64,000 nucleotides of DNA from Malacoraja senta. Its lineage: Eukaryota. The stretch spans positions 2,232,001-2,296,000 of the forward strand of contig CM075991.1 in the NCBI GenBank assembly GCA_038087875.1, written 5' to 3'. The notes beneath the pieces were generated by a model. It made no database searches. It was not told the origin of the DNA and worked only from the letters and a program-made list of their open reading frames with translations. Numbering within the stretch: position 1 is the stretch's first letter; the number at the start of each line of letters is the position of its first letter. This document shows, piece after piece, positions 1 through 64,000 of this stretch. A program made the position numbers and the translations under genes.

Positions 1-36
1 ACAGGAAGAGCCTAAGTATAACCCCTGACACCCTTA

Positions 37-479
37 TGGCCCTGTCACACTTGGCGATTTTTAGGCGACTGTCATAGTCGTAGCAGGTCGCTGAAAAACC
101 AGCGACTGGACTAATGGGCCTGCCCCACTTAGGCGGTTTATAGGCCACTGCCGGCGAATACGGCAATGGAATTCACTGAAGTCAGCACCGGTGACAACCT
201 ACGTCACCTGGCAACAACCTACATCACCCGGCAACAACCTACGTTAACCTGGCGACAACCTACGACAGCACCTACGTCAAGCTATGCTCATTGGCGTCAA
301 AACCACAGTCGCCACTGTCACCGAAAATTTTTCAACATGTTGAAAATCCAGCGGAGACCAAAAAGACGTGGGTGACTGAGGAAACTACCTACGACCAGAC
401 AAGCGACACCCCGGCGACTAACGGCGACCATGTGGCGACAGCCTAGTCGCCTGTAGTCGCCTAAAGTGGGACAGGCCCA
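37..479. mobile_element. PIF/Harbinger-like MITE (composite, second left end at ~115)
   Basis: TIRs TGGCCCTGTCACAC / GTGGGACAGGCCCA; TTA on both sides, interrupting a CR1 tail (gacaccc-tta-ctaatcaag). Confidence 0.75.
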
Positions 480-494
480 TTACTAATCAAGAAT

Positions 495-928
495 AAGGTC
501 ATAAGTGATAGGAGTAGAATCAGACAATTCGGCCCATCAAGTCTAATCTGCCATTCAATCATGGCTGATATCTCTCTCCCTCCTAACCCCATTCTCTTGC
601 CTTCTCCCATTAACCACTGACATCCGAACTAATCAAAAATTCCACAGGTTCACCACCGAAAGGCAAAGAATTCCACAGATTCACCACCCTCTGACGAAAG
701 ATATTTCTCCTCATCTTCCTAATAGAACGTTCTTTAATTCTGAGGCTATGACCTCTGGTCCTAGACTCTCCCACTAGCGGAAACATCCTCTCCACATCCA
801 CTCTATTCAAGTCTTTCACTATTCGGTAAGTTTCAATGAGGTCCCCCCTCATTCTTCTAAACTCCAGCGAGTACAGACCCAGTGCCGACAAACGCTGATC
901 AAAGGTTAACCTACTTATTCCTGGGATC
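495..928 (-). mobile_element. CR1/HER1-type LINE 3' fragment
   Basis: ORF 610-891 LGLYSLEFRRMRGDLIETY...RTRGHSL...QRVVNLWNSLP, the CR1 ORF2 C-terminus, plus 3' tail. Confidence 0.9.
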
Positions 929-999
929 CATCAATCTCCCCCACCACCTTTCTGTATCGAGCTACTGGTAAATTACATCAGGCTCTTTAGATATGCAAT

Positions 1000-1257
1000 G
1001 TAGAACAGGCCATTTGGTCCACTGCAGTCATGCTGACCATCGATCACCCATTCACACTAGTTCCATGTTGTCCCACTTTCCCATCCACTGGGGGCAATTT
1101 ACAGAGGGCCAATTAGCCCACAAACCTGCACATTTGGGATGTGGGCGGAAGCAGGAACATCCAGAAGAAACCCACGCGGTCACAGGCAGCCGAGATCAGG
1201 ATCGATCCTGGGCCTCTGACGCTGTGGGCCAGCATCTCTACCAGCCGCACCACTGTG
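1000..1257 (-). mobile_element. HE1-type tRNA-derived SINE
   Basis: Reverse complement has tRNA-like head, core gtgaccgcgtgggtttctt..ttcctgc and gggcc-type tail shared with other copies. Confidence 0.75.
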
Positions 1258-1319
1258 CATAAGTATCCCTTTGGGGTGAGAACCGCAAGCAGCCAAGCGG
1301 AATGGCCCTCAGATTCACA

Positions 1320-1765
1320 TCAAGCCTTTGACGGCACTGGGCCTGTACTCGCTGGAGTTTGGAAGAATGAGGGGGGACCTCATTGAAACTTACCGAATAG
1401 TGAAAGGCTTGGATAAAGTGGATGTGGAGAGGATGTTTCCACTTGTGGGAGAGTCTAGGACCAGAGGTCATAGTCTCAGAATTAAAGGACATTCCTTTAG
1501 GAAGGAGATGAGGAGGAATTTCTTTAGCCAGAGGGTGGTGAATCTGTGGAATTATTTGCCGCAGAAGACTGTGGAGGCCAAGTCAAGGGGTATTTTTAAG
1601 GCAGAGATAGATAGATTCTTGATTAGTACGGGTGTCAGGGGTTATGGGGAGAACGCAGGAGAATGGGGTTAGGAGGGAGAGACAGATCAGCCATGATTGA
1701 ATGGCAGAGTGGATTTGATGGGCCGAATGGCCTAATTTTTCTCCTATGACATGACCTTATGACCT
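1320..1765 (+). mobile_element. CR1 LINE 3' fragment
   Basis: ORF 1328-1672 CR1 C-terminus; tail gatcagccatgattgaatgg...gggccgaatggcct. Confidence 0.9.
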
Positions 1766-2039
1766 TCACAGCAGGGTCAATGATCAGAGGAGAGAATCTT
1801 CGTATATTGCTGCAGTCGGTTCAGTTACAGTCATTAAGGGGTGACTGTAGTATTAAGGCTGCTGCTTCATGAACCACAGGGGCCAAATGATTGACTCCTC
1901 TCTGGTATGTGGCTTGCCAGATCATTCAATAAACAGACGTGCCGTTTCTCATTCGCTAGAGTCTGTTCAGTTCCTGGTCCACACATCCACACAGAGAATC
2001 TGCAGGCTCACGATTTTTTTCCTTGCTTCTTTCTTGGCC

Positions 2040-2255
2040 ACTTTTTACATTTCCAACGAAGCCAATTAACCTATAAACCTGTACGTCTTTGGAGTGTTGG
2101 AGGAAACGGAAGATCTTGTAGAAATCCCACACAGGGCACGGGGAGAACGTACAGACCCTGTCGAGACAAGCACCCGTAGTCAGGATTGAACCCGGGTCTC
2201 TGGTGCTGCAAGAGCTGCAGGGTAGCAACTCTACCGCTATGCCACCGTGCCGCCC
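2040..2255 (-). mobile_element. HE1-type SINE
   Basis: Box-B-like ggttcaatcc and A-box-like cggtggcatagcggtagag on the minus strand; HE1 core. Confidence 0.8.
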
Positions 2256-2336
2256 AAGTTGGGTAGGTTTAGTGTTAGATTTAGCTACAGACAAGCACCC
2301 GTCGTCGGGAATGAACCCGGGTCTCTGGCGCTGTAA

Positions 2337-2654
2337 GGGACCTGTCCCACTTGGCCGATTTTTTTTGGCGAAGTCGCCAAATAAATCGCCGCATCACGGC
2401 GTGACTTTTCCGGTGACCTGGTACGTCAGTGATCATTGACTGACGTATCAGGTCACCAGAAAAGCCGCGCCGTGATGCGGCGTAACGCGGCGGTGCCGCC
2501 TAGCGACGCGGCGAGACGACGTATTGAAGCGCGGTGTTTCCTCAGTGTCGCGACTTTTTTTTTGCCGCCGCTGGATTTTGAAATATTCAAAATCTTTTGG
2601 CGACCCTGATATGACGCCGGCAGTCGCCAAAAAAAAAATCGCCAAGTGGGACAG
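2337..2654. mobile_element. PIF/Harbinger-like MITE inserted in an HE1 SINE
   Basis: taa|GGGACCTGTCCCACTTGGC ... GCCAAGTGGGACAG; right end truncated; long internal palindrome. Confidence 0.75.
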
Positions 2655-3477
2655 TAGCTGCACTACTGTGCCACCGTGTAGATTGAGTTTTACTGCCAAA
2701 ACAGTGAAAAAGCAAACTTTGAAAAAAAAATTTTTAATCCATGTAGCACAATAGACCTGTGATGAATAAACTCTCAGATCAGATCATCCCTCACAGTGAG
2801 ACAGTCCCAGTGAATTTCTGTGAATATCTGTTCTGGTTTCTATTAACTGCAAACTGATATGATCACACATCAATTCTGTTTAATACCTTTAGCAATGATG
2901 CCACATAATTTTTCCCAGTAAATTATATTTGCATCCAAGTCAAGGCAGAATCAATGATCATGTCATTTCTGCAGAAGCTGTGGTTTGGGCAAGTTAGTCT
3001 ACTGCAGTGTTGTTCACAGGCTGCGACAATGACAGAACAGATATTTATTTTAGATTTAGTTACAGAATAATTTTTTTTTCAATATAAGCAAGAATGTAAT
3101 AGAATTTTCTCTCAGGTTGAAAGAGAAAGACAAAATGTCCACAGGTGAATATATCTTTTGTACTATATTAAAGGTCTTGCCTCAAATGTAATTTATTGGT
3201 TCTGTGAGATTGCCTCTGTAACATGCCAAAGCATTTTCTTAGGTGTTAAGCTGCAAATAAAAACGACCTTGTGTTGGAACATATTGAAGTACAGCACAGG
3301 AGCAGGCCCTTCGGCCCATAATGTCTGTGCTGGACATAAAGCTAGTCATTGCAACCCCACCTCTTGCAGCTAGTATAAAACTGACCTTGCACTAACCAGC
3401 ACGCTTCTATGCACAGACAGCCACATAAATGCAGTTGTTATACAAAGATAAAAGCTGCAGAGACACTCCTAGAAGCT

Positions 3478-4468
3478 GAAGACAGACACAAAAAGCTGGA
3501 GTAACTCAGCGGTAGGGTTGCCAACTTTCTCACTCCCAAATAAGGGACAAAAGGTCAAAATTCCTGATGGCAATTTGTTGACTGACTCGGCCGTGGCTGG
3601 GTGAATGATGAGTTGACCCGGGTGCAGGACTGCACACAAAGCCCAGCCAGTGGGCCAGCTGAAGCGTTTTGGCTCGAGCGACATCGCGCGCAAAGTCCGA
3701 CACCCTATCCAACTCATGAACCGATGATCGGCCATGAAAGGAGGGGTGGTGGTCAGCGGTAAGTGAAGGTCCGAAGGTCGGACAGCTGGCCGCGCTGCTG
3801 ACCGACGGGGCTACGGGCGAGACGCTGCTGCTGCACTCCATGGGCTGCACTACGTCGGGACGGGTGAGGCGGGATCGGACGCTGCGCTCCAACCCGACAG
3901 TCCCCTAAATCCGAGTGGTAGCAGTCAAATATGGGACAAAGGCGGTCCCCGTATGGGACAAACCAATTTAGCTCAAAATACGGGATGTCCCGGCTAATAA
4001 GACAGTTGGCAACCCTACTCAGCGCGTCAGGCAGCATCTCTGAAGAAGCGGAAAACGTGACATTTCGGGTCTGAGACTCAGGGGAAAGGGAAACGAGAGA
4101 TATAGACTGTGATGTAGAGAGATATAGAACAAATGAATGAAAGATATGCAAAAATATAATGATGATAAAGGAAACAGGACATTTTTAGCTGTGGCTAGTT
4201 CAGAACAAGTACAGACTCAACAAGACAATTTTGAAGCTGGTGTGTCTTGGGTGGGGGAGGGATGGAGAGAGAGAGGGAAAGCAAGGATTACTTGAAGTTA
4301 GAGAAATCGATATTCAAACCACTGGGTTTCAAGTTGCCCAAGCAAAATATGAGATGCTGTTCCTCCAATTTGCATTTGGCCTCACACTGACAATGGACGA
4401 GGTCTGGGACAGAAAGGTCAGGGTGGGCATGGGAAGGGGAATTAAAGTGTTTGGCAACAGGGAGATTT
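3478..4468 (-). mobile_element. Penelope-like element 3' part (GIY-YIG C-terminus and terminal repeat), interrupted by the hAT MITE
   Basis: ORF 4288-4491 HFNSPSHAHPDLSV...KLEEQHLIFCLG..PSGLNIDF; terminal repeat gacacaaaaagctggagtaactcagc. Confidence 0.8.
3513..4017. mobile_element. hAT-type MITE
   Basis: TIR TAGGGTTGCCAACT/AGTTGGCAACCCTA; 8-bp TSD ctcagcgg/ctcagcgc; repeated GGGAC subterminal motifs; splits a Penelope terminal repeat. Confidence 0.85.
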
Positions 4469-4564
4469 GTTGACTTAATCCAAACAAGCATAGAACATGG
4501 AGCAGTACAGCACAGGAACAGGCCCTTCAGCCCACATTATCTGTGCCGAACCTGAGTACAGGCA

Positions 4565-4968
4565 GTGAGAGGGGATCTTATTGAAACATATAAGATTATT
4601 AAGGGTTTGGACGCGCTGGAGGCAGGAAACATGTTCTCAATGTTGGGGGAGTCCAGATCCAGGGGCCGCAGTTTAAGAATAAGGAGTAAGCCATTTAGAA
4701 TGGAGATGAGGAAATACTTTTTCACACAGAGAGTTGTGAGTCTGTGGAATTCTCTGCCTCAGAGGGCGGTGGAGGCCGGTTCCCTGGATACTTTCAAGAG
4801 AGAGCTAGATAGGGCTCTTAAAGATAGTGGAGTCAGGGGATATGGAGAGAAGGCAGGAACGGGGTACTGATTGTGGATGATCAGCCATGATCACATTGAA
4901 TGGCGGTGCTGGCTCGAAGGGCCGAATGGCCTACTCCTGCACCTATTGTCTATTGTCTATTGTCTATT
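4565..4968 (+). mobile_element. CR1 LINE 3' fragment
   Basis: ORF 4565-4870; (ctattgt)n tail. Confidence 0.9.
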
Positions 4969-5249
4969 GATGCTAATCTCTTCAGCCTACATATAATCCA
5001 TATCTAGTCACCCCCAACATATTTAAGTGCCCATCTTAAATACCCTTATGGTATCTGCCTCCTCTACGACCCCTGGCAGTGTGCTCCAAGCACCCACCAC
5101 TCTCTGTGGAAGAAACTTGCCCCATTTCTTTTAAGCTCTTCCCTTCTTATCTTAAAGCTACGCCCTCCCCTATTTGACATCCCCATCCAGGAAAAAGGCT
5201 CTGATTGTCTACCCTATCTATGCCTCTCATCATTTTATAAACTTCTATC

Positions 5250-5895
5250 TCTTCGCGCAACGGACGGTAGGTGTATGGAGTGAGCTACAAGACCAGGTAG
5301 TTGAGGCAGGTACCATCGCAATGTTAAAGAAACATTTAGACAGGTACATGGATAGCACTTGTTTAGAGAGATGTGGGCCGAACGCAGGCAGGTGGGACTA
5401 GGCTTGTATTCACTGGAGTTTAGAAGGATGAGGGGGAATCTTATAGAAACATATAAAATTATAAAAGGACTGGACAAGCTAGATACAGGAAAAAATTTCC
5501 CAATGTTGGGCGAGTCCAGAACCAGGGGCCACAGCCTTAGAATAAAGGGGAGGCCATTTAAGACTGAGGTGAGAAAAAAAAAATTCACCCAGAGAGTTGT
5601 GTATTTGTGGAATTCTCTGCCACAGAGGGCAGTGGATGCCAAGTCACTAGATGGATTTAAGAGAGAGTTGGATAGAGGTCTAGGGGCTAGTGGAATCAAG
5701 GGATATGGGGAGATGGCAGGCACGGGTTATTGATAGGGGACGATCAGTCATGATCACAATGAATGGCGGTGCTGGCTCGGAGGGCCGAATGGCCTCCTCC
5801 ACCTATTTTCTATGTTTCTAGTGTAGATGGGACATGTTGGGAAAATTGGGCCGAAGGGCCTGTTTCCATGCTGTAAGTCCCTATGATTCTATGAC
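5250..5895 (+). mobile_element. Nested CR1 3' fragments (one at ~5397-5820 inside a HER1-like tail)
   Basis: ORFs 5174-5401 and 5359-5733; the outer element resumes at ctagtgtagatgggacatg. Confidence 0.8.
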
Positions 5896-5994
5896 AGGTC
5901 TCCCCTCAACTTCTGATGCTCCAGAGAACACAATCCAACCTCTGGATATTACCTTTGTCCAATCCCTCCTTATAACTAATACTCTCTGATCCAG

Positions 5995-6360
5995 AGATAG
6001 ACACAAAAAGCTGGAGTAACTCAGCTGGACAGGCAGCATCTCTGGAGAGAAGGGATGGGTGACGTTTCGGGTTGTGACCCTTCTTCAGACTAAGAGTCAG
6101 GGGAAAGGGGGGCACAAAGGTATGGACGGGTACAAGCTTTGAAATCGAGACATCAAAGGGGTCGTAGATCAAGGAAAATATAGAAGAGATCATTGTTAGC
6201 TGGGGGAAGGTGACAATGAAGCATACAAAGATAAAATGTAATCAGGAAGACAGTAAGAATGGTCGGAGAACTAGGATGGGGGACGGATGGTAAGAGAGGG
6301 AAAATAAGGGTTACTTGAAGTTAGAGAAGTTGATATTCATGCCGCTGGGTTACAAGCGGA
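5995..6360 (-). mobile_element. Penelope-like 3' fragment with hammerhead-like motif
   Basis: gacgtttcgggttgtgacccttcttcag at 6061-6088; end of the GIY-YIG coding sequence near 6310-6355. Confidence 0.75.
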
Positions 6361-6954
6361 ATAGTCTCCACATCCTTCCTGTAATCGAGCAACCAGAACT
6401 GCACACAATTCCTCAAATGACACTGAACCAAAGTTTCTTTAGCCTAGTTCTGATTCTTGGTGACAGGGCTCATACAAGTGCTTAGTGAGCTTCTAACTCC
6501 GCGGCCAGTGGACCTGTTGTACCCCCAGTTAAAACACCAGGCGAGAGGTTTGATGAATCTTTCTCACCCATAGATTTGCTATTTACACTCAAAGGGTGGT
6601 GGGTGTTTGGAGTGAGCTGCCAGAGGAGGTAGTTGAGGCAGGTACTATCACAAAGTATAAGAAACATTTAGACAGGTTTAGAGGGATTTGGGCCAAACTC
6701 AGGTAGGTGGGACGTGTGTAGATGGGACATAGTGGTTGGAGTGGGCAAGTTGGGCCGAAGGGCCTGTTTGCACGCTGTATGACACTGCAACTGTATTTAA
6801 TGTAATTCTTGCAATTAGTTACAAGAAAAGACTGTTGGAATTGGTGCAGTACGATGCTGAGAATGATATTGTGCACCATATATATTTCCCTTTGCACTAC
6901 CTATTGCACATGAGTTTGTGTTGATTGTATTGATGCATAGTGGAGGTTTTAGAC

Positions 6955-7230
6955 TTTAGGCTTCAGGGATACAGTGCGGAAACAGGCCCTTCGGCCCGCT
7001 GAGTCTGCATGACCAGCGATCACCCCTACACACACGAGGGACAATTTACAATTTTACCGCCGCTGATTAACCTCCAAACCAGTACGTCTTTGGAGTGTGG
7101 GAGGAAACCGGAGCGCCCAGAAAAAAACCCACGCAGTGATGGGGCGAACGTACAGACAGCACCCATAGTCAGGATCAAACCTGGGTCTCTGGCGCTGAGG
7201 TAGGGCAGCAACTGAACGCTACGCCGTGGC
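6955..7230 (-). mobile_element. HE1-type SINE
   Basis: Same head, core and tail blocks as the other copies. Confidence 0.8.
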
Positions 7231-8409
7231 CCCCCTTGTTTGAAAATAAATCACTCAACTAAGATAGCGTTATCGTCACGTGCCATTGGTTTATTTGGAA
7301 AATGTTGGCTTTTTTGTTGTTGTTGGTTTGCATCCTTGCTTTCCGTGCATACTCTCCGCCACCACCCGCCCCCTCTCCCCACTCACCGCCCCCCTCTCCC
7401 CCATCCTCTCCACCCCCCCTCCCGCTCTGCAACCTGGCACTGTAATGCAGCAACTCTACCGCTGCGCCAATGTGCAGCTCTTAAATGTATAATGTGATCA
7501 GACTGAACAGCATGCAGAACGGAGCTGTTCACTGAACCTTGGTATAAGTGACAATAATAAATCTAAAACACGATCTGCAAGCAGTGCGAGCAGTTTCAGA
7601 AGATGATAGCCAGAGTTTATGATAGCTAAGTCAAGAGTGTTTAATTGTTGTAAGTACACGCAACAGAAAAATGACATTCATACTTGCAGCAGCTTTACAA
7701 GTGTTGTCAAGATGACGAAAACTTGTCTCGTTGTAAAGATAGGCTTGATTGGATTTTATAGACTTTTCATGTCCCTGAAGTATTTAATGACAACCCCCTT
7801 TTGAATTGCCATGCCATGATTAACAGAAGTGTGTTGGCTCACATTTTTCAAAACACACAGACACAAAAGACTGCAGATTCTGGAATCTGGAGCAAAAAAC
7901 TATGCACTGTTGGAGGGACCCGCTGGGCCGAGCAGCATCTGTGAAGCCTGAGGGAGTGTCAAAGTTTTGGCACCCAACCCAATCCTGTATAAAAATACAA
8001 AACTTCTGGATGGGAATATTCAATATCATTTCTAAAACACTTAAAATTCAATTGGAGTCAGATTCAAAATTAATAATATTAGGATTGTCAGAAGACTGCC
8101 CTAATTTAACGATATTTTAAAGACGCTTCCTTGACTATGGTTTAATAACTGCGAATTTTTTTTAACTTAAATTCTGGAAAAAGATAACAGTCCCCACAGT
8201 GAAGATGTGGATCACAGAAATGACCGAGACACTACATCTAGAAAAAATAAGGCTTGTTTTGACTGACAAACCAGATCAATTTTCCAAAATATGTTCTCCT
8301 TTCATTGAATTTCTTCAACAACATAATGATTGAACACAAATTCAAAACCGACGCTGGGGTTGGGTGAGCGGGCGTAGGGAAGTGTAGTGGGATATATCTC
8401 TGCTTCTTA

Positions 8410-8844
8410 CATAGATACATAGAAAATAGGTGCAGGAGTAGGCCATTCGGCCCTTCGAGCCTGCACCGCCATTCAATATGATCATGGCTGATCATCCAAC
8501 TCAGTATCCCGTACCTGCCTTCTCTCCATACCCCCTGATCTGTTTAGCCACAAGGGCCACATCTAACTCCCTCTTAAATATAGCCAATGAACTGGCCTCA
8601 ACTACCCTCTGTGGCAGAGAGTTCCAGAGATTCACCACTCTCTGTGTGAAAAAGTTTTTCCTCATCTCGGTCTTAAAGGATTTCCCCCTTATCCTTAAGC
8701 TGTGACCCCTTGTCCTGGACTTCCCCAACATCGGGAACAATCTTCCTGCATCTAGCCTGTCCTACCCCATAAGAATTTTGTACGTTTCTATAAGATCCCC
8801 TCTCAATCTCCTAAATTCTAGCGAGTATAAGCCAAGTCTATCCG
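8410..8844 (-). mobile_element. Young CR1 3' fragment
   Basis: Near-identical to the 3' ends of the copies at 20731 and 24911; (ctatgtat)n tail. Confidence 0.9.
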
Positions 8845-9499
8845 AAGCTGTATGAAGATTGAATAATTGTTATATCGATTACTTTCTCCATGTACAATTG
8901 CTTCTAATAAAATAAATATTTTAAAATAAATAAACAAATAAATAAATGTCCATCCTGCCTTTCGCATCCATAGATGCTGCTCTGCCTGCTGAGTTAACGT
9001 AGAACTGTGTAGTACAGGAACAGGCCCTTCGGCCCACAATGTCCATGCCGAACACGGCGTCAAGTTAAACTATTCTCCTCCACCTGCGCGTGATCCACAT
9101 CCCTCCATTCTAAGAGCCTCTAAACACCGTTATAATTATCGCCGTGGGGTGGTGGTGGAGGCAGGAACCATAGTGACGTTTAAGACTTTTGGCACATTGA
9201 CCTTCATCAGTCAGAGTATTGAGAAGTTGCGAGGTCATGCTGCAGTTGTATAAGGCCGCATTTAGAGTATTGTGTTCAGTTCTGGGCACCATGTTATAGG
9301 AAAGATATTGTCAAGCTTGAATGGGGTTTCCCCATGATCTTCGGTTTCCTCCCACACTCCAAAGACATACAGGTTTGTAGGTTTGGCTGGGTATGAATGT
9401 ACAATTGTCCCCAGTGTGTGTAGGATGGTGTTAGTGTGCGGGGATCGCTGGTCAGCACCGACTCCGCGTTGAATCTCTTAACTAAACTAAACTAAGCTT

Positions 9500-9978
9500 C
9501 ACGATATGATAGAACTTTATTTATCCCAGGAGGGAAATTAAACTGCCAACAGTCATAATGCATGAAACATGAAATTAAAGTGATGGGGGAGGGTGGGGAG
9601 GGGGAGGGGGAGTCAGTCTTAGTCTACCCCACGACAGAAGGGGGAAGGGTTGTAATGTTTGATAGCCACAGGGAAGAAGGATGTCCTGTGGCATTCTGTC
9701 CTGCATCGTGGTGGAACCAGTCTGTTGCTGAAGGTGCTCCTCAGGTTGACCAATGTGTCATGGAGGGGGTGAGCTGTATTGTCCATGATGCAGTTTGAGG
9801 AGCATCCTCCCCTCCAAGACCACCTCACGTGAATCCAACTCCAACTCCGCCCCCAGGGTGGAGCCAGCCTTCCTGATGAGTTTGTTGATCCTATTGGCGT
9901 CCGCAGCCTTCGCCCTGCTGCCCCAGCATACGGCAGCGAAGAAGATGGCACTGGCTACCACCGGTTGGTAGAAAATCT
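9500..9978 (-). mobile_element. Rex1/Babar-like LINE 3' fragment
   Basis: Frameshifted ORFs VASAIFFAAVCWG..RINKLIRKAG and IMDNTAHPLH...RTSFFPVAIK; aataaag tail. Confidence 0.8.
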
Positions 9979-10940
9979 GTTACATGACTCACATGTCATC
10001 ACTTTCCATGTGCTTGGTCTCACGCACTGCATTTGAACTCTTGCCTGCCAGGAATAAACTTATCAGTGCAGCCAGATTATGAAAAGGAAGAAAATATAAT
10101 TTAGTGTTGATGGAAGGCAGATTGCAAACGAGGATAGGCACAAAGCAAGGTAAAAGCAAAGATGAATGTACGATGAAGAAACGTATTTAATTAGAAGCCA
10201 ACGTTTATTTTAATCTACTTTTCAACATCAGCTGAAACTCTAGTTTAGTTTAGTTTATTCCACGTGTACCGAGGTACAGTGAAAAGCTTTTTGTTGCGTG
10301 CTAACCAGTCAGCAGAAAGATAATACATGATTGCCATCGAGCCATTTACAGTGTATAGTTACATGATAAGGGAATAACGTTTAGTGCAAGGTAAAGTCCG
10401 ATCAAGGATAGTCCAAGGGTTCTTGTCATCGCCAACACTTAATTCCAAGTCTTTAACAATTTGACATACTTCCAGATCATGAAGGGTCTGCAGAATGTTA
10501 AGAGTTATTAATATTAAGGGTTATTTTTGTTTTCATTACAGGCCCGTTTGCAATTTTATCTACCCACGTCTAAATGTCTCATCACGCTGTAAATAGTAAC
10601 CTTAATTTAACCAGAGCAGCACTTAATAACTGATACAAAATGCCATTGCTATTTTACTGAATAGCTCCATGTATTTGAAAAATTAGAAGCCAAGAGACTG
10701 CAGCAAAATCTGGAGCAAAATATGAATGGCTGGAAGAACTGGAAGGGGCCTGGCAGCCTCTGTGGAGGCAAAAGGGATTTTGAGTCAAAACCCTGCATCA
10801 GTTCTGGGTGGAGAGAGGAAAGATGGCCGGTATATGGAGGCGTAGGGGTGGGGTAGGATGGGAGTTGGTGGGTAGACACGAAATACTGGCGTAACTCAGC
10901 GGGACAGGCAGCATCGCTGGAGAGGAGGAACGGGTGAAGG

Positions 10941-12029
10941 CAGGGCCGGCCTTAGGAGGTGCGGGGCCCAATTGGGAAGAATTTTGGTGAGCCCCAGATT
11001 CCCAGCCAAGGTCTGTAGAATCATAGAAATATAAATAAAGTCTATTATAGACATTGTATCTCTATGGTAGAATGGAAAGTAATCAAAATGTGCTCTTAAA
11101 AAGCACCTGCGAGTTAATGGACCAAACAGATCTAAGGTGCATTTTAATATAAAATTGCATACATGTAAGCCTACAAGTAGCAAACAAAATGTGTAGATCA
11201 CCTCTGAAAAGTACATAGTTACAATACCACTTGTTTTAGTGACTGTGAAATGAAAACAAAAGTAATTTAATTCACTAGATCTTGGAAAACCAATAACTAT
11301 TGGCGAAAAAACAATCCAGGCATTAAATATTGGGCTTCAGCCCCATCCTACTGTTTGGGCTTCTACCCCATCCTAACTTAGTTGTGTGTGTGTGTTAGTT
11401 GTGTGTGTGTTAGTTGTCTGTGCGATATGTGTGGGAGGGAAGGAGAGAAGAGAGGGAGGGAGAGAAAGGAGGAAGGAGAGAAGGGAGTGAGGGAAGTAGA
11501 GAAAGAAGGGAGGGAGGGAAGGAGAGAAGGGAAAAGAGAGAGAGGAAGGAGGGAGGGAAGGAGAGAAGGGAGGGAGGGAGGGAAGGGAAGGGAGTGGAGG
11601 GAAGGGAAGGAGAGGGCCGGCAGCAGGAGCGGATGCCGGGGTCCGGGCAGACGGGTGTGAGCTGAGGCCGATGTTTGTAAACGTTGCTCCTACCCCCGGC
11701 CCGGCCCGGCCCTCCCTGTATTGTTCACCGCGTCTCCCCGGGGAAAGAGAGGGGTGGATCCGGGGCTGTGTGCGTGAAGCACGGCGACTGGAGGGGCAGG
11801 AGCGCTGCCCCGGGACCATGAGGGAACGACCCACCTCCCCCTCTCCCCCTTCTCCATTCCCCCTCACACCCCTGTCCCCATCTATCCCTTTCTTCCCCCT
11901 CCACCCCTCTACTCTCTCTCCACCCCTCTCACCCCCCTCCACCCGGGGTAGATCTACCTGAGCCGAGAGCAGTTTACTCTGGCGCGGGGCCCCCTTAGGC
12001 GTGCGGCCCAATTGGGAGCAATTGGCTTG
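10941..12029. mobile_element. Non-autonomous hAT-like DNA transposon with damaged right TIR
   Basis: Left end CAGGGCCGGCCTTAGG; subterminal GGCCCAATTGGGA at both ends; ggtgaagg on both flanks (10933-10940, 12030-12037). Confidence 0.65.
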
Positions 12030-12602
12030 GGTGAAGGAACTGCAGATGCTGGTGTAAACCGAAGATACCAGAGCTGGTGGGTGATGGGTGGAAACGGGTG
12101 AGGATGGATACGATGGGCGGATGGAGTCCGGGAAGAGGAGGGGTAGAAGAGATGAACAAAGGGAGAGAGCACAAACAATGACACAAACTAATGGAGTGCT
12201 TCAGTGGGCCAGGCAGCATCTCTGGAGAACTGGGATAGACAATGTTTCAGGTCGGGGCCCTTCTTCAGATTGATTGTAGCGGGGGGGGGGGGGGGGAGAA
12301 AGCTGGAAGAGAGGTGGGGGCAGGACAAAGCCTGGCAAGTGACAGGTGGATGCAGGTGATGAGGGTTTGATTGGCTGAGAGGTGGACAAAGGCCAGAGAT
12401 GAGGAGACAAAAGGCTGTGAGAGACAGAGATGATGGGAGGAGAGGCACAAAATGTGAAGCCAGAGGAAGGGATAAATGGGGGATCGGGTGGGAATGGGGT
12501 AGGAATACATAGGGTGTCCACAGGATGGAAATCATCTGGGAAAGATGGGCTGAGGAATGGCAGATGGAATTTAACTCGGTCAAGATATTTTTGTTTTTGC
12601 AT

Positions 12603-12902
12603 GGTGTTGCAGCGGTAGAGTTGCTGCCTTACAGCCCCAGAGACCCGGATTGGGTCCTGACTATGGGTGCTGTCTGTACGGCGTTTGTACGTTCTCCCTG
12701 TGACCAGCGTGGGTTTTCTCTGGGTGCTCCGGTTTCCTCCCACACTCCAAAGACATACAGGTTAGTAGGTTAATTGGTTTGGTAAAATTGTAAATTGTCC
12801 CAGTGTGTGTAGGGTAGTGTTAGTGTGCAGGGATCGCTGGTCGGTGCGGACTCGGTGGGCCGAAGGGCCTGTTTCCACTCTGTATCTCTAAACTAAACTA
12901 AA
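12603..12902 (+). mobile_element. HE1-type SINE, full length
   Basis: tRNA head (gcagcggtagagttgctgcc), core gtgggttttctc..ctccggtttcctcccaca, tail gggccgaagggcctgtttcc, (ctaaa)n. Confidence 0.9.
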
Positions 12903-13509
12903 GAAGCACAAGGATAGTTAAACCATGGCAGGACATGCACAGTAGGTGGCAGGGCCTGGAGAATGTCTGTAAGGCAGAGGGATCTAAGGAGCAGAGGGAC
13001 ATAGCACTCTGAAAGTGATGATGCAGGTAGACAGGATGGTGACGAAGGCTATGGCACCCTTCTTTGGACCAGGCATTGTGTAGGGCAAGAGTTGAGATGT
13101 TATCTTACAGCAATGCAAGATGTTGGAGAGACCACATAGAACAGTATGGCACCGGAACAGGCCCTTTGGCCCACAATGTCCATACCAAACATGATGCCAA
13201 GTTAAATGTGTCCCTACTGCCTGCAAGTGATCCATATCTCTCCATTACTTGTATGTGGAGAGTTAGATTTAGCCCTTAGGGCTAAGGGAATCAATTGATA
13301 TGGGGATATGGGGAAAAAGCCGGAACGGGGTACTGATTTTGGATGATCAGCCATGATCATATTGAATGGCGGTGCTGGCTCGAACGGCCGTATGGCCTAC
13401 TCCATATTGAATGGCCGTATGGCCTACTCCTTCACGTATTTTCTATGTTTCTATGTTTCTATATCCATGTGCCTATCTAAAAAGCCTCTTAAACGCCACT
13501 ATCATTTAC

Positions 13510-14545
13510 CGCACTTGGAGTATTGAGTGCAGTTCTGGTTGCCTAGTTATACGAAGGATGTTATTATGCTGGAAAAGGTGCAGATACAGTTCACAAGGAC
13601 TTTACAGGGACTGGGGCAGTTTGAGTTATTAGGAGAGATTGGTTAGTTTGCTTGGAGCTAAGGAGGCAGCAGGGTGACTTTACTGAGGTATATAAAATCA
13701 CGAGAGACATAGATAAGGTGCAAGGTCACAATCCTTTCCCCAGATTAGATGAGTCTAAAACCAGAGGGCAAAGATTTAAGATGAGAGGGGAGTGATTTAA
13801 ATGGGACCCGAGAGGCTGGTTTTTCACACAGAGGATGGTGGAATGAGCTGCCAGAGGAAGTGGGAGAGAGGGGTACAACTTCAATTTGAGGAAGGACATT
13901 CTTGCTATTGAGGGAGTGCAGCGTAGGTTTACAAGGTTAATTCCCGGGATGGCGGGACTGCCATATGCTGAGAGAATGGAGCAGCTGGGCTTGTATACTC
14001 TGGAGTTTAGAAGGATGAGAGGGAATCTCATTAAAACATATAAGATTGTTAAGGGCTTGGACACACTAGAGGCAGGAAACATGTTCCTGATATTGGAGGA
14101 GTCCAGAACCAGGGGCCACAGTTTAAGAATAAGGAGTAAGCCATTTAGAACGGAGACGAGGAAACACTTTTTCTCACAGAGAGTGGTGAGTCTGTGGAAT
14201 TCTCAGCATCAGAGGGCAGTGGAGGCAAGTTCACTGGATGCTTTCAAGAGAGAGCTAGATAGGGCTCTTAAAAATCAGGGGATATGGGGAGAAGGCAGGA
14301 ACGGGGTACTAATTGGGGATGATCAGCCATGATCACATTGAATGGGGGTGCTGGCTAGAAGGGCCAAATGGCCTGCTCCTGCACCTATTGTCTATTATCT
14401 ATTGTTAAAAAGATATTCAGATAGGTTCACAGATAGGAATGGTTTAGAGGGATATGAGTCAAACGCGGGTAAATGGGACTAGATCATGTAAGACAATTTG
14501 GGCTGCATGGATGAGTTGGGCCGAAGGGCCTTTTTCCGTGCTGTA
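13510..14545 (+). mobile_element. Nested CR1 fragments
   Basis: ORF 13886-14332 (LRKDILAIEGVQRRFTRLIPGM...) lies inside an older HER1-like copy. Confidence 0.8.
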
Positions 14546-15816
14546 TGAATCTATAGCTCTATGACGGTATAGTATATTAACAAAATATTCATCTGTTTAT
14601 CAGCATTCAGCACTTTCAGGTATAAATATAACTGAATGTCACTTTCTCAAGTTAGTAAGCAGACACTTTTGAAAAGGTTGATGACTATGAAACATTTTAA
14701 TTTTGTTGGATTTACAATGTATGAACCTGGTCTCTGTAGGTTCCAACTATCTGCTGCAGGAAGTTGGCACATTACAGATACGGTGAATGAGTATGCAGAT
14801 TCATTTGTCCCAGCTTTGTAGCTGAGGATATGGAGACATGGTGTTTGAAGACAAACCGGCTGGTCTGCAGTGATATGCAACATACCAAGTGCACAGTGGA
14901 TAAGAACCTGAAGAAGGGTCTCGACCCGAAACGTCACCCATTCCTTCTCTCCTGTCCCGCTGAGTTACTCCAGCTTTTTGTGTGCACCATCAGGACGAAG
15001 GACTCTGCCAACCCACATACCTTTCTCCGATTCACACCTCGTTGCATAAACGGGAATTTTGAAAATGTGCAAGGGACTAGATTTCTCGAACAGCTCGGCC
15101 CGAGGGTGTTGCAATCTTTTCTATGTCCCTGCCACAGGCAGATCATTTATAGAACATGTTACATGGAAAAGCACAGCACAGGAACAGGCCACTCGGCCCA
15201 CAATGTCGGTGCCGAACAACATGCCAAGCTAAACTAATCTCACCTTCAGACTGTAGAGTTCAGAGATACAGCACGGAAACATGCGCTTCGGTCCACCGAG
15301 CCCGCGCTGACCAGCGATCTCCCCATCTACTAACACTATCCTACACATTTATAATTGTACCCAAGATAATTAACCTACAGCCTTGTACGTCTTTGGAGTT
15401 TGGGTGGATGCCGGAACACCCGGAGAAAACCCACGCGGTCACGGGAAGAATGTACAAACTCCGTACAGACCCGTAGTCAGGATCGAACCCAGTTCTCTTG
15501 CACTGTGAAGCAGCAGCTCTACCACTAAGCCACCGTGCCGCCCCTAGTGTGCCTGCACGTGATCCATATCCCGCCATTCCCTGTGTATCCATGCGCCTAG
15601 TCAAAAGCCTCTTACCTCTTAAACGTCACTATCCTATCTGCCTCCACCACCATCCCTGCCAGCTCCTTCCAGCCACCCACCACCCTCTGTATAGACAACT
15701 TACCTCGCACAGCTTCAAACTTTGTCTCTCTCACTTTAATGCAGTGTCCTCCAGTCTTTGACATTCCCACCCTGTGACTTTCAGCTTACTCAGTGATCTA
15801 GCGAGACTGACACTGG

Positions 15817-16823
15817 TGTAGATTGGTTATTTCCTACTAACCAATTGTAGTGCTTGTTAGTAATTGCTCCGCCTAATATGCGATTCATAGTACCAAGAGC
15901 TTGCTTACGTAAGTCAATCTGAGTAGCTGCTAGTTACTGTAACGTCCTGCAGACCGATGCTGTAAGTGGACTTTAATAAACATGTGTTGTATCTTGATGT
16001 GTGTCCGACTCGACTCATTACATGGTGTCAGAAGTGGGATACACAAAAACTCGTCAAATCCAGTAAGCCACTTAAACCTCTCACCAGTGGACAGGTGGTT
16101 TGCCTCCAGACCAACAAGGGCTACGGCCACCTGGGTCACATCCACAGCCCTGCCAAAGAACCGCACTCCTACCTGGTTAACGCGGACGGAGCCATTTACA
16201 GACGCATCCGTCAACATCTCCTACCAGTGAAGGAACCGCGTCCTGCCACTCCACATCCAGAGGTTTCGCGTTTTGTACACCCACCCACTGCCGGACCGGC
16301 TGCTCCACTATCAGAGACCGTTTCCCCCGCGGCCTCCCTGCGACGTTCGGCGCCTAGCTCGCCTACTTCACCACCTCCCCTCCCCGGCGGATCCCCGGTC
16401 TCATCCCTGGTTCCCTCCCCGGTAACTTCTCCGGTAAAAGGAGGAGATGCGGACTCGTACCACACACGTACTGAGCAGGTTAGCAGGCCACCCATTAGAT
16501 ACGGTGATTTTGTGTATCTATACTTCCTCATATACATTATTAACTTTCTGGCTCCTACATTGTTTAGCCACCATGTTCCCATGTTTCTCTGCTTTATTTT
16601 GTTTCTACAAGGAAAGATGTAGATTGGTTATTTCCTACTAACCAATTGTAGTGCTTGTTAGTAGTTGCTCAGCCTAATATGCGATTCATATTACGACGAG
16701 CTTGCTTACATAAGTCAGTCTGGGTAGCTGCCAGTTAATGTAATGTCATGCAGACCGATGCTGTGAGTGGACTTTCATAAAACTGTGTTGTATCTTGATG
16801 TGTGTCCGACTCGATTCATTTCA
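15817..16823 (+). mobile_element. Internally deleted Ty3/Gypsy LTR retrotransposon (TRIM-like)
   Basis: Two ~206-bp TG..CA LTRs (15817-16022, 16618-16823); PBS TGGTGTCAGAAGTGGGAT; PPT aaggaaaga; internal integrase-tail peptide KPLKPLTSGQVV...EPHSYLV..G.IYRRIRQHLLP...TRTEQVSRPPIRY. Confidence 0.9.
16023..16040 (+). promoter_or_regulatory. Primer binding site complementary to tRNA-Leu 3' end
   Basis: Reverse complement ATCCCACTTCTGACACCA matches the vertebrate tRNA-Leu(CAA) 3' end plus CCA; directly abuts the 5' LTR. Confidence 0.85.
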
Positions 16824-17189
16824 ACGAGCTTAAAGCGTGTGGGAGAGTACAGGAATCAGGGGGAGATGAGAATGTGGAGAGAATTGGAAAAACTTTAATG
16901 GAGGAATAATGACCTCACTGGGGGCAATATAGAGGCAAATTAACCTACAAACCTGCACATCTTTGGAATGTGGGAGGAAACAAGATCATGTTGAGAAAAC
17001 CCACGCAGTCACAGGGAGAACGTTCAAAACTCCACACAGACAGCACCCAAGGTCAGGATCGAACTTATTATCCTCCACATTCTGTCCCTGCTCTCACCCT
17101 CCCCTCCCCATACCTAGCGCCCTCTAGCTTTTGTTTGGATGCCTCAGTCTATCATTCACCTGTCTCCCAACTCCTCTGCGATCTGTCTG

Positions 17190-18680
17190 AATTTGGAATA
17201 TTGTGATCAACTTTGGGCCCCATATCTGAGGAAGGAAGTGTTGGCTCTGGACAGGGTCCAGAAGAGGTTTACGAGAATGATCACAGGAAAGAATAGATTA
17301 ATGTATGATGAATGTTTGACAGCACTGGGCCTGCACTCGCTGGAGTTTAGAAGAATGAGTGGGGACCTCAATACAACTTACCAAATAGTGAAAGGCCTGG
17401 ATAGAGTGGATGTGGAGAGGATGTTTCCACTAGTGGGAGAGTCTAGGACCAGAGGTCATAGCCTCAGAATTAAAGGACGTTCCTTTAGGAAGGAGATGAG
17501 GAGATTAAAGATTAGAGATTCCTTTATTTGTCATTCAGACCTTTCGGTCTGAACGAAATTTCGTTGCCTGCAGTCATACATATAATAATAAATAACAAAA
17601 CACACAATAAACACAAATTAACATCTACCACAGTGAGTTCACCAGGCACCTCCTCACTGTGATGGAGGCAAAAGTCTTAAAGTCTCTGTCTCTTCCCGCT
17701 TTGTTCTTCCTCTGCGCTGAGGCGATCCACGCTTCTGATGTTGTGGCCCCGCCGGGTGATGGTAAGCAAGTCCCACGGCTGAATCCGTGCTCCGCGACGG
17801 GCCGGTTCAAACTCCGCGGCCCGGGGTGGCCGAAGCTGCCGAAGCTGCCGCCCTCCAGTCCAGCGGACGCAGCTGTAGTTGCGGGAGCCCCAGAAAAACA
17901 GGTCACCCACCTGTGACCTGCAAGCTCCCGACGATGTCGTCCACCGGGCCCGCGGCCGAGCCTCCGGATTCAGGTCGCCACCGGTGTCCTCGCTCGCCAC
18001 CGCCAGAACGCCACCGCAGCCCCGAAGTTGGCCAGCCCCGCGCTGGTAAGTCCTGGCTCTGCCTCCGGAGCCTCGAGGTCGGTCGGTCGCAGTTGGAGTT
18101 GGAGGCCGGCAGCTCCGCCATTAGGCCTCGGCGCAGACGGAGGCAGAGAAGGGGGATATGACAAGAAAAAGTCGCATTCCCCCGAAGGAAGAGACAAAAA
18201 TCATGTTTCACCCCCCCACACCAACACATACACAACCCAATAAACTAAAATTTAACTAAAACAGGACAAAAGAAAACAACAAAAAAAGTAAAAACAGACG
18301 GACTGCAGGCGAGCCGCTGCTGTTGAACAGCGCCGCCACTTCCGGAACTTCTTGTAAAATCAAAGGACAATATCCAAACTGCAGGTACAACAACATTGCC
18401 AAACACTCATTCTGAATCCTCTATTGCAGGAGGAATTTCTTTAGTCAGAGGGTGGTGAATCTGTGGAATTCATTGCCACAGACGGCTGTGGAAGCCGTCA
18501 ATGGATATTTTTAAGGTAGAGATAGATAGATTTTTGATTAGTATGGGTATCAGGGGTTATAGGGAGAAGGCAGGAGAATGGGGTTAGGAGGGAGAGATAG
18601 ATCAGCCATGATTGAATAGCGGAGTAGACTTGATGGGCCGAATGGCCTAATTCTGCTCTTATCACTTATGACCTTATGAA
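17190..18680 (+). mobile_element. CR1 3' fragment split by an insertion at 17504-18427
   Basis: ORF 17139-17552 breaks at RKEMRR; sequence resumes at aggaggaatttctttagtcagaggg. Confidence 0.85.
17504..18427 (-). mobile_element. Non-coding, non-autonomous retroelement with Rex1-like 3' tail
   Basis: 3' stem-loop ttcagacc-gaaa-ggtctgaa plus aataaag and short repeats; aggag duplicated at the junctions; related copy at 49640. Confidence 0.65.
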
Positions 18681-18822
18681 CATGAATTTTCTTATCACCG
18701 TTCACTCCTTCTCAGCCCGCCTCTGGCCCCTGTCTCCCACCCGTCACTCTCTCCTCCATATTACGACTCTCTCCCCTCTCCACTCTCGATCCTGATGCGG
18801 GGCTTCAACCTGAAACATCGAC

Positions 18823-19140
18823 ACGGCGGCACGGTGGCACGGCGGTAAAGTTGCTGCCTTACAGCGCCGGAGACCCGGGTTCGATTCTAAATACGGGTGC
18901 TGTCTGTACGGAGTTTGTACCTTCTCCCCGTGACCTGCGTGGGTTTTCTCAGGGTGCTCCTGTTTCCTCCCACATTCGAAAGACGTACAGGTTTGTAGGT
19001 TAACTGGCTTGGTAAATGTAAAAATGGTCCCAAGTGGGTGTAGGATAGTGTTAATGTGCGGGGATCGCTGGTCGGCGCACACCCGGTGGGCTGAAGGGCC
19101 TATTTCCGTGCTATATCTCTAAACTAAACTAAAAATAAAC
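18823..19140 (+). mobile_element. HE1-type SINE, full length
   Basis: cggtggcacggcggtaaag..ggttcgattc Pol III boxes, core, (ctaaa)n tail. Confidence 0.9.
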
Positions 19141-19622
19141 AACTCTCACAGCTGACTGGATCGTGGAAATGGCTGCATGTGACGGCAGTAGCTCGCTGCT
19201 CCCTACACCACTGACACATGCAATTCACAAGTCAAGCAGTGGGCTTAAAGAACTGCTTTTGTAAGTGCGAGTTTATGTAAGTCACCTATCACGTAAGTCA
19301 GGGGACAATGATAAACCAATACGGTTTGTAGGGCAATTATCGTCAGCAAAAATTATAAGCTGCCCCTAGTGTGTAGGATAGTGATAGTGTACGGGCTGAT
19401 TGCTGGTCGGCACGGACTCGGTGGGCCAAAGGGCCTGTTTTTGCACTGCGCTGTAAACCAAAATAAACTGAACTGAACTTAATTCCCTCTCCCCCTCCTC
19501 CACTGATGCAGTTCGACCCACTGAGTTCCTCCAGCAGGCTGTTTTATGTAACACTGCAGTGACTGAAAGGCAGCCAGGAAACCTGATAACATTGAGCAAA
19601 TCAGGCAGACCTTGAATGCAGT

Positions 19623-19740
19623 GTTAAAGAAGGAACTGCAGATGCTGGAAAATCGAAGGTACACAAAAATGCTGGAGAAACTCAGCGGGTGCAGCAGCAT
19701 CTATGGAGCGAAGGAAATAGGCAACGTTTCGGGCCGAAAC
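19623..19740 (-). mobile_element. Short Penelope terminal-repeat insertion
   Basis: 13-bp TSD ccttgaatgcagt (19610-19622, 19741-19753); near-identical to an arm of the 63290 element. Confidence 0.85.
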
Positions 19741-20032
19741 CCTTGAATGCAGTTCTTTTGCCGCCTGACGTATTAGGTGTTTCCAGTGGTCTTTGAATCA
19801 CTTGAGTTCAGCAAATCCAAATCCTTCTAAACAGCCCGCGGAAGATTCACACAACCTTGTTAGAATAGATTTTTCATCAGCAGTGAAAATCACTCTTTGC
19901 TTGTTTTCTCTGGTAGAATGGATATTTGGGGCTGGTATTCAAAGATATTTCTCTTTGTGCTGAAAATAATAGTTCGTGGTTTTAAAAGACCAATTTTCTA
20001 AGGTGATTTACCTTGCTCTACAACTTTATTGC

Positions 20033-20345
20033 ATGGTGGCGCAGCTAGTAGAGCTGCTGCCTCACAGCACCAGAGGCCCAGGTTCGATCCTGACCTTAGC
20101 TGCCATTTGGTTGCAGTTTGCACGTTTTCCCTGTGGCTGCGTGGGTTTTCTCCGGGTGCTCCGGTTTCCTCCCACATCCCAAAGATGTGCGGGTTTGTAG
20201 GTTAATTGGCCTCTGTAAATTGCCCTTGGTGTGTACGGAGTGGATTTGAAAGTGGGTTAACATAGAACTAGTGTGGAAGGGTGATCGATGGTCAACGTGG
20301 ACTTGGTGGACTGAAGGGCCTGTATCCATGCTGTATCTCTAAACT
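20033..20345 (+). mobile_element. HE1-type SINE
   Basis: tRNA head with ggttcgatcc, core, tail. Confidence 0.85.
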
Positions 20346-20823
20346 AGACTGATTGCCGAAGTGCAAGGGGCGTAAATGGGATGCAATTTTGTTAAATGCA
20401 TCCAAGATAGATTTTACTGTAGATAACAGAGTATGTGGCATCATCTTAGGAAATGTAACTGGGCATGGACTTGGTGGGCTGAAGGGCTTGTTTCCATGCT
20501 GTAACTCTACACTAAACTAAACTAACCTAGACTAGACTAGACTAGACTAGACTAAACTACATTATAAAATAATGTAAACTAAACTAAACTTTGAGAACTA
20601 GAGGGCATAGGTTTAAGGTGAAGGGGAAAAGATTTTATAGGAATCTGAGGGGTAACTTTTTCATGCCAGAGGAGGTAGTTGAAGCACAGACTATCGCAAC
20701 ATTTAAGAAGCAATTAGACAGGTGCATGGATACATAGATACATAGAAAATAGGTGCAGGAGTAGGCCATTCGGCCCTTCGAGCCTGCACCGCCATTCAAT
20801 ATGATCATGGCTGATCATCCAAC

Positions 20824-23262
20824 TCAGTATCCCGTACCTGCCTTCTCTCCATACCCCCTGATCCCTTTAGCCACAAGGGCCACATCTAACTCCCTCTTAA
20901 ATATAGCCAATGAACTGGCGTCAACTACCCTCTGTGGCAGAGAGTTCCAGAGATTCACCACTCTCTGTGTGAAAAAGTTTTTCCTCATCTCGGTCTTAAA
21001 GGATTTCCCCCTTATCCTTAAGCTGTGACCCCTTGTCCTGGACTTCCCCAACATCGGGAACAATCTTCCTGCATCTAGCCTGTCCAACCCCATAAGAATT
21101 TTGTACGTTTCTATAAGATCCCCTCTCAATCTCCTAAATTCTAGCGAGTATAAGCCAAGTCTATCCAGTCTTTCTTCATATGAAAGTCCTGACATCCCAG
21201 GAATCAGTCTGGTGAACCTTCTCTGTACTCCCTCTATGGCTATAATGTCCTTCCTCAGATTTGGAGACCAAAACTGTACGCAATACTCCAGGTGTGGTCT
21301 CACCAAGACCCTGTACAACTGCAGTAGAACCTCCCTGCTCCTATACTCAAATCCTCTTGCTATGAAGGCCAACATACCATTCGCTTTCTTCACTGCCTGC
21401 TGCACCTGCATGCCTACTTTCAATGACTGGTGTACCATGACACCCAGGTCTCGCTGCACCTCCCCATTTCCTAATCGGCCACCATTTAGATAATAGTCTG
21501 CCTTCCCGTTTTTGCCACCAAAGTGGATAACCTCACATTTATCCACATTATACTGCATCTGCCAAACATTTGCCCACTCACCCAGCCTATCCAAGTCACC
21601 TTGCAGTCTCCTAGCATCCTCCTCACAGCTAACACTGCCCCCCAGCTTAGTGTCATCCGCAAACTTGGAGATGTTGCTTTCAATTCCCTCGTCCAGATCA
21701 TTAATATAAATTGTAAATAGCTGGGGTCCCAGCACTGAGCCTTGCGGTACCCCACTAGTCACTGCCTGCCATTGTGAAAAGGACCCGTTTACTCCTACTC
21801 TTTGCTTCCTGTTTGCCAGCCAGTTCTCTATCCACATCAATACTGAACCCCCAATACCGTGTGATTTAAGCTTGTATCCTAATCTCTTATGTGGTACCTT
21901 GTCGAAAGCCTTCTGAAAGTCCAGATACAACACATCCACTGGTTCTCCCCTATCCACTCTACTAGTTACATCCTCGAAAAATTCTATAAGATTCGTCAGA
22001 CACGATTTACCTTTCGTAAATCCATGCTGACTTTGTCCAATGATTTCACCACTTTCCAAATGTGCTGCTATCCCATCTTTAATAACTGACTCTAGCAGTT
22101 TCCCCACTACCGATGTTAGACTAACTGGTCTGTAATTCCCCGTTTTCTCTCTCCCTCCCTTCTTAAAAAGTGGGGTTACGTTTGCTACCCTCCAATCCTC
22201 AGGAACTACTCCAGAATCTAAAGAATTTTGAAAAATTATCACTAATGCATCCACTATTTCTGGAGCTACTTCCTTAAGTACTCTGGGATGCAGCCTATCT
22301 GGCCCTGGGGATTTATCGGCCTTTAATCCATTCAATTTACCCAACACCACTTCCCGACTAACCTGGATTTCACTCAGTTCCTCCATCTCCTTTGACCCGC
22401 GGCCCCCTGCTATTTCCGGCAGATTATTTATGTCTTCCTTAGTGAAGACGGAACCAAAGTAGTTATTCAATTGGTCCGCCATATCCTTGTTCCCCATGAT
22501 CAATTCACCTGTTTCTGACTGCAAGGGACCTACATTTGTTTTAACTAATCTCTTTCTCTTCACATATCTATAAAAACTTTTGCAGTCAGTTTTTATGTTC
22601 CCTGCCAGTTTCCTTTCATAATCTATTTTCCCTTTCCTAATTAAGCCCTTTGTCCTCCTCTGCTGGTCTCTGAATTTCTCCCAGTCCTCTGGTATGCTGC
22701 TTTTTCTGGCTAATTTGTACGCAACATCTTTTGCTTTGATACTATCCCTGATTTCCCTTGTTATCCACGGATGCACTACCTTCCCTGATTTATTCTTTTG
22801 CCAAACTGGGATGAACATTTTTTGTAGTTCATCCATGCAGTCTTTAAATGCCTTCCATTGCATATCCACCGTCAACCCTTTTAGAACTAATTGCCAGTCA
22901 ATCTTGGCCAATTCACGTCTCATATCCTCAAAGTTACCTTTCTTTAAGTTCAGAACCGTTGTTTCTGAATTAACAATGTCACTCTCCATCCTAATGAAGA
23001 ACTCAACCATATTATGGTCACTCTTGCCCAAGGGGGCACGCACAACAAGTCTGCTAACTAACCCTTCCTCATTACTCAATACCCAGTCTAAAATAGCCTG
23101 CTCTCTCGTTGGTTCCTCTTCATGTTGGTTTAGATAACTATCCCGCATACATTCCAAGAAATCCTCTTCCTCAGCACCCCTGCCAATTTGATTCACCCAA
23201 TCTATATGTAGATTGAAGTCACCCATTATAACTGTTTTGCCTTTGTTGCACGCATTTCTAAT
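20824..23262 (-). CDS. CR1 LINE ORF2 (partial APE endonuclease plus reverse transcriptase), 5'-truncated and uninterrupted; element spans ~20731-23262
   Basis: GDFN and SDH (APE); KSPGPD, NYRPVSLTS, QHGF, YLDFQKAFD, GVPQGSVLGP, FADD (RT); no stop in 800+ codons. Confidence 0.95.
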   Translation of the reverse strand: MRNACNKGKTVIMGDFNLHIDWVNQIGRGAEEEDFLECMRDSYLNQHEEEPTREQAILDWVLSNEEGLVSRLVVRAPLGKSDHNMVEFFIRMESDIVNSETTVLNLKKGNFEDMRRELAKIDWQLVLKGLTVDMQWKAFKDCMDELQKMFIPVWQKNKSGKVVHPWITREIRDSIKAKDVAYKLARKSSIPEDWEKFRDQQRRTKGLIRKGKIDYERKLAGNIKTDCKSFYRYVKRKRLVKTNVGPLQSETGELIMGNKDMADQLNNYFGSVFTKEDINNLPEIAGGRGSKEMEELSEIQVSREVVLGKLNGLKADKSPGPDRLHPRVLKEVAPEIVDALVIIFQNSLDSGVVPEDWRVANVTPLFKKGGREKTGNYRPVSLTSVVGKLLESVIKDGIAAHLESGEIIGQSQHGFTKGKSCLTNLIEFFEDVTSRVDRGEPVDVLYLDFQKAFDKVPHKRLGYKLKSHGIGGSVLMWIENWLANRKQRVGVNGSFSQWQAVTSGVPQGSVLGPQLFTIYINDLDEGIESNISKFADDTKLGGSVSCEEDARRLQGDLDRLGEWANVWQMQYNVDKCEVIHFGGKNGKADYYLNGGRLGNGEVQRDLGVMVHQSLKVGMQVQQAVKKANGMLAFIARGFEYRSREVLLQLYRVLVRPHLEYCVQFWSPNLRKDIIAIEGVQRRFTRLIPGMSGLSYEERLDRLGLYSLEFRRLRGDLIETYKILMGLDRLDAGRLFPMLGKSRTRGHSLRIRGKSFKTEMRKNFFTQRVVNLWNSLPQRVVDASSLAIFKRELDVALVAKGIRGYGEKAGTGY

Positions 23263-23394
23263 GGTCTAATAGGACAGGTTTACAAGGATATGGGCCAAAT
23301 GTAGGCAGGTGGGACTAGTGTAGTTGGGACATGTTGGTTGATGTGCACGATGGGCCGAAGGGCCTGTTTCCACACTGTGTGACTCTATGAATCT

Positions 23395-23478
23395 AATCTA
23401 AACTAAACTAAACTATTCTAAATTAAACTAAAGTAAACTAAACTAAACTAAGCTAAACTAAATTAAACAAAACTAAAC
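23395..23478. repeat. (CTAAA)n simple repeat
   Basis: Direct reading; a similar tract lies at 20510-20590. Confidence 0.9.
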
Positions 23479-23553
23479 TCTACACTTATTCACACCAGGT
23501 TGCCACTGCAAGCCAGCCTGAGAACCACAGCAGAGCTGGCAAGATGTAGAGAA

Positions 23554-23707
23554 GCCCACTGTCCACTGGTGCCCACTGTCCACTGGTGCCCATTGCCCAC
23601 TGTCCACTGGTGCCCACTGCCCACTGTCCACTGGTGCCCACTGTCCACTTGTACACCACAGCCCACTGTCCACTGGTGCCCACTGTCCACTGGTACACCA
23701 CAGCCCA
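23554..23707. repeat. Minisatellite, core GCCCACTGTCCACTGGT with 7-bp variant inserts
   Basis: About 7 tandem units visible. Confidence 0.9.
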
Positions 23708-24080
23708 GAGTAGCAACTAGTTTCCTGCCCAGCTCAATCATGATCCTTCTTGGTCTGAAGAAACGTCACCTGCCCATTCCCCCACCATGGATATTGTCTG
23801 CCCCACTGAGGACCTCCAGCACTTTGTGTTTTGCATCATCCATTACTTCAGCCTTTGGGTAGCAGTACGTCAGGTAGGGAGCATTAACAAACCCGCCTCC
23901 CTGTACTGTAGGAGGTTTATATGTTTAAAATAAATGCGGTTATCCATATCGACTTTGAGCACAACAGCACGAAAGCTTGAAAGCACGAACCGCCAGAGTC
24001 AGAAACAGCTTCTTCCCCTCTATTATCAGGCTTAGTTTAGTTTATCGTTTAGTTTAGTTTAGCTGAGTTTAGTTTAGTTT

Positions 24081-24760
24081 AAGAAGGAACTGCAGATGCT
24101 GGAGAAATCGAAGGTACACAATAATGCTGGAGAAACTCAGCGGGTGAGGCAGCATCTATGGAGAGAGGGAATAGGCGACATTTCGGGTCGAGATCCTTGT
24201 TCAGATGGATTCGGGGGAGGGGGCAGAAAAAAGAAAAGAAAGTTGGAGGAGACTAGGACTGTGGAAGAGCCGGGATGAGGAGGGGAAGGAGGGAGAAAGC
24301 AAGGACTACCTGAAATTAGTGAAGTCAAAGTTCATACCGCTGGGGTGTAAACTACCCAAGCGAAATATGAGGTGTTGTTCCTCCAATGCCTCTCCCTGAC
24401 AATGGAAGAGGCCCAGGACAGAAAGGTCAGATTGGGAATGGGAGGGGGAGTTGAAGTGCTGGGCCACCGGGAGATCAGGTTGGTTAAGACGGACTGAGCA
24501 GAGGTGTTCAGCGAAACAATTGCCGAGCCTGCGCTTGGTCTCGCCAATATAGAGGAGTTGACACCTGGAACAGCGGATGCAGTAGATGAGGTTGGAGGAG
24601 GTGCAGGTGAACCTCTGCCTCACCTGGAAAGACTGCTTGGGTCCTTGGATGGAGTCAAGGGGGGGAGATAAAGGGCCAGGTGTTGCATCTCCTGCGGTTG
24701 CAAGGGACAAATTGACCTGGTGCCTGTCCCGCTGAATTACTCCAGCTTTTTGTGTCTATC
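24081..24760 (-). mobile_element. Penelope-like element with GIY-YIG endonuclease and inverted 5' terminal-repeat piece
   Basis: ORF 24306-24710 FTCTSSNLIYCIRCSRCQLLYIGETKRRL; inverted repeat piece at 24721-24760. Confidence 0.85.
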
Positions 24761-24910
24761 ATTAAGATAAAGTCCAGTAATGTCTAATTAAAGGTAGGCT
24801 TCTGAATGGTCGTCCCATAAGCTAGGGTACTGTCCGATTCACCTCTACCCCATTGCGGACATTGGACTTTGTCTCTGGAACTGATGCGCTACAATGCTGA
24901 GAACTATATT

Positions 24911-25724
24911 AATGTGAGGTTATCCACTTTGGTGGCAAAAACAGGAAAGCAGACTATTATCTAAATGGTGGCCGATTAGGAAAAGGGGAGATGCAGCGAG
25001 ACCTGGGTGTCATGGTACACCAGTCATTGAAAGTAGGCATGCAGGTGCAGCAGGCAGTGAAGAAAGCGAATGGTATGTTAGCTTTCATAGCAAAAGGATT
25101 TGAGTATAGGAGCAGGGAGGTTCTACTGCAGTTGTACAGGGTCTTGGTGAGACCACACCTGGAGTATTGCGTACAGTTTTGGTCTCCAAATCTGAGGAAG
25201 GACATTATAGCCATAGAGGGAGTGCAGAGAAGGTTCACCAGACTGATTACTGGGATGTCAGGACTTTCATATGAAGAAAGACTGGATAGACTTGACTTAT
25301 ACTCGCTAGAATTTAGGAGATTGAGAGGGGATCTTATAGAAACGTACAAAATTCTTATGGGGTTGGACAGGCTAGATGCAGGAAGATTGTTCCCAATATT
25401 GGGGAAGTCCAGGACAAGGGGTCACAGCTTAAGGATAAGGGGGAAATCCTTTAAGTCCGAGATGAGAAAAAACGTTTTCACACAGAGAGTGGTGAATCTC
25501 TGGAACTCTCTGCCACAGAGGGTAGTTGAGGCCAGTTCATTGGCTATATTTAAGAGGGAGTTAGATGTGGCCCTTGTGGCTAAAGGGATCAGGGGGTATG
25601 GAGAGAAGGCAGGTACGGGATACTGAGTTGGATGATCAGCCATGATCATATTGAATGGCGGTGCAGGCTCGAAGGGCCGAATGGTCTACTCCTGCATCTA
25701 TTTTCTATGTATCTATGTATCTAT
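24911..25724 (+). mobile_element. Young CR1 3' fragment
   Basis: ORF 24991-25626 almost identical to the C-terminal part of the 800-aa ORF. Confidence 0.95.
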
Positions 25725-26669
25725 TCTGCACTCTGTATCTTCCCCTTTGCTCTATCTGTTGTACTGGAGTTTGACTTGAATGTACTTATGTCTAGTATTA
25801 TCTGATCTGTTTGGATAGCTTACAAAGCAAAGCTTTTCATTGCAGCTAGATCTACGTGACAAGAATAGCCTTAAACCTAAAGCTAAACAACACATGGCAC
25901 AAAAGAAACATTCGCTAACATTTGTTTAAATACTGACTGAGAAAATCTGCTGATCTATTCATGACAGTTTTCAAAGGAGAGGGATATTTCCAGTGGAAAT
26001 TCTTTTCTTCAACGTCAACAATCTAAATTAAATCCAGGTTATCAACGTCAATATTTCTCTGGAGCTACAGAGGCTGAGTGGAGACCTGATAGAAGTACTT
26101 TCAACTAGGAGCGGCTTTGAAAGGTTGGACAGTCAGAATCTTTTCCCGAAGGTAGAAATGTGAAAGATTCAGGGGCACAGCTATAAGGTGAGAGTTCAGT
26201 TTAGTTTAGTTTATTGTCACGTGGACAGAGGTACAGTGAAAAACGTTTGTTGCGTGCGAACCAGTCAGCAGAAAGACAATACATGATTACAATCGAGCCA
26301 TTCACTGTGTATAGATACATGATAAGGGAATAATGTTTAGTGCAAGGTAAAGCCAGCAAAGTCCCATCAAGGATAGCGGAAAAGTTTAAAGGCAATGTAC
26401 AGGGCAAGTATTTTTACACAGAGGGTGGTGGTGGAGGCAGATACGATAGTGGCATTTAAGAGGCTTAAACAAATATGTTTAAATAGATATGCACATGTAA
26501 ACGCAGGGATATGGATCATGTGCAGGGTGAGGAGATTAGTTTAATGTGGCCTTATGTTCAGCACGGACATAGTGAACCGAAGGGCCTGTTTCTATGCTGT
26601 TCTGTACAGATCTATGTTCTATGTGTAAACAAGAGGTTTTGCCTTCAACCAGTCCAAAATGTTTTCCAG

Positions 26670-26965
26670 TTTAGAAATACAGCATGGAAACAGGCCATTC
26701 GGCCTGCAAATCCACACTGACCATCGATCACCCATTCACACTAGATTTTATATTATCCCACTTTCACATCCACTCCGTACACACTGAGGGTAATTTTACA
26801 AACCCACGCATCGTTCGGCTGTGGGAGGAAGCCGGAGCTCCGGGAGGAAACCCACGCGGTCACAGGGAGAACGTTCAAACTCCACACGCAGACAGCACCC
26901 GAGGTCAGGATCGAACCCGGGTCTCCGGCGCTGTGAGGCAGCAGCTCTACCCACTGCGCCACCGT
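26670..26965 (-). mobile_element. HE1-type SINE
   Basis: Reverse complement cacggtggcgcagtgggtagagctgctgcctcacagcgccggagacccgggttcgatcc. Confidence 0.85.
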
Positions 26966-28726
26966 GATTCTACCAGCTCAGAATGTCAACCCTCCAAGCT
27001 TGATATCTATTGTGAGAGAGCAAGAATGAGATCAGGGCCTGGAATGATCAGACACACTCTGCTGCTTGTTTGCAAACCACTCGGAGAACGGCATTGCATT
27101 CCAAAATTAGTACGGCTCTCGTCACGAGGCAGGGCAGTGAGGGGGTGGGACGGGAACTCTTGCCTTTAATAACAAGCTTGAATAATGAACTGGCAAGCAG
27201 AGCCTACGTGGCTAACTATCCAGTCCCAAGTTCAACTGCACACACGGGGTCAGCTGAGTTAATGAGGAGTTAGTGGGAGCGCTAATACTGGCAATGTTTA
27301 CTGCAGAGACAGTTGTCACGTAGCTTCCCAGCAGAACACAGTGTCTCTGCCAATGCGCCACATCTGATTCTCCCCCGTTTAACCCTGCCCTGTACCGGCG
27401 CGGTGACGTTTGGCCGTGTGGGAGCCGTGCTTTCCCACTACTGCCATTGGCTAGTGTGACTGGCACAGCACAAGACAAAACATATTTGAAAGCAATTGCT
27501 ACGAAAAAGAAATGTCATAAGTTCATAAGCCATAGGAGCAGAATTAGGCCATAAGGCCCATCGAGTCTGCTCCACCATTTGATCATGGCTGATCTATTTT
27601 TCCCTCTCAACCCCATTCTCCTGCCTTCTCCCCATAACCTTTGATCCTCAGACTAATCAAGAACTGATCAAGATTGTGTGGCTCGGTCGTGCAGCGGTAG
27701 AGTTGCTGCCTGACAGCGCCAGAGACCAGGGTTTGATCCTGAGTAAGAACGCTGTCTGTACGGAGTTTGCACGTTCTCCCCGTGACTGCATGGGTTTTCT
27801 CTGGGTACTCCAGTTTCCTCCTACACTCCAAAGATGTACAGGTTTGTAGGTTAATTGGCTTTGGTAAATTGTCTCTAGTAGTCTAAGTCTGTATCTGTGC
27901 CTTCTCATCCTAGACACTCCCACTATTGGGTATTTTTCAATGAGGTCCCCCTCATCCTTCTAAACTCCAGTGCATCAAACGCTCAATATTTGTCAATATT
28001 AATTCTGATTTGATCCATCCTCACACTTACTAAGTTAAATTTGCAGAAGACATAAGGACATAGGTATATCTATTCTACTTGAGTTTGATTGGATTGTATT
28101 TATGTATAGTATTATCTGATCTGTTGGATAGCTTGCAAGACAAAGCTTTTCACTGTAGCTCGGTACGTGTGAGTAATAAACCAAAGTTTCAAGGATATGT
28201 GCAGGGCAATATTTTAGGTTTAGGTTCGTTATTGTCACATGTACCGAGGTACAGTAAAAAGCTTTGTTTGCATTTTATCCAAATAGTTTAGCTATACCAT
28301 ACATGAATGCAATCAGTTCAAGAGACTGCATATGCTGGAAGCTTGTGAAACACTAAATACTGGAAGAACTCAGTGAATCAGGCAGCATCCGTAGAGGGAA
28401 ATGGACAAATATAGAAGACTATGTTACTACAACCCAACCAAACTCAAGTACAATAGCTAGCGCAAAGGAGAAGATATTTTACACAGAGGGTGGTGGGTGC
28501 TTAGAACACGCTACCAGGGGTGGTGGTGGAGGCAGATGTGACATTGGCATTTAAGAGTCTTTTAGATAGGCACATGGATAGCAGGGAATAGAGGGATATG
28601 GATCATGTGCAGGCAGATGAGATTAATTTTTCTTGGCATCATGTTTGATGAGCCTGTCCTATATTCTAAAATCCTATGCCTTGACAATAAAACATAATAG
28701 GATCAGTAGGCAACTCTGCCCATCAA

Positions 28727-29900
28727 GCCTTTGATAAAGTCCCACACAGAAGATTAGTGGGCAAAATTAGAGCACGTGGTATTGGGGGTAGGGTATTGAC
28801 ATGGATAAAAAATTGGTTGGCAGACAGGAAACAAAGAGTAGGAATTAACAGGTCCCTTTCAAAATGGCAGCAGTGACTAGTGGGGTGCCGCAAGGCTCGG
28901 TGCTGGGACCGCAGCTATTTACAATATATATTAATGATTTAGATGAAGGAATTATAAGTAACATTAGCAAATTTGCAGATGACACAAAGCTGGGTGGCAG
29001 TGTGAACTGTGAGGAGGATGCTATGAGGATGCAGGGTAACTTGGACAGGTTGGGTGAGTGGGCAGAAGCATGGCAGATGGAGTATAATGTGGATAAATGT
29101 GAGATTATCTACTTTGGTGGCAAAACAGGAAGGCAGATTATTATCTGAATTGTGTCAAGTTGGGAAAAGAGGAAGTACAACAGCTTCTGGGGGTCCTTGT
29201 TCATCTGTCAATGAAAGTAAGCATGCAGGTACAGCAGGCAGTGAAGAAAGCAAATGGCATGTTGTCCTTTATAAACATTGGAGTTGAGTATAGGAGCAAA
29301 GAGGTCCTTCTGCAGTTGTACAGGGCCCTGGTGAGACCACATCTGGAGTATTTTATGCAGTTTCGGTCTAATTTGAGGAAGGACATTCTTGCTATTGAGC
29401 GAGTGTAGCGTAGGTTCACGAGGTTAATTCCCGGGATGGTGGGACTGTCATATGAATGATAGAATGCGACTGGGCTTGTATTCGCGAATTTCGAAGGATG
29501 AGAGGATATCTTATAGAAACATCAAATTATTTAGGAATTGGACACGCTATATGCAGGAAACATGTTCCCAATGTTGGGGGAGTCCAGAACCAGGGGCCAC
29601 AGTTTAAGAATAAGGGGTAGGCCATTTAGAACTGAGATGAGGACAAACTTTTTCACACAGAGAGTTGTGAATTCGTGAATCTGTGGAATGCTCAGCCTCA
29701 GAAGGCAGTGGAGGCTGTACACTAGATGCATTAAGTTATATAGAGCTGTTACGGCTAGCGGAATCAAGGGATATGGGGAGAAGGTGGGAACAGGGTACAG
29801 ATTGTGGATGATCAGCAATGATCACATTGAATGGCGGTGCTGGCTCAAAGGGCGGAATCGCCTACTCCTGCACCTATTGTCTATGTATCTATGTATCTAT
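28727..29900 (+). mobile_element. Degraded CR1 RT 3' half
   Basis: GVPQGSVLGP..FADD in ORF 28864-29148; frameshifts downstream. Confidence 0.9.
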
Positions 29901-30584
29901 GACCCGGATGATCATGGCAGATCTGCCCTGGACCCTATCTCCTCTTCAGTGCCAGTTGCCCATCACTTCTTTCCCCCCGGATGACAATAGCAAACGCTCA
30001 TGGCCACAGTTCAAAGGAAAACATTCCATCCTACATTTCTTCCTTCTAGGTTGGGTTTAGATTTAGGTTTATTACTGTCATGTGTACCGAGGTAGTGAAA
30101 AGCTTTGTTTTGCATGCTACCCAACAGATCAGATCCTATGCGTAAATACAAGCCAAACTCAAGTACAGTAGGTAGAGCAAAGGGGAAGATACAGAGTGCA
30201 GAATATAGTTCTCAGCATTGTAGCACATCAGTTCCCAGACAAAGTCCAATGTCCACAATGGGGTTGAGGTGAATCGGACAGTATACCAGCTTATGGAAGG
30301 ACCATTCAGAAGGATGATAACAGAGGGGAAGAAGCTATCATTGTGTACAAGGGTTAAGATGCCACAGATCCTTCCTGACCTGCTGAACACAATGTTCTGT
30401 CTTTATCCCTGTAATCCATGCAGTAACATGGCAAATTCTCACACTCAGTTGGTTGAAAGTCATTGGCAGATGCCTGGGTCAGGACATGGTGAATGCCAAG
30501 GCATAAGCAAGATGGATGATCCTTTTCTCCACTTCCTGAAGCATATCTTGGAAGGCCTTAGGTTCAGGTTTAGGTTTTCACTGT

Positions 30585-31140
30585 CCCACAAAAGCATTTT
30601 ATCAGGATGCATCACAGCTTGGTTTGGGAACAGCTCCATCCAAGACCACAAGAAATTGCATAGAATTGTGGACGCAGCCCAGACCATCACACAAACCAAC
30701 CTCCCTTCCATTGATTCCGTTTACAACTCACGCTGCCTCGGCAAGGCCAGCAGCACAATCAAGGACGAGCCACACACTGGCCACACCCTCTTCTCTATTC
30801 TCCCATCGGGCAAGAGGTACAGAAGTGTGAAAACGCACACCTCCAGATTCAGGGACAGTTTCTTCCCAGCTGTTATCAGGCAACTGAACTGTCCTACCAC
30901 AACTAGAGAGATGTCCTGAACTACTATCCACCTCACTGGAGACTCTCGGACTATCTTTGATCAGACTTTACTGGCTTTATCTTGCACAAAACGCTATTCA
31001 TGTTATTCCCTTATCATGTATCTGTACACTGTGAATGGCTCTATTGTAATCATGCATTGTCTTTTCTCTGAGCGGTTAGCACACAACAAAAGCTTTTCAT
31101 TTTTCCTCGGTACACGTGAGAATAAATTAAACTCAACAAT
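30585..31140 (+). mobile_element. Rex1/Babar LINE 3' fragment
   Basis: SILSGCITAWFGN...HTLFSILPSGKRYRSV...RFRDSFFPAVIRQLN. Confidence 0.85.
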
Positions 31141-31410
31141 GCTTAACGAAACAAAATTAAAACTAAACCAACAAACAGTGAAAAGCTTTTTTTACATGCT
31201 CTCCATCAGATAATACAACACATAAACCCAATCAAGTCAAACTCCAGTACAATAGGTAGAGCAAAGGGGAAGATACAGAGTGCAGAATATAGTTCTCAGC
31301 ATTGTATTAAAGGGCACCAGTTCCAGAGACAAAGTCCAATGTCCGCAATGGGATAGAGGTGAATGGGACAGTACCCTAGCTTATGGAAGGACCGTTCAGA
31401 AGCCTGATAA

Positions 31411-32045
31411 AATAAAACAATTCCTCCAGTTTGATGACCTCGAAAAGATCATCCACACATTCATCTCCTCCCGCCTAGATTACTGCAACTCCCTTTACAC
31501 TGGCATCAGCCAATCTTCCCTGTCCCGCCTGCACCTGGTCCAAAATACCGCAGCGAGACTCCTGACGGGCACCCGAAAAAGGGACCACATCACCCCGATC
31601 CTGGCGGTTCCGTATAAACTTCAAGATCCTCCTCCATGTCTACAAAGCCCTCAATGGGCTTGCCCCACCTACATCAAAAGTCTTCTCACCGACCACTCCA
31701 CCTCCAGGCCCCTCAGATCGGCCGACTTGAGGTTGCTGAATATCCCACGGTCTAGGCATAAGCTCAGGGGCGACCGCGCCTTTGCGGTTGCAGCCCCTAG
31801 ACTGTGGAACAGCATCCCCTTTCCCAGCAGAACTGCCCCCTCCATCGACTCTTTTAAGTCAAGACTAAAAACGTATCTATACTCCCAAGCCTTTCCTGAC
31901 GTCCTCTGAGTGAGGGCTACATGTATATATGTATGTACTTTGCTTTGTTTATGCTATTCTTATAACAAATGTAAAGCACTTTGGCCAACGAGAGTTGTTT
32001 TTTAAATTTGCTATATAAATAAATGAGACTTGACTTGACTTGACT
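31411..32045 (+). mobile_element. L2-clade LINE 3' fragment
   Basis: SSRLDYCNSL..LVQNTAARLLTG..DHITPIL..GDRAFAVAAPRLWNS..FKSRLKTYL; (gactt)n tail; TSD tgataa. Confidence 0.9.
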
Positions 32046-32424
32046 TGATAACAGAGGGGACGAACCTATTCCATTATCCATGGTGAAATCAGCTTTATGC
32101 ATTGAGCAAAGTAACATGAAGAAGTGCTGATAGCTTCCCCCAGAGAAACGCTTAATTGGAAATTGGTCTTTACATAATCGAAAGTTAGTGCCAGGGACTA
32201 GAACGTGCCGAACATTTAAAGTTGGAGAGTTTCCACTTAAAGATGCAACTATAGTTCCCAAAGCTGAGACATCCATATGAAGACAGATAAGCATCAGCCA
32301 GAGGTCACGGCCCTGGGCACAGTCCAATTATCCCCATGTGCGTGGGTCAACAGAAATGGATGATTCCTTTCAATACCTTTTCAAGGTACAATATCTTGCA
32401 GCTACTGTGATTATAACACAAACA

Positions 32425-33767
32425 CATAGAAATAGGTGCGGAGTAGGCCATTCAACCATTCTAGCCATTCAATATGATCATGGCTGATCATCTAAAATCA
32501 GTACCCCGTTCCTGCTTTCCTCCCTAATCCCCTGATTCCGTTAGCCCTAAGAGGTAATTCCAACTCCCTTTTTAAAACATCCAGTGAATTGGCCTCCCTG
32601 CCTTCTGTGGCAGAGAGTTCCACAGATTCACAATTCTCTGGGTGAAACAGTTTTTCCTCATCTCAGTCCTAAATGGCCTCCCCCTTATTCTTAAACTGTG
32701 ACCCCTGGTTCTGGACTCCCCCAACATCGGGAACATTTTTCCTGCATCTAGCCTGCCCAATCCTTTAAGAATTTGATATGTTTCTATAAGATCCCCTCTC
32801 ATCCTTCTGAATTCCAGTGAATATAAGCCCAGTCGACCCATTCTTTCATCATATGTCAGTCCCGACATCCCGCGAATTAACCTGGTGAACCTACGCTGCA
32901 CGCCCTTAATAGCAATAATGTCCTTCCTCAAATTAGGAGACCAAAATTACACACAATACTCCAGCTGCGGTCTCATCTGGAGAACATGGAGCACATGGAT
33001 GGGTGACATAGATAGGTAGATCATTAATCCACCTGCACGTAATCCTTCATCAGACTGAGAGGAGCGAGTAGATAAGGAAAGGATGTATCCACTAGTAGGA
33101 GAGTCTAGGACGAGAGGTCATAGCCTCAGAATTAAAGGATGTTCCTTTCAGAAGGGAATGAGAGAGAGTTTCTTTAGTCAGAGGGTGGTGAATCTGTGGA
33201 AGTAATTGCAACAGAAGGCTATGGAGGCCAAGTCAATGGATATTATTAAAGCAGAGATAGATAGATTCTCGATTCATACGGGTGTCAGGGGTTATGGGGA
33301 GAAGGCAGGAGAATGGAGTTAGGAGAGATAGATCAGCCATGATTGAATGGCGGAGTCGACTTGAATGGCCTAATTCTGCTTCTATTCCTTATGACCTTAT
33401 GTAATGCATTTAGATTTCCAAAAGGCATTTGACAAGATGCCAGGTAACAGGCTGGTTCATAAATTAAGAGAGCAAGGTACTGAAGGACGTGTGTTGGCTT
33501 GAAAACTGGCTCTGGCATTGAGAACGAAGGTGTTGGAATCCTTTTCAGGCAGAGTGATGAGGCTGGTGAATTATCTCAGAGGTTGGTTCTTGGCTCTTCA
33601 TTTTTTAAACTATTTACATTAATGACCTGGAGCGGAGAAGGAAATGTAAGTTTTCAAGTTTTTTCTTTCCTCAAATTAGGAGACCAAAATTGCACACAAT
33701 ACTCTAGGTGCAGTCTCACCAAGGCCCTGTACAACTGCAATAGGAGTTCCTTGCTGCTAAACTCAAA
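32425..33767 (-). mobile_element. CR1 3' fragment split by a duplicated local segment
   Basis: ORF 32572-32931 continues at 33667-33767 (LLQLYRALVRLHLEYCVQFWSP). Confidence 0.8.
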
Positions 33768-33977
33768 TAACAAAGCAAGAAGGTTGGTGAAATGCAACCA
33801 AGATTTTGTTGAAGATCTAGCAAGGAAAAATGTAAAAATGCTCATATGGGAGAAAATTGATTTTGAAAGAAAACAAATATGTTATACCAAAACAAAGAGC
33901 AAGAGTTTCTCTGGATATATAAATGTGAAGGAGGTGGCCAAGGTAAGCGTGGAACCTCCAGAGAACAAAGCAGATGA

Positions 33978-34668
33978 ATCACTGAAAGTAAGCATGCAGG
34001 TACAGCGGGCAGTGAAGAAAGCTAATGGCATGTTGGCCTTCATAATGAGAGGATTTGAGTGTAGGTGTAAAGAGGTCCTACTGCAGTTGTGCAGACCACA
34101 TCTGGAGTATTGTGCGCAGTTTTGGTCTCCTAATTTGAGGAAGGACATCCTTGCTATTGAGGGAGTGCAGCGGAGGTTCACGAGGTTAAACCCCGGGACG
34201 GCGGGATTGACATATGAGGAAAGATTGAAAAGACTAGACTTGTATTCACTGGAATTTAGAAGGATGAGGGGGATCTTATAGAAACATATTAAATTATAAA
34301 AGGACTGGACAAGCTCGATGCAGGAAGAATATTCCCAATGTTGGGGGAGTCCAGAACCAGGGGCTACAGTATAAGAATAAAGGGGAGGCCATTTAAAACT
34401 GAGATGGGAAAAAACATTTTCACCCAGAGAGTTGTGAATTTGTGGAATTCTTGACTACGGAAGGCAGTGGAGGCCAAATCACTGGATGAATTTAAAAGAG
34501 AGTTAGATGGAGCTCTTGGGGTTAGAGGAATCAAGGGATATGGGGAGAAGGCAGGCACGGGTTATTGATAATCGATGATCAGCCATGATCACAATGAATG
34601 GTGGTGCTGGCTCAAAGGGCCGAATGGCCTCCTCCTGCACCTGTTTTCTGTGTTTCTATGTTTCTATG
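33978..34668 (+). mobile_element. CR1 3' fragment
   Basis: SLKVSMQVQRAVKKANGMLAFI...; 3' tail. Confidence 0.9.
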
Positions 34669-34817
34669 TTAATAATGGGAAAGGAACAACAAAGTGGCAG
34701 ATATTTTAAATCAATTTTTTTGACCGCGAGGAACACTGCAAATATTCTTGCGGTGGGAGACAGGATAATTTCAAATAGCAGGGATTGTAATGATCCTGAT
34801 AACAAGGGATAAAGTGT

Positions 34818-35322
34818 AAGTAAGTAAGTAAGTAAGTAAGTTTATTGGCCAAGTATTCACATACAAGGAATTTGCCTTGGTGCTCCGCCCACAAGTAACA
34901 ACATGACATACAGTGACAGTTACGAATGACTCAGAATGACTAAATATTAATAATAATAAAACATTAATGCTAAAACACAATTGATCAAGCATGTGAACCA
35001 ACAAAATACCAGATCAAAGGGAGGCTACAGATTTTTGGCTGTTGAGTAGAGCAACTACTCGTGGATAAAAATGTTTTTATGTCTGGCTGTGGCAACTTTG
35101 ACAATCCGGAGTCGCCTTCCAGAGGGAAGTGATTCAAAGAGTTTGTGGCCAGGGTGAGAGGGGTCAGAGATGATCTTGCCCGCTCGCTTCCTGGCCCTTG
35201 CAGTGTACAGTTCATCAATGGAGGGAAGGTTGCAGCCAATAACCTTCATTGCCTGTGGCTGATTGTGCTTCCTCAGCTGCCGTAGGAAGTACATCCTCTG
35301 TTGTGCCTTTTTGACTGTGGAG
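34818..35322 (-). mobile_element. Rex1/Babar LINE 3' fragment
   Basis: KKAQQRMYFLRQLRK...DPSHPGHKLFESLPSGRR; (ttac)n tail; TSD aaagtgt. Confidence 0.85.
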
Positions 35323-35614
35323 AAAGTGTTCGAGAAACTCACAGGGATAAAGGCGAACACATCACTGGGACCCGAGGGACAGTGCCAAGGGATTTGTAGG
35401 ATGTGGCTGGATGTGGATAATGGATCTTTTGTTGTAATTTACCAAACCTTGTTAAATTCCAGGATTGTGCAGGAGCCTGGAAAACAGCCAAACGACTCCC
35501 TCGTTCAAAAGGGAGGTCAACAGAAAGCTGGGAACTGTGGGGCGGAACATTTAACATCTGGGGCTGGCAAGATGTCAGAGTCAATAATCAAAGAGAAAAT
35601 CATTAATCATGTAG

Positions 35615-35935
35615 GGCGGCACGGTGGCGCAACGGTAGAGTCGTTGCCTCACAGTGCTTGCAGCGGTGGAGACGGGGGTTCGATCCCGACTACGGTTGCT
35701 GAGTGTACGGAGTTTGTACATTCTCCCCGTGACCACGTGGGTTTTCTCCGAGATCTTGGATTTCATCCCACACTCCAAAGACATACAGGTTTGTAGTTTA
35801 ATTGGCTTGGTGGAATAAATGTAAAAATTGCCCCTAGTGTGTGTCGGGTAGTGTTAATGTGCGCGGATTGCTGGTCGGCGCGGACCCGGTGGGCCGAAGG
35901 GCCTGTTTCCGCGCTGTATCTCTAAACTGAACTAA
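35615..35935 (+). mobile_element. HE1-type SINE, full length
   Basis: ggcggcacggtggcgcaacggtagag head, ggttcgatccc box B, core, tail. Confidence 0.9.
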
Positions 35936-38009
35936 AAAAAAAAGAAAGCTGAATCTGGTCAATCCTTGTCAACATGGTTTTAAATAAGGTAAATCTAGTT
36001 TGACAAATTTTGCTTGAATTCTCTAACAGGAGGAGGTAATAGCGGAGAGAAATAAGGAACTGCAGATGCTGGTTTGCCCACAAAACACAAAGTGCTGGAG
36101 TAACTAAGCAGGTCAGGCATCATCTTTGGAGAACAAGGATAGATGACGTTTTGGGTCGGAACCCTTCTTCAGACTGATTATAGTTGGGGGAATACGTAGC
36201 CTAGCAAGTGATAGGTGGATACGGATGAGGGGGATTTGATTGGTAGATGGTTGGACAAAGGCCAGAGATGAAAAGAAGACAAAGGCTGTAAGATAAGAAG
36301 AGGAGTTAAATGTGAAGCCAGAGGAAGGGATCTAGGAAAAAGGAGACCTAGAAAAAGACCCGGGAACATATAGATGTAAGATGAAACAAAGAATTGCAGA
36401 TGCTGGTTTACACAAAAGAACACAAGATGCTGGAGTAACTCAGCGGGTCAGGCAGCATCTCTGGAGAACATGGAGCACATGGATGGGTGACATGGATAGG
36501 TAGATCATTGATCCTTCTTCAGACTGAGAGGAGCGAGTAGATATGAAGAGGATGTTTCCACTAGTGGGAGAGTCTAGGACGAGAGGTCATAGCCTCAGAA
36601 TTAAAGGACGTTCCTTTATGAAGGAGATAAGAAGGAATTTCTTTAGTCAGAAGGTGGTGAATCTGTGGAATTCATTGGAACAGAAGGCTGTGGAGGCCTT
36701 CAATGGATATTGTTAAAGCAGAGATAGATAGATTCCCGATTCGTACGGGTGTCTGGGGTTGGGGAGAAAGGAGGAGAATGGGGTTAGGAGGGAGAGATGG
36801 ATCATCCATGATTGAATGGCGGAGTAGACATGCTGGGCCGAATGGCCTAATTCTGCTCCTATTCCTTATGACCTTATGTAATGCATTTAGATTTCCAAAA
36901 GGCATTTGACAAGATGCCAGGTAACAGGCTGGTTCATAAATTAAGAGAGCAAGGTACTGAAGGACGTGTGTTGGCTTGAAAACTGGCTCTGGCATTGAGA
37001 ACGAAGGAGTTGGAATCCTTCTTAGGCAGAGTGTTGAGGCTGGTGAATTATCTCAGAGGTTGGTTCTTGGCTCTTCATGTTTTTAACTATTTACATTAAT
37101 GACCTGGAGGGGAGAATGAAATGTAAGTTTTTCAAGTTTGCCGGTGATGTGAAAATAGCTGGGAGATGAGTTTGTGATAAGGACTATGATTCTGCAATGG
37201 GAAATACTAGATAGATCGAGTGTTTGGAGTTTAGTTTTGTTTAGTTTAATTTAGTTTAGATACAGTACAGAGCAGAAACAAACCCTTCGGCCCACCGAGT
37301 CCGCCACATATTGACACTATCCTGCACACACTAGGGACAAATTTATATTTTATATATTCCGAGCCAATTAACCTATAAACCTGTACGTCTTTGGAGTGTG
37401 GGAGGAAACCGAAGATCTCGGAGAAAACCCACGCAGGTCACGTGGAGAAAGTACAAACTCTGTAAAGACAGTCAGGATCGAACCCGGGTCTCTGACGCTA
37501 TACGGTAGCAACTCTACCGCTACGCCACCATGTCATGTTAATGAGATGAGGAAAGTCTTCTTCACCCTGAGAGTTGTGAATCTGTGGAATTCTCTGCCAC
37601 AGAAGGTAGTGGAGGCCAATTCACTGGATGTTTTCAAGAGAGAGTTAAATTTAGCTCTTAGGGCTGACGGAATCAAGGGATATGGGGAGAAAGCAGGAAG
37701 AAGGTACTGATTTAGGATGATCAGCCATGATCATATTGAATGGCAGTGCTGGCTCAAAGGGCCGAATGGCCTACTCCTACACATATTTTCTATGTTTGTA
37801 TGTTTCTAATGTGGGGAAGAGTGTGGTCATGCACTTTGGTAAGAGGAATGGAGAATCAGATGACTATCTAAATGGAGAGAGACAACATGTGGGCAAAGTT
37901 TACAGGGATTGAGGTGATCAGGTGGAAGAATCACAAATGTTTGAGACACAAGAGATTACAGATGGTGGCAAACCAAAGTCCAATAAAGCAGCACCATGAT
38001 CTCCTGACT

Positions 38010-38880
38010 CTGTCCAGTCCTTTCAGATGAGGCTGGGGTTCACTTGGACCTCCTCCAACCCATTCTACTGTATCCGATGTTCTAGGTATGGGTTTCTATA
38101 TACCGGAGAGAACAAGCACAAACTGGGCAATCGTTCAGCTGAATGCCTTCACTCAGTCCATCTTGACCTACGCGATCTCCCGGTTGCCAAACACTATAAT
38201 TCCCTCTCCCATTCCCACACTAACCTTCCCGTCCTGGGCCTCCTCCACTGTCAGAGTGAGGCCACTCTCAAATTCGAGGAACAGCATCTCATATTATGCT
38301 TGGGCAGCTTACACCCCGGTATGAATATTGATCTCTCTAAGAATCCTGTCCCACTTTCACGACCTAGCTCACAAACATTTTTACTCGTGGACATTTTTCA
38401 TCATGCTAGAAAAACGCCCCGACGTACTTGATGCCACGAGTACCTACGACGAGCATCACGGCCTGCTACGACCTACCTACGACCTCCTACAACCTCGTGA
38501 CGACCATGCTGCGAGTATGAGTCAAGGGCAAACTCTGCAGAGGTCGTGAATTAGGCCGTGAAAGTGCGACAAGCCCTTAACTTTAAGTAAACCTTGCTTC
38601 TCTTCTCTCTCTGTTCCTCACCGAGCCTAGTTGTCGTACTAGTTTCACTGTCGTCCTGTTGAGTTTCACCGTCTCCACAGCCAACAATGGACCATTGTGG
38701 GCTCCACCCTGCCTTGATCACCATCGTTGGCTTTGATTTGTCCTTTTGCATACCTTTCATTCAATTGTTCTATGTTCCTCTTCATATCTCTCGTTTCCCT
38801 CTCCCCTTGACTCTCAGTCCGAAACGTCTCCTATTCCTTTTCTCCAGATATGCTGCCTGACCTGTTGAGTTGCCCCAACT
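38010..38880 (+). mobile_element. Penelope-like element 3' part, split by a MITE
   Basis: ORF 38027 FYCIRCSRYGFLYTGE...EEQHLILCLGSLHPGMNID; terminal repeat at ~38815-38880. Confidence 0.8.
38341..38577. mobile_element. PIF/Harbinger-like MITE
   Basis: taa|GAATCCTGTCCCACTTTCACG ... CGTGAAAGTGCGACAAGCCCT|taa; removal restores the Penelope sequence tctctaactttaag. Confidence 0.85.
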
Positions 38881-39015
38881 TTTAACCTTAAGGGTGGAGG
38901 CCGGCGCAATAGAAATATTTACGATGGAGATAGGTAAGTATTTGAAGGATCGAGGAATCGAAGGGGGCGGGGAGCTGGCTCAGAAGTGGAGCTGAGGCCA
39001 GCATAGATCAGCCAT

Positions 39016-39115
39016 AGAACAGGTCTGAAGAAGGGTCTCGACCCGAAACGTCACCAATTCCTTCGCTCCATAGATGCTGCCTCACCCGCTGAATTTCTCC
39101 AGCATTTATGTCTGC
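39016..39115 (+). mobile_element. Short Penelope terminal-repeat insertion with hammerhead motif
   Basis: catagatcagccat duplicated at 39002-39015 and 39116-39129; CTGAAGA..GAAACGTC core at 39025-39052. Confidence 0.8.
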
Positions 39116-40361
39116 CATAGATCAGCCATGACAGATGTGAATGGCGGGATAGGCTTGAGGGGCCGAGTGGCCTACTTCCTTGCGTTGTAACGCCTGTACA
39201 ACTACAGACTCAGCAAGATGTATCACATCTGCTACACACACGGGTGCTGCCTGATATTTTTTCCACCTCATGTAGAAACACACACTATGAAGAAAATCTC
39301 ATAGCGACCCTTATTTCCACCCAGAGAGGGGCCCTGGTAAAACATACATCCTGTCTCTTCCACAGAATAGGTCACTAAGAGGACGTGTGTAAATCAAAGA
39401 ATCTAGAGCATGTGCATGATAAAAGTATCCAGAAGAGTTACTAAATGCTGTGAAATGGGTCGGAATGCTCACTTGGTTGGCTGAGGGTCATTCAGGAGGA
39501 ATCTCATCATTTTGTCCCAGACTATTTTGGGGATATCCCCCTGAGACCGTTGACATGTGGACCATCATTTAATTTCTTCCCAAATCAAACTGGTCACAAC
39601 TGGACTCAGAAAATTCGACTGGGGCCTCGAGAACAGATCATTTTGTTTCTTAAAGCAGATTTTCCAATCTGTTGATGGACTCAAACAGCTGGAGAAACTC
39701 GGCAGGACAGGCAGCATCTCTGGATAAAAGGAATGGGTGGCGTTTCGGTTTAACCCTTCTTCAGGGCCGACCAGTCTGACTGTCCTCCTGATTAAATTTT
39801 ATCTTTGTTAGCTTTGTTGTCACCTTCCCCCAAGCTAACAATGATCTATTTTACATATTCATTAATCTCAGTCCCCTTTAATCTCTCGTTTTGACACCTT
39901 ACCCTTCCATATCTCTGTGTCTCCCTCTCCACTGACTCTCAGTCTGTAGAAGGGTCTCGACCTGAAACGTTACCCATTCAGCATTTACAGCGCCAGAAAC
40001 CCGGGTACGATCCTGACTACGGGTGCTGTAGTGTTTGAGTTTGTACCTTCTCCCTGTGACCTGCGTGGGTTTTCTCCAAGATCTTCGGTTTCCTCCCACA
40101 CTCCAAAGAAATACAGGTTTGTAGGTTAATTAGCTTGGTATAAATGTAAATTGTCCCTAGTGTGTGTAGGGTTGTGTTAGTGTACGGGGATTGCTGTTCG
40201 ATGTGCACTCGGTGGGCTGAAGGGCCTATTTCTGCGCTGCATCTCTAAACTAAACTTAACTGAACTAAACTAACCCACTTCCTCAGCCACTCCCTACACA
40301 TGTGGGACAATTTACAGAGGGCCAATTAACCTATACCAGTCTATACTCGTGACTGCGAGTT

Positions 40362-41292
40362 AACCAGTCTATACACATGACTGCGTAGCCGGACATAGTG
40401 CGAACTCCATCATCAAGTTCGCTGATGACACCACTGTTGTGGGACGTATCACTGATGGGGATGAGTCAGAGTATAGAAGAGAGATCGAGCAACTGTCCAT
40501 ATGGTGCCAGCACAACAACCTGGCCCTCAACACCAGCAAAACCAAGGAACTGATTGTGGACTTTGGAAGGAGTAGGATGGGGACCCACAGTCCCGTTTAT
40601 ATCAACGGGTCGATGGTTGAAAGGGTCAAGAGCTTCAAATTCCTGGGCGTGCACATCTCTGAAGATCTTTCCTGGTCCGAGAACAATTATGCCATTATTA
40701 AGAAAGCACATCAGTGCCTCTACTTCCTGAGAAGATTACGGAGAGTCGGTTTGTCAAGGAGGACTCTCTCTAACTTCTACAGGTGCACAGTAGAGAGCAT
40801 GCTGACCGGTTGCATCGTGGCTTGGTTCAGCAACTTGAGCGCCCTGGAGAGGAAAAGATTACAAAAAGTAGTAAACACTGCCCAGTCCATCATCGGCTCT
40901 GACCTCCCTTCCATCGAGGGGATCTACCACAGTCGCTGCCTCAAAAAGGCTGGCAGCATCATCAAGGACCCACACCATCCTGGCCACACACTCATCTCCC
41001 TACTACCTTCAGGTAGAAGGTACAGGAGCCTGAAGACTGCAACGACCAGGTTCAGGAATAGCTACTTCCCCACAGCCATCAGGCTATTAAACCTGGCTCG
41101 GACATAACACTGAACTTTACTAGCCAATACTGTTATTTGCACTTTATCAGTATATTGACCATTGTGTATATATTTATAGAATGCCTTGTAGTAAATGCCT
41201 ACTATGTTCTGTTGTGCTCAAGCAAAGCAAGAATTTCATTGTCCTACCAGGGACACATGACAAAAAACTCACTTGACTTGACTTGACTTGAC
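40362..41292 (+). mobile_element. Rex1/Babar LINE 3' part
   Basis: IIKFADDTTVVG; ORF 40439-41107 LNTSKTKELIVDF...LLPSGRRYRSL; (cttga)n tail. Confidence 0.9.
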
Positions 41293-41991
41293 CTACAAAT
41301 CCACACGTTTTGGGGATGTCGGAGGAAACCAGAGCACCCGGAGGAAACCCACGCGGTCACAGGGAGAACGTGCAAACTCCACACAGACCAAGGTCAGGAT
41401 GGAAACTGGGCCGCTGGTGCTGTGAGGCAGTGGCTCTACCAGCTGCGCCACCGTGCACCACTGAGCTATTGCATGGTGCGTCAGGTCTGTGGTTCTGTGC
41501 CCGCTGAAGTTCTTCACTGATCTAATCTCTACCTTGGATAGTTGAGTAAAAAGAATACTGTGTTTAATGAATGCACAAAGGAGCCACGTATAATGCCATG
41601 TGTGGAAAGGCCAGTGGTCGGGTGTGGATATGTTGTTGTCACGTGTACCGAGGTGCAGTGAAGATCTTTGTTTTGCATGCTTTCCAATCACATCAGATAA
41701 CACTGACATTAATACAATCACGTCAAACTCAAGCACAATAGGTAGAACAAAGGGGAAGCTACAGAGTGTAGAGTCTGGATCTCAGCATCGTAGCACACCA
41801 GTTCCAGGGACAAAGCCCAAAGTCCACAATGGGGTAGAGATGAATCAGACAGTACCCCAGCTTATGGAAGCCTGATAACAGAGGGGATGAAGCTGTTCCT
41901 AAGTCTGGTGGTGCGGGCTTTCAAGCTTCAGTTATCTTCTGCCTGGTGGGATCGGGGAGAAGAAGGAATGACCAATGTGGGACAAGTATTT

Positions 41992-42785
41992 AGTGCCTCA
42001 GAGACCATTCCCTCCGCAACTCCCTGGTCAACTCGTCCCTTCCCGCCAAAACCACCCCCTCCCCAGGTACTTTCCCCTGCAACCGCAGGAGATGCAACAC
42101 CTGTCCCTATACCTCCCCCCTCGACTCCGTCCAAGGACCCCGACAGTCTTTCCAGGTGAGGCAGAGGTTCACTTGCACCTCCTCCAACCTCATCTACTGT
42201 ATCCGCTGTTCCAGGTGTGGAGTCCTATATATTGGCGAGATCAAGCGCAGGATCGGCGATCGTTTCACTGAACACCTCCGCTCAGTCCGCCGAAACCTTC
42301 CTGATCTCCAAGTTGTTAAACACTTTAACTCCCCCTCCCATTCCCACACTGACCTTTTTGTCCTGGGCCTCCTCCATTGTCAGAGTGAGGCCCAACGCAA
42401 ATTGGAAGAACAGCATCTCATATTTTGTTTGGGCAGCTTACACCCCAGCAGCATGAACATTGACTTCTCTAACTTGTAGCTGTAACCCTTGCTTTCCCTC
42501 TCTCTCCATCCCTCCCCCGCCCAGTTCTCTGACCAGTCTCACTATCTCCGCCTTCATTTTATCTCTGTTTGCTTTGTTGTTACCTTCTCCCAGCTAACAA
42601 TGATCTATTCTACACTCTCCTTGATCTCCTTTCCCTTTGTCCTATTTTCACACCTCACACTTCCTTTTCTATGTATTTCCCTCTCCACTGACATCAGTCT
42701 GAAGAAGGGCCTCGACCCGAAACGTCACCCATTTCTTCTCTCCAGAGATGCTGCCCGTCCCAGCATTTTGTGTCTATCTTCAATG
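41992..42785 (+). mobile_element. Penelope-like element 3' part: GIY-YIG plus terminal repeat
   Basis: ORF 42156-42479 LIYCIRCSRCGVLYIGE..RRIGDRFTEH; hammerhead core at 42699-42726. Confidence 0.9.
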
Positions 42786-44213
42786 AAGTTGGCTGCTTTC
42801 CCGAGGCAGCGTGAAGTGTGGATGGAGTCAATGGTGGGGAGCCTGGTCTGTGTGGTGGACTGGGCTACCTCCACAACTCACTGCTATTTCTTGTGGTCTT
42901 GGGCAGAGCTGTCCATCCTTTTGTCTCTTGTTCTGTACTATGTTTACATATTCTGTTGTGCTGCAGCAAGCAAGAATTTCATTGTCCTATCTGGGACACA
43001 TGACAATAAAACTCTCTTGACTTGACTAAACCAAAATGCGATGCAAGCCGACAGTATGTTTTCTACGGTGCTTCTGTAATGCAATGAGTATAGGTGGCCC
43101 GTCTGTAATCACTGCATGCAGGGCCGTGACTGTAGACTGTGTGTGCTCTCTGATTCGCTATACTTTCTCTCTTCAGCAGTTCCCCATGTCAATGAGTTCG
43201 AGTGCCCCACCACTAACGGAGGTCAGCCGGTTTAAACCTATTAGAGTGCACTCAATTAAACGTCAACTATCTGGTGAGAGCTAAATAAAAGCTCACTTGT
43301 TGATACAAGCCTGCCGCACCAGGGCAGAGTCAGCGTGGTCCTTTCCGGCACGTCTTATCTGTTTCCCAGATGCAAAGTGGAGTGGAGCATGTGAATAGGT
43401 CCCTATCCTGCACGGCACATACACTCTGGAAAGCTTATAGATGACCTACTGCTTGTAAACACTTCAGCCCAACATCTAAAATATCAGGACATTGTCCAGA
43501 CAATATCGCCAAGAACACATGCTGTTCACTGACTTTCCAGTGAACTTCTCCTGATTCTTAAAATACCCACCAAAGACAATTGCAGAAATGAATCGATTTT
43601 TCCCCCCAGCTTTGTTGAGTCTGTTAGATTCCATCCATTTTCACGGTTGTCCCCGGTTGCTCCAATGTTTTTTTCTGTTCTTTCATCGGCTTTTGTCCCT
43701 TGTTTTCACTTTATTTTGAGAACTTGCACCGTGGTGCAAGGGTGGCCCAGCGCCAGAGTACGCGGGTTCGATCCTGGGCTCGGGTGCTGTCACTGCCGAG
43801 TCTGCACGCTCTCCCTGTGACCACATGGGGTTTCTCCTGGGTGCTCCGGTTTCCTCTCACGTCCCAGACGTGCGGGTTTGTAGGGAATTGTCCCTCTGTA
43901 AATTGCCCCTCGTGTGTAGGGAGTGGATGAGAAAGTGGGATAACATAGAACTAGTGTGAATGGGTAATCGGTGGTCGACGTGGACTCGATGGGCCGAAGG
44001 GCCTGTTTCCATGATAATCTTTCAATCGATCAAAAATAACTGCCACCACACCTCAGTCCAAGCCCATGCAAACCTCCTGGCTCTGATAACAACAAACCAG
44101 TTTCTCCTCATTATTAAAGACTCCATCTCAGGCACCATCTTCCTGAATCTCCTCTGCATCCTCTCCTGTACAAACACAGCTTCCTACCATGCAGGTGGGC
44201 GATTTAACGATGG

Positions 44214-44450
44214 CAGCGGTTCCCAACCTTTTTCATCCCGTTTACCCCTGGCAACTTTAACAGCACATAACAATGTTAGTTCACTTATTGATGAACAACT
44301 AATGATGAACAAATACCGGTATACCAGAACCTAACACAGTCAGTCAATGAGAAAAAATATGTACAAATCCAGAATCAACAAATTTACCCCCTGGGTAGGT
44401 GAAATGTACCCTCTGGGTGGGGTAAATTTACCCCAGGTTGGGAACCCTTG
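44214..44450. mobile_element. hAT (Charlie-like) MITE
   Basis: TIR CAGCGGTTCCCAACC/GGTTGGGAACCCTTG; degenerate 8-bp TSD aacgatgg/agctatgg; repeated TTTACCCC. Confidence 0.75.
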
Positions 44451-44464
44451 AGCTATGGCTAGAG

Positions 44465-45212
44465 TGAGTGATACAGCCTGGAAACAGGCCATTCAGCCCA
44501 ACTTGCCCATACCGGCCAACATGTCCCAGCTACACTAGTCCCACCTGCCTGCGTTTGGCCCATATCCTTCCAATCCTATCCTGTCCATGTACCTGTCTGT
44601 TTCTTAAACGCTGGGATAGTGCCAGCCTCAACTACCTCCTCTGGCAGCTTGTTCCATACACCCACTACCCTTTGTGTGAAAAAGTTACCCCTCAGATTCC
44701 CAATAAATCTTTTCACCTTCACCTTAAACAGATGTCGTCTGGTCCTCGATTCCCCTACTCTGGGCAAGAGACTTTGCATCTACCCGATCTATTCCTCTCA
44801 TGATTTTATACACCTCCATAAGATCACCCCTCATCCTCCTTCTCTCCAAGGAATACAGTCATAAGATCATAAGATCATAAGTGATAGGAGTAGAATTAGG
44901 CCATTTGGCCCATCGTCTGCTTTGCCATGGCTGATCTATCACGCCCTCCTTATCCATTCTCCTGCCTTCTCCCCATAACCTCTGACAGCTGCACTAATCA
45001 GGAATCTATTTATCTCTGCCTTAAATATATCCACTGATGGCCTCCAGAGCCTTCTGTGGCAAAGAATTCGACAGATTCACCACTCTCTGACTAAAGAAAT
45101 TTCTCCTCATCTCCTTCCTGAAAGAACGTCCTTTAATTCTGAGGCTGTGCCCTCCAGTCCTAGACTCTCCCACTAGTGGAAACATCCTCTCCACATCCAC
45201 TCTATCCAAGCC
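44465..45212 (-). mobile_element. Two adjacent CR1/HER1 3' fragments
   Basis: ORFs 44576-44779 and 45021-45209. Confidence 0.85.
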
Positions 45213-45543
45213 CAGGCAGTCCCAGCATACTGACAGGTTATTTACATTACATCAGTAATTATAGACACACAGCAGCAGTGTGACTGACTCTCTAGTTTCC
45301 AACAGGTCCCCTACACATGACTGCAGGTCCCCAGCACAGGGGTTGTTTCTAACTGCCCAGCAAAGCTCTGTTCAAGGGATGATTCAAGATGTCTTCTGTA
45401 AATTGCCCCTGGTGTATGGAGAGTGGGTGGTAAAGCGGGATAATCTAGAATGAGAGATCGATGGTCGGTGTGGACCCGGTGGGCCGAAGGGCCTGTTGCC
45501 ATGCTATATCTCTGAACCCTGAACTTATTCCACAAGACAGCTT

Positions 45544-45862
45544 GTGGCGCAGCGCTAGAGTTGCTGCCTTACAGCGCTTGCAGCACTGGAGACCCGGGTT
45601 CGATCCCGACTATGGGTGCAGTCTGCACGGAGTTTCTACGTTCTCCACGTGACCGCGTGGGTTTCCTCCGAGATCTTTGGCTTCATCCCACACTCCAAAA
45701 GACGCACAGGTTTGTGGGTTAATTGTCTCAGTATAAGTGTAAATTGTCCCTAGTGTGTGTAGGATAGTGTTAATGTGCGGGGATCGCTAGTGGGCGCGGA
45801 CATGGTGGGCCGTAAGGCCTGTTTCCGCGCTGTATCTCTGAACTATGAACTTTAAACTAAAC
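45544..45862 (+). mobile_element. HE1-type SINE
   Basis: Head, core and (ctaaa)-like tail. Confidence 0.85.
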
Positions 45863-46681
45863 TATGCTCGTGTGTGTCCCAGAGCCGATGGGATCCAAGG
45901 CAACTGTTTGGCAGAAGACTCACAGGGGGATCTGAGTGTAGTTTATTTCCAGTTGTGATTCACCCTGGGAAAAATAAACATGCAAAGGGGAAATGAGAAA
46001 CATAATTGCTGGCTTTCAACTATCATTTTAGCCATTCGTTGTTCCATGTCGGTACATGTGACGTTAAAACACTCTTGACACTTGACACAAAGCTTTAAGA
46101 ACAACTTGTATTTTAAGATACATAGATAGATAGATAGAAACTTTATTTGCCACACGACCAGGGTTGGTGGTAATTGGGTTCGGTACATGATGGTACACTG
46201 CTTTAGCACATTAACACTAATAACAACACAGATCATAATAATAAAGCACATCACAAATCACAAATCTCACCAACAATACACAGTGCAAAAGAACAGACAA
46301 AAATCATAGACAAGACACTGTATACATCAAAGTCAAAAAGTTATTGGAGGGAATTAAGTGTTCTTATTGCTGAGGGGAAGAAACTGTTTTTAAAACGGGT
46401 GGATTTTGTAGCAAGTGCACTACAAATGCAGCAAGAAGTTTCACTGAGGCATTGTAAGCAAATGGGATCCCATTCCCATTCCCAGACTGACTGTTCTGTC
46501 CTCCATTGTCAGCATGAGGCCACATGCAAACTGGAGGAACACCACCTCATATTCTGCTTGGGTAGCTAACAACCTAACGGTACGAACATTGAAGATAGAC
46601 ACAAAATGCTGGAGTATCTCAGCGGGTCAGGCAGCATCTCTGAAGAGAAGGTATGGGTGACGATTCGGGTTGGGACATACG

Positions 46682-46936
<255 letters not shown>

Positions 46937-47275
46937 TTCAGTTAGATACTGAACTTTGTTTTATTTTTAATCATTATGTTTTACAGAGTACTATGTTTAA
47001 ATAACTGTTGCACTGCTGCAAGTAAAACATTTATTTGGACGCTCTTGATCCCTTGGTACAGGTTAATGCCAAAAATAATGAAGGGGGACTTGTTGGACTT
47101 CTAAGAGAGAATACAGTGGAGAGGAAAAGGACATGGTAATGGCACTGTGACATTGCTCCCTGGTAGCGGGCCACAATGTGCACAATGGGCCAAATGCCTT
47201 CTCTCTGTGCCAGTATGCGATATGATATAACATTTCAATGGAGGAGCGGGAGCAATGAAGCATTTCACTGGAACA

Positions 47276-47949
47276 TCTCTATAAAAACTAAAAGTCTTCG
47301 TCTTGTTTGTGTCTGTGTGTGTGTGTGTGCGTGTGCGTGTGTGTCAATTTGGTTAATTCCTATTTTCTTCCAAACGCTAGGCCACAGCCTTCCCATTTTC
47401 ACCCATTCTACTCACATTTTCCTCCTGGTGGCGATAAACATCTTCCCGTCGCATTTCCACCTATATTTCCAAAGTTATTCATTATAAAAAATAATTAAAA
47501 AGGCAAAAGCTGCCTTCTCACAGTGATGATGTCACAATGCCTCTCACAGAGCACCAATAATGCTGGGCTCTCAAGCTGGCTGCCAACTGCCACAATGACA
47601 TCACAATGGGACGTTGCCAATGGTAACGAGGTTGCTGCCCCTCTACCAATATCTGAAGGTGCTGCTCATCAAATTCTGGTTGCATTTTGGTCCCACGATC
47701 CTTGTGTTTGGGCACAAGGCAGGGAGTGGGGAGGGCCGATCGGGGGGGTACTCTCATCGCAACCCCATCACAACCCCCATCCCCCCCATCCGCCCCCACC
47801 CCCCGCCAAATCCCTCGTACACATCCCCCCTGAGCGCTCCCCTGCCCCCACGCTCCGCCCCGCACCCCCCCTTCCCCCCGGGATGAATGCCGACGCCGCC
47901 CCCCCGCCCACGTTGCAGGGCGGGGCCCAATGGGTCCCACTTGGTCTAG
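47276..47949 (+). mobile_element. Non-autonomous Helitron
   Basis: a|TC 5' end; 3' GC hairpin GGGGCCC-aat-GGGTCCC 11 nt before the end; CTAG|t; no TSD; internal (TG)n. Confidence 0.8.
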
Positions 47950-49124
47950 TACTATTTAAAATTCTTTCAGGGAGCAAATAACTTGCATTTATGAGGCTGT
48001 TAGATAGGCCCATGGGTATGCGGGGAATGGAGGAATATGGATCACACACAGGCAGAGATTAGTTTAACTTGGCATCATGTTCGGCATGGACACTGTGGGC
48101 TGAAGGGCCTGTTCCTGTGTTGTACTATTCTGTGTTCTTGCTGGAAAATCTATGTAGATTAAGTGCAGGAGAGAACAAATGTCGTTTGATGCCCTCTAAG
48201 AGAAAATAATGCTCACATTCGTAAGTTCATAAGACAGAGAAGCAGAATTAGGCCATTCAGCCCATTGAGTCCACTCCGCCATTCGATCATGGCCGATTTA
48301 TTTTCGCCTCTCATCCCCATTCTCCTGCCTTCTCCCTGTAACCTTTGACACTTTTACTTGTCAATCTCTGTTTTAAAAATACCCAAAGGCTGAGTTTGAA
48401 CTTTTTCCCCGTGACCTGCGTGGGTTTTCTCCGGGAGCTCCAGTTTCCTACCACGCACCAAACACATACGGGTTTGTAGGCTAATTGGCTTGGTAAAATT
48501 GTAAATTGTCTCTAGTGTGTGTAGGATAGAGTTAGAGTGCGGGGATCGCTGTTTGGCATGGTATCGCGGTCCGCGCTGTATCTCTAAACTAAACTAAACT
48601 TGGCTACCACAGCCGTCTGTGGCAATTAATTCCACAGATTCACCACGTTAAGGAAAGTATAAGAGGCCTGGCGATGTTGAACTGCTGCCGTGGTTCTGAA
48701 AGAGTTAAATCACAGGCAGCTCAGAGTGCGTTCACACGATCTTACTCTCTGACAAATCTCCACGTGCTTCCCCACACATGAACACAAACATTCCACTGCC
48801 TAAACCTTCCTCTGGGGACACTGGCAGTTCATGTGACAGGATGAGGGCTGTCTAAAGTGGCCAAGGTCCCATTTCGGAGCTTGTCAGCTTGTTCAGTACA
48901 CAGCAGCAACACCTTTGTTATGAGTTCTGCCTTTCCACTGCACTCAGTGTGATCTACAGTGCAAGGCAGATGCATTCTGAAGTGAACTCAGAACTGCAGA
49001 TGCCGGTTTACAAAAAAAAAAGACACAAAGTGCTGGAGTAACTCAGCAGGTCCGGCAGCATCTCTAGAGAAAAAGGTTGGATGATGTTTGGATTGGGCCT
49101 GAATAAAAAGGAGAATAGTACAAA

Positions 49125-49411
49125 GTTTAGAATAAGGGGTAAGCCATTTAGAACGGAGACGAGGAAACACTTTTTCTCACAGATAGTTGTGAGTCTGTGG
49201 AATTCTCTGCCTCAGAGGGCGGTCGAGGCCGGTTCTCCGGATACTTCCAAGAGAGAGCTAGATAGGGCTCTTAAAGATAGTGGAGTTAGGGGATATGGGG
49301 AGAAGGCAGGGACGGGGTTCTGATTGGGGATGATCAGCCATGATCACATTGAATGGCAGTGCTGGCTCGAAAGGCCGAATGGCCTACTCCTGCACCTATT
49401 GTCTATTGTCT
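49125..49411 (+). mobile_element. CR1 3' fragment
   Basis: RIRGKPFRTETRKHFFSQ..GYGEKAGTG; (ctattgt)n tail. Confidence 0.85.
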
Positions 49412-49639
49412 AAAGTTCTAGGGTAAGATTTCAAGATTTTAGTACTATACCACGGATGTCAATAGTTGAAAGGTCAAAGAGCACAAGTCATGGCCACAAG
49501 GTCATAGTGCGTTGTATAAATGGGAGCTTGGAGCTCACAAGAGTGTGGAGGAACTTGAACTTGGCATCATATTGAAGATCATCGATAACAGTGTAATGGG
49601 CCAATCCTCCTCAGCTGCAGATGAGGTTACAGAGGACTA

Positions 49640-50288
49640 GAATTGAATTGAATTTATTTATTTGTCATTCAAAAACAAGTTTGAACGAAATTTGGTTACC
49701 ATGCAGTCATAACAGTAAAACAGCAACAAAACACACAATTAACATAATTTAACGTAAACATCCATCACAGTGACTCTCCTCCGACACAATGGAAGGTAAA
49801 AAAAGTCTTATCTCTTCCTTGCATCTTCTCCCGCGGTCAGGGAGTCAAACTGCTGTGTCGAGGCGAACGAGGCTCCCGATGTTGAAGCCTCCGCCAGGCG
49901 ATGGAAGATCCCGCGGCTGATTTTAAGCCCCCGCCGGGCGATGAAAGGCCCTGCAAACGGGCCGATACAAGCCTTACGATTCGGGGGGGACGAAGCTGCT
50001 GTTGCTGGAGCTCCCGAAAATCGGTCGCCAACTAGGGACCTGCGAGCTCCCGATGTTACAGTCTACAGGGCCAGCGGTCGAAGCCTCCGAAGTCAAGTCG
50101 CAGCCGCAATCGCAGCTCCACCACAGCCTCCGAAAGTCAGCCTGCTCCGTGACGGTACGTCTGTGACCAGAGACCTCAAGGTCGATTCCAGTTGGGGGCC
50201 GCCAGCTCCTCCATGTTAGGTCGCAGCGCGAACGGAGATACGTCACGGAAAAAGGTCGCATCTTCGTTGAAGGAAGAGATTAAAAAAA
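49640..50288 (-). mobile_element. Non-coding retroelement related to 17504-18427
   Basis: Shared blocks tttatttgtcattc, gaacgaaattt, gcagtcata, aacaaaacacacaat, gtcgcat..gaaggaagaga. Confidence 0.6.
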
Positions 50289-50749
50289 GAGGAGGCAATG
50301 TTGTGTTGGAAGGAACTGCAGATACTGGTTTTAACCGACGATAGACACAAAAAGCTGGAGTAACTCCGCGAGACAGGCAGCATCTCTGGAGAGAAGGAAT
50401 AGGTGAAATTTCGGGTCAAGACCCTTCTTCAGACTCGGATCCAAAATGTCACCTATTCCTTTTCTCCAGAGATGCTGCCTGACCTGCTGAGTTGCTCCAG
50501 CTTTTTGTGTCTATCTTCAGCCAATGTTGTTTGACTGTTTAAGAAGGACAGATGTGGCAAACTAGAAAAGTTATAGGACATTGAGCTTTACATCAGCTGC
50601 AATAATATTAGTGGAGAAGATTCTTTGGGATGGGATCTACACATGTCTGCAAAACCATGCAAGTGTTTAGGGACAGCCAACATGTCTTTGTGCAGTGGAA
50701 GTCATGTCTTACAACATTAATATGTTTCTTGAGGAGGTTACAATAGTGA

Positions 50750-52537
50750 CCTTGGTAAGGCCATCACAAAAGCCAAAAGGGACTTCTGCTCCAAGCTGGA
50801 GGATGAGATGGATGTTCGGCAGCTGTGGTGGGGGCTTGAATGCCATCACCTCCTACAAGGCGAAATCAGGAGGCAGCTCAAATGTCAGCGAAGCATCACT
50901 CCCTGACAAGCTCAATGCGTTCTACGCACGCTTTGACAGGGAGAATACTGATGTGCCTTCCCGAGCCCCCATTCGCTGTGATGGTATTTCAGTCTCAGTC
51001 ACAGAGGCCGACGTCAGAAGATCTTTCAGAGGGGTGAACCCTCAGAAAGCCCCTGGACCTGATGGTAGACCCGGCCGTGTTCTAAAAACCAATGCGGGCC
51101 AACTGGCTGGAGTTTTTACGGACATTTTCAACCTCTCACTTCTGAGGTCTCAGGTTCCCACCTGCTTTAAAAGGGCATCAATAATACCGGTGCCCAAGAA
51201 GAGTAAGGTGACGTGCCTCAATGATTATCGACCTGTGGCACTAACGTCTGTGGTGATGAAGTGCTTTGAGAGGTTGATTATGGCGCATATCAACTCCTAC
51301 CTCGACATGAACCTCGACCCACTGCAGTTCGCTTGCCGCCACAACAGATCAACAGTGGATGCGATCTCACTGGCCCTCCACTCCGCTCTGGACCACTTGG
51401 ATAACTGAAACTCATATGTCAGGCTGTTATTCATTGACTTCAGCTCGGCGTTTAATACAATCATCATCTCCAAGCTGGTTGCCAAGCTCTGAGATCTGGG
51501 TCTCTGCACATCCCTCTGCAATTCCTCATCCACAGACCACACTCTGTCCGTATTGGTGGAAATGTGTCATCCTTGATAACAATCAGCACGGGAGCACCTC
51601 AAGGCTGCGTGCTCAGCCCCCTGCTGTACTCACTCTAAGTTCATGACTGCGTAGCCGGACATAGTGCGAACTCCATCATCAAGTTCGCAGACGACACCAC
51701 TATTGTGAGACGTATCACTGATGGGGACGAATCAGAGTATAGAAGTGAGATCGACCGATTGACCAAATGGTGCCAGCACAATAACCTGGATCTCAACACC
51801 AGCAAAACCAAGGAACTGATTGTGGACTTTGGAAGGGGTTGGATAGGGACCCACAATCCCATTTACATCAACGGGACGATGGTGGAAAGGGTCAAGAACT
51901 TCAAATTCCTGGGCGTGCACATTTCGGAAGATCTTTCCTGGTCCCAGCACACTGATGCAATTATAAAGAAAGCACATCAGCGCCTCTACTTCCTGAGATG
52001 ATTACGGAGAGTTGGTATGTCAAAGAGGACTCTCTCGAACGTCTACACGTGCACAGTAGAGAGCACGCTGACTGGTTGCATCGTGGCTTGGTTTGGCAAC
52101 TTGAGCGTCCAGGAGCGGAAAAGGATGCAGAAAGTTGTAAACACTGCCCAGTCCATCATCGGCTCTGACCTCCCCACCATCGAAGGGATCTATCGCAGTC
52201 GCTGTCTCAAAAAGGCAGCCAACATCATCAAGGACCCACACCATCCTGGCCAAGCACTCATCTCTCTGCTACCATCGGGCAGAAGGTACAGGTGCCTGAA
52301 ATCTGTTACATCCAGGTTCAGGAACATCTGCTTCCCCACAGCCATCAGGCTATTAAACTCGCCAACAAACAGACTCTGAACTGTAACAGCCTATTGCACT
52401 TTATCTGCTTATTTATGTGTATATTGAACTGAACTGTGCTGTATTTTTGCTTACAATACTCTGTCGTGCTGCAGCAAGCAAGAATTTCATTGTCCTATCT
52501 GGGACACATGACAATAAACTCTCTTGACTTGACTTGA
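50750..52537 (+). mobile_element. Rex1/Babar LINE, degraded RT
   Basis: [55 protein letters not shown]; stops and frameshifts; (cttga)n tail. Confidence 0.92.
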
Positions 52538-52844
52538 TCGATCCAAAATGGATATTGGATACATTTACCCTAGAGAGAACACTGCATCCACAATTTCTAG
52601 GGCAACCTCCTTGTACACTCTGGGATGCAGACCATCAGGCCCTAGGGAGTTATCTGCCTTCTGTCCCAACAGTTTAGCAAACACCATTTTCTGACTAATG
52701 TGGATTCCCTTCAGTTCCCCCCTCCCACTAGATGCTCGGTCCCATAGTGTTTCCGGGAGATTGTTTATGTCTTCCTTAGTGAAAGCAGAACCAAACTACT
52801 TGTTTAACTGTTCTGCCATTTCCTTGTTTCCCATTGTAGAGTCT

Positions 52845-53412
52845 AAGAGATAGGAGTAGAATTAGGCCAGTTGGCCCATCAAGTCTACTCCGCCATTCAA
52901 TCATGGCTGATCTATCTCTCCCTCCTAACGCCATTCTCCTGCCTTCTTCCCATAACCTCTGACACCTGTACTAATCAAAAATATATCTATCTCTGCCTTA
53001 AATATATCCACTGACTTTGCCTCCACAGCCATCTGTGGCAAATAATTCCACAGATTCACCATCCTCTGACTAAAAAAATTCCTCTTCATCTCCTTCCCAA
53101 AAGAATGTCCTTTAATTCTGAGGCTATGACCTCTACTCCTAGAATCTTCCACTAGTGGAAACATCCTCTCCACATCCACTCTATCTAAGCCATTCACTAT
53201 TCTGTACTTTCCAATGATGTCCCCTCTCATTCTTCTAACTCCAGCCAATATAGGACCAGTGCCGTCAAATGCTCATCCTACTGCATGTTAACCCCCTCGA
53301 GGATTCCTGGGATCATTCTTGTAAACCTCCTCTGACCCTTTCCGGGGCCAGCACATCCTTCCTCAGATATGGTGCCCAAAATGGCTCACAATATTCCAAA
53401 TGCAGCCTGGCC
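52845..53412 (-). mobile_element. CR1 3' fragment
   Basis: ORF 52925-53248. Confidence 0.85.
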
Positions 53413-54614
53413 TGTTTCCACGTTGTACCTTTCAATCAATTAAAACTCTAATAAGACCCCGAATGAGACTTTGATCATCATTCCTCTTCCCATCCCATTT
53501 AGATATGGACAGCACATTTTCGTTTTAGATTTTATACTTTTGACTTTCGAGATCCATTGCGGAAACAGGCCTTTGGGACCACCTTGTCTGCACTGAATCG
53601 CAATCCCCATACACTAACACTCCCCTACACATTTTTACTAATTTTCCAAAGCCAATTATCCAACAAACCTGCATGTCTTTGCAATGTGGGAGGAAACCGG
53701 AGCATCCAAAGAAAACCCGGAGAAAACTAACGCGGAAGACGTACAAACTCCATACAGACAACGCCTGAATGAAAACACACATTTTCATTCAATGGAAACA
53801 TAGAATGTAGAACAGTACAGGAACAGGTCCTTCGGCCCGAAATATCTGTGCCGAACATGATGCCAAGACCAACTCTTATCTGCCTTCACATAATCCATAT
53901 TCCTCCATTCCCTGCATATCCACATGCCTGTCAGACAACCTCTTAAATGCCACTATCATATCTGCCACTGCCAATCCTGGCACCATGCTCAGTGCACCCA
54001 CCACTCTGTGTGTAGAAACTTGCCCCGAACATCTCCTTTAAACTTTGCCCCTCTCGCCTTAAAGTTACGCTCTCTAGTCTAATATTTCCATGCTGGGGAA
54101 AAGAAAGGTTCTGACTGGCTTCCTTATTTATGCCTCTCATCATTTTATTTACTTCTATCAGATCCCCCCCCCTCCGTCTACAATGCTTCAGCGAAAACAA
54201 TCCAAGTCTGTCCAAGCTCTCCTGTAGCTAATACCCTAATCAAGATGCCCCATCTCAGCGAGTCCCATTTGCCCACATCTGATCCATATCCCTCTAAACC
54301 CTCCCTCTCCATGTGCCTGTCCAAGTGCTTTCTAAATGCTTTTTATTGTGCCTACATTTACACAGCCCTCAAACAGCACAGATACTTATCCAATGCACCA
54401 TCACTTCTAGGCTGAAGATGGACACAGAAAGCTGGAGTAACTTAGCGGGTCAGGTAGCCGGTCTGACAGTCAGTCTGAAGAAGGGTCTCAACCTGAAATG
54501 TCACCTATTCCTTTTCTCCAGGGATGCTGTGATACTCCAGCTTTTTGTGTCTGTCTATGGTTTAAACCAGCATCCTACTGTACATATACCAAAAACTTAA
54601 TCTGCCTGTTGAAA

Positions 54615-55275
54615 CAGTAGTAAATAAAGCAAATGCAATGCTAGCATTTATTTCGAGAGGGTTTATATACAAAAACAGTGATGTAATGCTGAGGCTCTAT
54701 AAGGCGCTGGCCAGGCTGCATTTGGAATATTCTGAGCAATTTTGGGCATCATATCTGAGGAAGGATGTGCTGGCTCTGGAGAGGGTCCAGAGGAGGTTTA
54801 GAAAAATGATCCCAGGAATGAGTAGGTTAACATATGATGAGTGTTTGACGGCACTATATTGGCTGGAGTTTAGAAGAATGAGGGGGGACCTCATTGCAAT
54901 GTACAGAATAGTGAAATTCTGATAGAGTGGATGTGGAGAAGATGTTTCAACTGGTGGGAGAGTCTAGGACTAGAGGTCATAGCCTCAGAATTAACGGGTG
55001 TTCTTTTAGGAATATGAGGAGGAATTTCTTTGGTCAGAGGGTGGTGAATCTGTGGAATTCTTTGCCACAGAAGGCTGTGGAGGCAAAGTCAGTGGATATA
55101 TTTAAGGCAGAGATAGATAAATTCTTGATTAGTATAGATGTCAGAGGTTATGGGGAGAAGGCAAGAGAATGGGGTTGGGGAGGGAGAGATAGATCAGCCA
55201 TGATTGAATGGCGGTGTAGACTCGATGGGCCGAATGGCCCTAATTCTACTCCCACATCTTGTGATCGTATGAACT
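54615..55275 (+). mobile_element. CR1 3' fragment
   Basis: ORFs 54638-54922 and 54927-55313. Confidence 0.9.
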
Positions 55276-55726
55276 TCTCGGCCAATGTGTTGCACATAAA
55301 TAATTCAATTTGACCAGTGTAAAGTACAAAGAAGCTAACACTACTCAGTCACCAAGTCAAACTTACCTACACATTTCAGCAACTAAAATAGGCCAGCAGT
55401 GATATTACTCGCAAGCACTTAGATAATTGCTTCTAATTAGCTGTTAGAATGCATTTCAGTTTCAGAAGCAATTCTCCCACCGCCACCACCACCCTGCCTC
55501 TGCAGCAGAAGCTGCGCATAATTTCTAATTGTAACTGAGCAATTGCCAGTTACAATTGTGAATGAAAGATTGTTAAATTCTGGGAGATAATAACATTTAT
55601 GGGCAGCTATGAGCAATTGCCAACATTTGCCAATGGATAGAGTCGTCTGTGCTAAACCCCATTGGCCCAAGGACTGAGAGACAGAAGGGCAGCACGGTGG
55701 TGCAACAAGTAAAGTTGCCTGCCTTA

Positions 55727-56047
55727 AACCCCTGTCCCACTGGTACGAGTTCATTCCAAGAGCTCTCCCGAGTTTGTCCTGATTCGAACTCGGAGATTTA
55801 CGGTAATGGCCACTCGTCGGTACTCGGGGCTCTCGTGGACATTTTTCATCATGTTGAAAAATCTTCACGAGTCTTCCCGTGCTTACGTGCCGTTAGCAAA
55901 GCATTCCCGAGTACCTGCCGTTAGCACTAAGAGACGTCCCCGAGCTCCGACGTACCTGCTACGTTCATTCTCCGTGCTTACCGCAAGTTTTGGTTTTTTA
56001 ACTCGGGGAGAGCACTTGGAATGAACTCGTTCCGTGGGACAGGGCTA
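55727..56047. mobile_element. PIF/Harbinger-like MITE inserted in an HE1 SINE head
   Basis: tta|AACCCCTGTCCCAC ... GTGGGACAGGGCTA|tta; removal restores gccttacagcgccaga. Confidence 0.85.
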
Positions 56048-57032
56048 TTACAGCGCCAGAGACATGGGTTCGATCCTGACCATGGGTGCTGATTGTACGG
56101 AGTTTGTACGTTCTCGCCATGATCACGTGGGTTTTCTCCGGGCGCCCCGGTTTCCTCCCACATTCCTCAGACGTGCAGGTTTCTAGGTAAATTGCCTTCA
56201 AATTGTCCCCAGTGTGCAGGTTAGAACTAATGTACGGGTGATCGCAGGTCGGAGTTAACTCAGCAGCCCAAATGGCCTGTTTCATGCTGTATCGCTAAAA
56301 TTAATAACTAAAGATGATGATCATCTCCAATCGACACATTAGTGTGAGCAAGTCTTACAGGTTAGTTAATGAGTCCTGTAGAAGAGACTGTAGAATGTCC
56401 CTCCACAGATGCTGTCTGGCCCGCTGAATTCCTCCAGCAATTTGTTTTGTCAGGTTCAGCTTTAGGTTTGTTATTGCGTGTGTACCTAGGTACAGTGAAA
56501 AGCTTTCTTTTGCATCCTATCCACACAGATCTGATACACCATACATGAATGCAATCAACTCAAATTCAAGTACAATGCATAGCGCAAAGGGCAAGATGCA
56601 GAGGGCAGAATATAATTCTCAGCTTTTAGCAGCAGTTCCATTGACAAAGTACGATCTCACAAAGGGGTAGAGGTGAATTGGTCACTAGATTAGTGAAGGA
56701 CTGTTCAGAAGCCAGATAACAGAGTGGAAGAAGCTGTTCCTCTGGTTGTCCTCGCTTTCACGTTCTGCACCTTCCGCTGATTCAGGAGGAGGGAGAAGAC
56801 GGAACGACCATAGTGGAATGTTGTTGAAGGCAGACACAAAAAGCTGGAGTAACTCAGCGGGTCAGGCAGCATCACTGGAGAGAAGGAACAGGTGACTTTT
56901 CGGACGGTGTGATCCACCTTCAGACTGAGTCAGGGGAGAGGGAAGCCAGAGGTATGAAAAGGTACAGAACAAAGCAGGGCCGGCTCCGATGGCCGAAGAT
57001 GGCTGCTTCTCTGTGGCACTGTGAAGTGTAGA

Positions 57033-57372
57033 GCTCCCCGTTGGATTTGCAAACTTGTCGTGGTCGGGGAGCTTGTGTGTCTCAGTGACCCCTAGAGCTA
57101 TGCCAGCGGGAGATTCGTCTCCTGTTAGGGTCTCCCATTCTGGACAGGTCGAAGGGTAGAGGCGAGATGAAGAGCGATCCCACTGGTCCTCCAGGTTGGA
57201 GGTTGAGCACAGGTCTAACAACCCTGTCTTGTAAAACAAATATGGTTGCGGAAGCAGCAACTGAAGGAATCAACACTACTGGCGTGATGGACCCAGAACA
57301 GACAGGAGTGGAGGACCTTTGTTGCTGCCCCTACATGCCAGGAGGCATAATAGGCAGTAAGTAAGTAAGTAC
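57033..57372 (+). mobile_element. Bipartite non-autonomous RTE-clade element (5' UTR plus 3' end)
   Basis: 12-bp TSD gtgaagtgtaga; 3' end encodes QNRQEWRTFVAA-like RTE C-terminus; (taag)n tail. Confidence 0.8.
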
Positions 57373-58514
57373 GTGAAGTGTAGATGGAGTCTGGTCTGTG
57401 TGATGGACTGGGCTACATCAACAACACTTCTTGCTTCATGGACTGTCTGTCCCTGAAATGTTCTATTGAATGCAGACACAATATTGTACTGGCAAAAAAT
57501 GTGTAAAAATGCCCAACGCAACAGTGTCCACTAATAGAAGTAACAAGCAGGAAGGAACCGCTGATGCTGGTCTATAGCGAAGATAGACACAAAATGCTGG
57601 AGTAACTCAGCATCTCCGGAGAGAATAAGTTTCGGGTCCAATCTGAAGAAGGGTCTCGACCCGAAACATCACCCGTTCCTTCTCTCCAAAGATGCTGCCT
57701 GTCCCGCTGAGTTACTCCAGCAATTTTTGTGCCTTTCTTCAATTAAGGTAATGCTATTTGGTTTAAAAGGTCAGGAAGAGTAAACAATAAGGTTGAATTT
57801 CCACAGGGGACTGTGCTGTAACTTAAATGGAAAATCTGCAGGAGCTCTGGAGAAACAGCATAAGCAATGTGATATCATCTACATCAGCCCCTTGAAGTGC
57901 TGGGCAGAATGACTGTCAAAGTTACGGAAGCAATTGAAAGACCCTCCTGTGGAAATTCCACCTTCAATTTGATTGCAAGAGACTGCTGCAATAACTCTGC
58001 AAAATTAACTAAAGCTCTACCTGAAAAGAATCAGATTAAGGTTCACGAATTGTCATTTCAAAGAGAAATGAAGTCACGCAAGATTGAGCTGAAATTTGAA
58101 GTGCTACTGTATTTTCCATGTGGGCTAAGCTCACACAATAGACCTGAACATATCATTGTCCCCCAGTGTTCAAGCCAGAATCTTGTGTCAACTCAATTAT
58201 TAAAGTTCTCCTGTGAAAGATTGCCCCTGAAGTTTTTTAAGCTTATTTTATCCAGAACTCCTGTTCCCATCTCTCTCCAGACTAATTACTGCTCTTCGAT
58301 GCCTCAAGCTACAAACCGTTCGTAATTCTGACCAAGGTTCTATATATATTCCTCCTTGCACATTATGGACAACACACAGTGGCGCAACTGGCAGAACCAC
58401 CGCCTCACAGCGCCAAAGACCCAGGTTCAATCCTGACCATGGGTACTGTCTATGTGAAGTTTGTACATACTCCCTACAGTCACCATGTGGGGTTCTACTC
58501 CAGTTCCCTCTCAG

Positions 58515-59140
58515 TTCAGTTTAAATGTATTGTCACGTGTTCCGAGGTACAGTGAAAAGGCTATTGTTGCGCGCTAACCAGTCAGCGGAAAGACAATGCA
58601 TGATTACCATCGAGCCATTCAAAGTGTACAGATATATGTTAAGGAATAACATTCAGTGCAAGGTAAAGTCAGATCAAAGGTAGTCCAAAGGTCACCAATC
58701 AGGTAAGTAGTAGTTCAGGACTGCTCTCTGGTTGTGGTAGGATGGTTCAGTTGCCTGATAGCAGCTGGGAAGAAACTGTCCCTGAATCTGGAGATGTGCA
58801 TTTTCACACTTCTATACCTTTTGCCCGAGTGGGAGAGGGGAGAAGAGGAGTTGCCAGGGTGCGACTTGTCCTTGATTATGCTGCTGGCCTTGCCGAGGTA
58901 TAAATGGAGTCAATGGAAGAGAGGTTGGTTTGTGTGATATTCTGGGCAGCGTCCACAATTATAGCTGTCTTGGGGTGAAGCTGTTCCCAAACCAAGCTGT
59001 GATGCATCCCGATAAAATGCTTTCTACCGCACATCTGTAGAAGTTAGTGAGTGTTGTTGGGGACATGCTGAACTTCCTAAACCTTGTAAGGAGGAAGAGG
59101 CATTGGTGCTTTCTTGGACGTTGCTTCTATATGGGTGGTC
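58515..59140 (-). mobile_element. Rex1/Babar LINE 3' fragment
   Basis: Reverse complement matches the element at 30585-31140. Confidence 0.8.
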
Positions 59141-59411
59141 CTTGTCCTACTTGATAAAGCTGGGCAAAGCAGTTGTTTCCTGGGGAGAATTACGGTGGAA
59201 AACCACTTATACCCATTGATATTTATCAACCGGAGTTAAAACGTATAAAATGTCTGGGAAAAACATTGAAATGAACATTAAAAAGACACAAAGTGCTGGA
59301 GTAACTCAGCGGGACAGGCAGCAACTCTGGAGCACATGAACATGTGACGCTTCGGGTCGAGACCCTTCTTCAGAAACCAGCATCTGCAGTTCTTTATTTC
59401 TACATTAAAGT

Positions 59412-59553
59412 CTACTTCTTCTTGCGTATGGCGTGCACGGCCCAAAGTTGTACGACAACTTGTTCTATTTGATCTTATTGATTGTGCATGGTTGATTGCA
59501 TTCGTTGAAACAGGGCGGATCACGTGAAGGTTGCAATCTCCCACCGCAAGAAG
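59412..59553 (-). mobile_element. 142-bp short retroelement with HDV-like ribozyme head
   Basis: 10-bp TSD acattaaagt (59402-59411, 59554-59563); (aag)n tail; no tRNA boxes. Confidence 0.8.
59494..59547 (-). ncRNA. Candidate minimal HDV-like self-cleaving ribozyme (probably decayed copy)
   Basis: GCGGUGG-GA-GAUUGCA-ACC-UUCACGU-GAU-CCGCCCU-G-UUUCAA-CGAA-UGCAAUC fits P1-P2-P3-L3-P3'-P1'-G-(no P4)-CGAA-P2'. Confidence 0.7.
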
Positions 59554-60254
59554 ACATTAAAGTGAACATGTCTTGTAAAGAACATTTATCTACATTTTAA
59601 GATATCTTCTCAGCTTCTCAGCTATCACTAACTGCCTTCTTTTACGTAATGCTAATTTCAATTACAGTAAAATATCTCAGCAATTTGAGCAATTATTATG
59701 ATTTATCTAAAATGATATAAACTTGCATTGATCTGATTACTTCAATTATAAAACTAATCTAATTAGATTTGTCATCATTTTTAAATCCTTACAAGTCTAG
59801 GTTCAGTTTATTATTGTCACATGTACAGTGAAAAACTTTGTTTGCTTGCTAACCATTCTGACCAGATTACAATACACAGATGCAATCAGACTCAAGTACA
59901 GTAGATAGAGCAAAGACATAGACAGGAAACTTAGATGAGTAGTAGACCCTTCTCTGCAAAGAACATGACAAGAGGCACCATCTTCTACAATCATCTTTCT
60001 GTAATCTCCTTAAGGTTATTATGTAACTCCGTTAAGGATGGCAATCCGCTGGGATTCCTGCACCATTCCAGTCCTTACTTCTTATGATGTTCATTATTCC
60101 TTCATTGTTGGCCAAGGACCTTCAGCTATTAAAGCTCTCAGCATTTTTCACACAGGGGGTGGTTGCTTATATGGAGGAGGTAGTTGAGGTACTGTAACAT
60201 TCAAAAGACATTTGGACAGGTACATGGTTAGGAAAGGTTCAGAAGGATATAAAA

Positions 60255-61278
60255 GTAGCTTTTTCAGGTTGGCTGCCAGAGACTAGAGGGGTTCGGCAAG
60301 GGTCAGTGTTGAGCCTTCTCTTCACGTTGTATATTAATGATTTGGAGAGGGGGATTGAAGCCTTTGTGGCCAAGTTTGCGGATGATGTTAGGATGGGTGG
60401 ATGGGCAGGCAGTGCTCTGCAAAGTCTCTGCAGAAGGACTTGGACAGGTTAGGAGAGTGGGCAGAGAAGTGGCAGATGAAATTCAGTGCAGCAAAGTGCG
60501 GAGTCATGTATTTTGTAATAAGAATATAGGCATAGATTATTTTCTACATGGAGAGAGAATCCAGAAATCGGAGGTGCAAAGGGACTTGGGAGTGCTGGTG
60601 CAGGACTCCCAAAAGGTTAATTTGCAAGTCGAATCGGTAGTCAAGGAAGGCAAATTCAATGCTAGCATTTATATCAAGAGGTCTGGAATTTAAAAACAGA
60701 GATAAAACGCTGAAGCTCTATAAGGTGCTGGTCAGGCAGTATTTGAAGAACTGTGAGCAAATTTGGGCCCCATATCTGAGGAAGGATGTGCTGGCTGGAG
60801 AGGGTCCAGAGGAGGTTTACAAGAATGATTCCAGGAAGGAGTGGGTTAGCATATGATGAGCGTTTGACAGCACTGGGCATCTACATGCTGGAGTTCAGAA
60901 GGTTAAGGGGGGACCTCATTGAAACTCACAGAATTATGAAAGGCACAGATAGAGTGGATGTGGAGAGGATGTTTCACTGGTGGGAGAGTCTAGGACCAGA
61001 GGCTACAGCCTCAGATTAAAGGGCGCTCTTTTAAAATGGAGGTGAGGAGAAACTTCTTTAGTCAGAGGGTAGTTAATCTGTGGAACTCATTGCCGCAGAG
61101 GGCTGTGGAGGCCAAGTCAGTAGATATTTTTAAGGCAGAGATTAGAACGGGTGTCAAGGGTTATGGGGAGGAGGCAGGAAAATGGGATTAGATGCAGAGA
61201 TCAGCCATGATTGAACGGCGGAGTAGACCCAATGGGCCGAATGGCCGAATTCTACTATAACTTGTGAACTTGTGAACA
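60255..61278 (+). mobile_element. Degraded CR1 RT 3' half
   Basis: gccaagtttgcggatgat (AKFADD); frameshifted ORFs 60337-61019; tail. Confidence 0.9.
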
Positions 61279-61364
61279 TGCTCTTCTTTGAAGCCTTGAG
61301 CTTGAAAGATTTTTTTAGAGATGGGGATCGTGTGAAAATTGGTCAGGTTACAGATCGATACTTA

Positions 61365-61805
61365 AGGGCCTGTCCCACAGGCATGTGACTCCATGCGGCA
61401 AGCGCGACCTAACCGCAAGCGGGGGCCGCCCAGAGGTCGAGTGATCCCGTACAGGGCCGGTCCCACCAGCATGCGGCTGCATGCGGCAAGCGCTACCAAA
61501 TCAGAAGCGGGGGCCGCGCGGAGGTGGAGTGACGTCAAGACGGTGCGTACGGCGGCGAGGCGGTGCGCACGGCCTCGATGCGGCTGCGGGGCGGCAGGCC
61601 GTTGCCGCACGGAATTTTTTGAATAGTGTCAGTTTTTCGGAGCCCCGCGCGATGTCGGGACCAAGCTCCGCACAACTCCATACGGCTCCGGCGATCGAAA
61701 TAGGACGGCCCCGCGACCTCCGCGCAGCCCCCGCACGGCCCCCCGCTTGCGGGTTTAGGTCGCGCTTGCCGCATGGGAGTCGCATGCGCCCGTGGGACAG
61801 GCCCT
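61365..61805. mobile_element. PIF/Harbinger-like GC-rich MITE
   Basis: tta|AGGGCCTGTCCCAC ... GTGGGACAGGCCCT|taa; inverted arms extend ~65 bp. Confidence 0.85.
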
Positions 61806-63289
61806 TAACTGCAGAGTGGGGTTGGGAGGCATGAGACCAACTCATACTTTCATTTCCAAGTCGATAGCTCCATGAATGTAGCAACACAGATAGATAAAGT
61901 GATAAAGAAGGCATACATATTATGCTTGTCTTCATCAGTTGGGCATTGAGAATAAGCGTCAGAAGTCATGTTACGTTTATAGGCCTTTGATGAGGCTGCA
62001 CGGAGTAGTGTGTGTGCCGTTCTGGTTGCCTCAGAAATGTTGCCGGAGGTTTTCCAGGCTGCTGCCCGGATTAAAGAGTTTAGCTATGAGGCGAATCACA
62101 AAGCACTGGAGTAACTCAGTGAGTCAGGCAACATCTCTGGAGTACATGGATAGGTGACATTTCAGGTCGAGACTCTTCTTCAGACTGATTGTCAGACCAA
62201 CCACCTGACCCGCTGAGTTACTCCAGCTTTCTGTGTCTATCTTCGGCCAGAAGTGATGGTGCATTGGATAAGGATCTGTTTCTATGGCCTAATTATACTC
62301 CTATCTCTTATGATCATATGAACGTCTAGGCTAATGTGTTGTACATCAATAATTCAATTTGCCCTGTGTAAAGTACAAAGATGCTAACTAGATGCTAACA
62401 TCGCAACAGGGATGCTGCTTAACCCACTGAGTTACTCCAGCACATTTTGTATACCAGCACCTGCAGTTTCTCGTTCTGCAGCCAATAGAGGTTGGAGAAA
62501 CTTGGGTTGTTAGAAGCATGTAAAATTAAGAGAGGCATAGATAGGGTAGACAGTCAGAATCTTTTGCCCAAATGGAAAACCCAAATCCTAGAGGGCATAC
62601 CTCTAAGATGGGAAGGGCAACATATGGAACACCTATCCATGTTCTCCAGAGTTGCACATTGCAGGCACAGTGGTGCCTGGAATGTGCCGTCAAGGGTAAA
62701 CGTGGAGGCAGATACGATGGTATAGGATTTTTTTTTCAATTTAGTTTATTGTCACAGTGAAAATCTTTGGAGTCGGAACCCTTCTTCAGACTGATTGCAG
62801 GAGGGGAGTGGGGAAAGAAAGCTGGGAGAGAGAAGCATCAGGTCGAGGCGTGGCATGCATTGGGGTGAACACAGGCGGGGGGGCGGCGGGGCAGAGGATA
62901 GGCAGATGTTGGACATTGGCCAGAGATTAAGCTACAAGGTGTGAGACAAAAGGATTGAAGAATAGTGAATTGTGAAGCCAGAGGAAGGAATGTAGGTGGA
63001 ACGGAAGGGGAGGGGGGAAATAGGTTGTGGGGGGAAGAGGGGGAGAGGGGTTTATGTTAGAAGCTACCTAAAATTGGTGAATTCAATGTTCCTACCATTG
63101 GATCGAGGTTTTTGGATAGGGTGATGGATATGCAGGGAATGGAGGGATACGGATCACGTCCAGACATGGCTTAGTTCGCCTCACGGACATTGTTGGATGA
63201 CGAGCCTGTTCGTGTGATACCGTTTTATCTTCTTGTGTTATAAGGTGGCTGAAAAAAGTTTCAATGTCAAACAGAAGAAGTCACCGTGA

Positions 63290-63563
63290 GTAGACAAAAG
63301 TGCTGGAGAAACTCAGCGGGTGCAGCAGCATCTATGGAGCGAAGGAAATAGGCACGTTTCAGCGAAACCCTTCTTCAGACTGATGTCCCCACCAGTCCCC
63401 ATCAGTCTGATGTCCCCACCAGTCCCCATCAGTCTGAAGAAGGGTTTCGGCCCGAAACGTTGCCTATTTCCTTCGCTCCATAGATGCTGCTGCACCCGCT
63501 GAGTTTCTCCAGCATTTTTGTCTACCTTCGATTTTCCAGCATCCGCAGTTCCTTCTTAAGCAT
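63290..63563. mobile_element. Fold-back Penelope terminal-repeat element
   Basis: ~97-bp near-perfect inverted arms; 13-bp TSD gaagtcaccgtga; hammerhead core at 63434-63461. Confidence 0.9.
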
Positions 63564-63922
63564 GAAGTCACCGTGAAACGACCTATAAAATGGACACTAG
63601 GAGAGACCAAGAAGCATTTGGGGAGCTCAGATATGAGAGCAGCAAGAAAACAACTGGTGGGGAATTGTCAGCTCCAGTGGAATATGTTGGATTGGGGAAT
63701 ACACACAGCCCCAGGATGGATCAAGTTGGGATAAGGCTATATAAGAACGTTGAGGATACGACCTTTGCACTTGGCTCGAGGAGCTGGTTGGGCATAAGGC
63801 TGTCTGGGTGGAACTGTGGAGTTTTTGAAGATGAGAATGCAACACAGAATTTTGCAAGTACATTCTCCTGTTCAATTTGATTATCCTATATTCCTATATT
63901 CTTGTCTTTTTGGACTGGCGGC

Positions 63923-64000
63923 CAGTGAGTAGTGGCGTGTCTCAGGGATCAGTGAGCAGTGGCGTGTCTCAGGGATCAGTGAGCAGTGACGTGTCTCAGG
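63923..64000 (+). repeat. 27-bp tandem repeat derived from CR1 RT sequence (runs off the window)
   Basis: cagtgagcagtggcgtgtctcagggat x ~3. Confidence 0.9.

Follow-up and report, generated by a model that had tools for sequence, protein, structure and literature searches.

Hammerhead motifs at the 3' ends of putative Neptune-type Penelope-like elements in a 64-kb stretch of Malacoraja senta DNA

Introduction

Why does a single stretch of Malacoraja senta DNA carry a score of hammerhead-like motifs on both strands, and do these motifs matter to the transcripts of the host or only to the element that spread them? A preliminary description of the 64,000 nt analysed here (hereafter the window) had read the motifs as minimal type I hammerhead ribozymes in the terminal repeats of Penelope-like elements (PLEs). 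Minimal hammerheads (min-HHRs) occur in the Xena, Poseidon and Neptune elements of fishes; coelacanth has about 4,000 of them and Xenopus 9,000, most of them solitary (Cervera and De la Pena 2014, PMC4209133). As described there, their consensus holds CUGANGAH, an extra nucleotide after position 9, before 10.1, and a palindrome, helix I ranges from 2 to 6 bp with 2 bp in Drosophila, Culex and Oikopleura motifs, and motifs of full-length elements are spaced by 2.1-3.6 kb. The monomer tested in that work was inactive and multimers or dimers were weakly active; an engineered D. virilis motif with extended helix III cut. The role of PLE hammerheads has been called unclear (Craig et al. 2021, PMC8557442). 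The ribozyme of PAc, a Poseidon element of Anolis carolinensis, needs the protein of the element in order to cut, and in vitro insertion proceeds without it; no RNA-seq ends were found at its cut site, and the tail was ascribed to a pair of internal priming sites (Frangieh et al. 2024, PMC11167929). Other PLE features on record are a tail of 30-40 nt and arms that are inverted and 5'-truncated. Here we examine the motif family of the window, its carrier element and the junctions of its insertions.

Results

The focal motif

The focal motif, CTGAAGA-A-GGGC-CTCG-ACCC-GAAA-CGTC, occupies 42699-42726 of the plus strand, 220 nt past the stop of a GIY-YIG-type frame (41994-42479, 161 aa), and its predicted cut lies between 42726 and 42727. 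The core elements CUGANGA ... GAAA ... UH are present in type I order, as they are in 10 of the 20 copies described below. Stem II has 3 bp, with a C-A mismatch at its top, and stem I has 2 bp. A target duplication was sought for the focal unit and not found. The unit consists of the following parts.

41994-42479, plus strand: 5'-truncated C-terminal fragment of a PLE ORF, with CX4CxxC linker and GIY-YIG endonuclease
42480-42695, plus strand: pyrimidine-rich 3'UTR/pLTR 5' of the focal motif, which varies among subfamilies
42694-42700, plus strand: TCAGTCT on the 5' edge of the motif, a 5'-junction hot spot that contains a YAG
42697-42728, plus strand: focal minimal type I hammerhead motif, with 2-bp stem I, CUGAAGA, extra A, 3-bp stem II, GAAA, ACGU palindrome and GUC
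42727-42782, plus strand: 3' terminal part of the element, which stops at the first of two 3' ends, has a private deletion of about 14 nt and lacks a tail

The hammerhead covariance search that had been proposed as a check came back empty: Rfam models gave no hammerhead among 11 window-wide matches at E<=5, nor among 2 matches at E<=10 in 42620-42800 (181 nt). Matches to mir-577 and mir-130 stayed below the gathering score and were discarded as hairpins of inverted arms.

A family of motif copies

With a 30-nt copy from the window as query, 14 sites were found at an edit distance of at most 5 and 19 at a distance of at most 8, where 30 third-order Markov simulations yielded 0 each and a mean of 0.27, respectively. 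The strict pattern CTGANGA..GAAACGTH matched five times against 0.03 expected, and none of 100 shuffles reached five. Every one of the 20 sites listed in the preliminary description maps to a genuine family member, although several differ from the motif given there: the copy near 19723 begins within stem II and lacks CUGAAGA, the one near 62770 is broken off at GAAA, those at 24204, 36172, 39764, 39944, 59373 and 63378 have altered cores, and both CUGAUGC variants combine A9>C with a broken palindrome. The list also missed 56923 (minus), a half-core at 36522 (minus) and two copies that lack the 5' core, at about 4086 (minus) and 38810 (plus).

The copies that bear CUGA number 20, of which 8 are on the plus strand (one per 8 kb) and 12 on the minus strand (one per 5 kb). 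Ten have an intact core (6 plus, 4 minus). The pairing palindrome is kept in seven of these ten, and six of the seven also have a stem I of 2-3 bp; these fully formed copies, 6 of 20, include four on the plus strand and amount to one per 16 kb or 32 kb of a strand. Perfect ACGU together with stem I is found in four copies (6088, 39025, 42699 and 63434).

The extra A between positions 9 and 10.1 is present in 18 of 20 copies. It had been likened to a viroid hammerhead; the trait itself stands and matches the min-HHR consensus, where it is standard for the class, so that the analogy is not needed. A viroid hammerhead with an extra core nucleotide, attributed to CChMVd, is said to have been described by De la Pena and Flores in 2001. 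The CChMVd hammerhead belongs to a circular RNA and is complete and active as a monomer; it shares the unpaired nucleotide between A9 and G10.1, and differs from the motif studied here, in which helix III is absent.

Target duplications of 8-14 bp flank 5 of the 16 units examined, and at least these five are thus separate insertions. Many units are head-to-head pairs, and copies stop at either of two 3' ends that lie 30-40 nt apart. At least five UTR types run into the common 3' end, and TCAGT 5' of the core is common to three of them. The copies other than the focal one are listed by position; "no single strand" marks units with arms or tails in both orientations.

4017-4466, minus strand: copy of a separate UTR type, without CUGAAGAA and the 5' side of stem II
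6061-6088, minus strand: intact core, ACGU, 2-bp stem I; UTR complete as far as the end of the ORF
10774-10801, minus strand: CUGAUGC-type, decayed, with A9>C and G12>A and without GUC
12241-12268, minus strand: intact core, broken palindrome (ACAT), different UTR family
14908-14935, plus strand: perfect core and palindrome; the insertion begins at C3, hence no stem I
18792-18819, plus strand: CUGAUGC-type (A9>C, ACAT), interrupted by another repeat just past the cut site
19623-19745, minus strand: 5'-truncated, with its start in stem II and no CUGAAGA; a tail is present, and the target duplication has 13 bp
24079-24762, minus strand: GIY-YIG fragment, short UTR, motif at 24177-24204 with G8>C, and tail; inverted 3' piece at the 5' end
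36145-36172, minus strand: G12>A copy of a different UTR family, with tail
36510-36527, minus strand: half-core (5' core alone), then a rearrangement
38015-38883, plus strand: second copy of the UTR type of 4017-4466, likewise without 5' core; an insertion interrupts it at the ORF end
39025-39052, plus strand: intact copy with 3-bp stem I, the third pair being made of non-UTR junction bases; 14-bp target duplication
39684-39980, no single strand: head-to-head pair of a decayed minus arm from C3 39764 and a plus arm with UTR and motif 39944 (A6>U)
50309-50519, no single strand: inverted pair whose minus arm begins 3 nt upstream of C3; motif 50405-50432 with broken palindrome; 9-bp target duplication
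54417-54575, no single strand: inverted pair; plus-strand motif 54475 with intact core and AUGU
56894-56923, minus strand: decayed copy with A9>G and altered stem II
57551-57740, no single strand: inverted pair; plus-strand motif 57643 with intact core and ACAT
59284-59400, no single strand: minus-strand motif 59346-59373 (A15.1>G) with an inverted tail ahead of it; target duplication of 8 bp
62097-62245, no single strand: inverted pair; minus-strand motif 62156-62183; duplicates the 54.4-kb unit including its flank
62762-62789, minus strand: copy broken at GAAA
63286-63557, no single strand: head-to-head pair of a decayed minus motif (C3 63378) and an intact, tailed motif on the plus strand at 63434-63461 (GUU); target duplication of 13 bp

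Several of these units show peculiarities of their own. At 39016-39024 nine non-UTR bases, partly complementary to the post-cut strand, stand between target duplication and core, and may be a tiny inverted arm or chance. One inverted PLE unit occurs twice with its flank, at 54378-54529 and 62129-62279 (89% over 152 nt), from which we conclude that it was duplicated together with its surroundings. The copies at 4017-4466 (minus) and 38015-38883 (plus) both lack 17-18 nt spanning CUGAAGAA and the 5' side of stem II, which reflects either a core-less subfamily that still spread or a microhomology deletion that happened twice. A CCAGCAT repeat stands about 15 nt before each of the two 3' ends (63434-63557, 24079-24204, 50309-50432), and the CAGCAUC of the tail can pair with an upstream GAUGCUG box; this is a possible sequence basis for two priming sites. 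A PLE 3' fragment (46587-46676, minus) and a GIY-YIG fragment (46360-46593, plus) adjoin a (GATA)64 microsatellite at 46682-46936; microsatellite targeting has been proposed for Neptune elements (PMC8557442).

The carrier element

The ORF fragment 41994-42479 matches Pfam GIY-YIG with E=0.008, below the gathering score, and is 57-70% identical to shark and ray proteins; its longer relatives carry a reverse transcriptase (RT; 97 matches). The motif follows the end of a GIY-YIG ORF at 42699, 24204 and 6088. The original reading as minimal type I hammerhead motifs in Penelope-like terminal repeats is supported. By its linker the clade is not Penelope/Poseidon. In the focal ORF a C-x4-C-x2-C linker precedes the nuclease, and a regular expression for CX2-5CxxC was positive in 79 of the 97 long relatives. 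This linker marks Neptune and Nematis and is missing from Penelope/Poseidon as these are described by Craig et al. (2021, PMC8557442), and Neptune and Poseidon alone were found in a survey of vertebrate PLEs (preprint 10.64898/2026.07.22.740005). The presence of the linker, taken with that survey, leads us to call the carrier Neptune-type rather than Penelope/Poseidon, a call made from the linker in fragments, which is also a mark of Nematis.

In common with the Neptune clade (PMC8557442) are the CX2-5CxxC linker before a C-terminal GIY-YIG, the pLTR, the tail and inverted 5'-truncated arms; in difference from it a PLE RT domain is absent from the window, where RT-region matches came only from one chimeric protein against LINE ORFs. 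The sites of the window would then be the 3' ends (pLTR and tail) of a Neptune-type PLE of cartilaginous fish, with clade and subfamilies judged from fragments.

Three-frame translations of 11 copies, compared with the N-termini of 107 relatives, gave no significant match that would place an ORF start (best E=0.55). Protein-based searches of genome and viral contig sets found no relatives. The motif pattern matched once in viral and once in metagenome contigs, each time in unrelated DNA of prokaryotic appearance, and we put both matches down to chance. Receptor-transporting-protein-3-like gene models of one skate and one shark both end in the element's GIY-YIG sequence, and these joins may be an old fusion or a common annotation artefact.

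The window holds other features besides. An uninterrupted 813-aa LINE frame with endonuclease and RT domains (20824-23265, minus) suggests by its integrity a young copy. GC-rich stretches at 11373-12200, 47500-48000 and 61000-62000, the last with a CpG o/e of 0.94 and an 88-nt tandem, are without Pfam match and could be promoter-like or repeat-derived. A long near-perfect inverted repeat at 2398-2472 has two weak miRNA-model matches and is unrelated to the PLE motif.

Conservation, pairing and folding

Identity to the commonest letter in 16 copies was 154/160 in the core, 219/265 in the post-cut bases, 506/560 in the downstream boxes and 62/144 upstream, where different UTRs and unrelated flanks are pooled. 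When the C3-G5 anchor is left out the core keeps 106 of 112 letters. The comparison of core and flanks, proposed earlier as a check, gave a divided answer: with copies picked partly by core likeness, which favours the core, conservation of the anchor-free core exceeds that of the post-cut bases (p=0.002) and does not significantly exceed that of the downstream boxes (p=0.20).

Pairing and covariation were evaluated in the 15 gap-free copies, the other 5 of 20 being left out for indels or truncation. The paired fraction is 92% in stem II, 60% in stem I and 87% in the palindrome. The first pair of stem I forms in 14, the second in 11 and the third in 2 of the 15 copies; 10.1-11.1 is G-C or G-U in all 15; the palindromic 15.1-16.1 is C-G in 8, U-G in 3 and broken in 4, with the breaks on a CpG. 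For these 15 sequences only, the covariation score of 0.211 compares with 0.191 in shuffled data (reached in 83 of 500 shuffles) and is higher than in any of six slid controls. In three subfamilies the majority letters preserve every catalytic position, and where subfamilies differ, at stem II, position 1.1 and H17, pairing or a permitted triplet is retained. The conservation data are compatible with a hammerhead structure, of which they are no proof.

Energy models, which ignore hammerhead tertiary contacts and proteins, gave stem II a probability of at most 0.11 in four of five monomers and 0.9 in 39025, and ACGU:ACGU pairing at most 0.011 in all five model dimers. The preferred fold is often a hairpin between core and post-cut strand. 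As an evolved inhibitory structure this hairpin was rejected: none of 14 copies beats shuffled 3' strands at p<0.05 (0.08-0.94), and base composition therefore explains it.

These results bear on the best surviving rival explanation, according to which the motif is catalytically dead even in the element, is kept as part of an internal promoter or as a protein-binding 5' leader, and resembles a hammerhead by descent. A stem I of 2 bp, whose third pair is so rare, the covariation not above shuffles, the anchor-free core that does not significantly exceed the downstream boxes, the Rfam models without a hammerhead match and the TCAGT shared by three UTR types all point that way. Against it stand the catalytic positions kept in the majority letters of three subfamilies, the pairing or permitted triplets retained where subfamilies differ, the 2-bp helix I published for Drosophila, Culex and Oikopleura and the cutting by the helix-III-extended D. 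virilis motif (PMC4209133). We regard a dead motif as possible but rather unlikely.

Junctions at the 5' edge of the ribozyme

The position of a 5' junction reveals the RNA end met by the reverse transcriptase. The 5' starts of 30 insertion arms were mapped, where two duplicate arms were dropped, 10801 and 18792 were omitted as having no alignment, three starts were assigned manually and three long arms were scored as beginning far upstream. Among the 22 starts within -15 to +100 of C3, six fall in -4..0, a window picked after inspection of the data (p=0.0003 against uniform; 0.006 allowing for 23 windows). Only 1 of the 30 arms starts within 2 nt of the cut site. The junctions thus gather at the 5' edge of the ribozyme, not at the cut site.

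Contigs from four public runs of four studies were aligned to 42000-42830; these are assembled contigs whose RNA status is guessed. They show the same pile: loose ends before 42696 occur in 153, 85, 36 and 818 contigs, those before 42695 number 31 and 558 in two runs, and no entry at the cut site is among the 24 listed of 2,831. The loose parts are long (median 150-255), with an agreement of 0.32-0.37, as unrelated flanks would give; some may be inverted arms that stayed unmapped, since the focal copy is tailless and carries a deletion. The consensus letter directly before 42696 is G in all four runs, C being excluded there by construction.

On its simplest reading the pile of junctions suggests that insertion uses uncleaved RNA, stopping or switching at the 5' edge of the ribozyme. 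Candidate causes are a transcription start, template switching at the near-palindrome TCAG-T-CTGA and a stall at a bound protein. TCAGTCT at 42694-42700 fits the initiator consensus, and cap copying adds a G. As a tentative and on balance doubtful proposal, transcripts might start at this edge, run-off reverse transcription might give the "ribozyme plus tail" copies, and the ribozyme might be a decapping switch on the element's mRNA. The start would then be the initiator-like A of TCAGTC, 3 nt before C3; internally primed reverse transcription would run off the capped 5' end and leave abundant, strong-stop-like copies of 100-135 nt; and cleavage would remove a capped leader of 31 nt, so that the motif would act as a decapping switch instead of a cutter of tandem units. 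A transcription start would explain the pile at -4..0, the G before the A in four of four runs, the head-to-head inversions and the 2-bp stem I.

A pyrimidine tract and a YAG lie just 5' of helix I (42680-42698), and by eye they also do so in many published PLE motifs. In D. virilis an internal promoter and an intron 46 nt past the start are described (PMC2377424), and the end of that intron likewise shows a pyrimidine tract and YAG. A possible intron in which the UTR would be spliced out between a donor where the ORF ends and the YAG ahead of the core, so that the frames join, is unsupported, as no such GT..AG joint is among the 15 joints listed (494 more exist). In the literature covered, which leaves out most subscription papers, no report of a junction hot spot at the 5' edge turned up; the coverage plots in Fig. 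S2 of Frangieh et al. may bear on it.

Discussion

The window presents a motif that follows the end of a GIY-YIG ORF. UTRs of several types lead into it, insertions are flanked by target duplications and stop at two 3' ends, and half of the cores have decayed. We consider it likely, with good confidence, that PLE 3' ends with the known min-HHR were inserted independently at these sites, for the most part 5'-truncated and often in inverted form, and that the scattered copies are, as we infer, mostly inert. Several Neptune-type subfamilies would insert their 3' ends (pLTR, with a tail or none), each with a minimal type I hammerhead that would serve processing or switching of the element's own tandem transcript. 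Insertion would proceed mostly from uncleaved RNA, and the dispersed genomic copies would be passengers that cut host RNA rarely if ever.

The preliminary description had supposed that any transcript through the locus meets about one motif per 3 kb. This count is not supported, since it pools both strands, half of the copies are core-damaged, published motifs were inactive as monomers, weak as dimers and in the lizard element dependent on its protein, and no host exon was detected: none emerged among 140 of 143 candidate non-repeat frames (at least 55 aa) scanned, which matched RT, ALKBH8_N (read as a LINE-derived stretch) and two weak sub-threshold models. Most copies are solitary and partly decayed, and cutting of host RNA is probably not to be expected. 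The rival explanation in which the scattered motifs do cleave host transcripts throughout the locus, with ACGU pairing in cis or in trans, could draw on the six of 20 fully formed copies with four on the plus strand, and on the weak cutting by published dimers (PMC4209133). The fully formed same-strand copies 39025 and 42699 lie 3.7 kb apart, near the 2.1-3.6 kb spacing of full-length elements, so that distance alone leaves a dimer possible and runs counter to inertness. The empty exon scan, the hammerhead fold disfavoured in energy models, the occupation of both strands (8 against 12) and the lizard element, for which no RNA-seq ends were found at the cut site (PMC11167929), speak against active copies, which we hold to be very improbable.

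Non-LTR retrozymes are head-to-tail tandem repeats, reported in one chondrichthyan (Li et al., preprint 10.64898/2026.07.22.740005); they share with the present family a type I hammerhead of PLE pLTR origin and chondrichthyan occurrence, and differ in their tandem head-to-tail units, of which the window has none. That the short copies are such a self-standing non-autonomous family (retrozyme or SINE-like) spreading via circular RNA would suit this report and the excess of motif-plus-tail over ORF-bearing pieces in the window and in aligned contigs (depth being a rough guide), but is very unlikely, for no tandem motif array is among 31 tandem-repeat entries, the 5' ends vary and are not at the cut site, the same sequence continues into the GIY-YIG ORF at 42699, 24204 and 6088, and the smallest same-strand gaps, 589-919 nt, fall between separate insertions.

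As independent insertions of PLE 3' ends the copies compare well with the metazoan min-HHRs described in PMC4209133. Both have CUGAAGA with one extra nucleotide, G10.1-C11.1, GAAAC-GUH, a palindromic 15.2/16.2 and no helix III, as well as a pyrimidine-rich upstream tract, mostly solitary truncated copies and some close opposite-strand pairs. The earlier reading of the palindrome as serving a dimer agrees with that consensus. The differences are that no cartilaginous fish is among the 56 motifs of Fig. S3 of that report, that stem II is short here (4 bp and a 4-nt loop) and the 2-bp stem I at the published low end, and that two copies with A9>C lie outside the published consensus. With PAc (PMC11167929) the family has in common a motif about 85-135 nt upstream of two alternative 3' ends, a tail of 30-40 nt, inverted arms that fit extension of both target strands and 5' ends that are not piled at the cut site. 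Here, in contrast to PAc, the linker is Neptune-type, no link of the motif's frame to an ORF start was found and activity is a prediction from sequence.

PLE ends of fishes, coelacanth, frogs and reptiles were already known to carry min-HHRs, and a putative Neptune-type family of cartilaginous fish is added here. As a catalogue entry its value is small; as a genome with many copies it offers a good natural experiment on the role of PLE hammerheads. Should transcription be confirmed to begin at this 5' edge of the ribozyme, this would give the PLE hammerhead a concrete and testable role.

Follow-up and report, generated by a model that had tools for sequence, protein, structure and literature searches.

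A predicted P4-less HDV-like ribozyme at the head of a short bipartite derivative of a Vingi-type LINE in Malacoraja senta

What kind of retroelement opens with a fold that resembles a self-cleaving ribozyme, and which machinery would copy it? The question is raised by a 142-bp insert on the minus strand, at 59412-59553 of a 64,000-nucleotide stretch of the Malacoraja senta genome (contig CM075991.1, positions 2,232,001 to 2,296,000; hereafter the window), for which a ribozyme-headed, SINE-like family mobilised by an Ingi/Vingi-type LINE had been proposed from the letters of the DNA alone. It is established that HDV-like ribozymes can stand at the 5' ends of LINEs as well as of certain non-autonomous elements (PMC4035085, PMC6765202, PMC8256844), and bipartite non-autonomous LINEs have been described from RTE, Ingi, Vingi and R2 (PMC5786205); examples of such SIDEs are NARTc from L1Tc, RIME from ingi, the R2 SIDEs and the Vingi-1_EE derivatives (PMC5786205, PMC4035085). 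The available text of PMC5786205 names six clades with 5' ribozymes, R1, R2, R4, RTE, Ingi as well as LOA, and Vingi is not among them. Ribozyme-headed bipartite elements as such are already known. In the literature searched we found no Vingi ribozyme (Repbase and Dfam lay outside this scope and may already contain the family or such a ribozyme), no Vingi element in sharks or skates, no description of end-to-end complementarity in such elements and no paper deriving the CPEB3 ribozyme from Vingi; most of the interest lies in the end helix and the CPEB3 link described below.

The window copy and its family

The insert is present as described, with an exact 10-bp flanking duplication and an (AAG)n tail (Table 1), and its helices could be retraced as claimed: a 7-bp P2, a P1 containing a G1-U pair and a single C-C mismatch, a P3 with one C-A mismatch, a 7-nt L3, a one-pair P1.1 and a CGAA junction. 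Its extreme 5' end had been read as an inverted piece of its own tail, and indeed an exact reverse complement of element positions 128-136 occupies its first 9 nt, while base 10 does not match. Six of these nucleotides are extra and three cover G1-G3, to which the C-C mismatch in P1 can be traced, again as suggested. The inverted piece is private to the window copy: CTTCTT within the 8 nt before G1 occurs in 1 of 81 examined copies, the window copy itself. With its 6 extra nucleotides and 10-bp duplication the copy is atypical against the family norm, and it diverges from the consensus by 5.3%, compared with a mean of 2.7% for 57 copies of the CGAA type introduced below; it is a damaged member and probably a dead descendant. 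The spacer of about 17 nt looks, in the alignments, as though the end of the 5' part had undergone a short duplication; it also extends a small hairpin.

Table 1. Features of the window copy, in window coordinates, and loci of related families
Feature	Position	Strand	Remark
Target-site duplication, tail-side copy, 10 bp	59402..59411		
(AAG)n tail, final unit altered	59412..59423	-	
Segment common to the LINE's last 44 nt, tail included	59412..59458	-	90-95%
Predicted end-to-end helix, 3' arm	59430..59439	-	adjoins terminal pentamer on its 5' side
Stretch of ~17 nt separating the two LINE-derived parts	59459..59475	-	read from alignments
Segment common to the Vingi-type LINE 5' end (nt 1-77)	59476..59547	-	family consensus 88-92% identical to LINE copies
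Predicted end-to-end helix, 5' arm	59483..59490	-	here shortened by loss of 4 nt and by one substitution
Predicted P4-less HDV-like ribozyme, 54 nt	59494..59547	-	two mismatches in window copy
Ribozyme J4/2	59501-59504	-	
Ribozyme P1.1 G	59511	-	
Ribozyme L3	59522-59528	-	
Ribozyme P3	59529-59531 pairing 59519-59521	-	
Ribozyme P2	59532-59538 pairing 59494-59500	-	
Ribozyme P1	59541-59547 pairing 59512-59518	-	
Ribozyme G1	59547	-	
Element's own 3' end repeated in inverted orientation, 9 nt	59545..59553	-	1/81 copies
Target-site duplication, head-side copy, 10 bp, exact	59554..59563		
Inverted heads of families C, D and E	G000 loci L259-L280		e.g. L266:1501-1579
Family F loci	L275, L277, L281-L284, L288-L298		

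No host gene was identified around the insert among 25 of the window's 74 open stretches, whose scan gave only RT-type pieces of other retroelements. One open stretch of 813 aa (20824-23265, minus strand) with endonuclease and RT domains is a young LINE of another family, and lesser RT pieces lie at 40364-41107 and 50671-52001.

Does the insert belong to a family? A DNA search of the 1.94-Gb genome returned 2,484 candidate copies, in line with the multi-copy element that had been predicted. Two mutually exclusive core patterns found 1,180 exact matches of a CGAA type and 1,995 of a CTAA type (reversed controls 0), summing to over 3,000 copies, the CTAA-type count also covering a small number of LINE 5' ends (2 of the 30 inspected). 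Sixty CGAA-type copies were fetched and three duplicates dropped, and the consensus of the remaining 57 non-redundant copies restores P1 and P3, as expected from the original prediction. Every pair and the junction are intact in 41 of these 57, an upper bound since copies were chosen by similarity or exact core match. We call the CGAA type, with its mean divergence of 2.7%, the younger subfamily; the two subfamilies differ where the fold tolerates change, namely in P1 (U-G versus U-A) and in the junction (CGAA versus CTAA).

With 24 further copies (2 duplicates and 4 tail-less copies dropped), 81 were available for the analysis of insertion sites. Target duplications flank 64 of them, against 0 of 405 mismatched-flank controls; their length is 11-13 bp in 51 of the 64, and they end at G1 or one base into it in 53 and one base before it in 9. 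Together with the 2,484 candidates, these counts show that the insert and its duplication are not a product of chance. The family thus begins at G1 (59547 in the window), which makes the typical unit 129 nt plus tail. The base preceding G1 is most commonly T (31 of 56) and the base 11 positions upstream most commonly A (29 of 56), which suggests a weak target preference.

The predicted fold and RNA 5' ends at G1

The consensus pairs at 18 of 18 positions of a predicted nested double pseudoknot made of P1, P2, P3 and P1.1, with a G1 wobble at the predicted cut site, which in this family coincides with the 5' end of the copies and of RNAs in a related species. Minimum-energy folding cannot represent a pseudoknot, and it was not used as evidence. 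The cytosine of J4/2 is the catalytic residue of HDV-like ribozymes; C-N-A-A stands at this junction in all six families that we aligned (see below), although N varies between G, T and C. P4 is absent and replaced by a linker of only 6 nt, which fits the minimal subtype of PMC10879173, and the minimal P4-less HDV-like and theta ribozymes reported there likewise form a nested double pseudoknot with the cut site at G1. L3 and the single-pair P1.1 are the same as in the CPEB3 ribozyme (RF00622; PMC8233481).

Across 16 sequences of the six families, 91.2% of cells pair, compared with 34-51% in slid controls. Compensatory changes on both sides occur at 11 of the 18 pairs, in P1, P2 and P3, and the covariation score was reached by none of 500 shuffles, although 13 of the 16 rows come from families retrieved with the CPEB3 model, which favours pairing, and relatedness inflates the score too. 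Covariation across related families had been anticipated, and such compensatory changes are, as far as an alignment can tell, the trace of selection on RNA structure. The Rfam scan of the window copy brought up nothing relevant (three chance matches), and an intact copy scored 14.4 bits (E 1.7) on the HDV-like model RF02682, short of the cut-off of 44. Of the proposed checks, the Rfam models placed the window family below their cut-offs, and the descriptor matched a sister family, B: it located a complete HDV-like fold precisely at this family's 5' end at 2 of 40 loci (-1944/-1977), with 2 weak matches elsewhere and none in 312 kb of shuffled sequence. On this modelling, the 54-nt fold is predicted to be an HDV-like, P4-less, self-cleaving ribozyme. 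According to the accessible parts of PMC10879173, nearly 99% of minimal HDV-like ribozymes lie in Caudoviricetes phages, often beside tRNAs; unlike these, the fold described here heads a retroelement in thousands of copies in a 1.94-Gb animal genome, so that a ribozyme type so far almost confined to phages would now be found at the head of an animal retroposon.

Do RNAs begin where the fold would be cut? We mapped RNA-seq reads of a related species to an intact copy, using about 1% of the reads of the single-cell run X21. Here, 999 reads carried a loose end directly before G1 with a consensus agreement of 0.89, and we take this consensus to be a template-switch oligo. If the Gs are counted, the oligo accounts for three and the element for four, which places the start of the RNA at G1. 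The bulk run X23 gave 183 reads with such loose ends (agreement 0.54), and among the rows listed for X24 (578 further rows) there was no adaptor row; the table of molecule starts contained no entries. Reads running through G1 into unrelated or varied upstream sequence numbered 496 (X21), 652 (X23) and 648 (X24). Discrete RNA 5' ends at the predicted cut site thus exist in this related species. They fit cleavage and also a capped start, and a capped transcript starting at G2 would yield the same reads; moreover, the run of Gs favours template-switch artefacts.

The same reads bear on a different reading, in which the 77-nt 5' part is mainly an internal RNA polymerase II promoter resembling Pr77, its 5' end a transcription start, and the fold secondary or vestigial. 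Template switching prefers capped ends, the sense reads in X21 exceed the antisense reads 3-8 fold, poly(A)-like loose ends occur at the tail (637 reads in three rows), and copies of a second short family, F, lack G1; all this would suit a promoter. However, a promoter does not call for the compensatory changes seen between families in P1, P2 and P3, with the selection on RNA structure that they indicate, nor for a junction that keeps C-N-A-A while N varies, and we regard this reading as unlikely, though worth keeping in mind. Both roles can coexist: Pr77 of L1Tc is reported to be promoter and ribozyme at once (PMC4035085; PMC1874656).

The parent LINE and the proposed route of amplification

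Two CTAA-type loci run from the shared head into an endonuclease reading frame. A search with this LINE sequence gave 31 candidates, of which 12 stretches were fetched, and the shared 3' part closes four near-full-length copies among them. Two copies, L204 and L205, span both shared ends, which lie 2.8 kb apart; compared with the consensus of the short element they are 88-92% identical over nt 1-77 and 90-95% over the last 39-44 nt. An autonomous Ingi/Vingi-type LINE sharing both ends, as had been postulated, was thus found. Pieces of this LINE match APE and RT domain models, and no RNase H match was obtained among 7 pieces; the 120 relatives listed are mostly APE+RT proteins of about 1,000 aa, none with PF00075, and the closest intact relative among them is a 1,019-aa APE+RT protein of 72% identity. 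The parent therefore shows the architecture of the Vingi clade, a single ORF with APE and RT and no RNase H, its placement being by architecture and not by a tree with named Vingi or Ingi references; Vingi LINEs are likewise described as compact single-ORF elements with APE endonuclease and RT and no RNase H (PMC13708176). Every parent copy that we saw is broken, with a divergence of about 10%, and the driver of the younger subfamily may therefore be a copy not yet found or a sister family.

Taken together, the element is, by comparison of these sequences, a bipartite internal-deletion derivative of a 2.8-kb Vingi-type LINE, composed of its first 77 and last 44 bases. Since both ends are common with the LINE and the coding region is absent, we class it as a bipartite non-autonomous LINE, that is, a SIDE: the ORF is deleted between shared ends, and the unit has been amplified independently with target duplications. 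Known SIDEs and the window family alike retain both ends of a parent LINE but not its ORF and are flanked by target duplications, and NARTc/L1Tc shares with it an HDV-like ribozyme within the first 77 nt (PMC4035085). Unlike those SIDEs, the window family resides in an animal genome, descends from a Vingi-type parent, measures only 129 nt and has a P4-less fold. The notion of a ribozyme-headed, SINE-like family is largely right: a predicted ribozyme fold does head the element, yet this head was not independently acquired and belongs to the LINE as its 5' terminus. A conventional Pol III SINE with a tRNA, 5S or 7SL head and a ribozyme-like fold by chance could be imagined from the SINE-like size and tail and from a consensus without an internal run of four T, yet the head is that of the LINE and no Rfam match to such heads was obtained, so that we give this explanation next to no credence. 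A tRNA-derived head was rejected, as no tRNA was found in 4 loci and no A or B box pattern was present.

How would such a unit spread? The ends of the LINE are joined without the coding region, and we consider it likely that the predicted ribozyme frees the element from host transcripts at G1 and that the LINE protein copies it in trans. Internal deletion of a single-ORF APE+RT LINE gave the 129-nt unit, which multiplied to over 3,000 dispersed insertions with 11-13-bp duplications. Copies begin at G1, and RNAs with their 5' end at this base occur in a related species. The 54-nt nested double pseudoknot without P4 would then cleave itself, with the C of C-N-A-A as catalyst, and we infer from the modelled fold that the element is released from host transcripts in this way. 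The bases after P2 would pair with those before the terminal pentamer, joining both ends, and if the Vingi protein needs this helix, both ends would be kept. Finally, the copy would be inserted by target-primed reverse transcription starting at the (AAG)n tail, as is established for non-LTR elements.

Several smaller observations concern the parent and its deletion variants. An RT motif gave 204 matches in at least eight sister families; 20 loci from this search were all sister families, without the parent. A pattern that excluded the shared 3' end gave 192 matches, of which 30 were inspected; these were variants with deletions, truncated copies, or copies that later insertions had split, the parent LINE not being among these 30. 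Later insertions split 4 of the 30 (L073, L077, L086, L065) near element nt 106-110, and the same junction appears in three further listed matches. A 541-base query contained an unrelated 360-bp repeat, which swamped its matches. One variant of the short element has a different middle and retains more of the LINE 5' UTR, corresponding to another deletion junction, and rests on two near-identical loci (L123/L124:1380-1533). In L203, L204 and L205 the parent frame is open from the ribozyme onward, and an in-frame ATG overlaps J4/2 and P2; it could have a role in cap-independent translation, and the length of the open run is likely due to chance.

The predicted end-to-end helix and the CPEB3-like heads

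The consensus folds nt 59-69 onto nt 114-124 in 11 pairs, the two arms stemming from opposite ends of the LINE. Is this helix peculiar to the window family? Complementarity between the bases after the ribozyme and the 3' end was found in eight families, A to F and two metagenome elements; it was first spotted on inspection of families A, B, D and F and then checked in C, E and the metagenome elements. With windows of 20 nt after P2 and 14 nt before the terminal pentamer, the mean is -13.2 kcal/mol for matched ends, compared with -5.0 +/- 2.7 for mismatched ones. The true assignment of 5' to 3' ends was the best of 40,320 permutations, and the own partner ranked first in 7 of 8 rows, these narrower windows having been chosen after a first run; that run used wider windows and included a decayed copy, and its signal was weaker (5 of 8 ranked first; p 0.079 for family A and 0.165 for M344). 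Along whole elements, equally stable windows numbered 2/2,681, 13/2,934, 25/2,958 and 1/3,026.

The helix also bears on whether the fold matters in the short element at all. If the fold worked in the parent LINE only, the short element would have inherited it passively and been amplified through its 3' end alone; heavily 5'-truncated copies with duplications (L067/L068, L075) imply that the 3' end suffices for insertion, and copies decay without visible constraint, as those of any retroposon do. However, no pair was lost from one subfamily master to the next, and the younger subfamily perfected the end helix to 11 pairs, family F and the single bipartite copy L268 independently kept ribozyme and tail, and discrete RNA 5' ends lie at G1. 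We therefore hold passive inheritance to be very improbable and return to a fold that would act in the short element itself.

Sister families came to light with the Rfam CPEB3 model (RF00622), which scored 59 candidates in the genome and gave 51 matches, 39 of them over the cut-off of 35. The 30 matches inspected were dispersed repeats of five families, B to F; the window's own family, with its different stem sequences, gave no match to this model. The sister Vingi heads score 39-64 bits, the family B ribozyme 57-64, and 9 family B copies lead into APE or RT sequence. Independently of the CPEB3 model, 5 of the 21 metagenome ORFs related to this LINE have the fold at 219-239 nt upstream, corresponding to 3 distinct elements (controls 0/21, 0/63 and 0/105, in total 0/189); the other 16 gave no ribozyme match, some having little upstream DNA. 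One metagenome element (L342/L344/L345:1271-1344) is full-length and Vingi-type with a target duplication, and its head reaches 55.6 bits on the CPEB3 model, with 35 of 37 CPEB3 consensus positions from G1 to P1.1 when counted on the alignment.

The CPEB3 ribozyme is single-copy and intronic, and according to PMC8233481 it is not found outside mammals. The sister Vingi heads appear, by their match to its model, as near-copies of this mammalian ribozyme, hinting at its origin. We lean, by a small measure, toward a broader reading: that the Vingi clade opens with an HDV-like ribozyme followed by a segment pairing with the 3' end, that the end-to-end helix is the target of the protein, which would explain the retention of both ends, and that the CPEB3 ribozyme is a Vingi 5' end domesticated after landing in the CPEB3 intron of an early mammal. 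Vingi would then join the ribozyme-bearing LINE clades, and the CPEB3-like heads would supply the outgroups missing in the accessible text of PMC8233481 and a concrete origin for a mammal-conserved ribozyme. The helix would offer a testable answer to the question, raised in PMC5786205, of why few LINE clades yield two-ended derivatives. Engineered Vingi systems use both UTRs on the template RNA, and PMC13708176, in the portion available, mentions ribozymes for R2 only; the helix would bear on template design for such Vingi-based gene-writing.

Family F is a second short P4-less family of about 170 nt, with a CCAA junction, tail and duplications and 14 exact core matches. Its copies start one base later, at the second G, with four G after the duplication and without G1; the partner of the terminal U of P1 is thus absent or supplied by the host, which the ribozyme model does not explain. 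Family D gave no more than 3 matches when searched as DNA; its agreement with the Rfam CPEB3 consensus extends to the P4 stem, and one of its copies is bipartite with a duplication. Most heads of families C, D and E are pieces of 100-130 nt that directly adjoin, in inverted orientation, internal parts of the Vingi-type family to which they belong, a recurrent 5'-inversion that may reflect the proximity of the two RNA ends during insertion.
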